Shown here one piece after another: positions 1 through 64,000 of a stretch of DNA of 64,000 nucleotides. The stretch's first letter is position 1, and each line of letters starts with the position of its first letter. The stretch spans positions 134-64,133 of the forward strand of contig JAZDCY010000041.1 in assembly GCA_036679645.1 (NCBI GenBank), in the 5' to 3' direction. The stretch comes from Gemmatimonadota bacterium (GTDB lineage Bacteria > Gemmatimonadota > Gemmatimonadetes > Gemmatimonadales > GWC2-71-9). A model generated the notes under the pieces. It was not told the origin of the DNA and made no database searches. It was given only the letters and a program-made list of their open reading frames with translations. The position numbers and the translations under genes were made by a program.

Positions 1-938
1 CTGGCGTCGGTACCGCCGCCAAGAACCTTCGTCGCTACTCGGTCGGGGTAGTACTCCCCCACGCCGGGCCGTAGCCCGAGGTTCCCGTAGAGGATGTTCG
101 ACTGTTCGGAGCCGGGACGATGGATCAGGAGGATCTCAGTCGCGGTGGGCGATGGCGGCGACCCGTACGAGCGCGCCGGTACGCTGCCGGACCATGCGCC
201 CAAGAACTCCTCGGCCGTGCGCCGTGCCTCATCGAGCGTGAGGTCGCCCGCGATCACGAGGAGGGACCCCTCGGGTTTCAGCTGGTCGCTCGCGAATTGC
301 CGCACGGATTCCGCGGTGATCGCCTGGATCGATGCCTCGGTTTCCCGGAGACCATAGGGGTGGTCGCCATACAACGATCGGGCAAAGTAGCGCTGCGCAA
401 TAGCGGCGGGATCGGATCGTTCGAGCCGCAAACCCGACAACGACCTGGTGCGCGCCAGCTCCAACTCGGACTCAGGATATGTGGCGTTCAGCAGCACATC
501 GCTCATCAGCGTGAACGCGAGGTCCGTGTGGTCCGTCAGTACCGTGGACGAGATCGTGAAGAAATCGTTGCCGGCACCGGCGTTGAGCGAGCCACCCACA
601 CCCTCGATCTGCTCCGCGATCTCCTCGGCCGAGCGGGTCGCGGTGCCCTTGGTCATCAACTCCGCCACCATACCGGCCAGCCCGCGCTGACCCGGTGGCT
701 CATTCACTGCCCCCGTGGGAATCGTGAGCGAAACGCTGACGATAGGGAGATCGTGATCTTCCACCAGTATGATCTCGAGCCCATTGGGGAGCGTCGCCTG
801 ATGAAATGCCGGGAATTGCAGCGGATTCAGCGGCATGGGCGGAGGCGGATCGGTGGGGTACTGTGCGAATGCCGAACCCGCTCCGAGAATCGTCAAAGCG
901 AGCGTCGCGAGAACGCCGCGCAGGAAGTGCCTGGTCAT
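1..938 (-). CDS. M16-family peptidase-like protein, non-catalytic type (3' end runs off window)
   Basis: Own translation of the minus strand from ATG 938-936: MTRHFLRGVLATLALTILGAGSAFAQ (signal peptide) ...LPNGLEIILVEDHDLPIVSVSL... GLAGMVAELMTKGT sits where the HxxEH zinc motif would be. ATGA overlap with the stop of the upstream peptidase gene (935-937). Absent from the ORF track because it leaves the window. Confidence 0.7.
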   Translation of the reverse strand, partial: MTRHFLRGVLATLALTILGAGSAFAQYPTDPPPPMPLNPLQFPAFHQATLPNGLEIILVEDHDLPIVSVSLTIPTGAVNEPPGQRGLAGMVAELMTKGTATRSAEEIAEQIEGVGGSLNAGAGNDFFTISSTVLTDHTDLAFTLMSDVLLNATYPESELELARTRSLSGLRLERSDPAAIAQRYFARSLYGDHPYGLRETEASIQAITAESVRQFASDQLKPEGSLLVIAGDLTLDEARRTAEEFLGAWSGSVPARSYGSPPSPTATEILLIHRPGSEQSNILYGNLGLRPGVGEYYPDRVATKVLGGGTDA

Positions 939-2249
939 GGCTGCACCGCCGTTTCTTGCTTTGGAACGACGACGAGCACGACGCTGTTCGCAGGTGCGAG
1001 GTACCGCGCCGCAACTCGCCGAATGTCATCGATCGTAACGCTCATGTACCGGTCGAGATCCGTATTGATCTCATCGACGGAATCGTGGAAGTGCACGAAG
1101 TGCTGGATCTCCTCGGCGATCGCCATGCCGGTCTGTCGGCCGAAGATGTCGCTCGCACGGAAGGCATTGCGCGCCTTCTCGAGTTCCTCCGCCGTCACAC
1201 CCTCGTCGATGATGCGTGCGACCTCCGCACGGAGCGCCGCCTCGAGCGTGTCCGGCGTCATGCCCTGATTGGCAATCGCGAACGTGATGAACTGGCCCGG
1301 GCCGCGTCGTGAGAAGTTGATCGTGCCCGAACCGAGCGCGATCTGCTGATCCCGCACCAGCGATCGATTGAGCCGCGAGCTTTCGCCCTCACCCAGAATG
1401 GTGGACAGCAGCGTGAGCGCGGGCGTGTCTTCAGCCCTGTGCTCCGGCGCGAGAAACGTGATCAGCACCGCCGGCAGGTTGGCCAGCTTGTCCTCCCACA
1501 CTCGGCGCTCCCCGCCCGCTGCACCGATCTCGTACTCACAGTCGATTGGATCCGTGTCTTCCGCACCAGGGATGTTACCGAAGTACTGGTCGATGAGGTC
1601 CTTTGCCTGCCCGGGTTCGAAGTCACCAACCACGGTCAGTGTCGCGTTATTCGGCGCATAATACCGATCGAAGAACGCCTGCACGTCCGCGGTCTGCGCG
1701 GCATTCAGATCGTCCATCGAGCCAATGACCGTGTGCGAGTACGGAAAGCAATAGGTGGAGTCGAACAAGAGGGTCAGCCCATCGGAGAAGGCGCGCCCGT
1801 AGGGTTGGTTGTCGACCGTTCTCGTCCGTAATAGCTAGCGAACGCATCCGGTCGGCCTCGAGCCAGAGACCCAAGTTCAAGCGATTGGAGGGGAGCACCT
1901 CGAAGTAATTGGTGCGGCCCTCGTTGGTCGTCCCATTCATGTTCCCACCGGCCCGCTCGATGAGCTGGAAGTGCTCGCCCTTGCCTACGTTTGCCGACCC
2001 CTGGAACATCATGTGCTCGAAGAGATGCGCGAATCCGGACCGGCCCGTCCGCTCGTTACGCGAGCCGACGTTGTACCAGACGTTGACCGTAACCACCGGC
2101 ACATCATGATTCTCGACCAGAAACACCGTGAGCCCGTTTTCGAGCGCATAGCGCTCGTAGTCGATTGGGCTCTGCGCGCCAAGGGCCCCCGCGCTCATCG
2201 CGAGCCCCCCGGCGAGCAACATCAGCCTTCGCATACCGTCTCCTCGCAT
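935..2249 (-). pseudogene. M16 (pitrilysin/insulinase) zinc peptidase, catalytic type, split by a frame change near 1817
   Basis: ORF 1647-2249 has a signal peptide plus GFAHLFEHMMFQGS (HxxEH) and LEADRMRSLAITDEN. The family continuation VDNQPYGRAF...FDSTYCFPYSHTVIGSMDDL...YYAPNNATLTVVGDF is in another frame (ORF 935-1768). Either a true pseudogene or an assembly error. Confidence 0.65.
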
Positions 2250-2287
2250 TGAATGGAATCCCGTCTCACACTGCTCCGGACCATCGA

Positions 2288-3127
2288 TCAGGGCCCGGTC
2301 TTCTGCTGGAACAAGGTACCCAATTTTCGGGCTATCGGTCCCGGGACGCCGCCCCCGACTGGGCGACTATCGATCGAAATAATCGGCATGACCTCGAGCG
2401 TGGTCCCGGCCAGGAACAGCTCGTCCGCCTCACCCAGCTCGTCCAGCAACACCGGGATCTCCCGCGCCGGCATACCCTCCTCTCCGCAGATACGAAGGAC
2501 CACGGCCCGGGTAATCGACGGTAGGATGTAGTTCGTCGCCGGCGCGGTGCGAACCTCTCCGCCGAACACCGCAAAGAAGCTGCTCGCCGTCGCCTCCAGC
2601 GCAACCCCGTCACGCACGAAAATGGCCTCGATGGCCCCCGCCTCGCGGGCGCGCTGATTGGCCAAACAGTTGGGAAGCAGGGCCACCGACTTGATGTCAC
2701 AGCGGGCCCAGCGGACATCCGGTACCGTGATTACCGACACGCCCACCGCCGGGTCGGCGCGCTGTGCGAACCGACGCGGCTCGGCGTAGACGGTCGGCGG
2801 CACCTCCGGGTCGGGAAAAGCGTGGACGCGCGACGCCGCCCCCCGCGTGATCTGCACGTATACGGTCGCGTCGCCCGATGCCAGGTCATTCACCTCGAGC
2901 AACCGGGAAATCACCCCGCGCAGCGCCGGGATATCCACGCCCGTGATCCGGACCGCTTCGAGGCCACACGAGAGCCGGTCCATATGCGCGTCGAGCTCGA
3001 AGAGCCGTCCCTCGTAGCTCCGTACGACCTCGTACAGCCCGTCCGCAAAGAGAAACCCGCGATCGTCGGGCGAGATCCGCACCTCGTCCTTGGGGAGAAA
3101 AGCACCGTTGAAGTAGACGGTCGTCAT
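2288..3127 (-). CDS. PLP fold-type IV aminotransferase (D-amino-acid / branched-chain aminotransferase family)
   Basis: MTTVYFNGAFLPKDEVRISPDDRGFLFADGLYEVVRSYEGRLFELDAHMDRL... is typical of class IV aminotransferases. Start trimmed to the internal ATG at 3127; the longer ORF to 3211 would overlap the upstream gene. Confidence 0.85.
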   Translation of the reverse strand: MTTVYFNGAFLPKDEVRISPDDRGFLFADGLYEVVRSYEGRLFELDAHMDRLSCGLEAVRITGVDIPALRGVISRLLEVNDLASGDATVYVQITRGAASRVHAFPDPEVPPTVYAEPRRFAQRADPAVGVSVITVPDVRWARCDIKSVALLPNCLANQRAREAGAIEAIFVRDGVALEATASSFFAVFGGEVRTAPATNYILPSITRAVVLRICGEEGMPAREIPVLLDELGEADELFLAGTTLEVMPIISIDSRPVGGGVPGPIARKLGTLFQQKTGP

Positions 3128-3131
3128 GCGA

Positions 3132-3803
3132 TCACATCCATGCCTTGTGTCCGCGAGTGTGCGGCGTTCCCGTCGGGGGGTGAGACCGGAGGTACTCGCG
3201 ATACTGGGCACGCAACCGACGATAGCGCGTGTCGCTCGTGGGCAACGGTCTATGCGCGCAGTCTATGAGGTGTTGTTCCACTTTCCACACGTTGCGATCC
3301 GATCGGCGCCAATCGCAGCGCGTGAGTTCCCCAAGATCGATCAGAGCATATGCGACGATGCGCGCGTTCAGATCGATGTACGGCTCGTAGTAACTCATCG
3401 CGAGCGCCCGCACCGAACGGAACACCGCACGTCGACCGAACAGTCCCTCATCCCGCGATCCTCCCACCGCGCCCCAGCGGCCGCGAGCCCGATAGGCCAT
3501 GACCACATGGTCGAGCCGATCCCGCGATTCGAGATCGAGCAGCAGGGGAGGGAATCCGTGGTGCTCCATGATGGCCGCGGCCGCGATCGCCGCCTCGAGA
3601 CAGTGTACCGTGTCGTGCTGTACGACGCCGCGAAACGACCGCAACGTCTTTCCCCCTCGCTCCCAATTGTACGGCAGCCCGCCGATCCAGCGTTGGACGG
3701 CGCGTGGCGTGCGGTACGTCGCAATGATACGCCGCTCAGCCCGACCGTACCCGCTGTCATCGACCGGCAAACGCCGCCCACGCCAGCAGTGCCCACCCGG
3801 CAA
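3132..3803 (-). CDS. hypothetical protein, possible papain-like Cys/His fold
   Basis: 223-aa ORF. TVHCLEAAIAAAAIMEHHGFPPLLLDL...DHVVMAY suggests a Cys...His dyad. Sits 4 nt upstream of the aminotransferase start. The 5' end overlaps the DUF423 gene by 47 nt, so the true start is uncertain. Confidence 0.45.
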   Translation of the reverse strand: MPGGHCWRGRRLPVDDSGYGRAERRIIATYRTPRAVQRWIGGLPYNWERGGKTLRSFRGVVQHDTVHCLEAAIAAAAIMEHHGFPPLLLDLESRDRLDHVVMAYRARGRWGAVGGSRDEGLFGRRAVFRSVRALAMSYYEPYIDLNARIVAYALIDLGELTRCDWRRSDRNVWKVEQHLIDCAHRPLPTSDTRYRRLRAQYREYLRSHPPTGTPHTRGHKAWM

Positions 3804-4140
3804 GCCACGCGACCCCGCCGATCGGCGTTACCGCCCCCCACGCACGCACGCCGGTAAGGGCCAGCGCGTAGAGCGAGCCCGAGAAAAGCACCGTCCCCAC
3901 CACGAACAGCCAGCCGGCCCACTGTGTTTGAGGTACTGCCCCCGTCCATCGGCCGGCGGCCCAGGCCACCACGAACAGCGCGAGCGCGTGATACATCTGG
4001 TACCGGGCGCCCGTCTCGAACGTGGCCAGCAGGTCGGCGCCCAGACGCTCGCGCAGCGCGTGCGCACCGAACGCACCCGCCGCAACCGCGCTTAACGCCG
4101 ACAGCGCGCCGATGCCGGCGAACAGACGTTCCGAGGTCAT
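3757..4140 (-). CDS. DUF423-family small membrane protein
   Basis: 127 aa with four hydrophobic helices. GAFGAHAL...YQMYHALALF...GSLY pattern is typical of DUF423/YgdD-like proteins. ATGA overlap with the upstream stop at 4137-4140. Confidence 0.75.
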   Translation of the reverse strand: MTSERLFAGIGALSALSAVAAGAFGAHALRERLGADLLATFETGARYQMYHALALFVVAWAAGRWTGAVPQTQWAGWLFVVGTVLFSGSLYALALTGVRAWGAVTPIGGVAWLAGWALLAWAAFAGR

Positions 4141-4550
4141 GTCTCGTCTGCCTCGGCTGTGAGCACGCGCCGCGCCCGGTCCGCATGCTCGCTCCGCACA
4201 AACACATGTAGGCTGTGCCGTCCCCCTGCTGACCGGGTCAGGTACGGAATGCCCACGCCGTCCAGACGCTTGATCGTGCCATCGGCATCTTCGGCCGTGG
4301 CGGTGCTGGCGACCAACACCGCCCGCGCGCGCTCCTCCTCCGGTCCAGGATCGCTCCCGTCCAGCAGCTCTCGCGCCTCCCCTACGTCATCTTCGCGAAC
4401 GAAAATCGTTGCCCCAGGCCCAAGCGGGCCGTGCAACATGCCCTCCGCCGACTGGATGACGTACGGAATCTCGCCGGCGAGCAGCAATCCCGCAGCCACC
4501 TCGGCTTCCATGCGGGTGCGGAAGTTCGCTATCGGGACAGTGTCAGACAT
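4137..4550 (-). CDS. hypothetical protein (DUF2007-like putative signal-transducing fold, two copies)
   Basis: 137-aa ORF. IANFRTRMEAEVAAGLLLAGEIPYVI and a second similar half (DGTIKRLDGVGIPYLTRS). Start codon directly abuts the transporter stop (TGA-ATG at 4548-4553). Confidence 0.5.
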   Translation of the reverse strand: MSDTVPIANFRTRMEAEVAAGLLLAGEIPYVIQSAEGMLHGPLGPGATIFVREDDVGEARELLDGSDPGPEEERARAVLVASTATAEDADGTIKRLDGVGIPYLTRSAGGRHSLHVFVRSEHADRARRVLTAEADET

Positions 4551-5984
4551 TCACCCATACCAGATCCATACTACCAACGTAATCACCACGACGGCCATCC
4601 CGTTGAGGACCGTGCCTGCTCGGGCCATCTCCGCGGGGCGTACCGCCCCAGAACCAAAGACGATCGCATTGGGGGGCGTGGCAACGGGGAGCATGAACGC
4701 CATTGACGATGCGAGCGCGCCCGCGACCATGAGCGGAAGGGCCGGGACTCCCAACCCGCCCGCCACGCCGGCGAGGAGTGGCATGCCGAGGGCCGCCGTC
4801 GCGGTGTTGCTCGTAAGCTCGGTGAGAGCCACGAACAGTGTGGCCGTCAGGGCAACAACCACCGGCAAGGGTACCCCTGCAAAACCCGAAAGCTGCCCAC
4901 CCACCCACGCCGACAGCCCGCTCGCCTCAAAGGCGCCCGCTAGGGCAAGCCCTCCCCCAAACAGGAGCAAGATCCCCCAGGGTATGCCACGCGCGGTCTC
5001 CCAGTCCAGCGCCACGCGATAGCGCGACCGGACAACGGGAACCGTGAGCAACACGACGGCCGCCCCGACAGCGATGCCGGCATCCGTCAGTCCCGGTATG
5101 AGATCCGCGAGCCCGGGGATACGGATCGATCCCATTACCTTGGGCGTGCGCATGATCCAGGCCAGCGCCGTCAGCACAAAGACGATGAAGACGAACCGGT
5201 CACCGTATTGAAGGGCGGAATGGCGGGAAGGCGGGAGGGCGGGAGGAAGCTCCGCCACATCGCCTTCCGCCTTCACGTCGAACATCTTCACGAGCACAAA
5301 CCAGCAGCCAATGAGCATTGGTACGGCGACGCTGAGCCCTATGGGCAACCAGCTCGCAAAGGTGATCTCTTCGGAGATCAACTCCTGCGCGGTCGCAGCG
5401 AGGATGGCGTTCGGCGGCGTACCGATCAACGTCGCCACACCTCCGATCGACGCTCCGTATGCAACCGCGAGAAACAGCGCGGTGGCGAACCCGGTCTCAG
5501 CCTTACCGCCTTCCCGCCCTCCCGCCTTCCCACCTACGGCCATCGCGATCGGGAGCATCATCACCGCCGTCGCCGTATTGGAGATCCACATGCTGGCGAA
5601 CGCCGAGAAGAGCAGAAAACCGAGGATGATGCGGCGCGGCTCCGTTCCGACCACCCGCAACGTGGCCAGGGCAAAGCGGCGGTGCAGCTCCCATCGCTCC
5701 ATCGTTGCGGCGATCAGGAAGCCACCGAGAAACAGGAAGATGATGGGATCCGCATAACGAGCTGCGATGTCGCCAATTCCCGATACGCCGACGATGGGCA
5801 GCGTGACCAACGGGAGAAGGGCGGTGGCGGGGAGGGGAACGACCGCAGAGAGCCACCACGTCGCCATCCAGGTGGCGAGGCCCGCGACTCGCCATGCGGG
5901 ACCGGAGAGACCGAGGGGCGTCGGCGCCAGTACGGTCACCGCAAACGCGATCGGCCCGAGCAAGAGCGCCAGACGCCGGGTCAC
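4551..5984 (-). CDS. DASS/SLC13-family anion:sodium symporter
   Basis: 477 aa, polytopic. ...WWLSAVVPLPATALLPLV..., NTATAVMMLPIA and SNTATAALGMPLL hairpin-like motifs are characteristic of DASS transporters. GTG start overlaps the upstream stop (GTGA). Confidence 0.85.
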   Translation of the reverse strand: MTRRLALLLGPIAFAVTVLAPTPLGLSGPAWRVAGLATWMATWWLSAVVPLPATALLPLVTLPIVGVSGIGDIAARYADPIIFLFLGGFLIAATMERWELHRRFALATLRVVGTEPRRIILGFLLFSAFASMWISNTATAVMMLPIAMAVGGKAGGREGGKAETGFATALFLAVAYGASIGGVATLIGTPPNAILAATAQELISEEITFASWLPIGLSVAVPMLIGCWFVLVKMFDVKAEGDVAELPPALPPSRHSALQYGDRFVFIVFVLTALAWIMRTPKVMGSIRIPGLADLIPGLTDAGIAVGAAVVLLTVPVVRSRYRVALDWETARGIPWGILLLFGGGLALAGAFEASGLSAWVGGQLSGFAGVPLPVVVALTATLFVALTELTSNTATAALGMPLLAGVAGGLGVPALPLMVAGALASSMAFMLPVATPPNAIVFGSGAVRPAEMARAGTVLNGMAVVVITLVVWIWYG

Positions 5985-6862
5985 CGCTGGGGAATCAGGG
6001 CCAGTGGCGTCGTGCGCGTGATCTTGGTCTTGAGCTCGTCACTCAACGGAAGCGCCATGAACTGATCGAGGTTGTGCCGCAGGTCGTGCACACCGGGACT
6101 CGGCCAATCGGTACCCCATACGACGCGATCCCCTATCTCCTCGAGTCGGGGGAAGTACTCCAGCAACCGCTTGGGCGGAATCCCGGAGATCTCGAGATAG
6201 ATGTGCCGATGCCGTCGCAGAAGGAAGAATGCCTCGTCCATCCACAGCGGTCGTCCGCCGTGCGCCATGATGAGTGTGAGATCAGGGAAATCCAGCGCGA
6301 CGTCGTCCAGCTCCATCGGCCGGCCGAACTTGCACCGGGCTCCCGGGAAAATGCTGGTTCCCGTGTGGACCGTGACCGGGAGTCCCCGCTCTTCACAGCG
6401 ACGGTAGATCCGGCCCAGCGCATCGAGACCAGTCGTGTACGCGTTGGCGGGAAACAGCTGGTGTGGCGGATGGATCTTGAGGATCCGTGTACCGAGCTGC
6501 AGCAGCTCCTCGACCTGCCCCTCGGGATCCTTGGTGAAGCGCGGGTGCACGCCACCGTAAGGGATCAGTCGATCGGGAGCCGCGCTTGCATACTTCGCCG
6601 CAAAGGCATTGGTCTCGTCGGTGAAGCCCATCACGTCCGGGCTGGGATAGTTCACCAGACCGGTACGCCAGATCCCGCTTTCGTCCATGATCTCCAGCAG
6701 GGCCGAGGGATCGTCCATGAGTTGCAGCAGACGATCCCAATGCTTCTCCTTGCCCTGACGCATGGCCTTGGCAACGTTCGGCTTCAACTGCTCCCAGGGC
6801 TGCACGTGGATGTGGAGGTCGGTGACCCCTACCCCTACCGCCACCGCCGGTACATCGGTCAT
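5981..6862 (-). CDS. metal-dependent TIM-barrel hydrolase (amidohydrolase_2 family)
   Basis: VTDLHIHVQP... HTGTS... IMAHGGRPLW... VVWGTDWPSPG are motifs typical of the amidohydrolase 2 / ACMSD-like family. ATGA overlap at 6859-6862. Confidence 0.8.
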   Translation of the reverse strand: MTDVPAVAVGVGVTDLHIHVQPWEQLKPNVAKAMRQGKEKHWDRLLQLMDDPSALLEIMDESGIWRTGLVNYPSPDVMGFTDETNAFAAKYASAAPDRLIPYGGVHPRFTKDPEGQVEELLQLGTRILKIHPPHQLFPANAYTTGLDALGRIYRRCEERGLPVTVHTGTSIFPGARCKFGRPMELDDVALDFPDLTLIMAHGGRPLWMDEAFFLLRRHRHIYLEISGIPPKRLLEYFPRLEEIGDRVVWGTDWPSPGVHDLRHNLDQFMALPLSDELKTKITRTTPLALIPQR

Positions 6863-7638
6863 GTGCCCTTGAAGTCGGGTTTCCGCTTCTCGAGAAACGC
6901 CCTGACCCCTTCTTTCATGTCATCCGACGAGAACGCCAGCCCAAATAGCGTGCGCTCGTGTTGCAGGCCTTCGTCCATCGGCGACCGGACGCTCGCGCGC
7001 ACGGCCTCCTTAATGAGCCGGAGCGCCACGGGGCTCTTGGATGCAATGGCCTCGGCGATCTCGCGCACGCGCGTCATGAGCTGGTCGGGCTCCGCGACCT
7101 CATCGACCAGCCCAATGCGTAACGCCTCGTCTGCTCTGATCATGTCTCCGGTGTAGAGCAGCTTGTACGCGGTCCCCAAGCCGACGAGCCGCGGCAGGCG
7201 CTGCGTTCCGCCGCCTCCCGGGAGTAGGCCCAGGTTCACCTCCGGCTGCCCCAGCTTCGCCTTGGCGGAAGCGATGCGGATATCGCACGCCATCGCCAAC
7301 TCACAGCCCCCGCCAAGACAGAACCCGTTGATGGCCGCAATGACTGGCTTGGGGAACGCCTCCATGGCATCGAACACGTTCACACCGGTCATGATCTGGA
7401 ACTGATCGAAAGGCGTGCGGCCGTCGAAATCGGCGATGTCGGCGCCCGCAATGAACGCCTTCTCGCCGGCACCGGTCAGGATGACGACGCGCACGTCGTC
7501 GCTGGTCGCGAGATCACGCAGGTGGTCCAGCAGTTCCGCGCGGATGGTCTCGCTCAGCGCGTTCAGCTTGTCTGGACGGTTGATCGTGAGAGTGGCGACA
7601 CCCCCAGCGATTTCTTTCAGGACTTGTTGGTCGGCCAT
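6859..7638 (-). CDS. enoyl-CoA hydratase/isomerase (crotonase) family protein
   Basis: [72 protein letters not shown]. Confidence 0.9.
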
Positions 7639-8474
7639 TCGTAGAATCCTTTGCCTGTTTTTTTCCCCAGTTCGCCCGCGGCGACCTTGCGCTGCAAGAT
7701 CGCGGGCGGGGCATAGTGCGGGTCACCGAACTCACCGTGCAGGTACTCCGCAATCGCGAGCCGCACGTCCAAGCCTACGAGATCGCTCACACGCAGCGGT
7801 CCCATGGGGTGCCCGTAACCCAACTCCAACGCCTTGTCGATATCCTCCGGCCTCGCGACGCCCTGTTCCACCATCCGCATGGCCTCGAGACCGAGCACCA
7901 CTCCCAGTCGCGAGGAGGCGAAGCCTGGCACGTCTTGTACAACGATGGGCTCCTTGCCCATTGCACGTGCTACCGCGAGCACGCGTTCCACGTGGCTCTC
8001 GCCCGCCGCGTCGTGTCGCACGACCTCGACGAGCTTCATGATGTGCACCGGGTTGAAGAAATGCATCCCTACGACGCGGGACGGGTCGTCGACAGCCGAA
8101 GCAATGCGCGACACGGACAGCGACGACGTATTCGTCGCGATCGTGGCCTCCGCCGGCGCCGCGACCGTGATGCTTGCGAACAGCGCCTGCTTGACGCCGA
8201 GGTCCTCGACGACCGCCTCGATCACCAGATCCGCATCTGCCACGGCTTCCGCAATGTCTGCCGCTGTCGTTATACGCGCCAACGCCGCAGCGGCATCATC
8301 TGCCGCCAGCTTACCGCGGCGCACCCCGCCATCGAGGTTCGCCTCAATACGCTTCATGGCGGGCGCCAACGCGTCCTCCCGCGCATCGGTGATGCGTGTG
8401 TCGTACCCCGCGAGGGCCGCAACCTGTGCGATCCCGTGTCCCATGGTTCCCGCCCCGATCACCGCGACACGCAT
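7617..8474 (-). CDS. 3-hydroxyacyl-CoA (3-hydroxybutyryl-CoA) dehydrogenase
   Basis: MRVAVIGAGTMGHGIAQV Rossmann start, NTSSLSV, HFFNPVHIMKLVEV, and a C-terminal 3HCDH domain. Start trimmed to ATG 8474, which overlaps the upstream stop by 1 nt (TGATG). PaaH-like by context. Confidence 0.9.
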   Translation of the reverse strand: MRVAVIGAGTMGHGIAQVAALAGYDTRITDAREDALAPAMKRIEANLDGGVRRGKLAADDAAAALARITTAADIAEAVADADLVIEAVVEDLGVKQALFASITVAAPAEATIATNTSSLSVSRIASAVDDPSRVVGMHFFNPVHIMKLVEVVRHDAAGESHVERVLAVARAMGKEPIVVQDVPGFASSRLGVVLGLEAMRMVEQGVARPEDIDKALELGYGHPMGPLRVSDLVGLDVRLAIAEYLHGEFGDPHYAPPAILQRKVAAGELGKKTGKGFYEWPTNKS

Positions 8475-9145
8475 CAGCCGATTACCTCGCGGCCCATGTC
8501 GGGCTTGTTCGTGCAGATCCCGTCGACGCCGAGGTGCACGAGGGCCCGCATGCGATCCGGGGCATCCACGGTCCACGCAAAGAGGGCGTAGCCGGCACCG
8601 TGAACCTGAGCCGCCATCGGCACGTCAATGAGGTCTCGCTGCTGCCACAGGGTCACGGCATGAGCCTCCCCGATCTGTTGAACGGGGTCCAGCGGATATG
8701 ACGATGACAGCACGCCGCCTTTTAGATCCGCGCGCGCGGCGCAGAGCCGCTCGACAATGCGGTGATCGAACCCATGGACGTGACAGTTGTCCGGAGCCGG
8801 CCCCGCATCAATCAGTGCGACCAGGCGCTCGTCGTGGGCTGGCCGCAGCGTCTTGACCTCGATGAAGACCTGGGTCGTCTTCCCGATGGTCTCGAGCGTC
8901 TCCGCGAGCGTGGGCACGGGCTCGCCATTAGAGAGTGTGTGCGCGCTGACTTCCGCGACCTCCATGTCGCCAATGCGCCGCCCGTCGATGTCTGGATCGT
9001 GCATCACCACGAGATCACCGTCCCGCGTATCGTGCACATCCAGTTCGATCCCATCCGCTCCCATCTCAATTGCACGACGGAACGCGGCCAGAGAATTCTC
9101 GAGTTCGTAGGCGGAGGCGCCCCGGTGGGCGATGACGATCGCCAA
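8474..9145 (-). CDS. glycerophosphodiester phosphodiesterase (GDPD family)
   Basis: IAHRGASAYELENSLAAFRRAIEMGADGIELDVHDTRDGDLVVMHD. TTG at 9145 gives MAIVIAHRG 5 nt after the upstream stop. The ORF-track start at 9229 would overlap the upstream crotonase gene. Confidence 0.8.
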   Translation of the reverse strand: MAIVIAHRGASAYELENSLAAFRRAIEMGADGIELDVHDTRDGDLVVMHDPDIDGRRIGDMEVAEVSAHTLSNGEPVPTLAETLETIGKTTQVFIEVKTLRPAHDERLVALIDAGPAPDNCHVHGFDHRIVERLCAARADLKGGVLSSSYPLDPVQQIGEAHAVTLWQQRDLIDVPMAAQVHGAGYALFAWTVDAPDRMRALVHLGVDGICTNKPDMGREVIG

Positions 9146-9150
9146 GATCG

Positions 9151-9945
9151 CTAGGTACCGCGAAAGACCGGTTGCCGCTTTTCGAGGAACGCCTGAAGAC
9201 CTTCTGTCGCGTCCTCGCTCTCGAAACATCGCACCTGATGTTCGAGCTCGATGTCGAGCATCGATTCCAGCGAACTGCCGTCACTGGCATAGATCGCCTG
9301 TTTGGCCAGTGCCAGCGCAATCGGTGGCTTCGCCGCCAGCATCGCAGCAAGACTGTGCGTCTCGTCCGCCAGTCGATCGTGGGGTACGACGCGATTGAAG
9401 ATCCCGATGCGCAGCCCTTCGTCGGCCGGGACCATCTCGGCGGTGAAGATCAACTCGAGCGCCTTCGAGGCACCCACCAGACGGGGGAGAAAGAAGGTTC
9501 CGCCCCAATCGGGATGGAGTCCGATTCGGTTGAACGTCTGCCCAATGCTGGCCCGGTCGGAGGCAATGCGGATATCGCACGACAGCGCGAGATTCGCCCC
9601 ACCGCCCGCCGCGGGACCGTTCACGCTCGCGATCACGGGTTTGGGCGTCGTGCGGATTGCGGTGACCGTCTCGCGGCCGCTCTCGACCAGCAACTCGAGC
9701 GATGCGGTATCGCCTTTCTCGCCGAGTTCCTTCATGTAGCCGATATCGGCGCCGGCACAGAAGGCACGGCCGGCTCCAGTAATGACGATGACGCGAACGT
9801 CCGTATCACCTGCCATCTCACGAACGGCCTGGGCCACCTCCTGGCGCATGGTGCCCGCGAACGCGTTGAGCTTGTCCGGCCGGTTTAGCGTAATCGTCCC
9901 GATCGCGGCGGTGACGTCGGTCAGAACATGTTCGTACCCGCTCAT
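9151..9945 (-). CDS. enoyl-CoA hydratase/isomerase family protein
   Basis: [68 protein letters not shown]. Start trimmed to ATG 9945 (ATGA overlap with the thiolase stop). Confidence 0.9.
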   Translation of the reverse strand: MSGYEHVLTDVTAAIGTITLNRPDKLNAFAGTMRQEVAQAVREMAGDTDVRVIVITGAGRAFCAGADIGYMKELGEKGDTASLELLVESGRETVTAIRTTPKPVIASVNGPAAGGGANLALSCDIRIASDRASIGQTFNRIGLHPDWGGTFFLPRLVGASKALELIFTAEMVPADEGLRIGIFNRVVPHDRLADETHSLAAMLAAKPPIALALAKQAIYASDGSSLESMLDIELEHQVRCFESEDATEGLQAFLEKRQPVFRGT

Positions 9946-11150
9946 GCTCGCTCCACCAGCATCGCGATGCCTTGGCCGACACCGATGCACATGGTGACCA
10001 AACCGTAGCGACCACCGGTCCGGTGCAACGCGTGTACCATTGTGGTGAGCAGCTTGGCGCCGGTACATCCCAGCGGATGCCCCAGGGCGATGGCACCCCC
10101 ATAGATGTTTACCTTCGCGGGGTCCAACTCGAGATCGCGGATACACGCAATGGACTGCGCGGCGAACGCTTCGTTGAGTTCCACGAGATCGATGTCGGCG
10201 AGCGTGAGCCCGGCCCGTTTCAGCGCCTTTCGCGTTGCCGGGATGGGTCCGAGTCCCATGCAACTGGGATCAACTCCCGCTACCGCTGTCGTAAGCACAC
10301 GCGCCAACGGCTCCTCCCGCCCTTCCGCCTTTCCGCCCTTCCGCCCTATCACTAACGCCGCTGCCCCATCGTTGATACCACTCGAACTGCCCGCCGTCAC
10401 CGTGCCGTCCTTCACGAAAGCCGGCCTCAACTTGGCCAACTTCTCGATGGTGACATCGGGCCGCGGATGCTCGTCTGTCGTAACGGTCCGGCCTTGCGCC
10501 TTTCCGCCCTTCCGCCCTTCAATCTCCACCGCCACGATCTCGTCATCGAACACGCTCTGCTCGAGCGCGCGCGCCGCGCGCCGCTGACTCTGAAACGCAA
10601 AGGCGTCCTGTTCGTCCCGGGTGATGCCGTACTGCTGCGCGACCTTCTCCGCCGTCTCGCCCAGCGAGATGGTCCACTCAGTGGGCATCTTTGGGTTGAC
10701 GAAGCGCCATCCCACTGTCGTATCGGCCATCTCCGGGGATCGGCGATGCCATGGGCGCGATGATTTCAGCATGACGTACGGCGCACGCGTCATGCTCTCC
10801 ACGCCACCGGCCACGAAGGCGTCCCCTTCGTCCGCCTTGATCGCCTGCGACGCACTGGCGACGGCCTGAAGCCCCGACCCACAGAGCCTGTTCACCGTCT
10901 GGCCCGGTACCTCAATGGGGAGTCCGGCAAGCAAACTCGCCATCCGCGCGACATTCCGGTTGTCCTCACCTGCGCCGTTGGCACATCCGAGGATGACGTC
11001 ATCGAGCGACGCCGGATCGATGCCCGCACGCGCAACCGCTTCCTTCACCGCGATTGCAGCAAGATCGTCCGGTCGCATCTCGGCGAGGGCACCGCCATGC
11101 GTTCCAACCGGCGTGCGAACCGCGGAGAAGATAAAAGCATCGCCCCCCAT
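9942..11150 (-). CDS. acetyl-CoA C-acyltransferase (thiolase; PaaJ-like by context)
   Basis: AFIFSAVRTPVG, VNRLCGSGLQAV (active-site Cys), NEAFAAQ, GGAIALGHPLGCTGA. Start ATG 11150 overlaps the upstream stop by 1 nt. Confidence 0.9.
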   Translation of the reverse strand: MGGDAFIFSAVRTPVGTHGGALAEMRPDDLAAIAVKEAVARAGIDPASLDDVILGCANGAGEDNRNVARMASLLAGLPIEVPGQTVNRLCGSGLQAVASASQAIKADEGDAFVAGGVESMTRAPYVMLKSSRPWHRRSPEMADTTVGWRFVNPKMPTEWTISLGETAEKVAQQYGITRDEQDAFAFQSQRRAARALEQSVFDDEIVAVEIEGRKGGKAQGRTVTTDEHPRPDVTIEKLAKLRPAFVKDGTVTAGSSSGINDGAAALVIGRKGGKAEGREEPLARVLTTAVAGVDPSCMGLGPIPATRKALKRAGLTLADIDLVELNEAFAAQSIACIRDLELDPAKVNIYGGAIALGHPLGCTGAKLLTTMVHALHRTGGRYGLVTMCIGVGQGIAMLVERA

Positions 11151-12586
11151 CACCGGCCGAGGCCGACCCACACCGTCTTCGAATCCATGTACCCGTCCAG
11201 CGCCTCCCGACCCAGATCACGTCCGTAGCCGCTCTGCTTGAATCCGCCGAATGGCGCCGCCGGGTCGTACAGGTTGTATGTGTTCACCCACACGGTGCCA
11301 GCGCGGATTGCGCGTGCAACGCGGAACGCCTTCTGGATGTCCTTGGTCCAGATCCCGGCCGCCAACCCGTACATCGTCTGATTTGCCAGATGGATACCCT
11401 CGTCGACGTCATCGAACGTGACGACTGAGAGTACCGGTCCGAAGATTTCCTCATCGACAATGCGCATTCCCGGCTTCGCATCGTCAAAGACGGTGGCTTC
11501 AACGAAGTAGCCCTTCCCATTTACGGTAGCCGTGTTTCCACCTACGACGAGCGTCGCTTCCTGTTTCCCCGACTCGACGTAGGACATGACCGTCTCTTGC
11601 TGCCGTGCCGATACTACCGCACCAAGACGGGTGTTCTTGTCGAACGGATCACCGGGCACGAGCTTCTTGGTTCGCTCGACCAGCTGTTCCACCACCTGAT
11701 CGTGCACCGAGCGCTCGACGAGCAAGCGCGAGCCCGCGGCGCACACCTCGCCCTTGCCATAGAAGATGCCGTTCTGCGCGCCGCGAACGGCCGCCTTGAG
11801 ATCGGCATCCGCGAACACGATGTTGGGACTCTTACCGCCAAGCTCGAGGGTCACCCGCTTCACCGTGTCCGCGGCATCGCGCATCACCTGCTTGCCAACG
11901 GTTGTAGAGCCGGTGAACGAGATCTTGTCCACACCCGGGTGCTTCACGAGGGCGGCCCCCGCCGTGGAGCCGCCGCCGGGAATGACGTTGAACGCACCTG
12001 GGGGAAGCCCCGCCTCCACCATGATCTCGGCCATGGCGAGCGCAGTGAGCGGCGTCTCGGACGCGGGCTTGAGGACGACCGTGCACCCAGCAGCCAAAGC
12101 GGGTGCGAACTTCCAACCGGCAATGTTGAGCGGGAAGTTCCACGGCGTAATGGCACCCACGACACCGACGGGTATCCGGTCGGTAAACACGAAATCGTTG
12201 TTGCTGACCGACAACACGTCGCCACCGATCTTGTCGGCCCAGCCCGCGTAGTATTTCAGCGTCTCGGCCGTCATCGACACATCGATCATCGACTCGAAGA
12301 ACGGTTTGCCGTTCTGCTTGGTCTCGAGCGTGGCCACGTCTTTGCGGCGCTCGCTCAGTAGCTCGCCGGCACGGTGGAGCATGGCACCGCGTTTGCGCGC
12401 GGAGAGCTGTTGCCACCCGTCAGACTCGAAACAGGCTCGTGCCGCCATCGCGGCATCATCCACATCCTGCTCGCCGGCCGCCTGGACCGCCGTGAACGTC
12501 TCTTCCGTGGCTGGATTGACGACCTCGATCGTTTTGCCCGAGACCGCCTTGCGCCACTCGTTGTTGATGAACAGGTCGGTCTGCAC
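11150..12586 (-). CDS. NAD(P)-dependent aldehyde dehydrogenase
   Basis: LFINNEWRKAVSGKTIEVVNPATEE, FTGSTTVGKQV, ELGGKSPNIVF, GEVCAAGSRLLV (catalytic Cys). GTG 12586 gives MQTDLFINNEW and overlaps the upstream TAG by 1 nt. The longer track ORF N-terminus looks like non-coding read-through. Confidence 0.9.
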   Translation of the reverse strand: MQTDLFINNEWRKAVSGKTIEVVNPATEETFTAVQAAGEQDVDDAAMAARACFESDGWQQLSARKRGAMLHRAGELLSERRKDVATLETKQNGKPFFESMIDVSMTAETLKYYAGWADKIGGDVLSVSNNDFVFTDRIPVGVVGAITPWNFPLNIAGWKFAPALAAGCTVVLKPASETPLTALAMAEIMVEAGLPPGAFNVIPGGGSTAGAALVKHPGVDKISFTGSTTVGKQVMRDAADTVKRVTLELGGKSPNIVFADADLKAAVRGAQNGIFYGKGEVCAAGSRLLVERSVHDQVVEQLVERTKKLVPGDPFDKNTRLGAVVSARQQETVMSYVESGKQEATLVVGGNTATVNGKGYFVEATVFDDAKPGMRIVDEEIFGPVLSVVTFDDVDEGIHLANQTMYGLAAGIWTKDIQKAFRVARAIRAGTVWVNTYNLYDPAAPFGGFKQSGYGRDLGREALDGYMDSKTVWVGLGR

Positions 12587-13395
12587 TAAGCGCCCGTGAA
12601 CTCGGGGGTCCGCTTCTCCATGTAGGCCGCCAAACCCTCCTTGGCGTCCGCGCTCTGAAAGAGCTGCTGTTGCAACTCGCGCTCGATTGCCAGGCCGCTC
12701 TCGAACGGCACCTCCAGGCCGGAGCACACTGCGCGCTTGATGTTCCCGACCGCCTTGGATGCCTTGCCGGGTGGCACGAACTGCTTGGCGTACGCCAGCA
12801 CGTCGGTCCAGAACGACTCCTTCGGAAAGACCTGGTTCACGAGGCCGATCGTTACGGCGTCATCGAGCGTGAAGTTCTTGCCGGTTGCCATCATCTCGAT
12901 CGCCTTGGACTTGCCGAGGATGCGCGCAAGGCGCTGTGTCCCGCCCGTGCCCGGCAGCACGCCGAGATTTACCTCGGGCAAGCCGATCTTTCCGCCGCCG
13001 GCCGCCGCGAGCCGGATGTCACACGCCATGGCGATCTCGAGCCCGCCACCCACCGTATGTCCGTTGAGCGCCCCAATGACCAGCTTGGGCGTGTGTTCGA
13101 GACGATTGAGCGTCTCGTTCGCGTGCAGGCAAAAGAAGTACTTCCAGCGCGGCGTCACCTCGTTCAGCATCTTGATGTTGGCTCCGGCGGAGAAAAATTT
13201 CTCGCCTTTGCCGCGCAGGACGATCACATGTACCGCGTTGTTCATCCGCGCATCCAGAATTGCCGTGTCGAGCTGCTTCATCATGTTGTGGGTATAGGTG
13301 TTCGCAGGGGGATCATTCAGTTCCAGGATCGCAATCCCGTCTTCCACCCGATAGTCCACCAGCATCTCGTCAGTCGGCGCTGTCCAATCAGTCAT
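12586..13395 (-). CDS. enoyl-CoA hydratase/isomerase family protein (candidate ring-opening hydrolase or isomerase of the paa pathway)
   Basis: IAILELNDPPANTY, VIVLRGKGEKFFSAGANI, ALNGHTVGGGLEIAMACDIRLA, GLPEVNLGVLPGTGGTQRL. Lies between the epoxidase genes and the ALDH. Confidence 0.85.
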   Translation of the reverse strand: MTDWTAPTDEMLVDYRVEDGIAILELNDPPANTYTHNMMKQLDTAILDARMNNAVHVIVLRGKGEKFFSAGANIKMLNEVTPRWKYFFCLHANETLNRLEHTPKLVIGALNGHTVGGGLEIAMACDIRLAAAGGGKIGLPEVNLGVLPGTGGTQRLARILGKSKAIEMMATGKNFTLDDAVTIGLVNQVFPKESFWTDVLAYAKQFVPPGKASKAVGNIKRAVCSGLEVPFESGLAIERELQQQLFQSADAKEGLAAYMEKRTPEFTGA

Positions 13396-13610
13396 CTGCG
13401 ATCATCCTCCGTGTTGCGAAGAGAGTTGGAGAGAAAGTCCGGCACGTCCAGCCGATCCGTCCGATCCCCCCACTTGATTGCCTCGAAATGTGTCCGGCAC
13501 GCCCGGCAGTAGTGCCGGGCCACCATTAGCGAAGTGCCGAAGTCGTTTTCCTTCCTTGTCGCCTGCGAGCCGCAAAACGGGCACGGCTTGGGTTGCGGGG
13601 CGTCAGCCAA
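13392..13610 (-). CDS. stand-alone zinc-ribbon protein resembling the C-terminal Zn-ribbon of PaaD
   Basis: CPFCGSQATRKENDFGTSLMVARHYCRACRTHFEAIKW matches, as far as I recall it, the CPxCGS...FG.T...Y.C..C...F pattern at the C-terminus of E. coli PaaD. TTG 13610 overlaps the paaC stop. The longer ORF to 13712 lies inside paaC. Confidence 0.5.
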   Translation of the reverse strand: MADAPQPKPCPFCGSQATRKENDFGTSLMVARHYCRACRTHFEAIKWGDRTDRLDVPDFLSNSLRNTEDDRR

Positions 13611-14406
13611 TCTTGAACAACTCATTCTTCCCGCCGCGCAGGTGAAAGAGAATGTCATCGTCGAGTCCACCCGCCGCCGCCCGTCGGGTCGCCGCGTCCC
13701 AGCCATCGGCACCTATCGCAGTCGGCGCAGGCACCGCTACACCGACCTCGTCCGCCATGGCGCGAATATCGGCAAACACCGCCCGGCACAGCTCGACGTT
13801 GGCCTTGGACTTGATCCCCGCCGCGACGAGTGCCGCGTCCTCCTCCTGCTCCTCCGGGCCGAACCACACGGCGACCGCCCCGAGCGCTGCGGTGATCTGG
13901 CGCTCCAGCCGACCGCGTATGTCGTCGCTCCGGCGTGCGAGGGATCGGAACCAGCCACGCCCGTGGTGCAGGTGGTGGCGTTCCTCATCCAGCATTTTCT
14001 CGAGGCTCATGCGGAGCGGCTTGAAGCTCGATCCGCGCATCGCGTGCAGCGTCCGCGTCACGGCCAAATCTACTACCGCGTTGATCGCGACGAAGCCCGA
14101 CCAGCCTTCGACTACCCGATCGAGATATGCGACGTTGGCAAACGCGTCGCCGGCTCGCCGCTCCACCATTTGGACGGGATCATCCTGAAAGTGTTTCTTG
14201 AGCACCGCGTGCAGCAGCCGGACATGTCCCAACTCCGCCTGCGACAGCGAACACGACGCGACGGCGGCCTCGAGTTCCGGGGTGCCGAAGGTCCACTCCC
14301 CGTAGTGATAGCCGAGGAGCAGCTTCGTATCGGCACACGCCATGAGGAGGTTGCGGAGACCGCGCTGGCAGAGGGCGTTCATTCCGTCCAGAGAATTGAA
14401 TTCCAT
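13603..14406 (-). CDS. paaC: phenylacetyl-CoA epoxidase structural subunit PaaC-like
   Basis: LLMACADTKLLLGYHYGEWTFGTPELEAAVASCSLSQAELGHVRLL... LDEERHHLHHGRGW, a ferritin-like PaaC/PaaI family pattern. ATG 14406 overlaps the paaB stop (TGATG). Confidence 0.75.
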   Translation of the reverse strand: MEFNSLDGMNALCQRGLRNLLMACADTKLLLGYHYGEWTFGTPELEAAVASCSLSQAELGHVRLLHAVLKKHFQDDPVQMVERRAGDAFANVAYLDRVVEGWSGFVAINAVVDLAVTRTLHAMRGSSFKPLRMSLEKMLDEERHHLHHGRGWFRSLARRSDDIRGRLERQITAALGAVAVWFGPEEQEEDAALVAAGIKSKANVELCRAVFADIRAMADEVGVAVPAPTAIGADGWDAATRRAAAGGLDDDILFHLRGGKNELFKIG

Positions 14407-14621
14407 CAGTTGCCCCACAGTGGCAGGCTCCCGTGCTCTGACACGGGGATCACCGCGTCGCGTGGCACGACACACATCTCGACCCAGCTCTCTTCGTCGT
14501 AGAGGGTCCAGGCGTAGGCCTTGGCCAGCTCGTCATCGGTGGCATTGACGCTACCGACGTGCTTCAACTCTTCGTCGTGCGTCTTGCGCGCGAACACTTC
14601 GTAGATCTGCCCGAACGTCAT
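14406..14621 (-). CDS. paaB: phenylacetyl-CoA epoxidase subunit PaaB-like (short form)
   Basis: IYEVFARKTHDEELKHVGSVNATDDELAKAYAWTLYDEESWVEMCVV follows the PaaB pattern YEVF.R....H.GS..A.D...A...A...Y......W.V. At 71 aa it is shorter than E. coli PaaB (about 95 aa). Confidence 0.75.
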   Translation of the reverse strand: MTFGQIYEVFARKTHDEELKHVGSVNATDDELAKAYAWTLYDEESWVEMCVVPRDAVIPVSEHGSLPLWGN

Positions 14622-14633
14622 GGCACTCCCCGA

Positions 14634-14951
14634 TTAGCTGACAACGCCGTGCGCGGCCAGGACACGCCGACCACGATCGCTGATCCGTTCCTTGGTCCAC
14701 GGCGGACTCCACACAATATCGATGTGCGTGCGGACGACTCCCGGTACGCGCTGCACTGCATCCTGGATATCGGCGACGATCATGTCCATCGCGGGACAGC
14801 CGATCGACGTGAACGTGAGTGTGACCTCTACGGCGTCGTGCGTGACGCGCACGCCGTAGACCATGCCGAGGTCGACGATGCTCAGTGGGTATTCGGGATC
14901 GCCGACCGTCTGGAGGACATCCCAGACCTCTTGCTCACGCGGCGGCGACAT
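14634..14951 (-). CDS. paaD: DUF59/MIP18-domain protein (N-terminal half of PaaD)
   Basis: VWDVLQTVGDPEYPLSIVDLGMVYGVRV...TFTSIGCPAMDMIVADI...VDIVWSPPWT is the classic DUF59 fold sequence. No Zn-ribbon tail. Confidence 0.8.
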   Translation of the reverse strand: MSPPREQEVWDVLQTVGDPEYPLSIVDLGMVYGVRVTHDAVEVTLTFTSIGCPAMDMIVADIQDAVQRVPGVVRTHIDIVWSPPWTKERISDRGRRVLAAHGVVS

Positions 14952-15888
14952 ATCCGGCGAAATCCCCCTGGATCATCTCGACGTACCGTTGGTTCATTGG
15001 CCCACGCGCTTTCCAGCGGTCGAACACCACGTCCCAGCCGAGCGGTTCTTCATAGAGCCAGCGTTTCTCGTCGGGGTCGTACTGGCACGGGAACGGATAG
15101 TCGATGCTGTACTCCTTCTTCTCGTCATCACGGTGCGCCGGCACGTCGATCCCGATCGACTCGCAGAGGGGAACAGTCGCATCCATCCACACCTGGCGCA
15201 GTTGGTCGTTGGTACTCCCCTTCAACCGATAGATTAGCTGCCCGGAATGGTGTTTCAGATCGTCCGGCAGCCCGAACCACTCGAGCGTCATCGGGAACAT
15301 CCAGTCCACCGCACGTTGGAGCGCTGCTTTGACGTCGCCGCCTGCCTTGGCAAGTCGCTTCATCCACGACTCGCCGTGGCGCAGATGCAGAACCTCCTCC
15401 CGATCCACTTTGACTAGAGCACGTTTGAGCGGGCCGTAGCTGGTGTTGTGGTACACGTCCGAGAGAAGCGTAATACCGGCCCGATCGAAGAACCCGTTAG
15501 CCACCACCATCTCCGCCCAATTCTCGAGCGCCTGGTCGAACCCGTAGGGATGCTTGAACTCGTGCGGCTGCCGGCCGTATACGAGCCACTGCCGATCGAC
15601 GCCCAGATCCTCCATGATGCGATACGCGATGTTGGCGTGACCCAACTCGTCGTGCACGATTGCCGTGACCGCAATCCGGCTGTTTATGCTCGGCGCGTCG
15701 CGCGATGCGAGATAGTAGGCCGGGGCGCTCATCAACTCCGTATCCCCTTGCACGGTGAGCTGCGTGAGCAGCGAGCGCTTGTATCCGGGCGTCATATCTT
15801 CCTCGGATTCGAGCATGAACCCGTCGTTGATCTTATCGATCAGCGCCTGCTCGGCAGGATCACGTTCGCGGGGCGATGTCACCGGCAC
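14935..15888 (-). CDS. paaA: phenylacetyl-CoA 1,2-epoxidase catalytic subunit PaaA-like di-iron oxygenase
   Basis: IVHDELGHANIAY and VDREEVLHLRHGESW (two E..H di-iron motifs). Overall length and layout resemble PaaA. GTG start. Confidence 0.8.
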   Translation of the reverse strand: MPVTSPRERDPAEQALIDKINDGFMLESEEDMTPGYKRSLLTQLTVQGDTELMSAPAYYLASRDAPSINSRIAVTAIVHDELGHANIAYRIMEDLGVDRQWLVYGRQPHEFKHPYGFDQALENWAEMVVANGFFDRAGITLLSDVYHNTSYGPLKRALVKVDREEVLHLRHGESWMKRLAKAGGDVKAALQRAVDWMFPMTLEWFGLPDDLKHHSGQLIYRLKGSTNDQLRQVWMDATVPLCESIGIDVPAHRDDEKKEYSIDYPFPCQYDPDEKRWLYEEPLGWDVVFDRWKARGPMNQRYVEMIQGDFAGYVAAA

Positions 15889-16129
15889 AGCCTCCTCCTG
15901 TTGCGGTCGTGCGTATTCTCTGCGCGCACTTCAGCGCGAGAGGACTCTCATCTCGTCCATGTGCCGCGCTAAGAACCTGATGTGGTGGTGGATGGCGTGA
16001 AGCCGCTCGTCGTAGGGTCGGATAGCCATTCAAGCGTTCGGTCGGTGCCGGAACCTACCCGCCCCGTCAATAGGGGTCAATTCCACACCCACACCCTCAT
16101 CGCCCGCTCGATCACCCCTTTCATCGCCT

Positions 16130-16155
16130 AAACCCCGGGCTCACGCCCGGGGTTT
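16130..16155. repeat. REP-like perfect hairpin (11-bp GC-rich stem, TCAC/GTGA tetraloop), single copy of the family arrayed at 60916-61160
   Basis: AAACCCCGGGC-TCAC-GCCCGGGGTTT. The 35 nt at 16131-16165 are the exact reverse complement of 60903-60937. Flanked by four TCATCG(C/T) motifs. Confidence 0.85.
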
Positions 16156-16207
16156 GGTCGCGCGACTAAGCATCGTCTCTCATCGCCACTATCATCTCCG
16201 CCCTCTT

Positions 16208-16230
16208 AACTTTACGCCCATGCGTTCGTC
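16208..16230 (+). promoter_or_regulatory. candidate ECF-type promoter (AAC-N16-CGTC) upstream of the sigma factor gene
   Basis: ttAACtttacgcccatgcgttCGTCtctctcatcGTG. Spacing and motifs resemble the generic ECF -35 GAAC / -10 CGTC. The -10 lies only about 10 nt before the GTG start, so the transcript would be near-leaderless. Confidence 0.3.
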
Positions 16231-16239
16231 TCTCTCATC

Positions 16240-16797
16240 GTGACGGCACCCGACGCTCATCCGGCACCCTCGGATGTCGAGCTGATCGCCGGATGGCGGG
16301 CAGGCAACGAGCACGCGGCAACCGAGTTGGTGAAGCGGCACGGCCACGCGGTTGCCCGGTACCTCAGCGCGGCCGGTGCGGACGCGGATCTCGATGATCT
16401 GGTACAGGAGGCGTTCTTTCGGGCGTTTCGGAAAATCGCCACATTCAAGGGTGGGGCGAGCTTCCGAACCTGGGTCATGACCATTGGCCGTAACGCGCTC
16501 CGGGACCTGCACCGCAAACGCGGCCACCGGGCCATGCTGAGCCTCGAGGACCGTGACATCGCCGATAGCCGGTCCGACCCTCACAACGAGACGATCGGGC
16601 GCGACCTAGAGGAGCGGCTGCACACTGCGGTTGCGCAACTACCGCCCATGCAGCGCGACGTCTTTCTCCTGCGGGCGCAGCAGGGGCTGGGGTACACGGA
16701 GATCGCGGAGGCTTTGGACACATCCGAGGGCGCGGCGCGCGTGCACTACCACCACGCGGTGAGACGGCTCAAGGCAGCCCTGGAGGAAACGGGATGA
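16240..16797 (+). CDS. ECF-subfamily RNA polymerase sigma-70 factor
   Basis: Region 2 (DLDDLVQEAFFRAFRKIATFKGGASFRTWVMTIGRNALRDLHRK) and region 4 (LPPMQRDVFLLRAQQGLGYTEIAEALDTSEGAARVHYHHAVRRLK). Confidence 0.9.
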   Translation: MTAPDAHPAPSDVELIAGWRAGNEHAATELVKRHGHAVARYLSAAGADADLDDLVQEAFFRAFRKIATFKGGASFRTWVMTIGRNALRDLHRKRGHRAMLSLEDRDIADSRSDPHNETIGRDLEERLHTAVAQLPPMQRDVFLLRAQQGLGYTEIAEALDTSEGAARVHYHHAVRRLKAALEETG

Positions 16798-17195
16798 CGG
16801 ATATAGACGAACAACAACTGGAGCGACTCGCCGCACGGCTGGGGGCATCCGGAGGCAACGACGTGGATCTCGATCGCGTCGCGGAACAGGTCGTCTCACG
16901 GCTGCGCTCGGGCGAGAAGGTCCCAGCACACCACCGGGTTTGGCCCTGGCTCGTAGCGATGGCGGCCGCGGCTACTCTGGCGGTACCGGGATACCAGTGG
17001 CTGCACGAGATTGGTGGCGGCCCATCAGCTCGAGTCGTTGCCGCACCGGTGTTGGATCTCCTCACGGGGGCCGAATTGGCAGAGGTGCTGGACTCGCTGG
17101 ACTTCTCCGCGCCGGTCACCGAGGTGGTGACGGCCACGTTGGACGATATGAATGAACAGCAGCTCGAGGAGTTGCTGGCAATCATGGAGGGATGA
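16794..17195 (+). CDS. putative anti-sigma factor (single-pass membrane protein)
   Basis: ATGA-coupled to the sigma gene. 133 aa with one hydrophobic segment (VWPWLVAMAAAATLAVPGY). Position is typical for a cognate anti-sigma; no recognisable ZAS motif. Confidence 0.5.
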   Translation: MTDIDEQQLERLAARLGASGGNDVDLDRVAEQVVSRLRSGEKVPAHHRVWPWLVAMAAAATLAVPGYQWLHEIGGGPSARVVAAPVLDLLTGAELAEVLDSLDFSAPVTEVVTATLDDMNEQQLEELLAIMEG

Positions 17196-17662
17196 TGCGC
17201 TGGTTGATAGCGCTTGTGGCGTTGCTCGCGCTGGCCGAACCCATGTCGGCACAGGTGCGCCCCAACCCCGAACGGCTGCGCGAGCAAGTCGTCGCCCGGT
17301 TCATCGAGAACTTCCGCAATCAGGCGGGTCTCACCGACGATCAGTTCACGCGGTTTCAGACGGTCACGCGTCGCTCGTGGCAGACACGGCGCGAGCTGGA
17401 ACAGCGGCAACGCCAGGTCCTTCAGGCCATGGAACAACAGATGCGCCCGGGCGTCGCCGCCGATCCAGACAGCGTAACCACCCTGATAGATGCACTGCTC
17501 GAAATCCAGGAAGGGCAGGTCGCGCGGGCACGCGCAGATCAGGAGGACTACGCGGCGTTTCTCGATCCCGTCCAACGGGCTCAGCTGGTGTTGTCCTTCA
17601 CCCGGCTGGAGCGGCAGATCGAGCAGATTGTGAGACGGAGGATGCAGCAGCAGGGGCGCTGA
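17192..17662 (+). CDS. periplasmic LTXXQ-motif protein (Spy/CpxP/ZraP-like)
   Basis: Signal peptide MMRWLIALVALLALAEPMSAQ. GLTDDQFTRF (LTXXQ) and LDPVQRAQL motifs; helical, Q/R/E-rich. ATGA-coupled to the upstream gene. Confidence 0.6.
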   Translation: MMRWLIALVALLALAEPMSAQVRPNPERLREQVVARFIENFRNQAGLTDDQFTRFQTVTRRSWQTRRELEQRQRQVLQAMEQQMRPGVAADPDSVTTLIDALLEIQEGQVARARADQEDYAAFLDPVQRAQLVLSFTRLERQIEQIVRRRMQQQGR

Positions 17663-19333
17663 TCACCGCCTTCTTCCCCCCAGTTCCAGCCCCACCCTGA
17701 ACCTCAGCGTCGTAAACTGCTCCCGACGCTCAATGCCACCGACGCGGGGGAAGTCGTACCGCTCGAGACTGTAGTACAGTCCGCTAGTGAGCTTGCCGCT
17801 GCGGTACTCGACCCCGGCACCGGCCTCGAATCCGAGGTTTGGCGACTCGCCTAGTCCGCTGACGGACACCACTGGCAGCAGGTACCCCCGGAACACCGCC
17901 CGCAACGCGCCTTCCATGAGATCGAATCGCGCTTCGCCGCCCGTGCGAATCGATGTCCAGCGCTCGGTGGCCGCATCGGTGACGTACGATCTGAGCCCTG
18001 TGCCCACCGTGAACGTGAGCCAGGGCAGGGCACCGACGTTCACGTCGAAGTGGGCGTCGTTGACCGTCCGGTCCAACACACCCGGTACATCGGACGTGAG
18101 CTTGCCGACCGACCCGTACGCCAGCACCTCCAGTCGGGTGGCAATGGTCCACTTGATGCCGCCGCCGAACATGAGGCCGGCCGTCTTGTCGACGCCGGCG
18201 CCGACGTCCACGCGATGCTCCGCGTGCCTCACGTCGGTCCAGAACGACACGCCCTTGGTGAACACCATGGACGCATCGGCCGGCACTTGGGCAAAGACCC
18301 CCTCGCGCGGCGTCCAGCGGCGTGCGCCGAGTGCCGCTCCAAGACCCCGCCCCCGCCCCCGCCCCCGTCCCCGGCGGTCGCCGGCACCTGCCGCACGTTG
18401 CTGAGCCTGCGCTCGTCCGCGCCGCGGCCGGCGCGCGATGATTCGGGGTCGACGGGCGATCACTTCCACCGGCGTCTCGGCACTGACCTGAATCGTTGCC
18501 GTATCTACAAGACCGTGGAGCTGGGCCACGACGCGGCCTGTGCCCTCCTCCACCCCGACTACCGTTCCGGACGCCGAATCCACCTGCACGACCTCCGGAT
18601 CGAGCGTGGTCCACGAGGGCCTTGCGCTCGGGATCGGCTCGCCACGACGATCGACGCGGGCCAGGACGAGCGCCAGTGTGTCTTCGAGCGGCTTCACACG
18701 CATGTTACGATCGGCAATGATCGCAATGCGAGTTGCTCGCTGCCGCACGCGCACCTCGACCGTTTCTTCTTCTTCACCGACGCGACAGCGCACACGCGTG
18801 ACACCGTTACCCAGGGCGGTGACGAATCCGCCGATGGCGACCACAGCCACCGCCTCGTTCTCGCTCAAGCAGACGTCCGCGAGATCGACCGGCACGAGCG
18901 TGTCCGGTAGCGCCACCGGGGTCAACTCGAGGAGCATCGTATCGCCGATCGCATCGAAACGCACGCGCCCAGGCAGAATGGCGAACTGAATTCGCTCGGG
19001 CGGAAGCTCGACCACTACCAGCGCGGACACCGAGTCCGCGCCGATGCTGGCCCAGACCCTCGTCACGCCGTTGGCCCGCGCGGTCACAAGCCCGTTGGGG
19101 CTCACTTGCGCCACTTCCGGATCGGAAGACCACCACCGCATCGCGGCGCCGGATACGACACGGCGCTCCGCGTCCACCACTTCCGCGCCGACGGACGCCG
19201 TCTCACCCGCAGCACGCAGCCGCAGGACATCGCGATCGAGCGACAGGGACACCGCATCGCCCGGTGTATCGCCGCCGCTGCGGCACGCGGGCGCGAGCAC
19301 GAGGGTCGCAAGCGCCAGCGCGATGGCTCTCAT
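17663..19333 (-). CDS. secreted protein: about three Big_2-like Ig domains, an Arg/Gly-rich linker and a C-terminal beta-barrel-like domain
   Basis: Signal peptide MRAIALALATLVLAPAC (possible but non-canonical lipobox). Repeated ...V..V...G.V.A...G...V.A modules. RRPRRGRAQAQQRAAGAGDRRGRGRGRGRG linker. Roughly 200-aa C-terminus with alternating hydrophobic strands and aromatic strand ends. ATGA-coupled to the upstream gene. Confidence 0.7.
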   Translation of the reverse strand: MRAIALALATLVLAPACRSGGDTPGDAVSLSLDRDVLRLRAAGETASVGAEVVDAERRVVSGAAMRWWSSDPEVAQVSPNGLVTARANGVTRVWASIGADSVSALVVVELPPERIQFAILPGRVRFDAIGDTMLLELTPVALPDTLVPVDLADVCLSENEAVAVVAIGGFVTALGNGVTRVRCRVGEEEETVEVRVRQRATRIAIIADRNMRVKPLEDTLALVLARVDRRGEPIPSARPSWTTLDPEVVQVDSASGTVVGVEEGTGRVVAQLHGLVDTATIQVSAETPVEVIARRPRIIARRPRRGRAQAQQRAAGAGDRRGRGRGRGRGLGAALGARRWTPREGVFAQVPADASMVFTKGVSFWTDVRHAEHRVDVGAGVDKTAGLMFGGGIKWTIATRLEVLAYGSVGKLTSDVPGVLDRTVNDAHFDVNVGALPWLTFTVGTGLRSYVTDAATERWTSIRTGGEARFDLMEGALRAVFRGYLLPVVSVSGLGESPNLGFEAGAGVEYRSGKLTSGLYYSLERYDFPRVGGIERREQFTTLRFRVGLELGGRRR

Positions 19334-20376
19334 CGGATGACCCCCGTCGTTGGAATCACGACCAACCGCGCGCTCGCCAGCCGGGCGTCGTTCCGGGCCA
19401 TGATCTCCGTGTTCTCGCGGTTGCGCGCCGTCTGCCGCCGCAGGTTCTCCACGATGTTCTCGGGAATCTCCGGGTGACTACTGCGGAACGCGAAGGCCAC
19501 TAGCCCCGCAATTGCGCCGGCACCGGCAGCGACACCGGCCTGCGGACCCGAGAAGTCGAGCTCACTGCTGCCAAACACTCGCGGGATGACGAGCGCACCG
19601 GCCGCTACACCCAACCCAACCGCCAGCTCACGAATCGCGACCCCCCCCCCGTAACGCGTGCCGAGAAGGTCGTCGCTGCGCAACTCAGCCAACGTATCCT
19701 CGAGCGCTTCGGGCAGTTGGTGCTCGATATCAAACAAGACGCGCACGGAATCCTGGCGTCCACCTCCCCGCGTACTGCTCCCCCATACCACCAACTCGTA
19801 CGAGCCGGGATCGATCAGCCCGCCATCGGAGAGTGTGCCGTTCCAGCGTATCTGTCGGAATCCGTCGTTCTGCCCCTGGAAGATCGGCACCTGCAACTGC
19901 TCGAAGATACTGCGGATCTCGACGCTGACCTGGCCCTCGTGTGTCGTCACGATATCGAGCGTGAGGTTATCCGATCGCGGGTCGATGATCGTGTCGAGAA
20001 TGGGTCTGAGACCAACCCGAAAGGTCCGTAGCTTGGCTTCGCCAAACGCGCCACGTTCCTGGGGGGTGAACTTCTGTGGATCCAGATCGGCAAACGGATC
20101 GCGCTCGATGGCTGCGAGGAAATAGCGGCCGGCGGAGTCGGGTTGTTGCAGGATGGCGTACGACGCCCCGAGGTATAGATAGGCCTGGACACGTTGGTCC
20201 AGAGACACCTCAAAGGGCGAGTTCCCCGAGACAACCTGCATGAACATGTCGCGCGCGCGCTCGACCTGCAGCTGCTCGTAGAAACCGATCGCCTGGGATA
20301 GCTGGTCGGCCGCGGTTTGTGCGGCCACAGCAACGGGCGCCAGTACAGACGCGAAAACGAGGATAATCGTACGCAC
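19330..20376 (-). CDS. secreted TPR-like / FlgD-Ig-like domain protein with a C-terminal glycine-zipper hydrophobic segment
   Basis: GTG 20376 gives M-RTIILVFASVLAPVAVAAQ (signal peptide). AIGFYEQLQVERARDMF...AYLYLGASYAILQQPDSAGRYFLAAIERDP is TPR-like. FRQIRWNGTLSDGGLIDPGSYELVVWG is FlgD Ig-like. GLGVAAGALVIP...GVAAGAGAIAGLVAFAF is a Gly-zipper. The 713-aa track ORF is an artefactual extension into the kinase gene. Confidence 0.65.
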   Translation of the reverse strand: MRTIILVFASVLAPVAVAAQTAADQLSQAIGFYEQLQVERARDMFMQVVSGNSPFEVSLDQRVQAYLYLGASYAILQQPDSAGRYFLAAIERDPFADLDPQKFTPQERGAFGEAKLRTFRVGLRPILDTIIDPRSDNLTLDIVTTHEGQVSVEIRSIFEQLQVPIFQGQNDGFRQIRWNGTLSDGGLIDPGSYELVVWGSSTRGGGRQDSVRVLFDIEHQLPEALEDTLAELRSDDLLGTRYGGGVAIRELAVGLGVAAGALVIPRVFGSSELDFSGPQAGVAAGAGAIAGLVAFAFRSSHPEIPENIVENLRRQTARNRENTEIMARNDARLASARLVVIPTTGVIR

Positions 20377-22154
20377 TAGTTCCCAGCCTCCCGCAACTGG
20401 CGGCCCGCGAGGTTCACCGTCTGATTGGGCTGTGCCGTGAAGGTCGTATCGAACGTGACAAATCCGGAGAGTTCGATCCTCACCTGCACCGGGACGCCGG
20501 CCGAGATACTGTGTCTCATGACTCGGCCGGACCCCACGCGCTCGCCATCTACGAAAATCTGGGCCGACAGCTGGCCCGGTACCAGGGACACGTTCAACGT
20601 CGCGGTCCCCGTCGGTTGTAGCGCGACCGGTTCCTGTGGCCGTGGCCGCGCTCGCGGCGGGGTGTTCGCGGGCCCCGCCCGGACGCGCTGGAGCCGGGGC
20701 GTGACTGGAGTAGCCTGTCCCGCGATCACGCTGGCTTGATTTGTGTAGTTCTCGTATCCGCCCGCGCGCACGGTGTACTCGTACGTCCCCGGCGCCAGAT
20801 CCGCGAGCGTGTGCCCCGTGAAGATCTGACCACCAATGTTGATGGTTGCGCCGTCCGGGAGCCCCGCGAACGCCAGCGAACCGGTCGTCGGCGCCGCGGG
20901 CACCGACTCTTGGAGTGTTGCCGGCACGAGGAACGAATCCAGCAGACCCGCCTGCCAGGCTCCGACTCCGCCGCCGCCCAGCACGAGCACGAGAATGATG
21001 AGCACCAACGGGAGCTTGGACTTCTTCTTCTTCTTCTGCTCGAGGGCCTTGGACGCGCGCTTGAGCCCAGACGGAATCTTGCCACCCGGTTGCGTGAGCC
21101 GAAGCGGTGGCAGCGAGCCGGTCCGTACGAGATCTATCTTGACGCCCTTCGACAGCTCGCGCAGCAGCCCGCCAGCTTCGCGCTTCTCCACGTCGGTCAC
21201 GGGCACCGCCGCGAGCGTATCGACGAGATCGTGCGTGCTCTCGAAGCGATCCGCGGGCTTCTTCTCCATTAGCCGGTAGACGATCGCCAGCAGGTCCTCC
21301 GGCGTGCCCTTGCGCACCTGGGTCAGGTCGGGGACGGGCGTGAGATAGTGATGCTGGATCACGCCCATGATTGAGTCGGCCTCGAACGGGAGCTGGCCGC
21401 TCAGCATCTGGAAGGCAAGCACCCCCAACGAGTATTGGTCCGCCTGCGGGCCCAGTTGCTGACCGCCGCACTGCTCGGGGCTCATGTAATTGGGCGTGCC
21501 GATGACCATACCACTGGCGGTGAGTGATGTCTCACCCATGGCGCGCGCGATTCCGAAATCCGACACGAGCACGCGCCCGTCGGAATCGACGAGGATGTTC
21601 CCGCCCTTGATGTCGCGGTGGATGATCTTCCGATCGTGCGCGAACGCCAGGGCGCTCGCCGTGGCCTCGAGCAGCTTCATGACGACGGAAAAGGGCAGGG
21701 CGCCCTGCACCTCGAGGATATCATCGAGGGCGCGCCCCTCGACGAACTTCATCGCCATGTAGTAGAGCTTGTCCTTCTGCCCGACCCGATAGATGGGGAT
21801 GATGTTCTGATGATCGAGCGACGCCGCCAAGCGTGCCTCGCGCTTGAAGCGTGCAGCGGTATCGCCCTGCTGGGCCATCTCGGGCGGGAGCACTTTGATT
21901 GCCACCGTGCGCTCGAGCATCCGCTCCTTGCCCCTGTACACGATGGCCATGCCGCCGCGGCCGACCTCTTTCTCGACCTCGTAGTCTTCCTTCAGCTCCT
22001 CGCGTAGCTGGACGAGCAGCGGATCTGTAGGTATCGAGGAGAGGGCCACCGTCGCTGCCGACGGATCACCCGTCTGATTCCCGCAGTTGGTGCAGAACGC
22101 GCTCCCAGCATCGAGGGGCGAGCCGCATTTTCCGCACTCGGTGGTCGTGGTCAT
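20376..22154 (-). CDS. Hanks-type Ser/Thr protein kinase with N-terminal zinc ribbon, one TM helix and two extracytoplasmic PEGA-like domains
   Basis: CGKCGS...CTNCGN; GRGGMAIVY, VAIKVL, HRDIKGGNIL, DFGIA, GTPNYMSPE. KKKKKSKLPLVLIILVLVLGGGGVGAW (TM). GSLAFAGLPDGATINIGGQ...YEYTVRAGGYENY and TLNVSLVPGQLSAQIFVDGERVG...VRIELSGFVTFD (PEGA-like). Confidence 0.9.
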   Translation of the reverse strand: MTTTTECGKCGSPLDAGSAFCTNCGNQTGDPSAATVALSSIPTDPLLVQLREELKEDYEVEKEVGRGGMAIVYRGKERMLERTVAIKVLPPEMAQQGDTAARFKREARLAASLDHQNIIPIYRVGQKDKLYYMAMKFVEGRALDDILEVQGALPFSVVMKLLEATASALAFAHDRKIIHRDIKGGNILVDSDGRVLVSDFGIARAMGETSLTASGMVIGTPNYMSPEQCGGQQLGPQADQYSLGVLAFQMLSGQLPFEADSIMGVIQHHYLTPVPDLTQVRKGTPEDLLAIVYRLMEKKPADRFESTHDLVDTLAAVPVTDVEKREAGGLLRELSKGVKIDLVRTGSLPPLRLTQPGGKIPSGLKRASKALEQKKKKKSKLPLVLIILVLVLGGGGVGAWQAGLLDSFLVPATLQESVPAAPTTGSLAFAGLPDGATINIGGQIFTGHTLADLAPGTYEYTVRAGGYENYTNQASVIAGQATPVTPRLQRVRAGPANTPPRARPRPQEPVALQPTGTATLNVSLVPGQLSAQIFVDGERVGSGRVMRHSISAGVPVQVRIELSGFVTFDTTFTAQPNQTVNLAGRQLREAGN

Positions 22155-25100
22155 GGTACGGTGATCGCTGTCTGAGTCCCGTTAATCGTCAAATCTAGCG
22201 TATCCGTCGCCGTCACGGTCTGCTCGCCAGGCGTCTGGAGCGTTACTCCTGCGGCGAACAGGTGAACCCCGGCGTCACCGGTGACGAACGTGAAGTCGCC
22301 CGGCAGCACGACAGCCCCCGGATCGGTGGTGGTGAACACTATCGTCCCGGTGTAACCTGTCGCCACGTTGCCGAACTGGTCGCGTGCCGTGACGATCACG
22401 TCCGAAGTCGCCCCCGCAGTCAGCGGATCGCTGATTCCCGTCACATCGAGGCTCACGGCCGGACCCGCCACCACCGTTATTGCGCTTTGCGTGCCGTTGA
22501 TCGTCCCGGCAGCGTTGTCTGTAGCCGTCACCGACTGCTCGCCCAGTGTGACCAGCTCGACGCCACCGCTGAAGCTGTGGATCCCGGCATCGCCACCGGT
22601 GAACGTGTAGTTAGCCGGGAGCACCACTGCTACGTCGACATCACTCGAGCTGAAGGTGACGGTGCCGGTATATGCGGGTGTCACGTTGCCGAACTGATCC
22701 CGGGCCGTCACGGTCACGTTGGATGGGACGCCTGCGCCGATGGGATCACTGATCCCCGTGACGCCGAGGCTCGCCGTCGCATCGGGATTGACCGTGATCG
22801 CGCTCTGGGTGCCGTTGATCGATCCGACCGCGTTGTCGGTCGCCGTCACCGACTGCTCACCCGCCGTTACCACGGTCACACCGGTCACACCGCTGGGGAA
22901 GACGTGGATTCCGGCATCACCACCGGTGAACAGGTAGTTCGCGGGGAGTACCACGCTCGCGCCAACATCGCTCGACGTGAAGGCCACGGTCCCGGTGTAG
23001 CCCGTGGCCACATTCCCAAACTCGTCACGTGCCGTCACCGTTACCCCTGAACTCGCCCCTGCAGTGACCGGATCGCTGATTCCCGTCACATCGAGGCTCA
23101 CGGCCGGACCCGCCACCACCGTTATTGCGCTTTGCGTGCCGTTGATCGTCCCGACAGCGTTGTCTGTAGCCGTCACCGACTGCTCGCCCAGTGTGACCAG
23201 CTCGACGCCACCGCTGAAGACGTGGATCCCGGCATCACCGCCGGTGAACGTGTAGTTCGCCGGGAGCACCACTGCTACGTCGACGTCAACCGAGCTGAAA
23301 GTGACGGTGCCGGTGTATGCGGGTGTCACGTTGCCGAACAGATCCCGGGCCGTCACGGTCACGTCGGATGGGACGCCTGCGCCGATGGGATCGCTGATCC
23401 CCGTGACGCCGAGGCTCGCCGTCACATCGGGATTGACCGTGATCGCGCTCTGGGTGCCGTTGATCGATCCGACTGCGTTGTCCGTCGCCGTCACCGACTG
23501 CTCGCCCGCCGTTACCAGGGTCACACCGGTCACACCACTGGGGAAGACGTGGATTCCGGCATCCCCACCTGTGAACAGGTAGTTCGCGGGGAGTACCACG
23601 CCCGCGCCAACATCGCTCGACGTGAAGGCAACGGTTCCGGTGTACGCGACGTCCACGTTTCCGTTGACATCCCGTGCGGTCACCGTGACTCCCGAGCTGG
23701 TCCCCGCCGTGACGGGATCGCTGATCCCGGTCACGTCGAGACTCACCGCCGCGCCGGCCACGAAATTGACGGTGGCGTTGTCGGTGATGGTCGATTCGTT
23801 GACCGCACCGGTGACGGTCGCGGTGACCGGTGCCGCCGTGCCCGACGTCAGGGTAGCTGTGTAGGTCCCGTCGTTGTTGTCAGTAATCGCACCCAGGCTG
23901 CCCGCCGTGGTGAACAGCTCGACGCCATCGCCTCCGTTCGGGAGCTGGGTGTTGGTCGCGTCGAACAGGGTAACCGTCACGATCGACGTGCTGACACCAT
24001 TCGCCACGACCTGCCCTGCCGAGACATCGATCTGCGTCTTGGTCGGATCGACGGTGGAGAACTTGGTCACTGCGAACGTGGTGCTGCCGGCCCCGCTGGT
24101 GGTGGAGATCGTCCGCGTGCCATCCGCGTTCCCCAAGCCGAGGGTGGTTTCCGCCAGTCCGTCGGTGTTGGTCGTCACCACTAGCGGCCCACACGACTTG
24201 GGTCCGTCATCGTTGATATCGTCCCGTGGCCCCTGTCCCGCGTCACAGTTCACCGTAATCGTGAACGTGACGCCGGCAGTGTTGATGGGTCGCTGGTCGG
24301 CATCGACCGTACGCGCGGTGAGCGCGAAGGGCACGGTCCCTATCACCGCTCTGACCTGCCCGTCACCGCGGACGGATCGGAGCGTAACTACGGGGCCTCC
24401 AGACGCCGGGTAAGTCGGTGCAAGCTGGACGTTGCCGGTGTAGGTCGGCGTGAACACGCCCACGAAGACGACGGAGTCGCCCGTAGCGGCTGAGTCGGCG
24501 CTCGACGTGAACGTCGTGAGATCACGCCTCGGTCCGCGACCGTCACCCCACCAGTTGTTGAGATGGCCGTTGTCGCCGGGAAGGTCCGCCGCACCCAGCG
24601 AATCGTTGTCGAAGATGTCGTTGGCGGTGAGCACGAGGCTTGTCGGTGCAGTGAACCGCGCCCCGACATTGTTCAGATACATCCGGTTTCGCATCACCGA
24701 ATCTGCGGACCCGCCGTTGACGTGTACGGCCGCCCCGACATCGACGCCGGCAAGTGACGTGACGTCGGTGATGACGACGCTGTCGATCCGCATGCCGGTC
24801 ACGTTGTCCAGACGCACGCCGTATCCGTTCACGTGCTGGATGACGGATCGGCGGATCAGTCCGCTGCCGGTAACCGTGACGTTCTGGATGCGGACCCCGC
24901 GACCCCTGATCGTCGGCGGGCCCGCAGGGTTCACGTAGAAGAACTCGAGGTTCACGGTCGCGCCATCGGTACTGACGGCAGGACCGCCCGCGGCATGCTG
25001 GAACGCCAGGTGGCGGAGCGTGACGGTGGTGAAGCTCGGCGCGGTGATTCCCTGTGGACCCGAGTTATACCTGATCGTGGGCAACGCCGTCGGCGTCGCG

Positions 25101-28100
25101 CAGGCCGTGCTGCTGCACCCTGCCGCCACCGTATCGATCCCCTGGATGATGATCGAAGATGAGACGTTGAGGGCCCCGGAATAGGCGGTCGATGCGGCGG
25201 CAACGTATACCGTGTCGCCGGGATCCGCCGCGTCGATGGCGTTCTGGATTGCAGCGTACGGGGCCTTGATGGTCCCGAACCGCGGCGACGCGGGATTGTC
25301 CTTGTCGACGTAAATGGCGGTCGGGTTCTTGACCGCGACGATCGTCCCCGCGGAGGTGACCAGGCCGCTCGTCGCCGAGATCTCGACGGAGTCCGGCGTG
25401 AATGCCAGGGCCGTGATCGTGCCACTGCCGTCGACACTCACGAGCAAGTCGTCAGACGAGTTCCACGAAACGACGGCGCCGGGTATGGGGTCGCCCTGGA
25501 CGTTCAACACCGTCGCCGTGTACGTCAGCGTCTGCGTGGTGGCGGTCAGCGTGTCGCGCGTCGAATTGAGGGTCACCTGATCCGGCTGATTCTCCACCGT
25601 CACGAGAATGGAGTCGCGCAGGTTGACGTTCGCGGGGCTCACCGCCTTGATGAACGTGGTCCCGGCCGCCTGCGCCGTCACCTCGCCGTCGGTGCTGACC
25701 GTCGCCACTGTCCCATTGCTGGTGATCCAGTTGGCTGCACTCGGGGTGAGCACGTCGTTGTTACCGTTCCGGAAGTTGGTCCCAGGCGTGAACACGGCGC
25801 CGATGCTGGTCAGCGTCGTGTCGACCGAGGTGATGTCCAGGATCACCGGATCGTTGCTCACCGAGACCGTAATCTGGGCCTCGACGCTGTCCGGACCCGC
25901 GCCGACGAGTACCTGGGCGAACAGGGTCGCGGTACCGGTACCCGCAGCCGTGATCAGACCGGCGTCGATCGTGGATGTGGCAGGCACGGTCACGACACCG
26001 GCGTCGTTCGTGCTCCAGAAGATTTCGGAGCCCGGAATGGGATTGCCAAGGTCATTGCGCACCGTGGCCGTGACGGTCGACGCATCGCCGACGAAGCCAA
26101 GGGAAAGCGCGGTCGGTGACAGCGTCATCGTGGCCGCGTTGTTCTGCACTACCAGTGTGGCCAGCGACACGACCGCGGGCGTGCCCGTCACCGCCGCCGT
26201 GATTGTAACCGTTCCCGTACTGATGGCGGTCGCGAGACCCACCGGCGAGATCGTTGCGACAGCACTGTCGGTGGATCCCCATGTGATCCCGGTCCCGCTG
26301 ATCTCTCCGCCCGCGGCGTTCACGACGGTAGCCGAGAAGGCGAGCGTCCGGCCGACCGCCGTGAGGGTCGCCGAACCCGGCGCCAGCAGGACGGCATCGG
26401 GCGCGTTGGTCACCGTGACCACGATCGACGAGGTCAGCGTCGGGTTGAACGGACTCGTGATCGTGATCGTCGCGCTCCCGACGCCGGCCGCCGCCACGAC
26501 ACCGTCCCCTGAGACGGTTGCGACGCTCGTGGCACCGCTCTCCCAGAGCACCGCGTTTCGTGGTAGCGCGCCGCCGGTCCCGCCGGGGCCGTTGGTGATC
26601 GTCGCCCCGGGACTGTACGCGTCACCAATACTGGCGAGGGTCGTGTCGACCGACGTAAGCAGCACCGTTTGCGGTGCGTCGGCGACGGTAATGAAGGCCG
26701 AGGTGCCAACCGAATCCAGGGACGGATTGGTCCAGGCGACGATTTGCGCAGCGCCCGTATTGGTGAGCGATGCCGTGACGAGCCCGTTGGCGTCGACCGT
26801 CGCGATCGTCAGGTTCAGCGACGCCCAGTTGACGAGCGAGTCCGGCACCTGAGCGCCCAGCTCGTTGGGAGCGGACGCCGTGAGCTGAAGTTGCGCGCCG
26901 AGATTCTCGATCGTGTCCTGCGCCGGTGAGATACTGATCGACTGGGCGTTGTTGGTCACCACCAGCACGGAGCTGTCGGCAAGACCGTTCGCCGTCGTGC
27001 CGACGATCAGCGTCGTGTCGATGTCCTTCGCACTCCCCACGCCGGCAACACTCATCGTCGCCACGCGCGGGACCGTCGAGGACCATGTCACCGGCGCACC
27101 CGGAATGAGCCCCCCGGCGGCATTGCGTACCTCCGCCGCAAACGGCAGCGTGAGACCCACGGCCGTCAACGTGTCCCGCGTCCGATCGAGTACGATCGAC
27201 GCCGGCGCGTTGGTCACGGTCACCGTGATCGACGAGGTGAGCGTCCCGTCAAATGGGCTCGTGGCGGTGATAACCGCGTCGCCCGCGGCCTTGGCCGTCA
27301 CGAGTCCGGTTCCGGAGACGCTCACGATGTTCGGGTCGGCCGTCGACCAATCGACGGTCCCACGCCCGAGCGGAACACCGAGCCCATCCTGGATCGTGAT
27401 CCCCGGCAAGTAGCTATCATCGACGCTCGCGAGCGTCGTGTCACCAGAGGTGAACAGAACGACGGTCGGCTCCTTGTTGACCGTCACGAGGATCGACGCC
27501 GTCACACCATCGACCGTTGCCGAGACGGTCGCCGAGCCTTCACCGACCGCCGTCAGCAGACCGCTCACCCCGGTGCCCGACACGGTGACGATCCCACTCG
27601 GCACTGCTGTCCACGTCACCGTCGGACTGGGGATCGGGTTGCCCAACTCGTTCAACACGGTCGCCGTCAGGGTCTGCGTTTCGCCGATACTCCCCAACGT
27701 GGCGAACGTCGGAGAAATGGTCACGCTGTTGGCGTCGTTGGTGACGTTCAGTATCGCGGTGTCAGCTACCCCTCCCGCCGTGCCGATGATAAAGGCCGAG
27801 CCAACCCCCACCGCGGTAGCCAGCGCCGTGGAGGGTCCGGTCGAGGAGATCGTGGCTACAGCGGAGTCGGAGGATCCCCAGCCGACCGTGTCCGCTATGA
27901 TGCCCGCGCGCGCGTTGCGCACGGTCGCGACGTAGGCCTGCGTACGCTCCAGCGACGTCAGCGTATTGACGGTCTGTAGCACGTCGATTGAGGCAGGAGC
28001 ATCGGTCACGGTGACCGTGACCTGGTCGACTTGGCCCGGGTTGAACGGGTTCGTGGCACGAATGATCGCGTCGCCTCGGCCCCTCGCAGTTATGACCCCT

Positions 28101-29773
28101 ACTTCTGTGACCGTCGCGACCGCCCCATTGTCCGTGCTCCAGTCCACGGCGTCGCGTGAGAGCATGCCTCCCCGTGAGTTCAAGATAGTGACGGCAGGGA
28201 TCCAGATATCTTGGGCACTGGCGAGCGTCGTATCCGTGGGTATGATGTCGACGGTCGCCGGCTGATCGACCGTCGCGACAACCGCCGTGTCGGCGATGGT
28301 CGTCGAATTGACGGTCGCGATGATACGCACTGTGCCAACCAACAGCGTGGTCGCGAGCCCGGTATTGTCGACGATCTGGACGATGTCGGGAAGGAGCGAC
28401 CGCCAGCTCACAGAAGCTTCGGGCACCGAATCCCCGCGGCCGTTGCGCACCGTCGCCGTGAACTGGACCGAGTCTCCCACGGTCTCGATGACCGCGGTGT
28501 CAGGTGTGATGGTCACGGTGCGCGGTTGATTCGTCACGAACACGAAGACGGTATCCGTGGCCAGATCCAGCTTGGCTTCGATGACCGTGTTCCCGACTGT
28601 GAGAGCGCGCACGACGCCATCTGGGTCCACCACCTGCGCGACGGACGAGTTGCTCGAGGACCACGTGGGCTTCGCACCAATGTCCGCGCCTTCGCTGTCG
28701 AGCGCGCGCGCACCGAACACCACCTCTTCCTGGAGCGAGGTGATTCTCACCGTGTCTAACCCGATGATCTCGATCGTCTGCGCCCTTTGATCGACCGACA
28801 CGGGGAGAGTGCCGACAACCGTGCCCGCCGTCGCAGTCACGGACGTCTGCCCGTTCGACACGGCGGTGATGGTGCCCGACGACGGGTTAACCGTCGCTAT
28901 CGCCGGGTCCAAGCTCAGCCACGTCGGCGTGGGAGCAGCACCTCCCGGAATGACGTTTCCGCGGGAGTCGATCGGCGTCACGCCGATGGTCACGGTGGCG
29001 GTGAGCGCTGCGATCTCGGCAATCGGCTGGTCGAACAGGAAACTGGAGAGGACCTGCGAGACCACGACGGCCACGCTCGCGGTGTCGTCATCGACGATGG
29101 CGTAGACGGTGGCCACCCCGTTGCGCCGCGAGACGATGCGGCCCGCTGCATCGACTGTCGCGACCGAGTCGCTCGTGGACTCCCACGCGATCGTCGTGTT
29201 GGCTATTGCAGCCCCGAGCGCATCGAGCGCGTCACCTCGGACCACGAGCGTGTCGGTCAGACTCGCGAAGACAGCCGTGGCGGTGTCGAGCGTGACCCGA
29301 TCAGCAACAGCGCGCACCGGCTGCTCGAAGAACGGTCGCTCGTCACCAAGCGTGGCGCCGATGAGCGAGATCCGTAACGTGGCGCGCCCGCGCCCCACGA
29401 CGCGCAGCGAGTCGCCGTCGGGCGTGATGAGGACGACCCCGTTATCGGACGACGAGAGCTGGATGCGAGGCTCGGATTGTGCCGTCCCGTCCACCGTCAC
29501 CGAGATGGACGGGGCGATGATTGTGCCCACGACGAGCGTCGTATCGGACGTGAAGGTGATTACGATACCCGAGATTCCGGGTTCGGACAGCAGATCACAG
29601 GTCGAGAGGATGCCGGCCAGGCCAGCCACGCCTACCAGCCGCGCGACGAGTCGCGCGCGCGGAGGAACCACCGCGTTGATCCGCTTCATCGGGCCTCGAT
29701 CCGCCGGGCTGTTGAAGCGACCCACCACCTGCATCGCTCTCGCAGCCAACGACCATAACTCATTGTTTGCCAA
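22151..29773 (-). CDS. giant (2540 aa) cell-surface protein: N-terminal signal/anchor, about 15 Big_2-like Ig domains, a right-handed beta-helix module, and Big_1/invasin-like domains including 5 near-identical C-terminal repeats
   Basis: Single uninterrupted 7.6-kb ORF. Recurrent ...W.SS...VATV...G.VTA...G.A.I.A... modules. Beta-helix segment IYVDKDNPASPRFGTIKAPYAAIQNAIDAADPGDTVYVAA...GVRIQNVT...GVRLDNVTGMRIDSVVI... C-terminal VTARD.FGN...YTGTV.F.S.D...LPANY.FTGGDAGIH.F repeats. An alternative start at M29 (29689, MKRINAVVPP...) has a GAGG 5 nt upstream. Confidence 0.9.
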   Translation of the reverse strand: MANNELWSLAARAMQVVGRFNSPADRGPMKRINAVVPPRARLVARLVGVAGLAGILSTCDLLSEPGISGIVITFTSDTTLVVGTIIAPSISVTVDGTAQSEPRIQLSSSDNGVVLITPDGDSLRVVGRGRATLRISLIGATLGDERPFFEQPVRAVADRVTLDTATAVFASLTDTLVVRGDALDALGAAIANTTIAWESTSDSVATVDAAGRIVSRRNGVATVYAIVDDDTASVAVVVSQVLSSFLFDQPIAEIAALTATVTIGVTPIDSRGNVIPGGAAPTPTWLSLDPAIATVNPSSGTITAVSNGQTSVTATAGTVVGTLPVSVDQRAQTIEIIGLDTVRITSLQEEVVFGARALDSEGADIGAKPTWSSSNSSVAQVVDPDGVVRALTVGNTVIEAKLDLATDTVFVFVTNQPRTVTITPDTAVIETVGDSVQFTATVRNGRGDSVPEASVSWRSLLPDIVQIVDNTGLATTLLVGTVRIIATVNSTTIADTAVVATVDQPATVDIIPTDTTLASAQDIWIPAVTILNSRGGMLSRDAVDWSTDNGAVATVTEVGVITARGRGDAIIRATNPFNPGQVDQVTVTVTDAPASIDVLQTVNTLTSLERTQAYVATVRNARAGIIADTVGWGSSDSAVATISSTGPSTALATAVGVGSAFIIGTAGGVADTAILNVTNDANSVTISPTFATLGSIGETQTLTATVLNELGNPIPSPTVTWTAVPSGIVTVSGTGVSGLLTAVGEGSATVSATVDGVTASILVTVNKEPTVVLFTSGDTTLASVDDSYLPGITIQDGLGVPLGRGTVDWSTADPNIVSVSGTGLVTAKAAGDAVITATSPFDGTLTSSITVTVTNAPASIVLDRTRDTLTAVGLTLPFAAEVRNAAGGLIPGAPVTWSSTVPRVATMSVAGVGSAKDIDTTLIVGTTANGLADSSVLVVTNNAQSISISPAQDTIENLGAQLQLTASAPNELGAQVPDSLVNWASLNLTIATVDANGLVTASLTNTGAAQIVAWTNPSLDSVGTSAFITVADAPQTVLLTSVDTTLASIGDAYSPGATITNGPGGTGGALPRNAVLWESGATSVATVSGDGVVAAAGVGSATITITSPFNPTLTSSIVVTVTNAPDAVLLAPGSATLTAVGRTLAFSATVVNAAGGEISGTGITWGSTDSAVATISPVGLATAISTGTVTITAAVTGTPAVVSLATLVVQNNAATMTLSPTALSLGFVGDASTVTATVRNDLGNPIPGSEIFWSTNDAGVVTVPATSTIDAGLITAAGTGTATLFAQVLVGAGPDSVEAQITVSVSNDPVILDITSVDTTLTSIGAVFTPGTNFRNGNNDVLTPSAANWITSNGTVATVSTDGEVTAQAAGTTFIKAVSPANVNLRDSILVTVENQPDQVTLNSTRDTLTATTQTLTYTATVLNVQGDPIPGAVVSWNSSDDLLVSVDGSGTITALAFTPDSVEISATSGLVTSAGTIVAVKNPTAIYVDKDNPASPRFGTIKAPYAAIQNAIDAADPGDTVYVAAASTAYSGALNVSSSIIIQGIDTVAAGCSSTACATPTALPTIRYNSGPQGITAPSFTTVTLRHLAFQHAAGGPAVSTDGATVNLEFFYVNPAGPPTIRGRGVRIQNVTVTGSGLIRRSVIQHVNGYGVRLDNVTGMRIDSVVITDVTSLAGVDVGAAVHVNGGSADSVMRNRMYLNNVGARFTAPTSLVLTANDIFDNDSLGAADLPGDNGHLNNWWGDGRGPRRDLTTFTSSADSAATGDSVVFVGVFTPTYTGNVQLAPTYPASGGPVVTLRSVRGDGQVRAVIGTVPFALTARTVDADQRPINTAGVTFTITVNCDAGQGPRDDINDDGPKSCGPLVVTTNTDGLAETTLGLGNADGTRTISTTSGAGSTTFAVTKFSTVDPTKTQIDVSAGQVVANGVSTSIVTVTLFDATNTQLPNGGDGVELFTTAGSLGAITDNNDGTYTATLTSGTAAPVTATVTGAVNESTITDNATVNFVAGAAVSLDVTGISDPVTAGTSSGVTVTARDVNGNVDVAYTGTVAFTSSDVGAGVVLPANYLFTGGDAGIHVFPSGVTGVTLVTAGEQSVTATDNAVGSINGTQSAITVNPDVTASLGVTGISDPIGAGVPSDVTVTARDLFGNVTPAYTGTVTFSSVDVDVAVVLPANYTFTGGDAGIHVFSGGVELVTLGEQSVTATDNAVGTINGTQSAITVVAGPAVSLDVTGISDPVTAGASSGVTVTARDEFGNVATGYTGTVAFTSSDVGASVVLPANYLFTGGDAGIHVFPSGVTGVTVVTAGEQSVTATDNAVGSINGTQSAITVNPDATASLGVTGISDPIGAGVPSNVTVTARDQFGNVTPAYTGTVTFSSSDVDVAVVLPANYTFTGGDAGIHSFSGGVELVTLGEQSVTATDNAAGTINGTQSAITVVAGPAVSLDVTGISDPLTAGATSDVIVTARDQFGNVATGYTGTIVFTTTDPGAVVLPGDFTFVTGDAGVHLFAAGVTLQTPGEQTVTATDTLDLTINGTQTAITVP
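22154..23749 (-). repeat. intragenic tandem repeat: five modules of 102-108 codons in A-B-A-B-A' order, A+B super-unit 645 bp, long stretches near-identical at DNA level
   Basis: Protein repeats read directly. Shadow ORFs 22368-22610 and 23004-23255 (and 22719-22937 vs 23301-23582) on the opposite strand give almost identical peptides with ends offset by exactly 645 nt. Confidence 0.9.
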
Positions 29774-30135
29774 CCGCTTATGGCCTCATACGTCGCTCGG
29801 CCTCTGCGTGCGCTCGGCATGGTTCCCGTGCAGTGGGGTGTCTACAGTACTCCGCCCGGTCCATTTCGCAAGGAGTGCGCCAAACGAGGGCAAGTGGGGA
29901 TGGGAAGCGGGGTTAGCGGATTTGGGACGGGGCCAGTCGCGTATTCGCGCCCGTCGCCTGCATTGATTTGATCACGGGAAGAGGCCGAGCGTAGATTATC
30001 GTTGGGACATGCCGGTAACGGCCAAAGCTGTCGCGCGAATTCTGCGACCGGTTCGGCGACGAGGTTGTCGACGAGCTGGTGGGGTCCGCTTGCCGCCCGC
30101 CGCGCACCCCGTGCCGGTGTATATTCGTGACCCCG

Positions 30136-30218
30136 GCCCGAGTGGTGGAATGGCAGACACGCGGGACTCAAAATCCCGTGCCGGCAACGGCGTGAGAGTT
30201 CGACCCTCTCCTCGGGCA
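30136..30218 (+). tRNA. tRNA-Leu (anticodon CAA), type II with long variable arm; CCA not encoded
   Basis: Acceptor GCCCGAG/CTCGGGC plus discriminator A. Anticodon stem CGGGA/TCCCG with loop CT-CAA-AA. Variable arm TGCCGGCAACGGCGT. T-arm GAGAG-TTCGACC-CTCTC. Confidence 0.9.
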
Positions 30219-30342
30219 CTGTCGCAGCACAACGAGTTGGGGCCGTACACGCCGAGACGCCTCCTTCACGATCACTTCACGGTCATAATCCGCCTGCGGT
30301 GTACGTTGCATGGGTAGATACGTGCATTCGAGGTAGTCGGCC

Positions 30343-30840
30343 ATGTGGAAGACCATGGTGCGGTCGCTACTATCCCTCACGCTCGTCGTGGCGGCCACCT
30401 CCTGTCTGTTTCCCTCAGAGCCAGTTGGGCAGCTTGACCTGTCCATCAGTCTGGGCTCCAACCGCATGCGTCCCGATTCTGGGATACTCGTCCGGGTCGA
30501 AGCGACCAACCGCACTCCCCGGGTTGTGCGTTTGAAGACGAGTGGAGGCTGCGTCGTCAGTTTCGGCGTCATAGCGCCCAACGACGCCGACGTGGCCCCT
30601 CGCTTTGCCTGCGCGAGCATTCTCGAGCCTCTTGACATCGCCCCGGGCGAGGCGGTCGTCAGGGAGCATCTCCTGCTACCCACTCCGCGCCTTGACCGGG
30701 TCCGCGGGGCGATTCGGTGGCCCGCCGGGACCTATCAGGTCATCGGGTATCTGATCGGCGAGCAGACGCAGATCGTGCGCCGGACTGAGCCGGTCGAGTT
30801 CGAGTTGGTGTGTCGCGACCCGTCGTGGACGGAGTGCTAG
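30343..30840 (+). CDS. hypothetical lipoprotein
   Basis: MWKTMVRSLLSLTLVVAATSC (signal peptide plus lipobox-like VAATSC). 165 aa, beta-rich; no family recognised. Confidence 0.55.
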   Translation: MWKTMVRSLLSLTLVVAATSCLFPSEPVGQLDLSISLGSNRMRPDSGILVRVEATNRTPRVVRLKTSGGCVVSFGVIAPNDADVAPRFACASILEPLDIAPGEAVVREHLLLPTPRLDRVRGAIRWPAGTYQVIGYLIGEQTQIVRRTEPVEFELVCRDPSWTEC

Positions 30841-30917
30841 ATCTGGGGACTTCCAACTCGCGGACGCGGGCAGCACGCTCGAGACCTGCACCGGGCGCCG
30901 TAGGATGGAGATCTGAG

Positions 30918-31466
30918 TTAGTACCTCTTGTGCCCCACCCGCGCGTGCCCAAAAGACGCGCCGAGCGGAACAGTTACGGCGAAGGCGAGGCCGCCCAGGA
31001 GCCCCGGCCCGATGTCGCAGCTCCCCGGATCGTCGAGCGAATCACCGCCCAACTCACAGGCCGTCAGTAGTATGGCCACCCCAACCGCCGCTCCCACGAG
31101 GCCACCCAGTGCCGTTCCTGTGGGTCGTAACCCCTCGCGAGCGTTCGTAACCAGTCCAACACCGATAAGCGATCCAGCAACGTAGGCCGCTACGGGTGGC
31201 GCGGTTGACGCCCCGGTATCCGGCTGGAGAGCACGCACCGCCAGAAGTGCTAGGAGCCCACCGCCGACACCCCACAGGGTGCGTTCGACACCGGTCGATG
31301 CGCGCCGCGTAGGTCCCTGGAGGACGAGCTGGTTTGGCAAAGTGCTGACCGACCCAGCGGTCGCAGGATGTACTGTCGCCGGCAATCGCTGCGCAGCGGC
31401 AGGCGCTGTCAGGGCCGCAAAGATAGCGGTGACGACGATTCCGAAGGCGAGTCTAGAAGTTCGCAT
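30918..31466 (-). CDS. hypothetical secreted/membrane protein with glycine-zipper segments
   Basis: Signal peptide MRTSRLAFGIVVTAIFAALTAPAAAQ. GVGGGLLALLAV, GSLIGVGLV, GGLVGAAVGVAILL. Confidence 0.5.
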   Translation of the reverse strand: MRTSRLAFGIVVTAIFAALTAPAAAQRLPATVHPATAGSVSTLPNQLVLQGPTRRASTGVERTLWGVGGGLLALLAVRALQPDTGASTAPPVAAYVAGSLIGVGLVTNAREGLRPTGTALGGLVGAAVGVAILLTACELGGDSLDDPGSCDIGPGLLGGLAFAVTVPLGASFGHARVGHKRY

Positions 31467-31940
31467 AGATCGAACTGGTCAGTACTTGTCAGCATGGGCA
31501 TGCTCCCACCGTTAGAACTAAACCCCTGCCACCCGCTGAAGGTAATCGAGGTCCACATGCACTCAAGGGCGCTCGGGTCCACGCTTGCGCTCCCGCTAAA
31601 GGCCACCGCACAATCGGTCAGCGGCGCGGCGTCGCTGCCTATGTTTTGCTGGGTGAACGTGACGGGATAGACGAAGTCGATGTTGTTGAACTCGCAGTGT
31701 TCCAATTCGATGAACACAAAAGTCACACCACTGTTGCACGCGGCCTGCGCCGGGTAGTGGGCATGCTTCTTCTCGGCAACCCACACGACTTGCGAAGCGA
31801 TTCGGTTGGCTCAACGAATACGAGTTGTTCTACGACGCATTCTCCGGCATCGTACACCCACGTCGGCGAGTGTTGAGCACTGGCCAACCAACCGCTGCCA
31901 TCAGGCATCCGAGCAGCACGACGACACGAGACTTCACTTG
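31409..31940 (-). pseudogene. decayed gene for a Cys-rich secreted/lipoprotein-like protein (at least two frame changes), in a low-GC patch
   Basis: Own translation: GTG at 31940 gives MKSRVVVLLGCLMAAVGW (signal peptide/lipobox LLGC), which stops after 33 codons. The next frame gives ...LASAQHSPTWVYDAGECVVEQLVFVEP... A third frame (ORF 31409-31786) gives WVAEKKHAHYPAQAACNSGVTFVFIELEHCEFNN...CAVAFSGSASVDPSALECMW... Confidence 0.35.
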
Positions 31941-32154
31941 TCGATAAACCCGGCGTCGTCTCTGAGAATGAGGCGATACGTCGTAGGCGGAGGGCGCGGA
32001 GTCTTGGTCAACACCGCTCGCCGACGGTCGTGACCATGCCCCAATAGTACGCCCGCGACAACCGAGGCGCCAATACCCCGCCGCTTCCCGTACAGACATA
32101 AGAAAAGGGCGATCCCGAAAGGAATCGCCCTAATGTTAGCCGCTACGCCGGTTG

Positions 32155-32439
32155 CTAGTACACGCGTCGCAAGAATACGGTGGGTGCGCTCGTACCCAGG
32201 TGCGGCTTGGCCATCGCCGCTGGAACCGTTCCCAACGGACTCCCGTCGAGATCCACCAAACAGTAATCCTTCACGGCGCCTTCCGTCGCTACCCGCACGG
32301 CGCGCCGTACGATCTCTGCCGCGCGCGCAATCTGTCTCGGGACGGCGAGGCACGTGCCCGAGTTGAAAGCGTCATCTAACGCATAGCTGAAAGCCGTCAC
32401 GTTGTCCCTCCCTTTCTGAATGATCCCCTCTTTATCCAT
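32155..32439 (-). CDS. hypothetical protein (94 aa)
   Basis: ATG 32439 gives MDKEGIIQKGRDNVTAFSYALDDAFNSGTCLAVPRQIARAAEIVRRAVRVATEGAVKDYCLVDLDGSPLG... Third-position GC bias is consistent with coding. No family recognised. Confidence 0.4.
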   Translation of the reverse strand: MDKEGIIQKGRDNVTAFSYALDDAFNSGTCLAVPRQIARAAEIVRRAVRVATEGAVKDYCLVDLDGSPLGTVPAAMAKPHLGTSAPTVFLRRVY

Positions 32440-32558
32440 AACGGCACCGTGCACGCAAAAGTTGCGCGCTCATACTGTTGGATGTGTCATGCGCTCCATT
32501 GGTTGCACTACGGTTCCAATCGAAACGGCACGACACTGGGTTCCGTAGGGTTCCCTTG

Positions 32559-33245
32559 ATGGAACTTGCTCCCGAGCAACCGTTCGCGACGCCCGCGCCG
32601 CCAAAGAAGAAGCGACGGCTCACCGTTGGCCGCTTGCTGGCAATTGGAATCCTGGGTGTCGTGATTGCCCTCCTCCCGTTCGTCGCACTGGTCCGGTCAG
32701 CGGTGATGCTGTACGCGCAGCGTGGGCTTCCAACGTGGCTCGCTATCGTAGCCGCTCTCGGCATCACCGCCGGCATCCTCACCGCCTACGCCGGCCTCGC
32801 ATCGTTGCTGTTCACCGGGAAGGTCCACCTCGGCGCGGCCTTCAAGTGGATCGCCATTCCACTCGTCACGCTCTACGCCGGGTACACGCTCGTCTATCTC
32901 TCGAGCGAGAACGCGAAGTCGGAGGAGGTACGCGCGTACTACCGGGCCCTGCACCCGGTCTTGCGCACCGCGGTCGCGACCCTGATTCTGGCCGACCGGG
33001 ATCTGGTCATCACGGATATGTCGCGCACACCAGAGCAGTATCGAGCCATGGGACTCCCCGCCGCGGAGGCGTCGACGCACTACACCCAGGCCACCGGCTA
33101 CGTCCATGCTATCGACCTCAGAACCATCCGCCGGCCCGCATGGCGCAACTGGTTGGTCCGGAGCTACTTCCGCCTCATGGGGTTCCAGACCCTGCGCCAT
33201 GTGGGCACGGCCGACCACCTCCACGTCTCGCTCCCCGTTAGGTGA
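32559..33245 (+). CDS. membrane-anchored LAS/peptidase-M15-like zinc hydrolase (putative)
   Basis: ATG 32559 (MELAPEQ...), KKKRR, then about 4 hydrophobic helices. The C-terminal domain ITDMSRTPEQYRAMGLPAAEASTHYTQATGYVHAIDLRT ... GTADHLHVSL resembles the SGYR...S.H..G.A.D ... H.D motifs of M15/DUF882 peptidases. Confidence 0.5.
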   Translation: MELAPEQPFATPAPPKKKRRLTVGRLLAIGILGVVIALLPFVALVRSAVMLYAQRGLPTWLAIVAALGITAGILTAYAGLASLLFTGKVHLGAAFKWIAIPLVTLYAGYTLVYLSSENAKSEEVRAYYRALHPVLRTAVATLILADRDLVITDMSRTPEQYRAMGLPAAEASTHYTQATGYVHAIDLRTIRRPAWRNWLVRSYFRLMGFQTLRHVGTADHLHVSLPVR

Positions 33246-33356
33246 CCTGGGCCCTAGAAGATCTCCGTACAGCAGGTAATCTTCCGGTGCCCAACGTACG
33301 CTCCGCGGAGTCGTTCCACGGGAACGAGGGCGAGGACCTAGACCGCAGATACGCCT

Positions 33357-33869
33357 GTGCCACAAGTCAAACGACGCAACTCCCTAGGTGTCCCCACACC
33401 GGCCCTCCCGGCCGACGAGGAGGTGTCGTATTCGGTGGGCGCCTGGGACGAGGAATGCTTCGCCCTCTTCGCCGAGGGCCGAGATCCGGGTGCGTGCCCG
33501 TCCTGCCAGCGGACCGGGTTCTATGGGCCGCGGGTCGGCGGTAGCGGGCGACGTTACCGGGCCTGCCGGTTCTGCGGATTCCACCAGGACGTGGGCGGCC
33601 GGCCGGACCGAGCAACGCCGACGGTTCACAAATGTGCCGACTGGCCTGAGGTAGCCCGCGCAACCTACATCTGGTGGCTCGCGCCGGAGCAAACGGAGTA
33701 CACCTGCCCCTACTGTGAAGAACTGGTGAGCGCGAACGACTCGCGGGTGACCGCACCTATCGACGACAAGGATCATCCCTGGTGGAAGATCCCGCAGCGT
33801 AGAACGCGGTTCTACTACTCCCGGTTCTGGGAGAACTGGCCTTCCACCAAGAGTCGCACGTTCCTTTAG
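33357..33869 (+). CDS. hypothetical Cys-rich protein with three CxxC pairs (zinc-ribbon-like) and a Trp-rich tail
   Basis: CPSC...CRFC...HKC...CPYC; HPWWKIPQRRTRFYYSRFWENWP. 170 aa; no family recognised. Confidence 0.5.
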   Translation: MPQVKRRNSLGVPTPALPADEEVSYSVGAWDEECFALFAEGRDPGACPSCQRTGFYGPRVGGSGRRYRACRFCGFHQDVGGRPDRATPTVHKCADWPEVARATYIWWLAPEQTEYTCPYCEELVSANDSRVTAPIDDKDHPWWKIPQRRTRFYYSRFWENWPSTKSRTFL

Positions 33870-33892
33870 CGCGCCGCCGTCCGGCATGGCAG

Positions 33893-34423
33893 ATGCCGCT
33901 CGTGGCAGCAGCCGCGCTCGCCCTTGCCACCCCTGCCGGCGCGCAAGACGCCCCATCTCCTCGGCATCAGGGATTCTGGATCGGGTTTGGAATCGGAGCC
34001 GGGTCGGACCTATCCGACCAGGCCCGCGATGCCCGCTCGGGCGGCGGCGGATACCTGCGGCTCGGGGGCACGATCACACCACAACTCCTGATAGGCGGAG
34101 AGCTGACCGGTTGGGTGCGTCGCCAGGACGACGTGACCGTGTCCCGCTCGGTCGCCGTCGGGACGATTACTTTCTATCCCACTCGTCAGGGATTCTTCCT
34201 CAGAAGCGGTTTGGGGTTCGGAGCATTTACATTGCTGGTGTCCGGGGCCATCGCAGACATTACCTTAACCGAGGAAGGGCTTGGTGCCCTGTTCGGTGGC
34301 GGGTACGATGTTCAGATCGGCCGGAACCTGTTCCTGACACCGAACCTGGATTTCCTGGTCCAGGTCATCAACGACGACACGGCTGTGGTGGGGTTGCTGA
34401 CGATTGGCCTGACCTGGCACTGA
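33893..34423 (+). CDS. small outer-membrane beta-barrel protein (OMP_b-brl/OmpW-like class)
   Basis: Signal peptide [18 protein letters not shown]. Alternating strands ([45 protein letters not shown], ...). C-terminal LLTIGLTWH. Confidence 0.6.
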
Positions 34424-34484
34424 CCTCCCAGGACGGGCCGCCCCAGCATCCCGCCGCGGCCCAACGCAAGCGACGATACCAACC

Positions 34485-35696
34485 ATGACTGGCACCAACA
34501 TCACGTGGCAGAACGACGCCTACGTCGTCCCCGACGATCCCATCGTGCCGTTCATCGAGGGTGACGGCATCGGACCCGACATCTGGCGCGCCGCGCAGCG
34601 CGTGTTCGACGCCGCCGTACAGCACGCGTACGGTGGATCGCGTCGTATCGTGTGGCAGGAAGTACTGGCGGGCGAGAAGGCCCACCGCGCCACGGGCGAG
34701 TGGCTTCCCGAAGCAACACTCGCGGCCATCCGGGAGCACCGCATTGCGATCAAGGGTCCGCTCACGACCCCGATTGGCGGGGGGATTCGATCGCTCAACG
34801 TCTCGTTGCGCCAGATCCTCGATCTGTACGCCTGCGTGCGCCCGGTGCGTTGGCTCGAGGGCGTCCCCTCGCCAATGAAGGACCCCTCGAAGCTGGACGT
34901 GGTGATCTTCCGCGAGAATATCGAGGACGTCTACGCCGGCATCGAGTACGAGGCCGGGACCCCCGAGGCCACGAGTCTCCGCGACTACCTGCAAGACAAC
35001 TTCGGCGCGCGCATAGCGGAGCACAGCGCAATCGGCATCAAGCCCATGAGCGCCGCTAACTCCCAGCGCCTCGTCGCAAAAGCAATCCAGTACGCACTCG
35101 AGCGAGGCCGAAAGTCGGTCACGCTGGTCCACAAGGGCAATATCATGAAGTTCACCGAGGGTGCGTTCCGGGACTGGGGATACGAGGTCGCGCAGACGCA
35201 GTTCGGAGACCGTACGGTTGCAGAGAGCGACGTTGGAACGACCGGTGCGGACGCGAAAGTGATGATAAAGGATCGGATCGCCGACGCCATGTTCCAGCAG
35301 GTGCTGCTGCGACCGGCGGAATACGACGTGCTAGCGACACCCAACCTGAACGGCGATTACCTCTCGGACGCGTGTGCGGCACAGGTCGGCGGCCTCGGCA
35401 TGGCACCGGGCGCCAACATGGGGAACGGCATCGCACTCTTCGAGGCGACGCACGGAACGGCGCCCAAGTACGCGGGACAGGACAAGGTGAATCCGAGCAG
35501 CGTGATGCTTTCCGGTGTCATGCTACTCGAGGAACTCGGCTGGCAGGAGGCCGCCGACTCGATCGTACGCGGAATCAAAGGCGCCGTCGGCGCGGGCACG
35601 GTTACCTACGACCTGGCTCGACAGATGCCCGGTGCTACCAAGGTATCGACCTCGGGATTCGGCGACGCGGTCATTCAACATCTGGCAAAGGGATGA
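34485..35696 (+). CDS. icd: NADP-dependent isocitrate dehydrogenase
   Basis: [78 protein letters not shown]. Confidence 0.95.
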
Positions 35697-35700
35697 ACCA

Positions 35701-37191
35701 GTGAAGACTTCTGTGAAGGTCGTACCGCTCGAACGCGTCCGCGCGGGAATGCTGGCCGTCGCCGTCGGCGAAATCTCCGGCGGGGTTCCGCCGTACATGC
35801 GGGGGCTGGACAGGTCACTGGGTGGCGCAGTGAAGCGGGTTCTCGACACGGGTGACTTCACGGGAAAAGCCGATCAGACGGCTCTGGTCTACCCCAAGAG
35901 CGGCTCGACACGAGTCCTCCTCATTGGGATGGGGGCGCCGGCAGAGATCACGCGCGGGTCCATCCGCCGCGCGGCCGCGGTCGCCACGCGTCAAGCGACG
36001 GCCGTAGGCGCAAAGGCCGTCGCCTTTCACGTAGCCCAGGACACGCTCGGAGGCATTCCCGCAGAGGTGCAAGGACAGGTGATTGCAGAAGGGGCGGGGC
36101 AGGGTGCCTGGAAGTTCAACGAGCTACGGGCCGTAACAGATGAGAAGCCGCCAGTTGGCAGGTTCGAGATCATCACAAGCGCCGCAACGCGCAGGGACAT
36201 CGGGCGGGGTCGCCGGGTGGGTCACGCCCTGGCGGTCGGGCAGAAGTTGGCCCGCAACCTCCAGATGCTGCCCGGCAACGTCTGCACGCCATTGTATCTG
36301 GCGCAGATCGCGCGGGACCTTGGCACTGCATACGGGTTCCGCGTCACGGTGCTCAATCGAGCGCAGATCGAGAAGGCGGGATTGCACGCGTTGCTGGCAG
36401 TCGCCCAGGGTTCGCAGGAAGAGCCCCGTTTCATCATCGTGGAGTACCGTGGCGCCGGCCGCGCCGCCCCCGTCTGCCTGGTCGGGAAAGGCGTGACGTT
36501 CGACTCCGGCGGCATTTCGATCAAGCCGGCGCTCAATATGGAAGAGATGAAGTACGACATGTCGGGCGCCGCAGCCGTGCTCGGCGCGTTCGAGGCGCTG
36601 GGACAGCTCAAGCCGGCAGTGAACGTCGTGGGTATCATCCCCGCAACCGAGAACCTCCCCTCCGGCACCGCCACGCGGCCCGGAGATGTCGTGCGCGGAC
36701 ACCTGGGCAAGACCGTCGAGGTCGTCAACACCGATGCCGAAGGGCGACTCATTCTGTGTGACGCGCTATCGTACGCACGCAAGTTCAAGCCGCAATGCGT
36801 GATCGACGCGGCGACCCTGACGGGCGCCGTGGTGATCGGCCTGGGCCATCATGCGACCGGTCTGATGGGAAACGACGACCAGTTGATCGAAGAGATCCTC
36901 GCAGCCGGTGCGCGCGCCGGTGAACGATGCTGGGCGTTGCCGTTGTGGGAGGAGTACCGCGAGCAGATCAAATCGGACATCGCCGACGTAAAGAACACCG
37001 GGGGACGTGCTGCCGGAGCGATCACCGCCGCGTGGTTCCTGCGCGAGTTCGTCGACGGATTCCCCTGGGCCCACCTCGACATCGCCGGAACCGCGTACAC
37101 CGACAGCGCGCAACCGCACATGGCCAAGGGACCCACTGGCTGCGGCGTTCGACTCTTCGCGGAGTTCGTGCTCGGCCGCGCGGGGCGGTGA
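35701..37191 (+). CDS. pepA: leucyl aminopeptidase (M17 family)
   Basis: VGKGVTFDSGGISIKP, MKYDMSGAAAVLG, NTDAEGRLILCDAL, ATLTGA, and a C-terminal catalytic domain. GTG 35701 lies 5 nt after the icd stop; the track ORF start (35515) is inside icd. Confidence 0.9.
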   Translation: MKTSVKVVPLERVRAGMLAVAVGEISGGVPPYMRGLDRSLGGAVKRVLDTGDFTGKADQTALVYPKSGSTRVLLIGMGAPAEITRGSIRRAAAVATRQATAVGAKAVAFHVAQDTLGGIPAEVQGQVIAEGAGQGAWKFNELRAVTDEKPPVGRFEIITSAATRRDIGRGRRVGHALAVGQKLARNLQMLPGNVCTPLYLAQIARDLGTAYGFRVTVLNRAQIEKAGLHALLAVAQGSQEEPRFIIVEYRGAGRAAPVCLVGKGVTFDSGGISIKPALNMEEMKYDMSGAAAVLGAFEALGQLKPAVNVVGIIPATENLPSGTATRPGDVVRGHLGKTVEVVNTDAEGRLILCDALSYARKFKPQCVIDAATLTGAVVIGLGHHATGLMGNDDQLIEEILAAGARAGERCWALPLWEEYREQIKSDIADVKNTGGRAAGAITAAWFLREFVDGFPWAHLDIAGTAYTDSAQPHMAKGPTGCGVRLFAEFVLGRAGR

Positions 37192-39041
37192 CACCTACCT
37201 CCGCGACCGGGTACACGTACGGCTGGCGGGTCCTAACGGCCCTCGTGCTCCTCAGCGGGAGCGCCGCGCCCGCCGTAGGCCAGGATCCCACCGCAGACTC
37301 GACGCGCGTCGCTGACTCTACCGGCGTCGCTGACTCTACCGCCGTGGCCGACTCTACGGCACAATTCGCGACCGATACCACGCCGCCACTCCTGAGGACG
37401 CTCCCAATCCCGCCACGCGAGACGCCGTCGGGGCCGCTTCCCCCCGGCTCGCGACACGTGTTCACACGGGACTCGATCGCGTGGAATCCGTGGTACACGC
37501 TGGCCGACCTGCTTGGGGCGATCCCAGGGGTGTACGTCGCTCGCGCGGGCTTCGTCGGCCAGCCTCAGCCGGTCACCTTTGCCGGTAGAGGTCCGACCGC
37601 CATCCGGATCTTCTGGGACGGGATCGAGATGCTCGCCCTCGGTCCGGACTCCGTGTCCGTCGATCCGGGGCGAATCTCGTTGTTCCCGTTCCGTCGCGTC
37701 GAGGTGGAGGTCCTGCCGGCCCTTCTCCGCGTGTATCTGGTCTCCGAGCGCCACGAAACGCCGTCGACGCGCTCGACCGTTCGCATCGTAAGCGGCGACT
37801 TCTCAACCGGTGCATACGCCGGGCTATTCCAGCACCGATGGCCCAGTGGCGTGGGGCTCAACGTCGGCGTCGATTTTCTCTCCAACGAGGGAGCGCGTGA
37901 GATCGCGCGTGACGCCACATGGTTGGATCTGTGGGGGAAGCTGGAATGGACCCCGACACCGCTCTCGAGCGCCACGATCCAACTCAGGCGAGAGAGCTAC
38001 GATCGGCAGCCGACCACGCCGGAAGGGACCATCGGCGTCCCGGGCCGCGAGGGGACCCGCACGGATGTCCTGGTTCGTATCCTGGCCGCGACCCGGCCCG
38101 ACCGGTACGGGTTCTGGGTCGACGGTGGGATGGCAACATCGGTCTGGTCACCCGACTCGACATCGCCAGACTCGCTCGTGCTCTCGCGCACCTTCCGACG
38201 CGCCTTTGCGGGTATCGGCGTGCGGGGCGGTGGCGCTTCGGCAGAGGTCCGAGCGCAGCTAGGCGATCACTTCACCACGAGCGCGGCCCAGGCACGCCTT
38301 GGATGGGTGCCCGTCGGGGGAATCGTCCTGTCGGCAGACGGGTCGGCGGAACGCCACCGCGGTGACCGGCGCTCCTACCGCGGGCATGCGGCGCTGGGTC
38401 TCTATGTCGGACCGCTCTCGGTCACTGGAGACGTCGCCAAGCAGAACGCGGTACCGGCGCCCGCCCTCCCCACCGACACGGCGCGGCGGACCACCGACTA
38501 CGCCGTGCGGGCCGGCCTCGACACACACCTGCTTGCGGGGCGGGGCGGGCTGGTGCGGCGCGATGCCTTCGACCCGTTGCCGTTCACGGGGTTCTTCGGC
38601 ACGACGCCGGGTCCCACCGGGAAGACAAGCTTCGTCGAGGCCAACGCGATTCTCCGACTCGGTGGCTGGTCGCTGAACGGGTGGTACTCGAACCCCATTC
38701 GCGGCTTCGTCCCCGATTTTCAGCCTCCGACTCACGGGCGCGCCGCTCTCACCTTCCGCTCCAAGTTCCTGCGCACGTTCCGCTCGGGCGCGTTCGACCT
38801 GAAGGTCCAGATCGCCATGGAATCGTGGAGCCGCGGCGTCGCCGGTCGTGACGCGGACGGCGCCCCGGTGGAGCTTGCTCCCGCCACGTTTTGGGAGGGA
38901 TTCCTCCAATTCGAGATTGCCGGTTTCCTGGCATTCTACAGCCTGAAGAACGCCTACAACTCACGCGAGCAGTTCGTCCCCGGCCTCGAGTATCCGCGCA
39001 ATGTCCAGACGTTCGGGATCAAGTGGACGTTTGCTAACTAG
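37188..39041 (+). CDS. putative outer-membrane beta-barrel protein with a TonB-dependent-receptor plug-like N-terminal region
   Basis: GTG 37188 (GTGA overlap with the pepA stop). Signal-like WRVLTALVLLSGSAAPAVGQ, then the (ADSTxV)x4 repeat. YTLADLLGAIPGVYVARAGFVGQPQPVTFAGRGPTAIRIFWDGIEM is plug-like. Long strand-rich C-terminus. Confidence 0.55.
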   Translation: MTPTSATGYTYGWRVLTALVLLSGSAAPAVGQDPTADSTRVADSTGVADSTAVADSTAQFATDTTPPLLRTLPIPPRETPSGPLPPGSRHVFTRDSIAWNPWYTLADLLGAIPGVYVARAGFVGQPQPVTFAGRGPTAIRIFWDGIEMLALGPDSVSVDPGRISLFPFRRVEVEVLPALLRVYLVSERHETPSTRSTVRIVSGDFSTGAYAGLFQHRWPSGVGLNVGVDFLSNEGAREIARDATWLDLWGKLEWTPTPLSSATIQLRRESYDRQPTTPEGTIGVPGREGTRTDVLVRILAATRPDRYGFWVDGGMATSVWSPDSTSPDSLVLSRTFRRAFAGIGVRGGGASAEVRAQLGDHFTTSAAQARLGWVPVGGIVLSADGSAERHRGDRRSYRGHAALGLYVGPLSVTGDVAKQNAVPAPALPTDTARRTTDYAVRAGLDTHLLAGRGGLVRRDAFDPLPFTGFFGTTPGPTGKTSFVEANAILRLGGWSLNGWYSNPIRGFVPDFQPPTHGRAALTFRSKFLRTFRSGAFDLKVQIAMESWSRGVAGRDADGAPVELAPATFWEGFLQFEIAGFLAFYSLKNAYNSREQFVPGLEYPRNVQTFGIKWTFAN

Positions 39042-39151
39042 GCCGGTATGGCGGAAGGGCTGTATGAGGGGAGTGCAAGAGGTTGTTTTGGTTGCTGGCC
39101 GTTACGTTGTCGCCTCTCTCGAATTACTTTTCCCCCCCGCACACAGGAGAA

Positions 39152-40039
39152 TTGCCACCGGTGCCGCGATCAATGACCGGATTTGGGGTCGCCGACGGCC
39201 CATTAGCCGCCGGGCGGATCCATATTGAGATCCGCACCGTCAACCACCGTCATCTCAACGTGCAGATGCGCCTTGGTCAGCATCTGCAACCGTTGGAAGA
39301 GACCATTCGGGCGGCGTTGCGCGCACGCTTCGAGCGCGGGCACGTCTCCGTATCGGCCCGGTGGGTAGACGAACCCGAGCCGGAGCGATCCATCGGAGTG
39401 GATCTCGACCGTGCCCGCGCGGTGCTCGATGTGGTCACGACGCTCAAATCCAATCTGAATCTGCCGGGCGAGATTGATATTGGGTTCATCGCTCGGCAAC
39501 CCGACGTGCTGGACTACGGGCGCGGCTCCAACGAGATAGCGGTTGCGGAGGCAGATCTTCTCGCCGTCCTCGCAGCCGCCATAGACGGCGTCGTGGCCAT
39601 GCGGGAGCGAGAGGGCGCGGCGCTGGCTGACGATCTGCGCACCCGGCTCGACGCCATCACGCGGTACCTGGCGCTGGTGCGCCAGCGGGCCCCCGAACGG
39701 ATTCCGGCCGAGCGCGATCGGCTGCGCGCGGCCGTCGCAGAGCTGCTCGAGGGACGGACGGTGAACGAAGATCGGATTGCGCAGGAGATTGCCTTCCTCG
39801 CCGAACGGCTGGACATCAACGAAGAGATCGTCCGCCTCGAGACGCATCTGGAGGCAGCGCGGACAGCACTCGCCGGAGACGGCGCGGCCGGTCGCACGAT
39901 CGGATTCCTGTCGCAGGAGATGCTGCGCGAGATCAACACGATAGGGTCAAAGGCCAATGACGCCGAGATCACGACCGCCGTCGTGGCAATGAAGGGCGAG
40001 CTCGAAAAATTCCGCGAACAGCTCGAGAATATCGAGTGA
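39152..40039 (+). CDS. yicC: YicC-family stress-induced protein
   Basis: RSMTGFG..., EIRTVNHRHLNVQMRL, and C-terminal SQEMLREINTIGSKAND (YicC N- and C-terminal signatures). TTG 39152 sits just after AGGAGA; ATG 39173 is the alternative start. Confidence 0.85.
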   Translation: MPPVPRSMTGFGVADGPLAAGRIHIEIRTVNHRHLNVQMRLGQHLQPLEETIRAALRARFERGHVSVSARWVDEPEPERSIGVDLDRARAVLDVVTTLKSNLNLPGEIDIGFIARQPDVLDYGRGSNEIAVAEADLLAVLAAAIDGVVAMREREGAALADDLRTRLDAITRYLALVRQRAPERIPAERDRLRAAVAELLEGRTVNEDRIAQEIAFLAERLDINEEIVRLETHLEAARTALAGDGAAGRTIGFLSQEMLREINTIGSKANDAEITTAVVAMKGELEKFREQLENIE

Positions 40040-40689
40040 CCCCGTTTCTCCTCATCCTCAGTGCGCCATCGGGCGGGGGGAAGACGACGATCGCCAAGGC
40101 TCTGCTCGCGGCGCGGGACGATCTGCGCTACTCGATCTCTGCCACCACGCGTCCCCCGCGTGCCGGGGAAATGGATGGAATCGACTACCATTTCCTGGAG
40201 CGCGACGAGTTCGACCGCCGCGCGGATGCCGGCGACTTCCTCGAGTGGGCAGAATACGGCGGTCAGCGCTACGGCACACTCTCAGCGGACGTCGACGCCA
40301 CATTGGCAAGCGGGCGGCACATCGTCCTCGATATTGACGTGCAAGGGGCACGCCTTATCCGGGAGCGGTGCCAAAACGTGGTGAGTGTCTTTATTATTCC
40401 TCCCACCGCGCAGACCCTCGTCGAACGTCTCGGCGGACGACAGACCGAGCAGCGGGAGCAGTTGATGCAGCGATTGCGGCGCGCGGTGGAGGAACTGAAG
40501 GACGCGCCGCTGTATGACTACGTCGTGGTCAACGCCAATCTGACGCAGGCGGTGGCCGACGTGGCGGCGATAATCGACGCGGAGTCGTGCCGCCTGTCTA
40601 GGGTCGACAACCTCGAGACGGTGGTGCACGAGCTGACCAAGGGCCTCGAGAATGCGCTCGAGTCTCTTACTGACACGCAGGAGCCCTGA
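40036..40689 (+). CDS. gmk: guanylate kinase
   Basis: LILSAPSGGGKTTI (P-loop), SISATTRPPRAGEMDGIDYHF, AEYGGQRYGT. GTGA overlap with the yicC stop. Confidence 0.95.
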   Translation: MTPFLLILSAPSGGGKTTIAKALLAARDDLRYSISATTRPPRAGEMDGIDYHFLERDEFDRRADAGDFLEWAEYGGQRYGTLSADVDATLASGRHIVLDIDVQGARLIRERCQNVVSVFIIPPTAQTLVERLGGRQTEQREQLMQRLRRAVEELKDAPLYDYVVVNANLTQAVADVAAIIDAESCRLSRVDNLETVVHELTKGLENALESLTDTQEP

Positions 40690-40902
40690 ATGCACATCTT
40701 CACCCCAAAGGACGTAGCACAGCTTGCGGGCAGCAAGTACCTAGGAGTACTGGTGGCCGCGAAGTTTGCGCGGTTTGTGAACGAATTTCCCCGTGATCGG
40801 TCGGTCGCGTTGGAGAAGAAGCTGACCACACAGGCTCTCGAGGAGCTTTCCGGCGGAGGTTTGACGTATCGTCTGATTCGCCAAAAGCGGCAGGACACGT
40901 GA
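40690..40902 (+). CDS. rpoZ: DNA-directed RNA polymerase subunit omega (divergent)
   Basis: SKYLGVLVAAKFARFVNE resembles the NRF.LV..AAKRARQL core. The conserved gmk-rpoZ-coaBC gene order supports the call. Confidence 0.65.
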   Translation: MHIFTPKDVAQLAGSKYLGVLVAAKFARFVNEFPRDRSVALEKKLTTQALEELSGGGLTYRLIRQKRQDT

Positions 40903-42089
40903 ATCTGTCCGGCCGGCACGTCCTCTTGGGCGTGTCGGGCGGGATTGCGAGCTACAAGGCGTGCACGCTCGCGCGCCGACTGGCGGAAACTGGAGCGGCG
41001 GTCGATGTCGTCATGACGGCATCGGCCGCCGAGTTCGTTGGGCCGGTGACGTTCGAGGCCCTGACCGGACGGCCGGTATTCACCTCTCTCTGGGAACCGC
41101 ACCGGTCCCTGGCGCACATCTCTCTTGCGCGCGATCCCGATCTCATCGTACTCGCCCCAGCGACGGCCAACCTGCTGGCGCGCGCGGCTCAGGGCATTGC
41201 CGACGACATTCTGAGTGCCATCCTCCTCGCCCGCGAGGGCGCCGTTCTGGCGGCACCCGCCATGAACGACGCGATGTTCGCGCATGCGAGCACCCAGGCG
41301 AACCTGCGTTCCCTGCGGGACCGCGGCTGGGAGTTCGTCGGACCAGAAACCGGGCCGCTGGCCGAGGGGCCGAGCGAGAGACCTGGCCGCATGTCGGAGC
41401 CCGAGAGCATTCTCGCCGAGATCGAGCGCAAGCTGCGCGGGCCACAATCGGTGCTGCGGGGTCGGAGCGTGCTCGTCACGGCGGGTCCCACACGCGAGCG
41501 GCTCGACCCGATTCGCGTAATCACGAATCGGTCGAGTGGCCGCATGGGATTCGCGCTCGCACGTGCCGCCTACGCGCGCGGGGCGGAGGTCGCACTCCTC
41601 GCGGGGCCCACCGCACTCTCCCCCCCGTACGGATCGGCCGTCGTACGCGTCGAAACCACAGCCGAACTGCGTAACGCAATGGCGGCACGAATCGCCAACG
41701 CCGATGTGGTGCTCATGGCCGCGGCCCCGGCCGACTACCAACCGTCCCAACCGCAGGACACTAAGCGACCCCGTACAGACGGCACCATGACACTCGACCT
41801 CGGGCCGACGCCGGATCTTCTCGAGTCCACGCGAAGCATGCGCAAAGCGGACGGCGTGACCGTCGGGTTTGCCTACGAGACCACCGGTGGACTCGAGCGC
41901 GCACGCTCCAAGCTCGAGCGAAAAGCGCTCGACCTCGTCGTCCTGAACGTCGATGCACCCGATGCAGGGGCAGAGGTCGACACGAATCGCGTCACGCTGA
42001 TCACTGCATCTGGCGAAGATGCGCTCCCGTTACTCTCGAAGGACGATACGGCGGAGCGCATACTCGACGCGGTCGAGGACCTGCTGTGA
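40899..42089 (+). CDS. coaBC: bifunctional phosphopantothenoylcysteine decarboxylase / phosphopantothenate-cysteine ligase
   Basis: LLGVSGGIASYKA, APATANLLA, VLVTAGPTRERLDPIRVITNRSSGRMG, MAAAPADY. Confidence 0.95.
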   Translation: MNLSGRHVLLGVSGGIASYKACTLARRLAETGAAVDVVMTASAAEFVGPVTFEALTGRPVFTSLWEPHRSLAHISLARDPDLIVLAPATANLLARAAQGIADDILSAILLAREGAVLAAPAMNDAMFAHASTQANLRSLRDRGWEFVGPETGPLAEGPSERPGRMSEPESILAEIERKLRGPQSVLRGRSVLVTAGPTRERLDPIRVITNRSSGRMGFALARAAYARGAEVALLAGPTALSPPYGSAVVRVETTAELRNAMAARIANADVVLMAAAPADYQPSQPQDTKRPRTDGTMTLDLGPTPDLLESTRSMRKADGVTVGFAYETTGGLERARSKLERKALDLVVLNVDAPDAGAEVDTNRVTLITASGEDALPLLSKDDTAERILDAVEDLL

Positions 42090-42934
42090 GCGACGCCCGG
42101 TTGCTCTTCCGGCGGTATCTGGAACAGCAACGCGCGCTTGGCGAAGGACCGGTCGTGTTGGAGACCGTGCCTGCGGCGCCACCGGTCGCCCGGGCGGTCG
42201 AGGACCCCCCTCCACCCCCTCCGCCGGAGGACCCCCACATGGCACCACCGCGGCGGCGCCGGGCGCCAAAACGAGAATCCGCACCACCACGAGGGCGCCC
42301 GTCCGACGACCTTCCGGCCATTCCCAAGCGTGGCCTCGAGGTGACGGCGCCGGCAAAGGACCTCTTCACAAACGATCCGCTGGCAAACGCGTCGCTCGCG
42401 GATATCGGCAAACTGGTATCGGCCTGCACCAAGTGTCCGCTGCACGAGGGCCGTACCAATGCCGTCCCGGGCGAAGGGCCCGCGGACGCCAACCTCGTCG
42501 TCGTGGGTGAAGGGCCGGGTGCAAATGAAGACGCGCAGGGCCGTCCGTTCGTCGGGCGGGCGGGTAACCTCCTGAATGAGATCCTGGCGGCGATCGAGTG
42601 TCCCCGTGAAACGGTGTACATCGCGAACATCGTGAAGTGCCGCCCGCCGAGCAACCGGAAGCCGTCCACGGACGAATGCACCACCTGTGTTCGATACCTG
42701 CACCGGCAGCTTGAAATCATTGGCCCGAAGGTTATCCTCGCCATGGGAGGGACGGCCGCTGAGACCCTGCTCAACATCCGCGCGTCGCTTTCGTCGCTCC
42801 GAAACAAGGTTCACGAGTACCGGGGGATTCCGTTGATCGTCACGTATCACCCCGCGGCTCTGCTCCGGAACCCACACTGGAAGCGACCAACCTGGGATGA
42901 CGTTCGTATCGCCCGTCAGCTCCTCGACCGCTGA
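42086..42934 (+). CDS. family 4 uracil-DNA glycosylase with a Pro/Arg-rich N-terminal extension
   Basis: CTKCPLHEGRTNAVPGEGPADANLVVVGEGPGANEDAQGRPFVGRAGNLL, NIVKCRPP, HPAALLRNP. Confidence 0.85.
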   Translation: MSDARLLFRRYLEQQRALGEGPVVLETVPAAPPVARAVEDPPPPPPPEDPHMAPPRRRRAPKRESAPPRGRPSDDLPAIPKRGLEVTAPAKDLFTNDPLANASLADIGKLVSACTKCPLHEGRTNAVPGEGPADANLVVVGEGPGANEDAQGRPFVGRAGNLLNEILAAIECPRETVYIANIVKCRPPSNRKPSTDECTTCVRYLHRQLEIIGPKVILAMGGTAAETLLNIRASLSSLRNKVHEYRGIPLIVTYHPAALLRNPHWKRPTWDDVRIARQLLDR

Positions 42935-44297
42935 ACCCGAAGCCGCCGGGCGCCTGCGCCAGGCACCGTGGAGTCCCGAGGCCGAGCAATCGGTCCTCGG
43001 CGCCGTGCTGCTCGACCAGGACGCCGCCCTGAAGGCAGTCCAGCTGCTCGACGACACCGCCTTCTACCGCGACGCACACCGCCGGATCTTTCGCGCCATG
43101 TCCGACCTCGTCGACCGCGGTGACGTGCTCGACCCGGTCGTGCTGCGCGACGAGCTGTCGCGGCGCGGTGACCTGGAGGCGGCGGGAGGGATGGACTATC
43201 TGGCGGAGCTGCTGGACGTCATTCCCACCGCGGCCAACGTCGAGTTCCATTGCCGCATCGTCAAGGAAAAGTCCCTGCTGCGCCGCCTCATCGAGGTGGG
43301 CTCGGGACTGGTGCAGACCGCGTACGAGGGACGACACGACGTAGGCCAGCTACTCGACGAGGCCGAACAGCGCGTGTTCGAGGTCTCGCAGGCGCGCGGT
43401 ATGCAGGAAGCGGTGCGCATCAAGGAGCTGATGTGGCGCGCAATGGAACGCATAGAAGCGCGCGACCGAGGCGATGAATCGGTACGAGGTGTGCCCAGCG
43501 GTTTCACAGATTTGGACGACAAGACGAACGGCTTCCAGCGGAGCGACCTGATCATCATCGCCGCCCGCCCATCGATGGGCAAGACGTCGTTCTGCCTCAA
43601 TGTCGCCGCGAATGCGGCCCTGGAGCACAAGGTACCTGTTGCGGTGTTTTCGCTCGAAATGTCCAAGGACCAGCTCGTCGAACGGCTGCTTGCCGCGGAG
43701 AGCTTCGTGGATCTGCACCGGCTGCGCAGCGGCGGGCTGCGGCCCGACGATTACCCCAAGCTGTCGCGCGCCGCAGGCTTGTTGGGCACGGCACCCATCT
43801 GGATCGACGACTCGCCGGCGTTGACGCTTCTCGAGCTGCGGTCAAAAGCCCGCCGCCTCAAAGCGGAGCATGATATCCAGCTCTTTGTGGTTGACTATCT
43901 GCAGCTCATTCGCGGTTCGGGTCGCAACGAGAGCCGGCAGGAAGAGATTAGCTACATCTCGCGCTCGCTCAAGGCGCTGGCGCGCGAGCTCGAGACACCT
44001 GTCATTGCGCTCTCCCAACTCTCGCGAGCGCCCGAACAGCGGGGTGGAGACAGACGCCCCATGCTGTCCGATCTGCGCGACTCGGGGGCAATCGAGCAGG
44101 ACGCCGATGTCGTGGTATTCATCTACCGGCCAGAGGTCTACCCAACCTTGGAAGTCAAGGAAGAGACTGAGAAAGGGACCGCGGAGCTAAACATCGCAAA
44201 GCATCGGAACGGACCAACCGGAACCGTGAAAGTGACTTTCATCAAGGAGTTCACCCGGTTCGACAACTACTCGGCTCGGACACGCGATGGCGGCTAG
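42897..44297 (+). CDS. dnaB: replicative DNA helicase DnaB
   Basis: PWSPEAEQSVLGAVLLD, GFTDLDDKTNGFQRSDLIIIAARPSMGKTSF (Walker A), FVVDYLQLI, LSQLSR, DADVVVFIYRPE. Normal length, no intein. Confidence 0.95.
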   Translation: MTFVSPVSSSTAEPEAAGRLRQAPWSPEAEQSVLGAVLLDQDAALKAVQLLDDTAFYRDAHRRIFRAMSDLVDRGDVLDPVVLRDELSRRGDLEAAGGMDYLAELLDVIPTAANVEFHCRIVKEKSLLRRLIEVGSGLVQTAYEGRHDVGQLLDEAEQRVFEVSQARGMQEAVRIKELMWRAMERIEARDRGDESVRGVPSGFTDLDDKTNGFQRSDLIIIAARPSMGKTSFCLNVAANAALEHKVPVAVFSLEMSKDQLVERLLAAESFVDLHRLRSGGLRPDDYPKLSRAAGLLGTAPIWIDDSPALTLLELRSKARRLKAEHDIQLFVVDYLQLIRGSGRNESRQEEISYISRSLKALARELETPVIALSQLSRAPEQRGGDRRPMLSDLRDSGAIEQDADVVVFIYRPEVYPTLEVKEETEKGTAELNIAKHRNGPTGTVKVTFIKEFTRFDNYSARTRDGG

Positions 44298-45645
44298 GCG
44301 ACACACCGTATACCGCTGCGCCGATTGCGGAACCGACCACCCCAAGTGGGGAGGTCGCTGCGACGATTGCGGCGCGTGGAATACGCTCGTGGAAGAGCTG
44401 GCGGAAGGGCGCAAGGGCAGGAGGGAAGGAGGTTGGACAGAAACACCTCCCCGATCGCCGGTGCGTCTTGCCGACGTATCGGCAGCGGACACACCACGCC
44501 TCTCGACCGGCATTACTGAACTCGATTTCGTCATGGGTGGAGGTATCGTACCTGGCTCTGTCGTCCTCATCGGTGGCGAGCCGGGCATTGGCAAGTCGAC
44601 GCTATTGCTGCAAGCCGCCGCGCGACTTCAGGGGGCCGGCGTCCTGACCCTCTATGCGTCGGGCGAAGAGTCGGCCGAGCAAGTACGGCTCCGCGCGGAA
44701 CGGCTCGACGAGGATGCGGGCGACGTCCTCGTGGTGGCCGAGGTCCGCGTCGAGGCGATCACCGCGCACGCGGCGGCCACCGGTGCCAAGGTGGTCGTGG
44801 TCGATTCGATCCAGACCGCGTACACCGACGAGTTGGAAGGCGCACCCGGGAACGTGGGCCAGGTACGCGAGTGCGCGGCGCGCCTCATGCGATACGCGAA
44901 GGCGACGGGGACCGCAGTGATCCTGATTGGTCACGTGACGCGCGGCGGCGTGATAGCCGGTCCGAAAACGCTGGAGCACGTCGTCGATACGGTCATCTAC
45001 TTCGAGGGCGCATCTGCCCACGAGTTTCGCGTATTGCGTGCGGTGAAGAACCGCTTCGGCTCGGTGGACGAGGTGGGCGTGTTCGAGATGACGGCTCGCG
45101 GCCTGCTGCCCGTTGCCAATCCGTCGGCGGCTTTTCTTGCCGGGCGCGACGCAGAATCACCGGGATCGGCGGTGACCGCGCTCATGGAGGGAACGCGCCC
45201 CGTGCTGCTCGAGATCCAGGCGCTCGCCGCCAAGTCGGGGTTTGGCACGCCGCAACGGGTCGCGACGGGGCTCGACCACAAGCGGCTCGCCGTGTTGCTC
45301 GCCGTGCTCGAGCGCCGCGCCGGTATCGCGTTCCACGACCAGGACGTGTTCGTGAACGTCACGGGTGGTGTGCGGCTCGTCGAGCCAGCGACAGACCTCG
45401 CAGTCGTGGCAGCACTCGTCTCGAGCGTTACGGATCGGCCGTTGCCGGCGGACGCGTTGTTTCTGGGCGAGGTTGGGCTGGGTGGTGAGGTACGCCCGGT
45501 TCCCGCCGTCGACCGACGTCTCGCCGAGGCCGTGCGGCTGGGCTTTCGCCGTGTCTATGCGGCCGCGGCAAAACCGTTCGCGTCACCAATCGAGACAGTT
45601 TCCATCACACACGTCGTAGATGTCGGGCGCCAGCTCGCTGTCTGA
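44287..45645 (+). CDS. radA: DNA repair protein RadA/Sms
   Basis: YRCADCGTDHPKWGGRCDDCGAWNT zinc finger, GGEPGIGKSTLLLQ (Walker A), KNRFG, and a Lon-like C-terminal domain. Confidence 0.95.
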   Translation: MAARRHTVYRCADCGTDHPKWGGRCDDCGAWNTLVEELAEGRKGRREGGWTETPPRSPVRLADVSAADTPRLSTGITELDFVMGGGIVPGSVVLIGGEPGIGKSTLLLQAAARLQGAGVLTLYASGEESAEQVRLRAERLDEDAGDVLVVAEVRVEAITAHAAATGAKVVVVDSIQTAYTDELEGAPGNVGQVRECAARLMRYAKATGTAVILIGHVTRGGVIAGPKTLEHVVDTVIYFEGASAHEFRVLRAVKNRFGSVDEVGVFEMTARGLLPVANPSAAFLAGRDAESPGSAVTALMEGTRPVLLEIQALAAKSGFGTPQRVATGLDHKRLAVLLAVLERRAGIAFHDQDVFVNVTGGVRLVEPATDLAVVAALVSSVTDRPLPADALFLGEVGLGGEVRPVPAVDRRLAEAVRLGFRRVYAAAAKPFASPIETVSITHVVDVGRQLAV

Positions 45646-46312
45646 CGTCGGGGTCTTGATTGCGGCGGGCGGGCGCGGTGAACGCGCGGGACCCGGCGGC
45701 CCGAAGCAGCTGCGCCCGATCGGTGGCGCACCGATGTTGTTGCGGGCCGTGCGGCCGTTTGCACAACATCCTCGCGTGCGCCAGATCGTGATCGCACTCC
45801 CACCGGAGGTGATCCACGATCCGCCAAACTGGCTGCGTGAACTCGTAGGCGATCGGCTTTGCCTGGTGCCGGGCGGCGAAACGCGTCAGGCATCGGTGGC
45901 GTCCGCGCTCGCGGTGCTACACCCGGATTGCCGCATCGTCCTGGTGCACGATGCGGCCCGTCCGTTCGTGACCAATGCGGAGATCGATCCGGTCATCGCC
46001 GCCGCGGAGACGGGAAACGCGGCGCTCGTCGCCATCCCGATTTCCGATACGCTCAAGCGCACCGACGACGGTCGTACGGTGACCGCGACCGTCTCCCGCG
46101 AGGGGTTATGGCGCGCGCAAACCCCACAGGGATTCCCGCGGGAGCTCTTCGAGAAAGCACATGAGCGGGTCGCGGACGCGACACTCACCGACGATGCCGC
46201 TCTGGTCGAGGCCGTGGGCGGAACCGTCGTGCTCGTGCACGGACGGAGTGCAAACATCAAGGTGACCACGCCGGAAGACTTCCGACTGGCAGAAGCGCTG
46301 GTGAGCACGTGA
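45620..46312 (+). CDS. ispD: 2-C-methyl-D-erythritol 4-phosphate cytidylyltransferase
   Basis: VLIAAGGRGERAG...KQLRPIGG, VLVHDAARPF, AIPISDTLKR, WRAQTPQGF. Confidence 0.9.
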   Translation: MSGASSLSDVGVLIAAGGRGERAGPGGPKQLRPIGGAPMLLRAVRPFAQHPRVRQIVIALPPEVIHDPPNWLRELVGDRLCLVPGGETRQASVASALAVLHPDCRIVLVHDAARPFVTNAEIDPVIAAAETGNAALVAIPISDTLKRTDDGRTVTATVSREGLWRAQTPQGFPRELFEKAHERVADATLTDDAALVEAVGGTVVLVHGRSANIKVTTPEDFRLAEALVST

Positions 46313-46959
46313 CCGTACTCCCGTTCAATACTCCCACAGATTGCGCCGCCGCGCATGAATCGGTTGCCGAGCATCTTCGAGGCGGCGGGTTGCTCGCGTA
46401 CCCGACGGAGACCGTCTACGGGCTTGGCTCGCGACCGCTGGTGCCTGATGTCGCGGCACTGTCGGAGCTCAAGGGACGACCACCGGGCAAACCGTTTCTG
46501 GTACTCGTGTCCGGCCGTTCGATGGCCGAAGCGTGGGGTCTTTTCTTCACGCCCGCCGCACATGCGCTGTCCGAGGCCTTCTGGCCCGGCCCGTTGACGC
46601 TGATCCTGCAAGGCGGAACTCGGCTTCCCGACACCTTGCGTGGCCCCGAAGGGGGAATCGCGATCCGGTGGACGTCCCACGAGGGCGTCGCGGGGCTGAT
46701 CGCGGCCCTGAGGGAGCCACTCACCTCGACATCGGCGAATCGTCCGGGCGGGCCCACGGCCCCCGGGGTTGGCGCTATCGTCGAGACATTTGGTGACGCG
46801 GTCACCGCGGGCACGTTACTCGTCCTGGACGGCGGCGTGCTGGGCAATGTCCCCCCGTCGACGCTCGTCGATTGCACCGGCCCCGTACCGCGACTCGTGC
46901 GCGAGGGCGCGTTGCCGCGCGCCGAACTGCAGGCCGCTGCCGGGAGCTTTGCACCGTGA
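46309..46959 (+). CDS. tsaC: L-threonylcarbamoyladenylate synthase (YrdC/Sua5 domain)
   Basis: LLAYPTETVYGLG, KGRPPGKPFLVLV, FWPGPLTLIL, IRWTSH, TSANRPGGP, PSTLVDCTG. Confidence 0.85.
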   Translation: MTVLPFNTPTDCAAAHESVAEHLRGGGLLAYPTETVYGLGSRPLVPDVAALSELKGRPPGKPFLVLVSGRSMAEAWGLFFTPAAHALSEAFWPGPLTLILQGGTRLPDTLRGPEGGIAIRWTSHEGVAGLIAALREPLTSTSANRPGGPTAPGVGAIVETFGDAVTAGTLLVLDGGVLGNVPPSTLVDCTGPVPRLVREGALPRAELQAAAGSFAP

Positions 46960-47435
46960 TCCACGTTCTGTTCGTCTGCACGGGCAACATCTGCCGGAGT
47001 CCGCTCGCCGAGGCGCTGTTGAAGCGCGAACTGGCCGCGCGGGGCCTCGAAGGAATGGATGTGTCGTCCGCCGGCACCGGCGCGTGGGACGGTGCGACCG
47101 CGTCGGAGGGCGCACTCCTGGTCGGACTCGAGCAGAACCTCGATCTGTCCGAGCACCGAGCACGCTTGCTCACGCGCGACGTGGTCGAGCGTTCGGCCGT
47201 GATCTTCACCATGGCACGCCATCACCGGGCACGGGTGCTCGAGCTGGGTGGCGATGATCGCGCGCACGTGTTGGGGGAGTACGCGGGGCGTGCCGGTCCC
47301 GAAGCGGAAGTGAGCGACCCATTCGGCGGCGATATCGAGTTGTACCGCGCGACCTATGACGAACTGGACGAGTTGGTCCGTATTGCGATCGGCCGACTCG
47401 CCAATGAGCTGCATGATCCCCCCGCACGGGAGTAG
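46956..47435 (+). CDS. low-molecular-weight protein tyrosine (or arsenate-reductase-like) phosphatase
   Basis: VLFVCTGNICRSPLAEAL (CX5R-S P-loop) and DPFGG. GTGA overlap with the tsaC stop; the track start 46872 lies inside tsaC. Confidence 0.85.
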   Translation: MIHVLFVCTGNICRSPLAEALLKRELAARGLEGMDVSSAGTGAWDGATASEGALLVGLEQNLDLSEHRARLLTRDVVERSAVIFTMARHHRARVLELGGDDRAHVLGEYAGRAGPEAEVSDPFGGDIELYRATYDELDELVRIAIGRLANELHDPPARE

Positions 47436-47439
47436 CCGG

Positions 47440-48228
47440 GTGCTCGCCATCCTTGGCGATCCCGTCGCGCATTCCCTCTCACCCGCCATGCAGAACGCCG
47501 CCATCGCAGCCCTCGGGCTCGACGCCGTGTACGTGGCGTTTCGCGTGCCCACCACCGCACTCGACGACGCTCTCGACGTCCTGACCGCGCTCGGCGTCGC
47601 CGGTAATATCACGGTGCCGCACAAGGTGCCCGCGGCCGCACGACTAACCACGCTCACCGCGACCGCCCGCGCCGTGGGCGCGGTGAACACGTTCTGGTCC
47701 GACGACGCCGGCGTGCATGGAGACAACACGGACGTTGCCGGTGTGCTCGCGTCGGTCGATCACCTCGAGGCCGCCGGCCCGTGGATCGTCTGCGGCACCG
47801 GGGGGGCGGCACGGGCGGTCGCCGTCGCCGCCGCCCAGCGAGACGTGCGACTGCTGCTCCGATCGCGATCCGCAGACCGCGCGGCAGCGTTTGCCGAGTG
47901 GGCGCGCGGGGCCGGTGCGGACGCCGCGGTGGACGATGCCGCCGATGCGCGGACGGCGATCAACGCCACGCCGCTAGGTCTGCATGCCGATGACCGCGCG
48001 CCGCTCGATCTGGATCACCTCGACGGCGTGGACGCGGTCCTGGACCTGGTATACACCCGGGGGGAAACGGCTTGGGTTCGCGACGCCCGGCGCCGCGGTC
48101 TTCGAGCGCTCGACGGACGGGCAATGCTCGTCGGTCAAGGGGTCGCAGCATTCGAGCGGTTCTTCCCCGACCACCGCGCCCCGCACGATATCATGCGGGC
48201 AACTGTCCAACGGCTGCTGGCCCCGTGA
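47440..48228 (+). CDS. aroE: shikimate dehydrogenase
   Basis: LAILGDPVAHSLSPAMQNAA, NITVPHK, GAVNT, GDNTDVAG, GTGGAARAV. Confidence 0.85.
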   Translation: MLAILGDPVAHSLSPAMQNAAIAALGLDAVYVAFRVPTTALDDALDVLTALGVAGNITVPHKVPAAARLTTLTATARAVGAVNTFWSDDAGVHGDNTDVAGVLASVDHLEAAGPWIVCGTGGAARAVAVAAAQRDVRLLLRSRSADRAAAFAEWARGAGADAAVDDAADARTAINATPLGLHADDRAPLDLDHLDGVDAVLDLVYTRGETAWVRDARRRGLRALDGRAMLVGQGVAAFERFFPDHRAPHDIMRATVQRLLAP

Positions 48229-48986
48229 CCACTTCGCTGCTCACAGCACTCGAACGATTCCTCCTGCCGAACACGTGTGTGGCGTGTGACGCGGCGGTGG
48301 AGCCCCACCGGCCCGATGCGCTAGTGTGCGGTACCTGCCAGGCGCGACTGCGCCGGCTGCCGGCCGGAGGGTGTGATCGCTGTCAGCAGCCGCTTCCGCC
48401 GGTCGGACCGTGTCGCTTCTGCGCGGACTGGCCCGAGACGCTCGATTCGGTGCTAAGCGCCTGCTGGCTCGCGGGTCCCGCACGGGCAATCGTGCATCAC
48501 CTCAAGTATCAGGGATACCACGCGCTCGCGGCCGACATGGTGCAGGGTATTGCGCGTGCGGTTCCGCGACCGGCGCGCGGCGTGCTCGTTCCCATTCCCG
48601 TGAGTGCGCGCCGGCGCCGTGAACGCGGTTACAACCAGGCGGGCGTGCTCGCAAGGCAGCTCGGCACCCAATGGGGACTCCCCGTCAACGAGACCGTGCT
48701 GGTCCGCGCTACGGATAGAGGATCGCAGACCGCACTCACCCCCGCCGAACGAATGGAGAACATGCGCGGCGTGTTCGCCGCAGTCTCCCCGCCCGGCCGC
48801 GCTGCGGAGAGACCCGGGATGCGTGTTATATTGATCGACGACGTCCTCACGACCGGCGCAACCCTTGGTGCCGCCGCAACAGCGCTTGCCCAGGCTGGCT
48901 GGAAGCGAGTGGCGGCGGTGACGTTCGCGCGCGCCCTTCCGTTCGAAATGCGCGCGATCGATCCGGGAAACTCCCTTTACAACTGA
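48225..48986 (+). CDS. ComF-family protein (phosphoribosyltransferase domain)
   Basis: N-terminal CVAC...CGTC...CDRC...CRFC zinc-finger cluster, RGYNQA, VILIDDVLTTGATL (PRTase motif). GTGA overlap with the aroE stop. Confidence 0.8.
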   Translation: MTTSLLTALERFLLPNTCVACDAAVEPHRPDALVCGTCQARLRRLPAGGCDRCQQPLPPVGPCRFCADWPETLDSVLSACWLAGPARAIVHHLKYQGYHALAADMVQGIARAVPRPARGVLVPIPVSARRRRERGYNQAGVLARQLGTQWGLPVNETVLVRATDRGSQTALTPAERMENMRGVFAAVSPPGRAAERPGMRVILIDDVLTTGATLGAAATALAQAGWKRVAAVTFARALPFEMRAIDPGNSLYN

Positions 48987-49012
48987 TTTCAACCTATGAG
49001 TGAGAGGAACGC

Positions 49013-50023
49013 ATGGGCGCACGGATAGCCATAAACGGATTCGGACGCATTGGGCGGAACGTGCTGCGCGCGATGAAGGCGAACGGGTCCTCGCTGAACA
49101 TCGTCGCTGTCAACGATCTGACCGACGCGGCGACGCTCGCCCATTTGTTGAAGTATGACTCCGTCCACGGCCGGTACCCCGGCGAAGTCACCGTCGACGG
49201 CGACCGCATCGTGGCCGACGGAGATGCGTTCACGGTGTACTCCGAGCGAGACCCCGCAAAACTCCCCTGGGGCGACCTCGGCGCGGATATCGTGCTCGAG
49301 TCGACCGGCATCTTCCGGGAGCGATCGCAGGCGGCAAAGCATATAGCAGCGGGTGCCAAGAAGGTGGTGATCTCGGCGCCGGCGAAGAACGAGGACATCA
49401 CCATCGTGATGGGCGTCAACGACGCGTCCTACGACGTCGCCCAACATCACGTGATCTCGAACGCCTCCTGCACGACCAACTGCCTCGTGCCGGTAGTCAA
49501 GGTCCTGCTCGACGCGTTCGGCTTCGAGCGCGGTTTCATGACGACGATACACTCCTACACAAACGATCAGCGCATTCTCGACCTGCCGCATTCGGATCTG
49601 CGCCGCGCGCGCGCCGCTGCGGTGAACATCATCCCGACCTCGACCGGTGCCGCCAGAGCCACGGCGTTGGTAATTCCGGAAGTGAAGGGCAAGATCGACG
49701 GCGTCGCGCTGCGTGTGCCGACGCCCAATGTGTCGCTGGTCGATCTCACCTGTGCCGTGTCGAAGACGACCGACACAGACAGCGTGAACGCCGCGTTCCG
49801 AGAGGCCGCCGCCGGTTCGCTCAAGAACATCCTCGCCGTCAGCGACGAGCCCCTCGTATCCACCGACTACATAGGGGACCACCACTCCAGCACGGTGGAC
49901 GCACTGAGCACCAACGTGATCGACGGGACGCTGGTGCACGTCTCTTCGTGGTACGACAACGAGATGGGATACTCGGCACGCTGCGTCGACCTGATGGAGA
50001 AGATCGCAGGATCGTTGGGGTGA
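49013..50023 (+). CDS. gap: glyceraldehyde-3-phosphate dehydrogenase (type I)
   Basis: [25 protein letters not shown] (catalytic Cys), WYDNEMGYS. Confidence 0.95.
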
Positions 50024-51210
50024 CCGTCCGCACGCTCACCTCGCTTGCGGACCAGCCGCTCGAAGGACTGCGCGCGCTGGTCCGCGTCGATTTCAACGTG
50101 CCCATCGCCGACGGCGCGGTCGCGGACCGCACGCGCATCCGCGCCGCCCTACCGACCATCCGGTGGCTACGCGAGCGCGGCTGCCGGGTCGTGCTGCTCT
50201 CGCACCTGGGCCGGCCCAAGGGAGCGCCCAACCCTGAGTTCTCGTTGCGGCCCATCGTACCCGCGCTCGAGACCGAGCTGGGCATCCCGGTGACGTTCCT
50301 GGATGATCCCACCGCAGAGAGTACGGTTCATGCGACGCGGCGCATGAAGCGCGGCGAGACTGCGCTCGCGGAAAACACGCGGTTCTCGCCCGGCGAAACA
50401 GAGAACGACCAGAACCTAGCCGCCGCGTTCGCCGCTCTCGGCGATTTCTTTGTCAACGACGCGTTCGGCACGGCGCATCGCGCGCACGCATCGACCGAAG
50501 CGGTGGCTCATCTGCTCAAGCCGGCGGTGGCCGGTTTGCTCATGGCCCGTGAGTTGAGCTACCTGTGCGAGGCGCTCGCCGAGCCGGAACGCCCGTTCGT
50601 GGCCGTGCTCGGCGGCGCCAAGATCTCCGGTAAGATCGACGTGATCGAACACCTGCTGCCGCGGGTCGATACGGTGCTGATTGGCGGCGCCATGGCGTGC
50701 ACCTTCTTCAAGGCGATGGGCCTGGAGGTCGGGACGTCGTTGGTCGAGGAGGATTGCGTGGACGTCGCGCGTCGGCTGCTCGAGAGCACGGAGAAGATCG
50801 TCGTGCCGCACGGCGGGGTCGTCGCGCAACGGCTCGACGTCGACACTCCGCGGCAAAGCGTGGCGCGCGAGGCCATCGCACCAGGCTGGGCCATGTACGA
50901 CATCGATGCCGCTACTTGCGACGACTTTGGCGCCCGGATCGCCGAAGCACGCACCGTGCTCTGGAACGGTCCCATGGGTGTCTTCGAGACACCGCCCTTC
51001 GATGCCGGCACACGTGCCGTGGCCCGGGCACTTGCAACCGCTACGGCGAACGGAACACTCACGGTCGTGGGCGGCGGCGACTCGGCGGCGGCGCTTGCGG
51101 CGGCCGGGCTGACAGATCAGGTAACCCACGTCTCAACGGGCGGCGGGGCATCGTTGGAGTTTCTCAAAGGGAGAACGCTGCCGGGTGTCGCCGCACTGGA
51201 CTCGACATGA
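50020..51210 (+). CDS. pgk: phosphoglycerate kinase
   Basis: [63 protein letters not shown] overlap with the gap stop. Confidence 0.95.
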
Positions 51211-51956
51211 CAACGATCTTCGCCGGCAACTGGAAGATGCATCACGGCCCGACGGCGGCGGCAGAGCTGGTGTCGTCGTTCCTGGCCGAGTACACGGACA
51301 GCCCCGAGCGAGAGGTCTGGTTTTTCGCGCCCGCCGTGTCGGTCGCCGCCGTGGCGCGCGTCGTCGGACGACGGGCCGGGATACGGGTGGGAATCCAGAA
51401 CATCCGCTGGGAACCCAAGGGGGCGTTTACGGGGGAGACGTCGGTGGCGATGGCGTGCGACGCGGGTGCTACCGCCACACTAGTCGGTCACTCGGAACGC
51501 CGACACGTGTTCGGTGAAACCGATGATGAGACCGGAAAGAAGGTGCGTGCCGCCCTGGAAGGCGGTCTCGACCCCATGCTGTGCGTGGGTGAACTCCTGG
51601 AGGAACGTGAGCGCGGGGAGACACTCGACGTCGTGCGGCGCCAACTGCGGGTCCTCGAAGGCCTCGATGCCACATCGCTAGCACGCACGCCTGTTGCCTA
51701 CGAGCCCGTATGGGCTATCGGGACGGGCAAGAACGCCACACCCGCAGACGCGGCTGAGGTTCACGCCGAAATCCGCGAGATGCTGCTGGAACTCGGCGCG
51801 CCCGCCAAGACCGTGCGAGTCCTCTACGGTGGCAGCGTCAAACCGGCCAACGCGGGCGCCCTCATCAGCGAGCACGAGATCGACGGTGTCCTGGTCGGGG
51901 GTGCGTCGCTGGATCTGTCGTCGTGGCGGGAGATCGTGAGCGCCACGGCCGATTGA
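51207..51956 (+). CDS. tpiA: triosephosphate isomerase
   Basis: FAGNWKMH, LVGHSERRH, AYEPVWAIGTG, YGGSV. ATGA overlap with the pgk stop. Confidence 0.95.
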   Translation: MTTIFAGNWKMHHGPTAAAELVSSFLAEYTDSPEREVWFFAPAVSVAAVARVVGRRAGIRVGIQNIRWEPKGAFTGETSVAMACDAGATATLVGHSERRHVFGETDDETGKKVRAALEGGLDPMLCVGELLEERERGETLDVVRRQLRVLEGLDATSLARTPVAYEPVWAIGTGKNATPADAAEVHAEIREMLLELGAPAKTVRVLYGGSVKPANAGALISEHEIDGVLVGGASLDLSSWREIVSATAD

Positions 51957-52003
51957 CCGGCCGCCGGGAGGCCGGGTATCTTGCGCCGCAACAGGGGAGT
52001 CTG

Positions 52004-52399
52004 ATGATCTCGACGTTACTGCTAATAGCCTTGATCATCGACGCAATCGTGCTCTGCGTCGTGGTCCTTTTGCAGTCGGGGAAAGGTGGGGGTCTGGCCG
52101 CGATGGGCGGCGGCTCCTCGACCGACTCGTTTCTCGGGGGCCGTCAGGCGGTCACCATCCTCACGAAGACCTCGTGGTGGGGCGGGGGAATCTTCCTCTT
52201 CCTAGCGCTGATTCTCGCTGGGATTTCGACAAGCGGCGGCGCGCCTACTTCGGTCCTCGAGGGCCAGATCGGCGCTCCGCCACCGATTGTACCCCTTCCA
52301 TTGCCGCTCAACGTGGAACCGCAGCCGACTGAGGGAGCGACGCCAGACCAGGATCAGCCGGCACCACAGCCAACGCCAAACCCGGGCGGCGACAACTGA
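52004..52399 (+). CDS. secG: preprotein translocase subunit SecG with a Pro-rich C-terminal extension
   Basis: [37 protein letters not shown]..., a second TM ([15 protein letters not shown]), and the tail ...[40 protein letters not shown]. Confidence 0.85.
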
Positions 52400-53505
52400 C
52401 CGCGGCGACCAGCACCCCCGCGTACCTGCTGACGGAAGACGGCGCGTGGTTCCCCGGAACCACGCGCCGTTCGTTTGGGCCGACCGCCGGCGAGGCCGTC
52501 TTTACGACCAATCTGACCGGCTACCAGGAGGTCTTTACCGACCCGTCCTACCTGGGCCAGATCGTCGTCATGACGGCTCCCATGATCGGGAACTACGGCA
52601 TCAACCTCGAAGATCTGGAATCGGAGAAACCGCAAGTGAGCGCCGTGGTTGTACGCGAACTCTCCCGATCGTACTCCAACTGGCGAGCCACGGGCTCCCT
52701 CGAGGACTGGTTGAACGAACGACAGATTCCCGTACTGGAAGGAGTGGACACTCGGAGGGTTACCCGGCACATCCGGTCGGTCGGGGCCATGCGTGCCGTA
52801 GTTGCCGAGGGCACGGAACCCGACGACCGCGTGAAGCAGGCGTTGGCAGACAGCCCCCACATGGCGGGGCTGGACCTGGCATCCCGCGCGACGGTGTCGG
52901 CCGAGCGGGCCGCTGGGGACCCAACCGCGCGACACCACGTGGTCGCATACGATTTCGGGATGAAAGCGAACATACTGAGGGTGCTTACCGAATGTGGCTG
53001 CCGCGTCACGGTGGTCCCGGCTACCACAACCGCCGCTCGCGTCCGCGAGTTGGACCCCGACGGCATCTTCCTCTCCAACGGTCCCGGTGACCCCGCCGCC
53101 GTGGGTTACGTCCTCGCCGAGCTGCGGGCCCTTGCCAATTCGGGCCTGCCGACCTTCGGCATCTGTCTGGGGCACCAACTGCTGGCGCTGGCGTTTGGGG
53201 CAACCACAGAAAAGCTCCCGTATGGTCATCGGGGAGGCAATCACCCGGTCCGCGACCTCGCCGACGGGAAAGTTCTGATCACCAGCCAGAATCACGGATT
53301 TGCTGTAGCTGGAAGCACTAAGGGCGTGTCAGGTACCAAAGTACTTGAAGTGACACACCTTAACCTCAATGACCACACCGTGGAAGGGGTAAGGCACCGT
53401 GAGCTGCCCACGTTTGGGGTGCAGTACCATCCGGAGGCCTCGCCGGGCCCTCACGACGCTAGAGGGCACTTCCTCGAATTCGTCCAAACTCTTGACAGTC
53501 AATAG
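52396..53505 (+). CDS. carA: carbamoyl-phosphate synthase small (glutaminase) subunit
   Basis: The conserved N-terminus [13 protein letters not shown]...[37 protein letters not shown] lies upstream of the first ATG (52570). Downstream: GICLGHQLL (catalytic Cys) and [12 protein letters not shown]. The only in-frame start-like codon near the expected N-terminus is CTG 52396, overlapping the secG stop. Confidence 0.85.
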
Positions 53506-53586
53506 GTAAGCTCCTATGTTGCCCCCCCGGCTTCTGGGACAGCGGTAGGCTCTGGAGGCCGTTCCCGCGCCGAATTAGGGGGACGC

Positions 53587-53910
53587 ATGACAAAGGCTGA
53601 TCTCGTCGAGAAGGTCACCGCCGCGATCGCCCGCACAGCCGGTCCAATGATCTCCAAGAAGGACTGCGCACGTGTGGTGGACGCGTTTCTCGACGCGGTA
53701 AGACAGTCCCTGGCAGACCAGCAGAACATCGAGATCCGCGGGTTCGGGACGTTCAAGATCCGCCAGCGGAAGACGCGTATGGCCCGGAACCCCCGCACGG
53801 GAGAGCCGGTCGAAGTCGCTGCGCGCCCGGTTCCGGTGTTCAAGCCGTCCAAGGAGTTGCGGACGTTGGTCGCCGGACCGGAAGAAGAAGCGGCACAGCC
53901 TCTTTCCTGA
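53587..53910 (+). CDS. HU/IHF-family DNA-binding protein (IHF-like)
   Basis: MTKADLVEKV..., IEIRGFGTFKIRQRKTRMARNPRTGEPVEVAARPVPVFKPSKEL. Confidence 0.85.
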   Translation: MTKADLVEKVTAAIARTAGPMISKKDCARVVDAFLDAVRQSLADQQNIEIRGFGTFKIRQRKTRMARNPRTGEPVEVAARPVPVFKPSKELRTLVAGPEEEAAQPLS

Positions 53911-53938
53911 CACCTCCGCGCGGTTTTTGGCTGACTAT

Positions 53939-53969
53939 CACCCTGCCTCGAGGCGGGGTGTTTTCGTTT
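53939..53969 (+). terminator. Rho-independent terminator after the HU/IHF gene
   Basis: CACCCTGCC-TCGA-GGCGGGGTG (9-bp stem, one G-T pair) followed by TTTTCGTTT. Confidence 0.7.
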
Positions 53970-53990
53970 GAGCCGCGGCGTGGGTAGCTT

Positions 53991-54251
53991 TTGCCTCCCA
54001 TGACGTTACGCGTGCGCTGCCGGTTCTTTGCGAGGTATGCCGAGGTACTCGGGCGGGACGAGATCACCTTCGATATGCCACTAGCTTCCCTCGTCACCGA
54101 TGCGGTCGAGCGGGTTCGTCGCGATGTCCCGGGAGGTGCCAGCCTCCCGCAGACGCCCATGATAGCGGTGAATCGCGAACACGTGCTACAAGATCGTCCG
54201 CTGCAGGACGGCGACGAACTGGCCTTCCTTCCGCCGCTGGCAGGCGGATAG
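53991..54251 (+). CDS. moaD: MoaD/ThiS-family sulfur-carrier protein
   Basis: 86 aa ending ...DGDELAFLPPLAGG (C-terminal GG). Immediately upstream of moaE. Confidence 0.8.
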   Translation: MPPMTLRVRCRFFARYAEVLGRDEITFDMPLASLVTDAVERVRRDVPGGASLPQTPMIAVNREHVLQDRPLQDGDELAFLPPLAGG

Positions 54252-54253
54252 CC

Positions 54254-54706
54254 ATGCAGCACGTCACTCATGCCGCGATCCGACTCGACGAGCTGATGGG
54301 AACCGTCGCCGGCCCCGGCCGGGGAGGGACGGCCCTCTTCGTCGGGACGGTTCGGCGGGGCCCCGAGGATGGGCCCGTGGCGCGTATCGAGTACTCAGCC
54401 TATGAGGAGATGCTCGAGGAGGAGTTCGCGCGGATTCTTTGCGCGGCCCGGGAGCGGTGGCCCGGGGCGCGCGTTGCGGCGCAGCACCGGTTAGGCACCG
54501 TCCCGACGGGTGAGGCCAGCATCGCGGTGGTCGCTGCCGCGGCACATCGTGCGGCAGCGTTCGAGGTCTGTCGGCACGTGGTCGAGGCGGCCAAGGACCA
54601 GCTCCCGGTCTGGAAACGGGAGGTGCTCGAGGATGGTGAGGCACGCTGGCACGACAACAGCGGGCGCCTCACACCCAGCGAATCCGGCGGTCCCGAGTCC
54701 CGCTAG
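54254..54706 (+). CDS. moaE: molybdopterin synthase catalytic subunit
   Basis: GALFVGTVR..., IEYSAYEEMLEEEF, LGTVPTGEASIAVVAAAAHRAAAFEVCRHVVEAAKDQLPVWKRE. Confidence 0.85.
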   Translation: MQHVTHAAIRLDELMGTVAGPGRGGTALFVGTVRRGPEDGPVARIEYSAYEEMLEEEFARILCAARERWPGARVAAQHRLGTVPTGEASIAVVAAAAHRAAAFEVCRHVVEAAKDQLPVWKREVLEDGEARWHDNSGRLTPSESGGPESR

Positions 54707-54707
54707 C

Positions 54708-55190
54708 GTGGCTCTCGGCGTCGCGCTCATTGAGCCCAAGATCCCACCGAACACCGGCAACATCGCGCGCCTATGCGCGGCGACGGGCGCGGCCTTGCAC
54801 CTCATCGAACCGCTGGGATTCCAAATGGACGACGGCGACCTACGACGTGCCGGCCTCGACTACTGGCCCGATGTGGACCTATGGACTCATCCGCATTGGC
54901 GAGCCTTTCGGGCCGCGGTGGCGCGTGACCGCTGCTTATATTTCTCCACGTACGGCGAACGCTCGTACCTCGAGGCTCCGTTCGCACACAACTCGGTGCT
55001 CGTTTTCGGCAGCGAGACCGACGGCATGCCGGAACGGATTCGGGAAAAACACCCCGACCAACTCTTCCGCATCTCCATGACGTCGGCCGTCCGGAGCCTA
55101 AACCTCGCGACCGCCGTCGCGATCGTGATGTACGAAGCGATACGCCAAATCGACGTCCGGCTGGACGACACCGGACGTCACATCCTATAA
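54708..55190 (+). CDS. trmL: SpoU/TrmL-type tRNA (cytidine/uridine-2'-O)-methyltransferase
   Basis: VALIEPKIPPNTGNIARLCAATGAALHLIEPLGF, LVFGSETDGMP, SLNLATAVAIVMYEA. GTG 54708 lies 2 nt after the moaE stop. Confidence 0.85.
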   Translation: MALGVALIEPKIPPNTGNIARLCAATGAALHLIEPLGFQMDDGDLRRAGLDYWPDVDLWTHPHWRAFRAAVARDRCLYFSTYGERSYLEAPFAHNSVLVFGSETDGMPERIREKHPDQLFRISMTSAVRSLNLATAVAIVMYEAIRQIDVRLDDTGRHIL

Positions 55191-55214
55191 CGCAACGACC
55201 CGGTCGGAGCATAC

Positions 55215-56141
55215 ATGCACAAGATCACGGTGGTTGGCGCCGGTCACGTAGGCGCGACCGTCGCGCAGCGCATCGCAGAGAAGGAGCTGGCCCGCACGGT
55301 AGTTCTGCTGGACATCATCGAGGGCATTCCACAGGGCAAGGGACTGGATCAGTGGGAATCCGCCCCCATCGAGGGCTTCGATACGCGCATCGTCGGCAGC
55401 AACGACTACGATGTGGCAGCCGGCAGCGAGCTGTTCATCGTCACCGCGGGCATTGCCCGCAAACCCGGCATGACTCGGGACGATCTGGTCAAGACGAACG
55501 CTGCCATTACCAAGTCGGTGAGCGAAGAGATCGTGCGGGTCGCACCCGAGGCGATCGTCATCATGGTATCGAATCCGCTCGACGTAATGGCCTGGGTAGC
55601 CAAGGAAGTAACGGGGTTCCCGCGCGAACGCGTCATCGGCATGGCGGGGGTGCTCGATACGGCGCGGTACCGGTCGTTCCTTGCCGAGGCACTCGATGTT
55701 TCGGTCGAGGATATCCAAGCCATGGTCCTCGGCGGCCACGGTGACTCGATGGTGCCACTCATTTCCTACACCACCGTCTCTGGAATCCCGGTGACGCAGC
55801 TCATCGATCGCGCGCAGCTGGACGCCATCGTCGAGCGTACGCGGAAAGGTGGCGGAGAGATTGTCGGGTATCTGAAGACGGGCTCCGCATACTACGCGCC
55901 GTCAGCAGCCGCTGCACAGATGGCCGAGGCGATTGCCCGGAACAAGAAGCGCGTGCTCCCCTGCGCCGCGTGGCTGCACGGCGAGTACGGACTCGAGGGA
56001 CTCTACCTGGGCGTTCCGTGCAAGCTCGGTGCGACGGGTCTCGAACAGATCATCGAGGTCGAACTCAGCGACGAGGAGCGGGCAGCACTCACCCGGTCGG
56101 CTGAGGAGGTGCAGCAGACGATGGCGTCGGTGTCCCTGTAG
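55215..56141 (+). CDS. mdh: malate dehydrogenase (LDH-like family)
   Basis: [49 protein letters not shown]. Confidence 0.95.
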
Positions 56142-56192
56142 CACACTCCAGTGAGGATACCGGCATTCGGCGCAACAGCGGCCTTTGGGGAA

Positions 56193-56609
56193 TTACGAGC
56201 TTGACCCTCGGTATTCGACCGAGTTGCGCGGGGTCTCCCAGAGGACCAACCGGACGAGCTTCCCGGGCAGCTTCCCGTCGAGCATCTCCCAGATCACGAC
56301 CACGATGTTCTCCGCCGTCGGATTGACATCGCGAAAAGCCGGCACGTCCATATTGAGATTGCGGTGATCGAGGGCGGCAACCACGGTGGCTTCAGCTACG
56401 CGCTTGACCTCGCTCAGGTCCGCGACGTAGCCCGTGATAGGATCAATCTCACCTTTGACCGAGATATCCAGCTCGTAGTTGTGTCCGTGGAAGTTGGGAT
56501 TGTTGCACGGGCCGAACGTGGCCCGGTTTTCCTCATCGGTGAGCGCGGCGTTGTGCAGCCGGTGCGCGGCATTGAAGTGAACGCGTCGTGTAACGGTAAC
56601 GGTGGGCAT
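56193..56609 (-). CDS. queD: 6-carboxy-5,6,7,8-tetrahydropterin synthase
   Basis: VTRRVHFNAAHRLHN, CNNPNFHGHNYELDISV, LDHRNLN. Start trimmed to ATG 56609. Confidence 0.9.
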   Translation of the reverse strand: MPTVTVTRRVHFNAAHRLHNAALTDEENRATFGPCNNPNFHGHNYELDISVKGEIDPITGYVADLSEVKRVAEATVVAALDHRNLNMDVPAFRDVNPTAENIVVVIWEMLDGKLPGKLVRLVLWETPRNSVEYRGSSS

Positions 56610-56610
56610 G

Positions 56611-57735
56611 TTACGGTACCTCCATCTTCCAGAACGCAATCCCTCCCGGCTGGAGACGGAGTGCCACGCTGGCTACGCGCGCCCCGGACGCCAGATCGAT
56701 GACATCCAGTGTACCGCGCGTGGCGCCAATTGCCTCATTTGACACGAACGCGTAGCGCGAATCGGGGGAAAGCGCGACACCATGAGTCAGGGGCTGCGAG
56801 GTACGCACCCGCCGCTGCTCGCCCGAAGCACGGTCGATGATCGCGACAGCCTGGTCGCCTTTGAGCGTAACGACGAGGAAGCGGCCGTCCGGCGTGACCG
56901 CGGCATTGTACGGCCCTCGCCCGGTCGGGAAACGTCCGTCGATCTCCCACGTCTCCGCGTTGATCTCGAGCACCACGGCTGCGGCATTGCACGGAACGTA
57001 GACGTACCGGTCGTCGGGACTGGGTGCTGCCCAGGTGGGTTTGCAGGTGGGAGGCCCCTCCCGCGCGGCGGATTCCACCGGTCCCTCGTGCCCGCGCCGC
57101 ACCGAAAGCCGACGGCTCACGGCCAGTCGGTCCGTCGCGATCTCGATCACCTGGTCGTCCATGACGCACGCCGAGTAATGCCGCGTTCCGGCGTGGTTCA
57201 CGCGACCGCCGTGCGGTTGGGTGCACGTCGTGATCTCCGCCATCTCCCGCATTCCGCGAGTGAAGAAAACAGAGACCGTGCTGGGCACGGGATTGCCGTG
57301 GAGATTGAAGTTCGAGGCGAAGAGCAGGCTGCCATCGGGCGACAGAGCCAGCGTGGCGGGGAACAACCCCGCACTGGCGGAGTCGACAAGATCGTCCGTG
57401 CCCGTGCGAAACTGCCAGACCTTTCCGAAGGGTGTGCCGTGCGCGAGCGTGAGGTACCAGTGCCGCCCGTCGGGCGACACGCTGATCCCGTGTACGCCGT
57501 CGAGATCCGCGGGCATGATGCCGACCGGAATGGCCTTCTCCTCGACAGCGCCGTCCGGCCCGAAGCGTACGCGGGAGACTATGTCGGACGATTCGTTCGC
57601 GACGTAGACCCAGTAGCTCGCCGCCACTTCGCCACTCCCCACCTGGGCGGGAAGGCGGGAAGGCGGGAGGGCGGACAGGAGCAACAGAGCCAGTAGGAAC
57701 GCCATCCCGCCACATCTCGGGCCTCGCTCTATCAC
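56611..57735 (-). CDS. YVTN-type beta-propeller repeat protein (secreted)
   Basis: Signal peptide MAFLLALLLLSAL... Repeated ...YVANESSDIVS..., HGISVSPDGRHWYLT, LALSPDGSLLFASN, PSPDDRYVYVPCN, AAVTPDGRFLVVT, VALSPDSRYAFVSN. Start GTG 57735 (GTGA overlap) or ATG 57705. Confidence 0.75.
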   Translation of the reverse strand: MIERGPRCGGMAFLLALLLLSALPPSRLPAQVGSGEVAASYWVYVANESSDIVSRVRFGPDGAVEEKAIPVGIMPADLDGVHGISVSPDGRHWYLTLAHGTPFGKVWQFRTGTDDLVDSASAGLFPATLALSPDGSLLFASNFNLHGNPVPSTVSVFFTRGMREMAEITTCTQPHGGRVNHAGTRHYSACVMDDQVIEIATDRLAVSRRLSVRRGHEGPVESAAREGPPTCKPTWAAPSPDDRYVYVPCNAAAVVLEINAETWEIDGRFPTGRGPYNAAVTPDGRFLVVTLKGDQAVAIIDRASGEQRRVRTSQPLTHGVALSPDSRYAFVSNEAIGATRGTLDVIDLASGARVASVALRLQPGGIAFWKMEVP

Positions 57736-59768
57736 GGCGACAGACGTGCTGCCCGCCGATGACGCACAATCCAGAGCCCACTGTTCATGTCACTCACGAA
57801 GACGTTTCCCTTAAACGGCTGCGGCCCCCACGCCATGGTCTGGTTCGTGACCACCGCATCTTCTGAGGCCGACGTGTTGTACCAGCCAATCTGACGACCC
57901 TGTGCATAGAGATCGCCGCGCAACTCCCCCGAGACATCGACTATGCGCAGTCCACCCTGGTAGTACGCGATGTACAACACGCCATTCTCGACCCAGATGT
58001 TGTGCGTCCCCGCTTCCGGGACCTCGAACTTCGCCACCTCGTGCGGATGATCGATGTCCGACACATCCATCACGTGGATGTAACCACGCGGCCCGTTGAT
58101 GTCGCAGTCGTCGCAATCGAAGATCTCGTCACCCACGAAGACGTAGTCACCTTCGCGGTAGGCGGTGTGGGTATGACCCATACCGTACGCGATGCGCGAA
58201 ACGAATGTCGGGGCGAGTGGTGTGCCGCCGTGCGTGCCCGCACCGATATCGAGAATCACCAACCCGTCGTCCCAGTACGAGAGATAAGCGTATCGGCCGT
58301 CGCTCCAGACATCGTGCAGATACTTGTTCTGGTCGCCCGGCCGCAGCTCCCAGCGTCCCGCGTGGCGCGGATGGGCGGGATTGCTCATGTCGATGATGTG
58401 CATGGCGAGCGTGCCGTCGTTGATTGCGTACACGACGTCGCCATTGATCCAGACGTTGTGGATCCCGCCGGTGAGGCTGTCGCTGAACTGGGTGAGCACG
58501 GTCGGGTGGGCAGGCTCGGCGAGATCGAGTACTACCATACCGTTACGCCGGTTGCTCGCCCCCTCACGGGTGATGATCGCCCAGCTCGCGTCGCCATTCA
58601 CCTTTACGTCGTTTATCACTCGCCCGTCCACGACGACGGAATCGGTGAGCACCGGCTGGCCCGCGTCGGTCACGTCCCAGACGAACATGCGGTTGCCGCC
58701 GCCGCGCGCGTGCGTGCCCGTGTAGGCGTAGTCACGCCCGTCACGTCCCTCGAACACCCACAGGTCGCTCGTCGCGACGTGCGGCACGGCTCCCCGGCCG
58801 ACGAGATCTACCCCGGACGCCGCTTCTCGCGCAGTCGCCTGCACGAGCGCCTCGGCAGCGAACGTGCCCGCGGTCGCAAGCACCTGAAACGTGCCCGGGG
58901 TCTCGGCTACGAAGGCGCCGTCCGCAAAGACCTCCGCTCCGGCGGAGTCTAGCCCACGTGCCGACCACGTAACCGGGATCCCCTCGACCGGCCGTCCGCG
59001 CCCATCCAGCGGGCGCGCGGTGAAATGCACGACGTCGCCCACGCTCGCCGTCACCGTGCGGGGCTCCACCTCGAGTTGTCTGACCGGATTCTCCCGCACG
59101 GTGACCTCGAGCATCTCCGACACGCTACCCGTGGACGCCCGCAGCCGGACCGTGGCCGCTCGCGCAAAGGTGACTAGGCCACCCTCCGTAACCGCCGCCA
59201 CCGACGGATCATCACTGCTCCACGCTACACGGGCCGAGCGGCTCACCTCACCGCGCGTCGTCACGGGAGTCGCTGCGAGCTGGAGCGTGGTCCCGACGTA
59301 CGGTCCGTGTAACAGGTCCGGCATGTCGATGCGCGCTACGGGCCAGTCTTCGACGACCACCGGCACCGGTCCCTGATCGAGTCTCCGCCATGCGGCCCCG
59401 CCGCTGCCGTCGGGTACTTGGACTGCAACCGTGAACGACGTTGCGCCCGGTCGTTCACCCCAGGCCAGATAGGAATCGTCAACAGAGTCCTTCACCGATC
59501 GCACCCGAAAATGGTTCGACCGGCGCAGGATGCCAAAACGCGCGCCGTCGATTGCGCGGCCCGATGTGTCCAGCAGCGTAATCGTGAGCAGGATCGTGTC
59601 GCCGCGGGCAATCGTCACCGGATTGGGCGAGACGCGGAACCCGGTCACCTCGCGTCCCGCCTCCAGCCGCTGCGCCGGTGTTTGGGCCGATACGGCGGGC
59701 GCCAACCACCCGCATGCCAGAACGGCGAGTGGGAAGATCGATCGAAGCATGGCGCTGACGTCCTCCAA
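57732..59768 (-). CDS. secreted protein: N-terminal Big_2-like Ig domains plus an LVIVD-repeat beta-propeller
   Basis: Signal peptide ...AVLACGWLAPAVSAQ and three Ig-like modules. Then MFVWDVTD, MVVLDLAEP, MHIIDMSNP, GLVILDIG, IHVMDVSD, GLRIVDVS (LVIVD-type repeats). Confidence 0.75.
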   Translation of the reverse strand: MEDVSAMLRSIFPLAVLACGWLAPAVSAQTPAQRLEAGREVTGFRVSPNPVTIARGDTILLTITLLDTSGRAIDGARFGILRRSNHFRVRSVKDSVDDSYLAWGERPGATSFTVAVQVPDGSGGAAWRRLDQGPVPVVVEDWPVARIDMPDLLHGPYVGTTLQLAATPVTTRGEVSRSARVAWSSDDPSVAAVTEGGLVTFARAATVRLRASTGSVSEMLEVTVRENPVRQLEVEPRTVTASVGDVVHFTARPLDGRGRPVEGIPVTWSARGLDSAGAEVFADGAFVAETPGTFQVLATAGTFAAEALVQATAREAASGVDLVGRGAVPHVATSDLWVFEGRDGRDYAYTGTHARGGGNRMFVWDVTDAGQPVLTDSVVVDGRVINDVKVNGDASWAIITREGASNRRNGMVVLDLAEPAHPTVLTQFSDSLTGGIHNVWINGDVVYAINDGTLAMHIIDMSNPAHPRHAGRWELRPGDQNKYLHDVWSDGRYAYLSYWDDGLVILDIGAGTHGGTPLAPTFVSRIAYGMGHTHTAYREGDYVFVGDEIFDCDDCDINGPRGYIHVMDVSDIDHPHEVAKFEVPEAGTHNIWVENGVLYIAYYQGGLRIVDVSGELRGDLYAQGRQIGWYNTSASEDAVVTNQTMAWGPQPFKGNVFVSDMNSGLWIVRHRRAARLSP

Positions 59769-59839
59769 AAGGGAGTGAAACGAGTGGCAGAAATGTAACC
59801 GACGGCAGAGCTAGCGGTTGTCCGCGTTGACCGTTTTCT

Positions 59840-60862
59840 ATGATGTTGCTACGTTGGGACTTACGACTCGTGCGCGCCACCTCGCTGCTCTCGCTCGCCT
59901 CGGTCACCGGGGCACTCGTCGTCGTCACCGGCCCGGTGGACGCGCAGACCAGCACGTTCGCCGCTTCCTACGGGGTGTGGCGAGCGGGCGACTCTACGGC
60001 GGCCACGTTCAGCGCCGTCGTCCGGCGACCGCTGTTCGGACCGCTCAGCTATTCAATAGGGTTCACACACCTCGATGACGCCGCCTCGCCAGCCACCCGC
60101 ACCCATTCGGGTGCGCAATTCGGGTTAGGCGTAGGACAGAACGGCCGCGGCCTCTATGTCACCGGCATCGTTGGCGCGGGCATGCTGCACCGACGACGGG
60201 AGTTCGATGCGCTCTGGTATGCCGGGCTGGGATACGCGGTGCGGCCGCTCAACAACGTCTCGCTGGCGCTCGAGGCCGGATACCGCACCGAGGACCGCGA
60301 CATGGCGGGGTTCTGGCGGCTGCACCCCGACGATCGGCGCGGGCCCACGCTCAGCGCCTCGCTCTCTATCGGACTCGGCGGATCCCGCTCGACCGCGCCG
60401 CCCGACCAACCACCGTCGGCAAACGACATCCACGACCTCGCGCGCGAACGGGGCGCGTCGGGCGAGGCGGCACGCGTCACCACCTCCATTGTCGAAACCG
60501 CACTGGGGGTCATGGGCACTCCTTATACGTGGGGTGGTTCGACCGAGAACGGATTCGACTGCTCGGGTCTGATCCAGTACGCCTACGGCCAGCATGGCAT
60601 CATCATGCCGCGGGTGAGTCGGGCTCAGATGCGAATGGGGAGCGCAGTCTCGGCAGAGGTCGATGCGCTGCGGCCGGGTGACCTACTCGGCTTCTCGGTC
60701 GAGGGAACCGGCAACATCTCGCACATCGGGCTCTACGTCGGCGACGGGCAGTTCATTCACAGCGCGAGCGACGGGGTGAAGCTCTCCAGCCTCACTGCCG
60801 GTGACCCGGACAGCCGATGGTGGCAGCGGCGCTGGGTAGCGGCAAGACGGGTCGTTGACTGA
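59840..60862 (+). CDS. NlpC/P60 (C40) peptidoglycan endopeptidase with an N-terminal beta-barrel-like domain
   Basis: Signal peptide ...VVVTGPVDAQ and a strand-rich N-terminal half. ALGVMGTPYTWGGSTENGFDCSGLIQYAY (catalytic Cys), ISHIGLYVGDGQFIHSAS (His). Confidence 0.85.
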   Translation: MMLLRWDLRLVRATSLLSLASVTGALVVVTGPVDAQTSTFAASYGVWRAGDSTAATFSAVVRRPLFGPLSYSIGFTHLDDAASPATRTHSGAQFGLGVGQNGRGLYVTGIVGAGMLHRRREFDALWYAGLGYAVRPLNNVSLALEAGYRTEDRDMAGFWRLHPDDRRGPTLSASLSIGLGGSRSTAPPDQPPSANDIHDLARERGASGEAARVTTSIVETALGVMGTPYTWGGSTENGFDCSGLIQYAYGQHGIIMPRVSRAQMRMGSAVSAEVDALRPGDLLGFSVEGTGNISHIGLYVGDGQFIHSASDGVKLSSLTAGDPDSRWWQRRWVAARRVVD

Positions 60863-60902
60863 TGGGGACTATGATGCGGGCGATGAAGGGAGCAGCGCTC
60901 AT

Positions 60903-61160
60903 TCGCGCGACCAAACCCCGGGCGTGAGCCCGGGGTTAGAGGCAATGAAGCGGGCCTGGGCGTGAGCCCGGGGTTAGAGGCAATGAAGCGGGCCTGGGCG
61001 TGAGCCCGGGGTTAGAGGCAATGAAGCGGGCCTGCAATGAAGCGGGCCCGGGCGTGAGCCCGGGGTTAGAGGCAATGAAGCGGGCCTGGGCGTGAGCCCG
61101 GGGTTAGGGGCGATGGAAGGGGCGATGGAAGGGGCGATGGAACGGTGCGATGAGGAGGTG
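60903..61160 (+). repeat. tandem array of five 38-bp units, each with a GC-rich hairpin capped by GTGA, plus one 16-bp partial unit, ending in three GGGGCGATGGAA repeats
   Basis: Unit GGGCGTGAGCCCGGGGTTAGAGGCAATGAAGCGGGCCT at 60920, 60958, 60996, 61050 and 61088 (the last is degenerate). The first hairpin AACCCCGGGC-GTGA-GCCCGGGGTT is perfect. No spacers. Confidence 0.9.
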
Positions 61161-61162
61161 GG

Positions 61163-61656
61163 ATGGCCTGGATTGAATGGGTAGCAGAGGGGGATGCTAC
61201 CGGGCGGCTGGCGGAGCTGTATGCCAAGCACCGCGGCGCCTACGGCGTCGATCACATTCTCAAGATCCACGCGCTCAATCCGGAGTCGCTCGAGAGGCAT
61301 TTCCGGCTCTACGAGCACCTCATGCGTGGGCCGTCGCAGCTCTCGCGGGCCGAGCGCGAGATGATAGCCGTGGTGGTGTCGGTCGCCAACGACTGCTTCT
61401 ATTGAATCCGCCATCACGGGGCGGGGCTCCGGCACTACCTGAAAGACGAGACGAAGGCCCGTGCAATCGAGACGGACTACACCAAGGCCGCACTCGGGAA
61501 CCGCGAACGATGAGCGAGACCGACATCACCCACCTCCGCGAAGCGGGGATGTCCGACGCCGAAATCCTCGATACCTGCCAGGTCGCCTCCTACTACAACT
61601 TTGTGAACCGAATGGCCCAGGGCCTCGGCGTCGAGCTCGAGACCTATTGGCCTTAA
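61163..61656 (+). pseudogene. AhpD/carboxymuconolactone-decarboxylase-family peroxidase-related gene with an in-frame TGA at the second Cys of CxxC and a later frame change
   Basis: MAWIEWVAEGDATGRLAELYAK...SRAEREMIAVVVSVANDCFY-TGA-IRHHGAGLRHYL...ALGNRER-TGA. The family C-terminus MSETDITHLREAGMSDAEILDTCQVASYYNFVNRMAQGLGVEL is in the +2 frame (ATG 61510). Either a pseudogene, or a selenoprotein candidate plus a sequence error. Confidence 0.6.
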
Positions 61657-61713
61657 GTGACCCTCTCCAAAGACAGTTGACGCCACCGGGGGCTTGAGTA
61701 TCTTCCCCTTCTG

Positions 61714-61740
61714 CTAGCACTCGTACACATAGAGTGCTAA
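61714..61740 (+). promoter_or_regulatory. CIRCE element (HrcA operator) upstream of groES
   Basis: CTAGCACTC-N9-GAGTGCTAA against the consensus TTAGCACTC-N9-GAGTGCTAA (one mismatch). 52 nt upstream of the groES ATG. Confidence 0.85.
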
Positions 61741-61792
61741 CCATTGTAAGTGATTGTCTTACAATACATTAGCTACGTGGAGGTTGTGCAAC

Positions 61793-62101
61793 ATGGCCAC
61801 AGCGACCAAGTCCAAGGTCAAGGTCCAGCCGCTGGCTGACCGGGTGGTAGTGCTCCCCCTCGAGGATACCGAGGAGATGAAGGGTGGGCTCTACATTCCG
61901 GACACAGCCAAGGAGAAGCCACAGCAGGGTGAGATCATGGCGGTCGGTCCGGGTCGGTACGAGAAGACAGAGCGGGTCCCGATGGAGCTGAAGGTTGGCC
62001 AGAAGGTGCTGTACGGGAAATACAGCGGCTCCGAGGTCACCATCGATGACACCGATTACCTCATCATCAAGGAAGCCGACGTCCTCGCCGTCATCGGCTG
62101 A
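61793..62101 (+). CDS. groES: co-chaperonin GroES
   Basis: VKVQPLADRVVVLPLEDTEEMKGGLYIPDTAKEKPQQGEIMAVGPG... GGAGG lies 9 nt upstream of ATG 61793. Confidence 0.95.
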   Translation: MATATKSKVKVQPLADRVVVLPLEDTEEMKGGLYIPDTAKEKPQQGEIMAVGPGRYEKTERVPMELKVGQKVLYGKYSGSEVTIDDTDYLIIKEADVLAVIG

Positions 62102-63760
<1,659 letters not shown>

Positions 63761-63808
63761 ACGGCTAGACGTACAGACGCGTAGACGCGCAGTGCTGGGC
63801 AGGACAGC

Positions 63809-63845
63809 AAACGCTCCGGGGATAACACTCCGGAGCGTTTTGCTA
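63809..63845 (+). terminator. Rho-independent terminator after groEL
   Basis: AAACGCTCCGGGG-ATAACA-CTCCGGAGCGTTT (13-bp stem with one G-T pair) running into TTTTGCT. Confidence 0.75.
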
Positions 63846-63923
63846 TTCTGAGCGTCTGAGCGACAAGTACACGACTTGACGTTCGCGGTCTGGTGTCATA
63901 CTTTGGTATGATAGAGGTATTCC

Positions 63924-64000
63924 ATGTCCAGGCGTCGCAAAGTGGCCATTAGTGTTCCGGCGGTGCTGCTCGACGAGGTCGAGCGCCGGCGGAAGCAGAC
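63924..64000 (+). CDS. possible ribbon-helix-helix (CopG/antitoxin-like) protein, 5' fragment at window edge
   Basis: ATG 63924 gives MSRRRKVAISVPAVLLDEVERRRKQ..., which resembles an RHH N-terminal beta-strand plus helix. Only 25 codons are visible. Confidence 0.3.
   Translation, partial: MSRRRKVAISVPAVLLDEVERRRKQ

Follow-up and report, generated by a model that had tools for sequence, protein, structure and literature searches.

The window, a 64,000-nt stretch of Gemmatimonadota DNA, holds on its minus strand four consecutive genes (17663-29689; G1 to G4) that constitute the largest example we have seen of an envelope module conserved in this phylum. On sequence comparison, the core of the module appears to be formed by the PEGA domains, the TPR/FlgD-Ig protein G3 and the barrel carried by G4, with or without a lipoprotein, while the giant form of G1 does not belong to it. 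We favour, with moderate confidence, the reading of the operon as a trans-envelope sensory module specific to Gemmatimonadota. The features on which this reading relies are collected in Table 1. Profile searches and structure prediction upheld the PEGA and beta-barrel calls of the initial annotation, the FlgD-Ig/TPR calls through homologues and a structural model, and nearly all of its other domain calls, some of which had to be amended.

Table 1. Position of the operon, its protein domains and its upstream region in the window
Feature	Position	Strand	Basis
G1, lipoprotein-type, 2512 aa from ATG 29689; variable component, longest member seen	22151..29689	-	ORF, Pfam
G1 signal peptide, lipobox-like ILSTC end (Cys31)	29597..29689	-	Cys kept in 42/42 aligned homologues
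G1 N-terminal Ig-like domain	29315..29596	-	Alignment of 42 homologues
G1, ~15 Big_2-like domains, aa 124-1441	25367..29320	-	Self-trained HMM
G1 right-handed beta-helix module (CASH/NosD-like), aa ~1500-1860	24110..25192	-	Pfam Beta_helix 3.5e-4; homologues
G1 Invasin_D3 (aa 1881-1979), then 5 invasin/Big_1-like Ig repeats	22199..24049	-	Pfam, TRF, PDB match
G2, Zn-ribbon / Hanks Ser/Thr kinase / one TM / two periplasmic PEGA, 592 aa	20376..22154	-	Pfam, NCBIfam
G2 CxxC...CxxC zinc ribbon, aa 4-26	22077..22145	-	Pfam Zn_ribbon_3 / Zn_Ribbon_1, weak
G2 catalytic domain, aa 58-306	21237..21983	-	Pkinase 1.5e-49
G2 TM helix, aa ~381-399	20958..21014	-	Hydropathy peak 2.46
G2 extracytoplasmic region, two PEGA domains, aa ~420-590	20385..20897	-	PEGA 3.6e-12, two stretches
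G3, signature gene of the module	19330..20376	-	AF2 pLDDT 90.1; Foldseek; Pfam in homologues
G4, 556 aa: lipobox-like signal, three Big_2-like domains, RG-rich linker, C-terminal barrel	17663..19333	-	ORF, Pfam, HMM
G4 Big_2-like domains, aa 23-97, 104-185, 192-272	18518..19267	-	HMM
G4C, predicted 10-stranded barrel, aa 341-556 (216 aa)	17666..18313	-	AF2, Foldseek, synteny
5' non-coding region, presumed promoter region, up to divergent tRNA-Leu	29690..30135	-	No coding-like ORF

Gene junctions and conservation

The four genes are linked by ATGA, TAGTG and ATGA overlaps, exactly as had been described at the outset. The first ATGA (22154-22151, minus strand) combines the stop codon of G1 with the start codon of the kinase, nucleotide 20376 of the TAGTG is common to the kinase stop and the GTG start of G3, and the second ATGA (19333-19330) contains the stop of G3 and the start of G4. 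Such 4-nt and 1-nt overlaps at all three junctions fit co-translated subunits produced in fixed proportion.

The same arrangement was found in a scan of 69 species-level genomes with a single strict peptide pattern. A gene encoding a zinc ribbon, Hanks kinase, TM helix and PEGA domains lies directly upstream of G3 in 57/57 loci, and a gene for a barrel of ~215 aa (G4C), mostly stand-alone and without a passenger, directly downstream in 67/67; upstream of the kinase, 41 of 42 loci carry a lipoprotein-type gene with the conserved N-terminal Ig domain. Kinase and G3 overlap by 4 nt in 51 of 62 loci; overlaps of 4 or 1 nt join G3 to G4 in 57 of 66 loci and G1 to the kinase in 36 of 44. Gene order is also kept in branches further removed (L078, L079, L081 and the P0317 context), and synteny is retained down to 27% G3 identity. 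Synteny in related genomes had been set beforehand as the test of chance adjacency, and its recurrence together with that of the overlaps in orthologous loci establishes the four genes as a real, conserved and tightly coupled unit.

One or two copies of the module are present per genome. The records returned with it are all Gemmatimonadota MAGs, plus one labelled Solirubrobacteraceae and one labelled only 'bacterium'. All members originate from MAGs or metagenomes, and no cultured species figured among the names returned, the genome scan having used one strict peptide pattern.

The PEGA kinase and its replacement

The description of G2 as a kinase with all Hanks motifs, a zinc ribbon, one TM helix and two PEGA domains holds, the zinc ribbon being a weak profile match. 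The match to Pkinase (PF00069) reaches 169 bits for a gathering cut-off of 31.7, and that to PEGA (PF08308) 46.4 bits for a cut-off of 20.8, in two stretches C-terminal to the TM helix. The VAIK lysine, the alphaC glutamate, the HRDxKxxN, DFG and SPE motifs, the subdomain IX aspartate and the subdomain XI arginine are all present. In NCBIfam, the kinase domain scores best with PknB_PASTA_kin (1e-93), without reaching the cut-off of this family. The Hanks catalytic residues and the four cysteines of the zinc ribbon are invariant in 56/56 orthologues, and the conservation of the former indicates that phosphotransfer is under selection.

In one distant module (L080), the gene overlapping G3 encodes HisKA, HATPase_c, a TM helix and a C-terminal PEGA domain, in replacement of Pkinase, TM helix and PEGA, and is followed by homologous G3 and G4C genes. 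This histidine-kinase variant was seen in one clade only, comprising L080 and also L077, whose assembly is interrupted by a gap at this position. The 74-aa PEGA gene upstream of G3 in L077 had the appearance of a kinase loss, an explanation rejected in view of this gap (N run 9478-9576), with L080 pointing to a histidine kinase there. Output domains exchanged while the extracytoplasmic unit stays constant are the hallmark of a sensor input device; the swap of transmitters on a constant TM-PEGA/G3/barrel therefore designates PEGA, G3 and barrel, with or without the lipoprotein, as a probable sensory input unit.

Two fusions of G2 parts with G3 were observed among the homologues, one of Pkinase and G3 (P0290) and one of PEGA and G3 (P0291), and are possible frameshift artefacts. 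As one wrong base in the 4-nt overlap would be enough to create them, they were set aside as 'Rosetta stone' support.

G3, a probable TPR and FlgD-Ig protein

G3 begins with a signal peptide followed by TPR-like helices (aa 22-117) and a FlgD-like Ig sandwich (aa 121-220). The window protein matches the corresponding Pfam families below their gathering cut-offs (TPR at 0.006, with 16.7 bits for TPR_1; FlgD_ig at 0.013, 15.9 bits). Among the homologues, TPR was found in 35 of 38 and FlgD_ig (PF13860) in 30 of 38, with best E-values of 6e-6 and 1.8e-6, respectively, and a Foldseek search with the AF2 model matched FlgD structures and TPR proteins. The TPR-like and FlgD-Ig-like assignments made initially, weak in the window protein, are thus recurrent in its homologues and in the model. 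The family comprises 143 clusters at 50% identity (E<=1e-30) and has no Pfam family of its own, its only matches being these weak ones to TPR and FlgD_ig.

The C-terminal part consists of two Gly/Ala-rich hydrophobic helices (aa 246-268 and 278-300), followed by a helix rich in Arg and Asn (305-334) and a last strand. The topology of G3 is ambiguous, since two hydrophobic helices would leave the Arg-rich tail periplasmic, contrary to the positive-inside rule. The Gly/Ala-rich hairpin was considered as a SlyB-type glycine zipper, a proposal dismissed for want of support among PDB or Pfam sequences, leaving a loose structural analogy: a profile of the C-terminal 117 positions searched against PDB sequences gave a best E-value of 0.08, with no SlyB or glycine-zipper lipoprotein among its six matches, and the G3 homologues gave no Gly-zipper Pfam match at E<=0.1.

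G4, a predicted outer-membrane barrel

The C-terminal beta-barrel of about 200 aa proposed for G4 is borne out by the AF2 model of G4C, in which 216 aa form 10 strands (pLDDT 90.4, pTM 0.82) connected by loops of 2-8 residues, very short on both sides. Foldseek returned 136 PDB matches at E<=1e-3, and the best 50 of these 136 are all outer-membrane barrels, led by OpcA (E 2.4e-8, TM 0.62), with OmpT/Pla at TM 0.52-0.62. Sequence identity to OpcA and OmpT/Pla amounts to 8-13%, and to OmpT/Pla to 8-11%; in Pfam and NCBIfam, G4 matched nothing besides Ig domains and G4C was left without any family match. G4C is thus predicted to be an outer-membrane beta-barrel, a closed antiparallel fold with an even number of strands. 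Its invariant or near-invariant residues (E32, H33, R34, E184, R185, D187, R196, E198 and Q199) are found at strand ends. Stand-alone homologues carry AxA-type signal peptides; the signal of G4 in the window reads A-P-A-C.

The Big_2 domains and the RG-rich linker of G4 are present as annotated but are not part of the core module. Fusion of Ig domains to the barrel beside G3 occurs in 4/67 loci and is confined to the subclade of the window. The linker is encoded by a hexanucleotide repeat, (CCCCGC)x4.8, and related fused proteins carry acidic disordered linkers in its place; as a functional element, it was therefore rejected.

G1, a lipoprotein-type protein of variable size

The open frame of G1 reaches TTG 29773 (22151-29773) and gives the 2540 aa initially announced, but ATG 29689 is the likelier start, as the codon that opens a signal peptide with a conserved cysteine at its end. 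Lipoboxes were defined as signal peptides ending in [LVI][ASTVI][GAS]C, and that of G1 in the window reads L-S-T-C, with a non-canonical threonine at -1. The N-terminal Ig domain that follows is the sole part of G1 common to long and mini forms, and its conserved columns in 42 homologues are C, GD, G, P, D, D.L, G, L, P and V.

G1 orthologues range from 122 to 1836 aa with a mode near 1330, and the window protein exceeds all of them. In ~30% of modules, G1 is reduced to a mini form of ~125 aa (~105 aa when mature) that contains one Ig domain and nothing else and whose gene terminates at the kinase start. A long-G1 and a mini-G1 module (L019, L024) were found within a single MAG, and G1 is absent from some distant modules (the P0317 context and L080). 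The notion of a kinase hard-wired to a giant adhesin does not survive these observations, the conserved partner being the N-terminal Ig domain only. In varying from one Ig domain to 2512 aa around a constant N-terminal domain, G1 behaves as would be expected of interchangeable antennae.

The estimate of about 15 Big_2-like domains was confirmed by a self-trained HMM, which detected 15 repeats (E 1e-21 to 1e-27) and a weak N-terminal one, hence 15-16 in total over aa ~40-1441. Pfam reported Big_2 (5e-37), Invasin_D3 (2.7e-19), Big_1 and Beta_helix in the window protein, the families matched besides Beta_helix being all of Ig type. The beta-helix call is weak in the window protein (3.5e-4) and strong in the G1 of L078 (Beta_helix 1e-68, NosD 1e-35); homologous sequence is kept upstream of the kinase in most loci. 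The C-terminal Ig repeats (TRF period 327 x 4.3 at 22362-23752; PDB match to invasin 1cwv, 6.8e-6) are five in number as claimed, but near-identity does not extend to all of them: in their A-B-A-B-A' arrangement, identity is 94% between the second and fourth, 85% between the first and third and 59-72% for the remaining pairs. A tblastn search with the Invasin_D3/Ig extension found nothing in the 69 genome-scan loci, and its sole match is L001, a metagenome contig with identical copies of the window genes; on these comparisons, it appears to be specific to the window.

A candidate trans-envelope sensor

The compartments assigned to the four proteins sum to one span of the envelope, from the cytoplasmic kinase and zinc ribbon through the PEGA domains past the TM helix and the exported G3 to the barrel of G4C and the cysteine of G1. 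In the sensory module that we favour, G4C and G1, the latter by way of its conserved N-terminal Ig domain, would be located in the outer membrane. G3 would be exported and held in a membrane by its two hydrophobic helices, its TPR and FlgD-like Ig domains crossing the periplasm, and would couple the G1/G4C pair to both PEGA domains. Changes in the outer membrane or at the cell surface, be it tension on the variable G1 'antenna', its contact with a ligand or surface, or an outer-membrane assembly defect, would then alter the contact between PEGA and G3 and switch the cytoplasmic Hanks kinase, which would phosphorylate targets encoded elsewhere. In the window, the antenna would have been enlarged to ~21 Ig domains and a CASH-type beta-helix, and the barrel would have gained three Ig domains.

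A more specific version, which we advance tentatively, is that of a Gemmatimonadota-specific pathway in which outer-membrane barrel and lipoprotein gate an interchangeable transmitter through the TPR/Ig coupler and PEGA, with the lipoprotein as an evolvable surface antenna. If true, it would provide the first defined role for the PEGA domain and a functional analogue of Rcs or TagQRST made from unrelated parts.

The module had at first been proposed to serve surface display or envelope sensing, and the second of these fits better, in view of the histidine kinase swap on the same TM-PEGA/G3/barrel. Surface display or export, which we find unlikely, would make G4C an exporter or anchor, the TPR domain of G3 a chaperone or usher and G1 an adhesin or glycan-binding cargo, all under the regulation of the kinase. 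Long forms of G1 are indeed adhesin-like, with Big_2 and invasin-like Ig arrays and a CASH beta-helix; judging by domain size, ~21 Ig domains would be too long for the periplasm, and the gene overlaps place G1 in the same operon as the barrel. TPR domains are often chaperone or docking modules, and the conserved polar residues of G4C (EHRVD, LERYDFP and R.EQ), at strand ends, may map to the extracellular rim if the usual topology of OMPs applies. However, mini-G1 leaves nothing to display, modules of the P0317 context and L080 lack G1 altogether, and the interchange of Hanks and histidine kinases is left unexplained. The autotransporter barrels known to us contain at least 12 strands, and we know of no precedent for a 10-stranded barrel with loops of 2-8 residues as a protein-conducting channel, which also counts against display.

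A structural tether or organiser of the envelope, comparable to Tol-Pal, OmpA or Lpp, with phosphorylation-regulated assembly, a role in integrity or division and G1 as an accessory, seems to us improbable. Components covering the outer membrane, periplasm and inner membrane, overlapping genes suggestive of stoichiometric coupling, a setting amid housekeeping genes and not in an island and the one or two copies per genome would all suit such a function. Yet Pfam detected no peptidoglycan-binding domain of the OmpA_C, LysM or SPOR types in the window proteins and G3 homologues, the invariant kinase residues and the histidine kinase swap indicate information transfer over scaffolding, and the variable extension of G1 is left unexplained.

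It is very improbable that G4C acts as an omptin-like outer-membrane enzyme, a protease or other hydrolase, with the kinase monitoring or controlling, via G3, its activity or its substrates (G1 might be one). The active site of omptins lies at the barrel rim, a position that the conserved His, Asp, Glu and Arg residues at the strand ends of G4C resemble, and the fold matches the 10-stranded OmpT/Pla. Against this stand the absence of any Pfam or NCBIfam match, omptin PF01278 included, the low identity to OmpT/Pla, a best match to the non-enzyme OpcA and loops far shorter than those of omptins. As for a chance adjacency of unrelated envelope genes, all that speaks for it is that such genomes are generally rich in Ig-domain proteins and Hanks kinases, and it is already refuted by synteny (57/57 and 67/67), conserved overlaps and retention at 27% G3 identity.

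Relation to known systems

To our knowledge, only a few systems that signal from outer membrane to cytoplasm are understood, all of them proteobacterial (Rcs, sigmaE, Cpx/NlpE, Fec-type and TagQRST-PpkA), and nothing comparable is known from Gemmatimonadota, an abundant and barely studied soil phylum. The view that the combination of genes is not a described system agrees with the literature, in which no description was found; searches on PEGA-domain kinases, and on a Gemmatimonas threonine kinase with Big_2, gave nothing relevant.

The closest parallel in logic is found in Pseudomonas aeruginosa, where damage to the outer membrane is signalled to the Hanks kinase PpkA by TagQ, a protein of that membrane, together with TagR in the periplasm and TagST (PMC7817224). 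This TagQ/TagR/TagST-PpkA-PppA-Fha1 pathway of the H1-T6SS associates an outer-membrane component, a periplasmic coupler and a eukaryote-like inner-membrane kinase (eSTK) with a periplasmic domain, as the module would. The two share no homology and the periplasmic domain of PpkA is not PEGA; TagQ/TagR/TagST-like, T6SS, FHA and PP2C (PppA) genes were not found in the window. In the module, the outer-membrane part would be a barrel and an Ig lipoprotein, and the coupler a TPR/FlgD-Ig protein with hydrophobic helices.

In the Rcs relay, the lipoprotein RcsF and an OMP barrel report the state of the outer membrane to IgaA and then to the RcsC/D/B phosphorelay. Mini-G1 and the barrel make a similar parts list, although no sequence relationship was detected. 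The module differs in its output, a Hanks kinase (a histidine kinase in one branch) encoded in the same operon, and in a G1 that may bear a 2,400-aa extension.

With intimin/invasin (type Ve) and classical (Va) autotransporters, the C-terminal part of G1 shares Invasin_D3 and invasin-like Ig repeats, and G4 the succession of a passenger-like N-terminal Ig array and a C-terminal barrel. Unlike these proteins, G1 itself lacks a barrel and carries a lipoprotein-type signal at its start, and the barrel of G4 is a separate 10-stranded one, not a 12-stranded Autotransporter/IAT_beta, with no Pfam match. Since, moreover, most G4 orthologues are without a passenger, a Va or Ve autotransporter was rejected. 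OpcA and OmpT/Pla have 10 antiparallel strands as in the G4C model, which differs by its very short loops and lack of a profile match. PASTA Hanks kinases (PknB/Stk1/PrkC) share the layout of G2, with a cytoplasmic kinase, one TM helix and small extracytoplasmic beta-rich repeats; G2 is distinguished by its PEGA ectodomain, N-terminal zinc ribbon, diderm host and dedicated outer-membrane and periplasmic partners in the operon.

The module offers a defined four-protein candidate with a clear readout, kinase autophosphorylation, and would assign a function to PEGA, an uncharacterised domain, as well as to two families (G3 and G4C) that lack a Pfam family of their own. The series from mini to giant G1 and the exchange of Hanks and histidine kinases represent natural comparisons of antenna and transmitter exchange. 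For genome annotation, the module accounts for the joint occurrence of a giant Ig-array protein, a kinase and two 'hypothetical proteins'.

Genomic neighbourhood

Upstream of the operon, a divergent tRNA-Leu (30136-30219) was the sole Rfam match. No match to the sigma-70 consensus was found in 29690-30135, and promoter and terminator scans of 16000-31000 gave no more matches than shuffled sequence. Neither the module nor the other genes of the window include an FHA protein, a PP2C phosphatase or a response regulator.

Downstream, convergent genes for an ECF sigma factor, a small TM protein and an LTxxQ-like protein adjoin G4 with the zero spacing reported initially (17662 | 17663). An ECF homologue lies within 10 kb of the module in 6/25 fully flanked loci, at varying positions, and in L002 a trio also abuts the module, with two small partner genes non-homologous to those of the window. 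On these two counts, the ECF sigma/anti-sigma/LTxxQ-like trio was rejected as a part of the module. The flanks of the module are made up of housekeeping and catabolic genes, which led us to discard a mobile-element or defence-island context.

Operon organisation

ORF analysis of the window yields four consecutive minus-strand genes, and the overlapping stop and start codons that the initial annotation had described at their three junctions all read as claimed. The same ATGA motif joins the Ig-array lipoprotein-type gene (G1) to the kinase gene (G2) and the gene for an exported TPR/FlgD-Ig protein (G3) to that for a Big_2/barrel protein (G4), while the kinase stop and the GTG start of G3 have one nucleotide in common. 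The four-gene observation thus stands, with small corrections to the start codon of G1 and to the identities of its repeats. At its longest, from a TTG, the G1 frame encodes 2540 aa; because a typical signal peptide (MKRINAVVPPRARLVARLVGVAGLAGILSTC) begins at a downstream ATG and its Cys is kept in all homologues, we take the gene to start there and to encode 2512 aa. On its 5′ side, 446 non-coding bases precede a divergent tRNA-Leu(CAA). A short tandem repeat lies in the operon 5′ region, directly upstream of the TTG.

Features of the window, with coordinates and strand
Feature	Position	Strand	Detail
Four-gene module	17663-29773	-	G1, kinase, G3, G4
G1 gene	22151-29689	-	ATG at 29689; longest frame from TTG at 29773
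G1 stop/kinase start	22154-22151	-	ccATGAcc
Kinase stop/G3 start	20376	-	aacTAGTGcgt
G3 stop/G4 start	19333-19330	-	cgATGAgag
(CCCCGC)x4.8 microsatellite	18345-18373		codes for RGRGRG of G4 linker
G4 stop codon	17663-17665	-	directly adjoins 17662
ECF trio	16240-17662	+	genes overlap one another; final base meets G4 stop codon exactly
Tandem repeat	29782-29818		17 nt, 2.2 copies
tRNA-Leu(CAA)	30136-30219	+	ARAGORN and Rfam; sole RNA gene found in window
ORF	30343-30840	+	no Pfam match
ORF	30918-31466	-	no Pfam match
ORF	32478-33245	+	no Pfam match
ORF	33342-33869	+	no Pfam match
Ig-rich envelope protein	56611-59768	-	678 aa; overlaps start of 374-aa protein
Vasohibin-family match	3132-3803	-	223 aa
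Catabolic cluster	6859-15888
PaaA/PaaC-like protein	13603-14475	-
PaaA/PaaC-like protein	14935-15888	-

Conservation across Gemmatimonadota

G3 served as the signature gene. Its 139 database homologues come from Gemmatimonadota wherever the source name gives a taxon, and of the 69 loci that turned up when one genome per GTDB species was scanned, 67 are labelled Gemmatimonadota or a subgroup; the others are a Solirubrobacteraceae MAG (L033) and a source named only "bacterium" (L071). When 1.84 billion cluster representatives were searched with a profile, 143 clusters matched at E≤1e-30, including a second tier of full-length relatives of about 350 aa, whose named members are again Gemmatimonadota.

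Neighbours were counted by tblastn with the window proteins, over the loci with room for each gene. A kinase homologue lies directly upstream of G3 in 57/57 loci and a homologue of the C-terminal barrel part of G4 (G4C) directly downstream in 67/67. The overlaps are likewise kept: -4 nt between kinase and G3 in 51 of 62 loci, -4 or -1 nt between G3 and G4 in 57 of 66, and -4 or -1 nt between G1 and kinase in 36 of 44. The four genes are therefore a true unit, conserved by synteny, and chance adjacency is excluded.

The giant protein, to which the kinase was initially proposed to be hard-wired, proved lineage-specific or incidental. A long Big_2/beta-helix protein precedes the kinase in 35/42 loci; in six of the seven others a gene of about 125 aa ends at the kinase start. 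Its product (mini-G1) has a signal peptide, the conserved Cys and one Ig domain, which is a homologue of the long-form N-terminal domain. A G1-type lipoprotein gene is thus present in 41/42. G1 homologues range from 122 to 1836 aa and cluster near 1330 aa, making the window's protein the longest, and tblastn found no counterpart of its Invasin_D3 and five-repeat extension among the 69 loci. The Ig part of G4 is equally lineage-specific or incidental: beside G3, such a fusion occurs in only 4/67 loci, with an acidic rather than RG-rich linker. The initial interpretation is borne out in part: the unit is real, but the module core is a triad of PEGA transmitter, G3 and barrel, together with the lipoprotein N-domain.

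The same order, kinase-PEGA, G3 and a barrel of about 217 aa, recurs in the contexts of relatives from the profile search (L079, L081 and P0317). In L078, a 2353-aa protein with Big_2, Beta_helix (1e-68) and NosD matches is followed by a Zn-ribbon kinase with PEGA, G3 and a 207-aa protein.

Paralogous modules coexist, since one MAG, SMAG_U11559, holds both a long-G1 and a mini-G1 module (L019 and L024) and at another locus (L065) two modules are partly present, one on each strand, in less than 11 kb. On a 3.98-Mb contig of MFD05377.bin.1.62 (L002/L012), the kinase is split at about 8465-10004 into a kinase-domain tblastn match (8465-9121) and a separate 297-aa PEGA ORF (9111-10004), and the G1 homologue is likewise in pieces; these breaks are probably long-read assembly frameshift errors rather than pseudogenes.

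Domains of the four products

Pfam, repeat HMMs, AF2 models and Foldseek essentially bore out the earlier domain calls. The kinase matches Pkinase (1.5e-49) and, in two stretches, PEGA (3.6e-12); its Zn-ribbon match is weak. Every Hanks catalytic residue and each of the four Zn-ribbon cysteines is unchanged in 56/56 kinases. TPR and FlgD_ig signals are weak in the window's G3 and were found in 35/38 and 30/38 homologues, respectively. Its AF2 model (pLDDT 90.1) comprises, in order, a signal peptide, TPR-like helices and an Ig sandwich, and in its C-terminal part a pair of hydrophobic helices rich in Gly/Ala, then a long helix rich in Arg/Asn and a terminal strand; FlgD and TPR proteins are among its Foldseek matches.

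G4 has three Big_2-like domains and an RG-rich linker encoded by a microsatellite. Related fused G4 proteins carry acidic linkers, so the RG stretch seems to be low-complexity sequence that expanded recently and is prone to slippage. For the C-terminal 216 residues, AF2 predicts a short-looped barrel of 10 strands (pLDDT 90.4, pTM 0.82), closest to the 10-stranded OpcA (E 2.4e-8, TM 0.62), then to OmpT/Pla. An autotransporter is ruled out for G4, the barrel being 10-stranded and without a profile match.

For G1, Pfam gave Big_2 (5e-37), Invasin_D3 (2.7e-19), Big_1 and a weak Beta_helix match (3.5e-4). A self-trained repeat HMM resolved 15-16 Big_2-like domains at aa ~40-1441 and, towards the C-terminus, five Ig repeats at aa 1973-2497, which form an A-B-A-B-A' series. 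These five repeats had been called near-identical, which holds only in part: identity is 94% between repeats 2 and 4, 85% between 1 and 3, and 59-72% in the remaining pairs. The C-terminal repeats resemble Yersinia invasin (1cwv, 6.8e-6). G1 shares invasin-type Ig domains with inverse autotransporters, yet it is not one.

A variant with a histidine kinase

One locus, L080, has a G3 relative with about 27% identity to the window's protein, judged via its 86%-identical L077 relative. A 4-nt overlap joins its start to a gene whose product has HisKA at aa 138-198, HATPase_c at aa 244-353, a single TM helix and, at the C-terminus, PEGA at aa 505-565; this is the topology of the Hanks-kinase protein with a histidine-kinase transmitter substituted. 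G3 is followed by a 220-aa protein homologous to G4C (hmmsearch against A2, the profile for G4C homologues, 4e-5, and a blastp chain through L081 and L079). This swap identifies TM-PEGA, G3 and G4C, usually with the G1 N-domain, as the constant unit, and the cytoplasmic output domain as exchangeable. Directly upstream of the histidine-kinase gene (2656-5991, +), the locus has a second transmitter with a PEGA tail, a protein of 1111 aa in which some 750 residues that match nothing in Pfam separate an N-terminal Pkinase domain from the C-terminal PEGA.

Proposed function and comparison with known systems

Contacts, localisation, stimulus and targets of the module proteins are all as we infer them here. 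The transmitter would lie in the cytoplasm, with its attached PEGA domains in the periplasm; G3, with its own hydrophobic helices, would stand between these and the outer membrane parts, where barrel and lipoprotein would complete a span of the whole envelope. An outer-membrane or surface event could then be reported to the cytoplasm through phosphorylation. We lean towards such a sensory input device, which fits the obligate linkage, translational coupling, transmitter swap and interchangeable mini and giant G1. The window codes for no FHA protein, PP2C phosphatase or response regulator.

A machine for the export or display of G1 seems unlikely, given that mini-G1 forms and modules without G1 exist and that the barrel is small and 10-stranded. 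A regulated structural tether is rather less probable still. An omptin-like enzyme is very improbable: the barrel fold suggested it, as did conserved His/Asp/Glu/Arg residues where strands end, but it has no sequence support.

As a sensory device, the module finds its nearest functional precedent in TagQRST-PpkA, with the RcsF/OMP-IgaA relay as another analogue. In the former, outer-membrane damage is relayed to a Hanks kinase (PMC7817224). The module is homologous to neither, and the defining components of both are missing. A literature search returned no description of this gene set, in agreement with the initial view that the combination is undescribed. It would achieve trans-envelope signalling, in itself a known kind of process, with unrelated parts, and it is apparently restricted to one phylum. 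Judged by computation, it is a well-defined candidate, open to testing, for an envelope-sensing pathway that would be new, in a phylum that has received little study.

Other genes of the window

Convergent with G4 lies a trio: an ECF sigma factor matching Sigma70_r2/r4_2, a single-TM protein of 133 aa, and a secreted helical protein of 156 aa that bears LTxxQ-like motifs (GLTDDQ, LDPVQ). The zero spacing noted earlier is real; the linkage is not conserved beside the module elsewhere, and the trio, like the giant protein, counts as lineage-specific or incidental.

For four coding-like ORFs within 30343-33869, Pfam gives nothing at E≤0.01. A further Ig-rich envelope protein, with LVIVD repeats (1.7e-16) and weak Big_1 and Big_2 matches, may form another surface or periplasmic pair with the beta-propeller-like protein whose start it overlaps. 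A Vasohibin-family match (E 9e-6) is slightly over the gathering score; this family is unusual in a bacterium. Finally, ring degradation of the phenylacetate type would fit a catabolic cluster with two PaaA/PaaC-like proteins, two enoyl-CoA hydratases, a 3-hydroxyacyl-CoA dehydrogenase, a thiolase and an aldehyde dehydrogenase.
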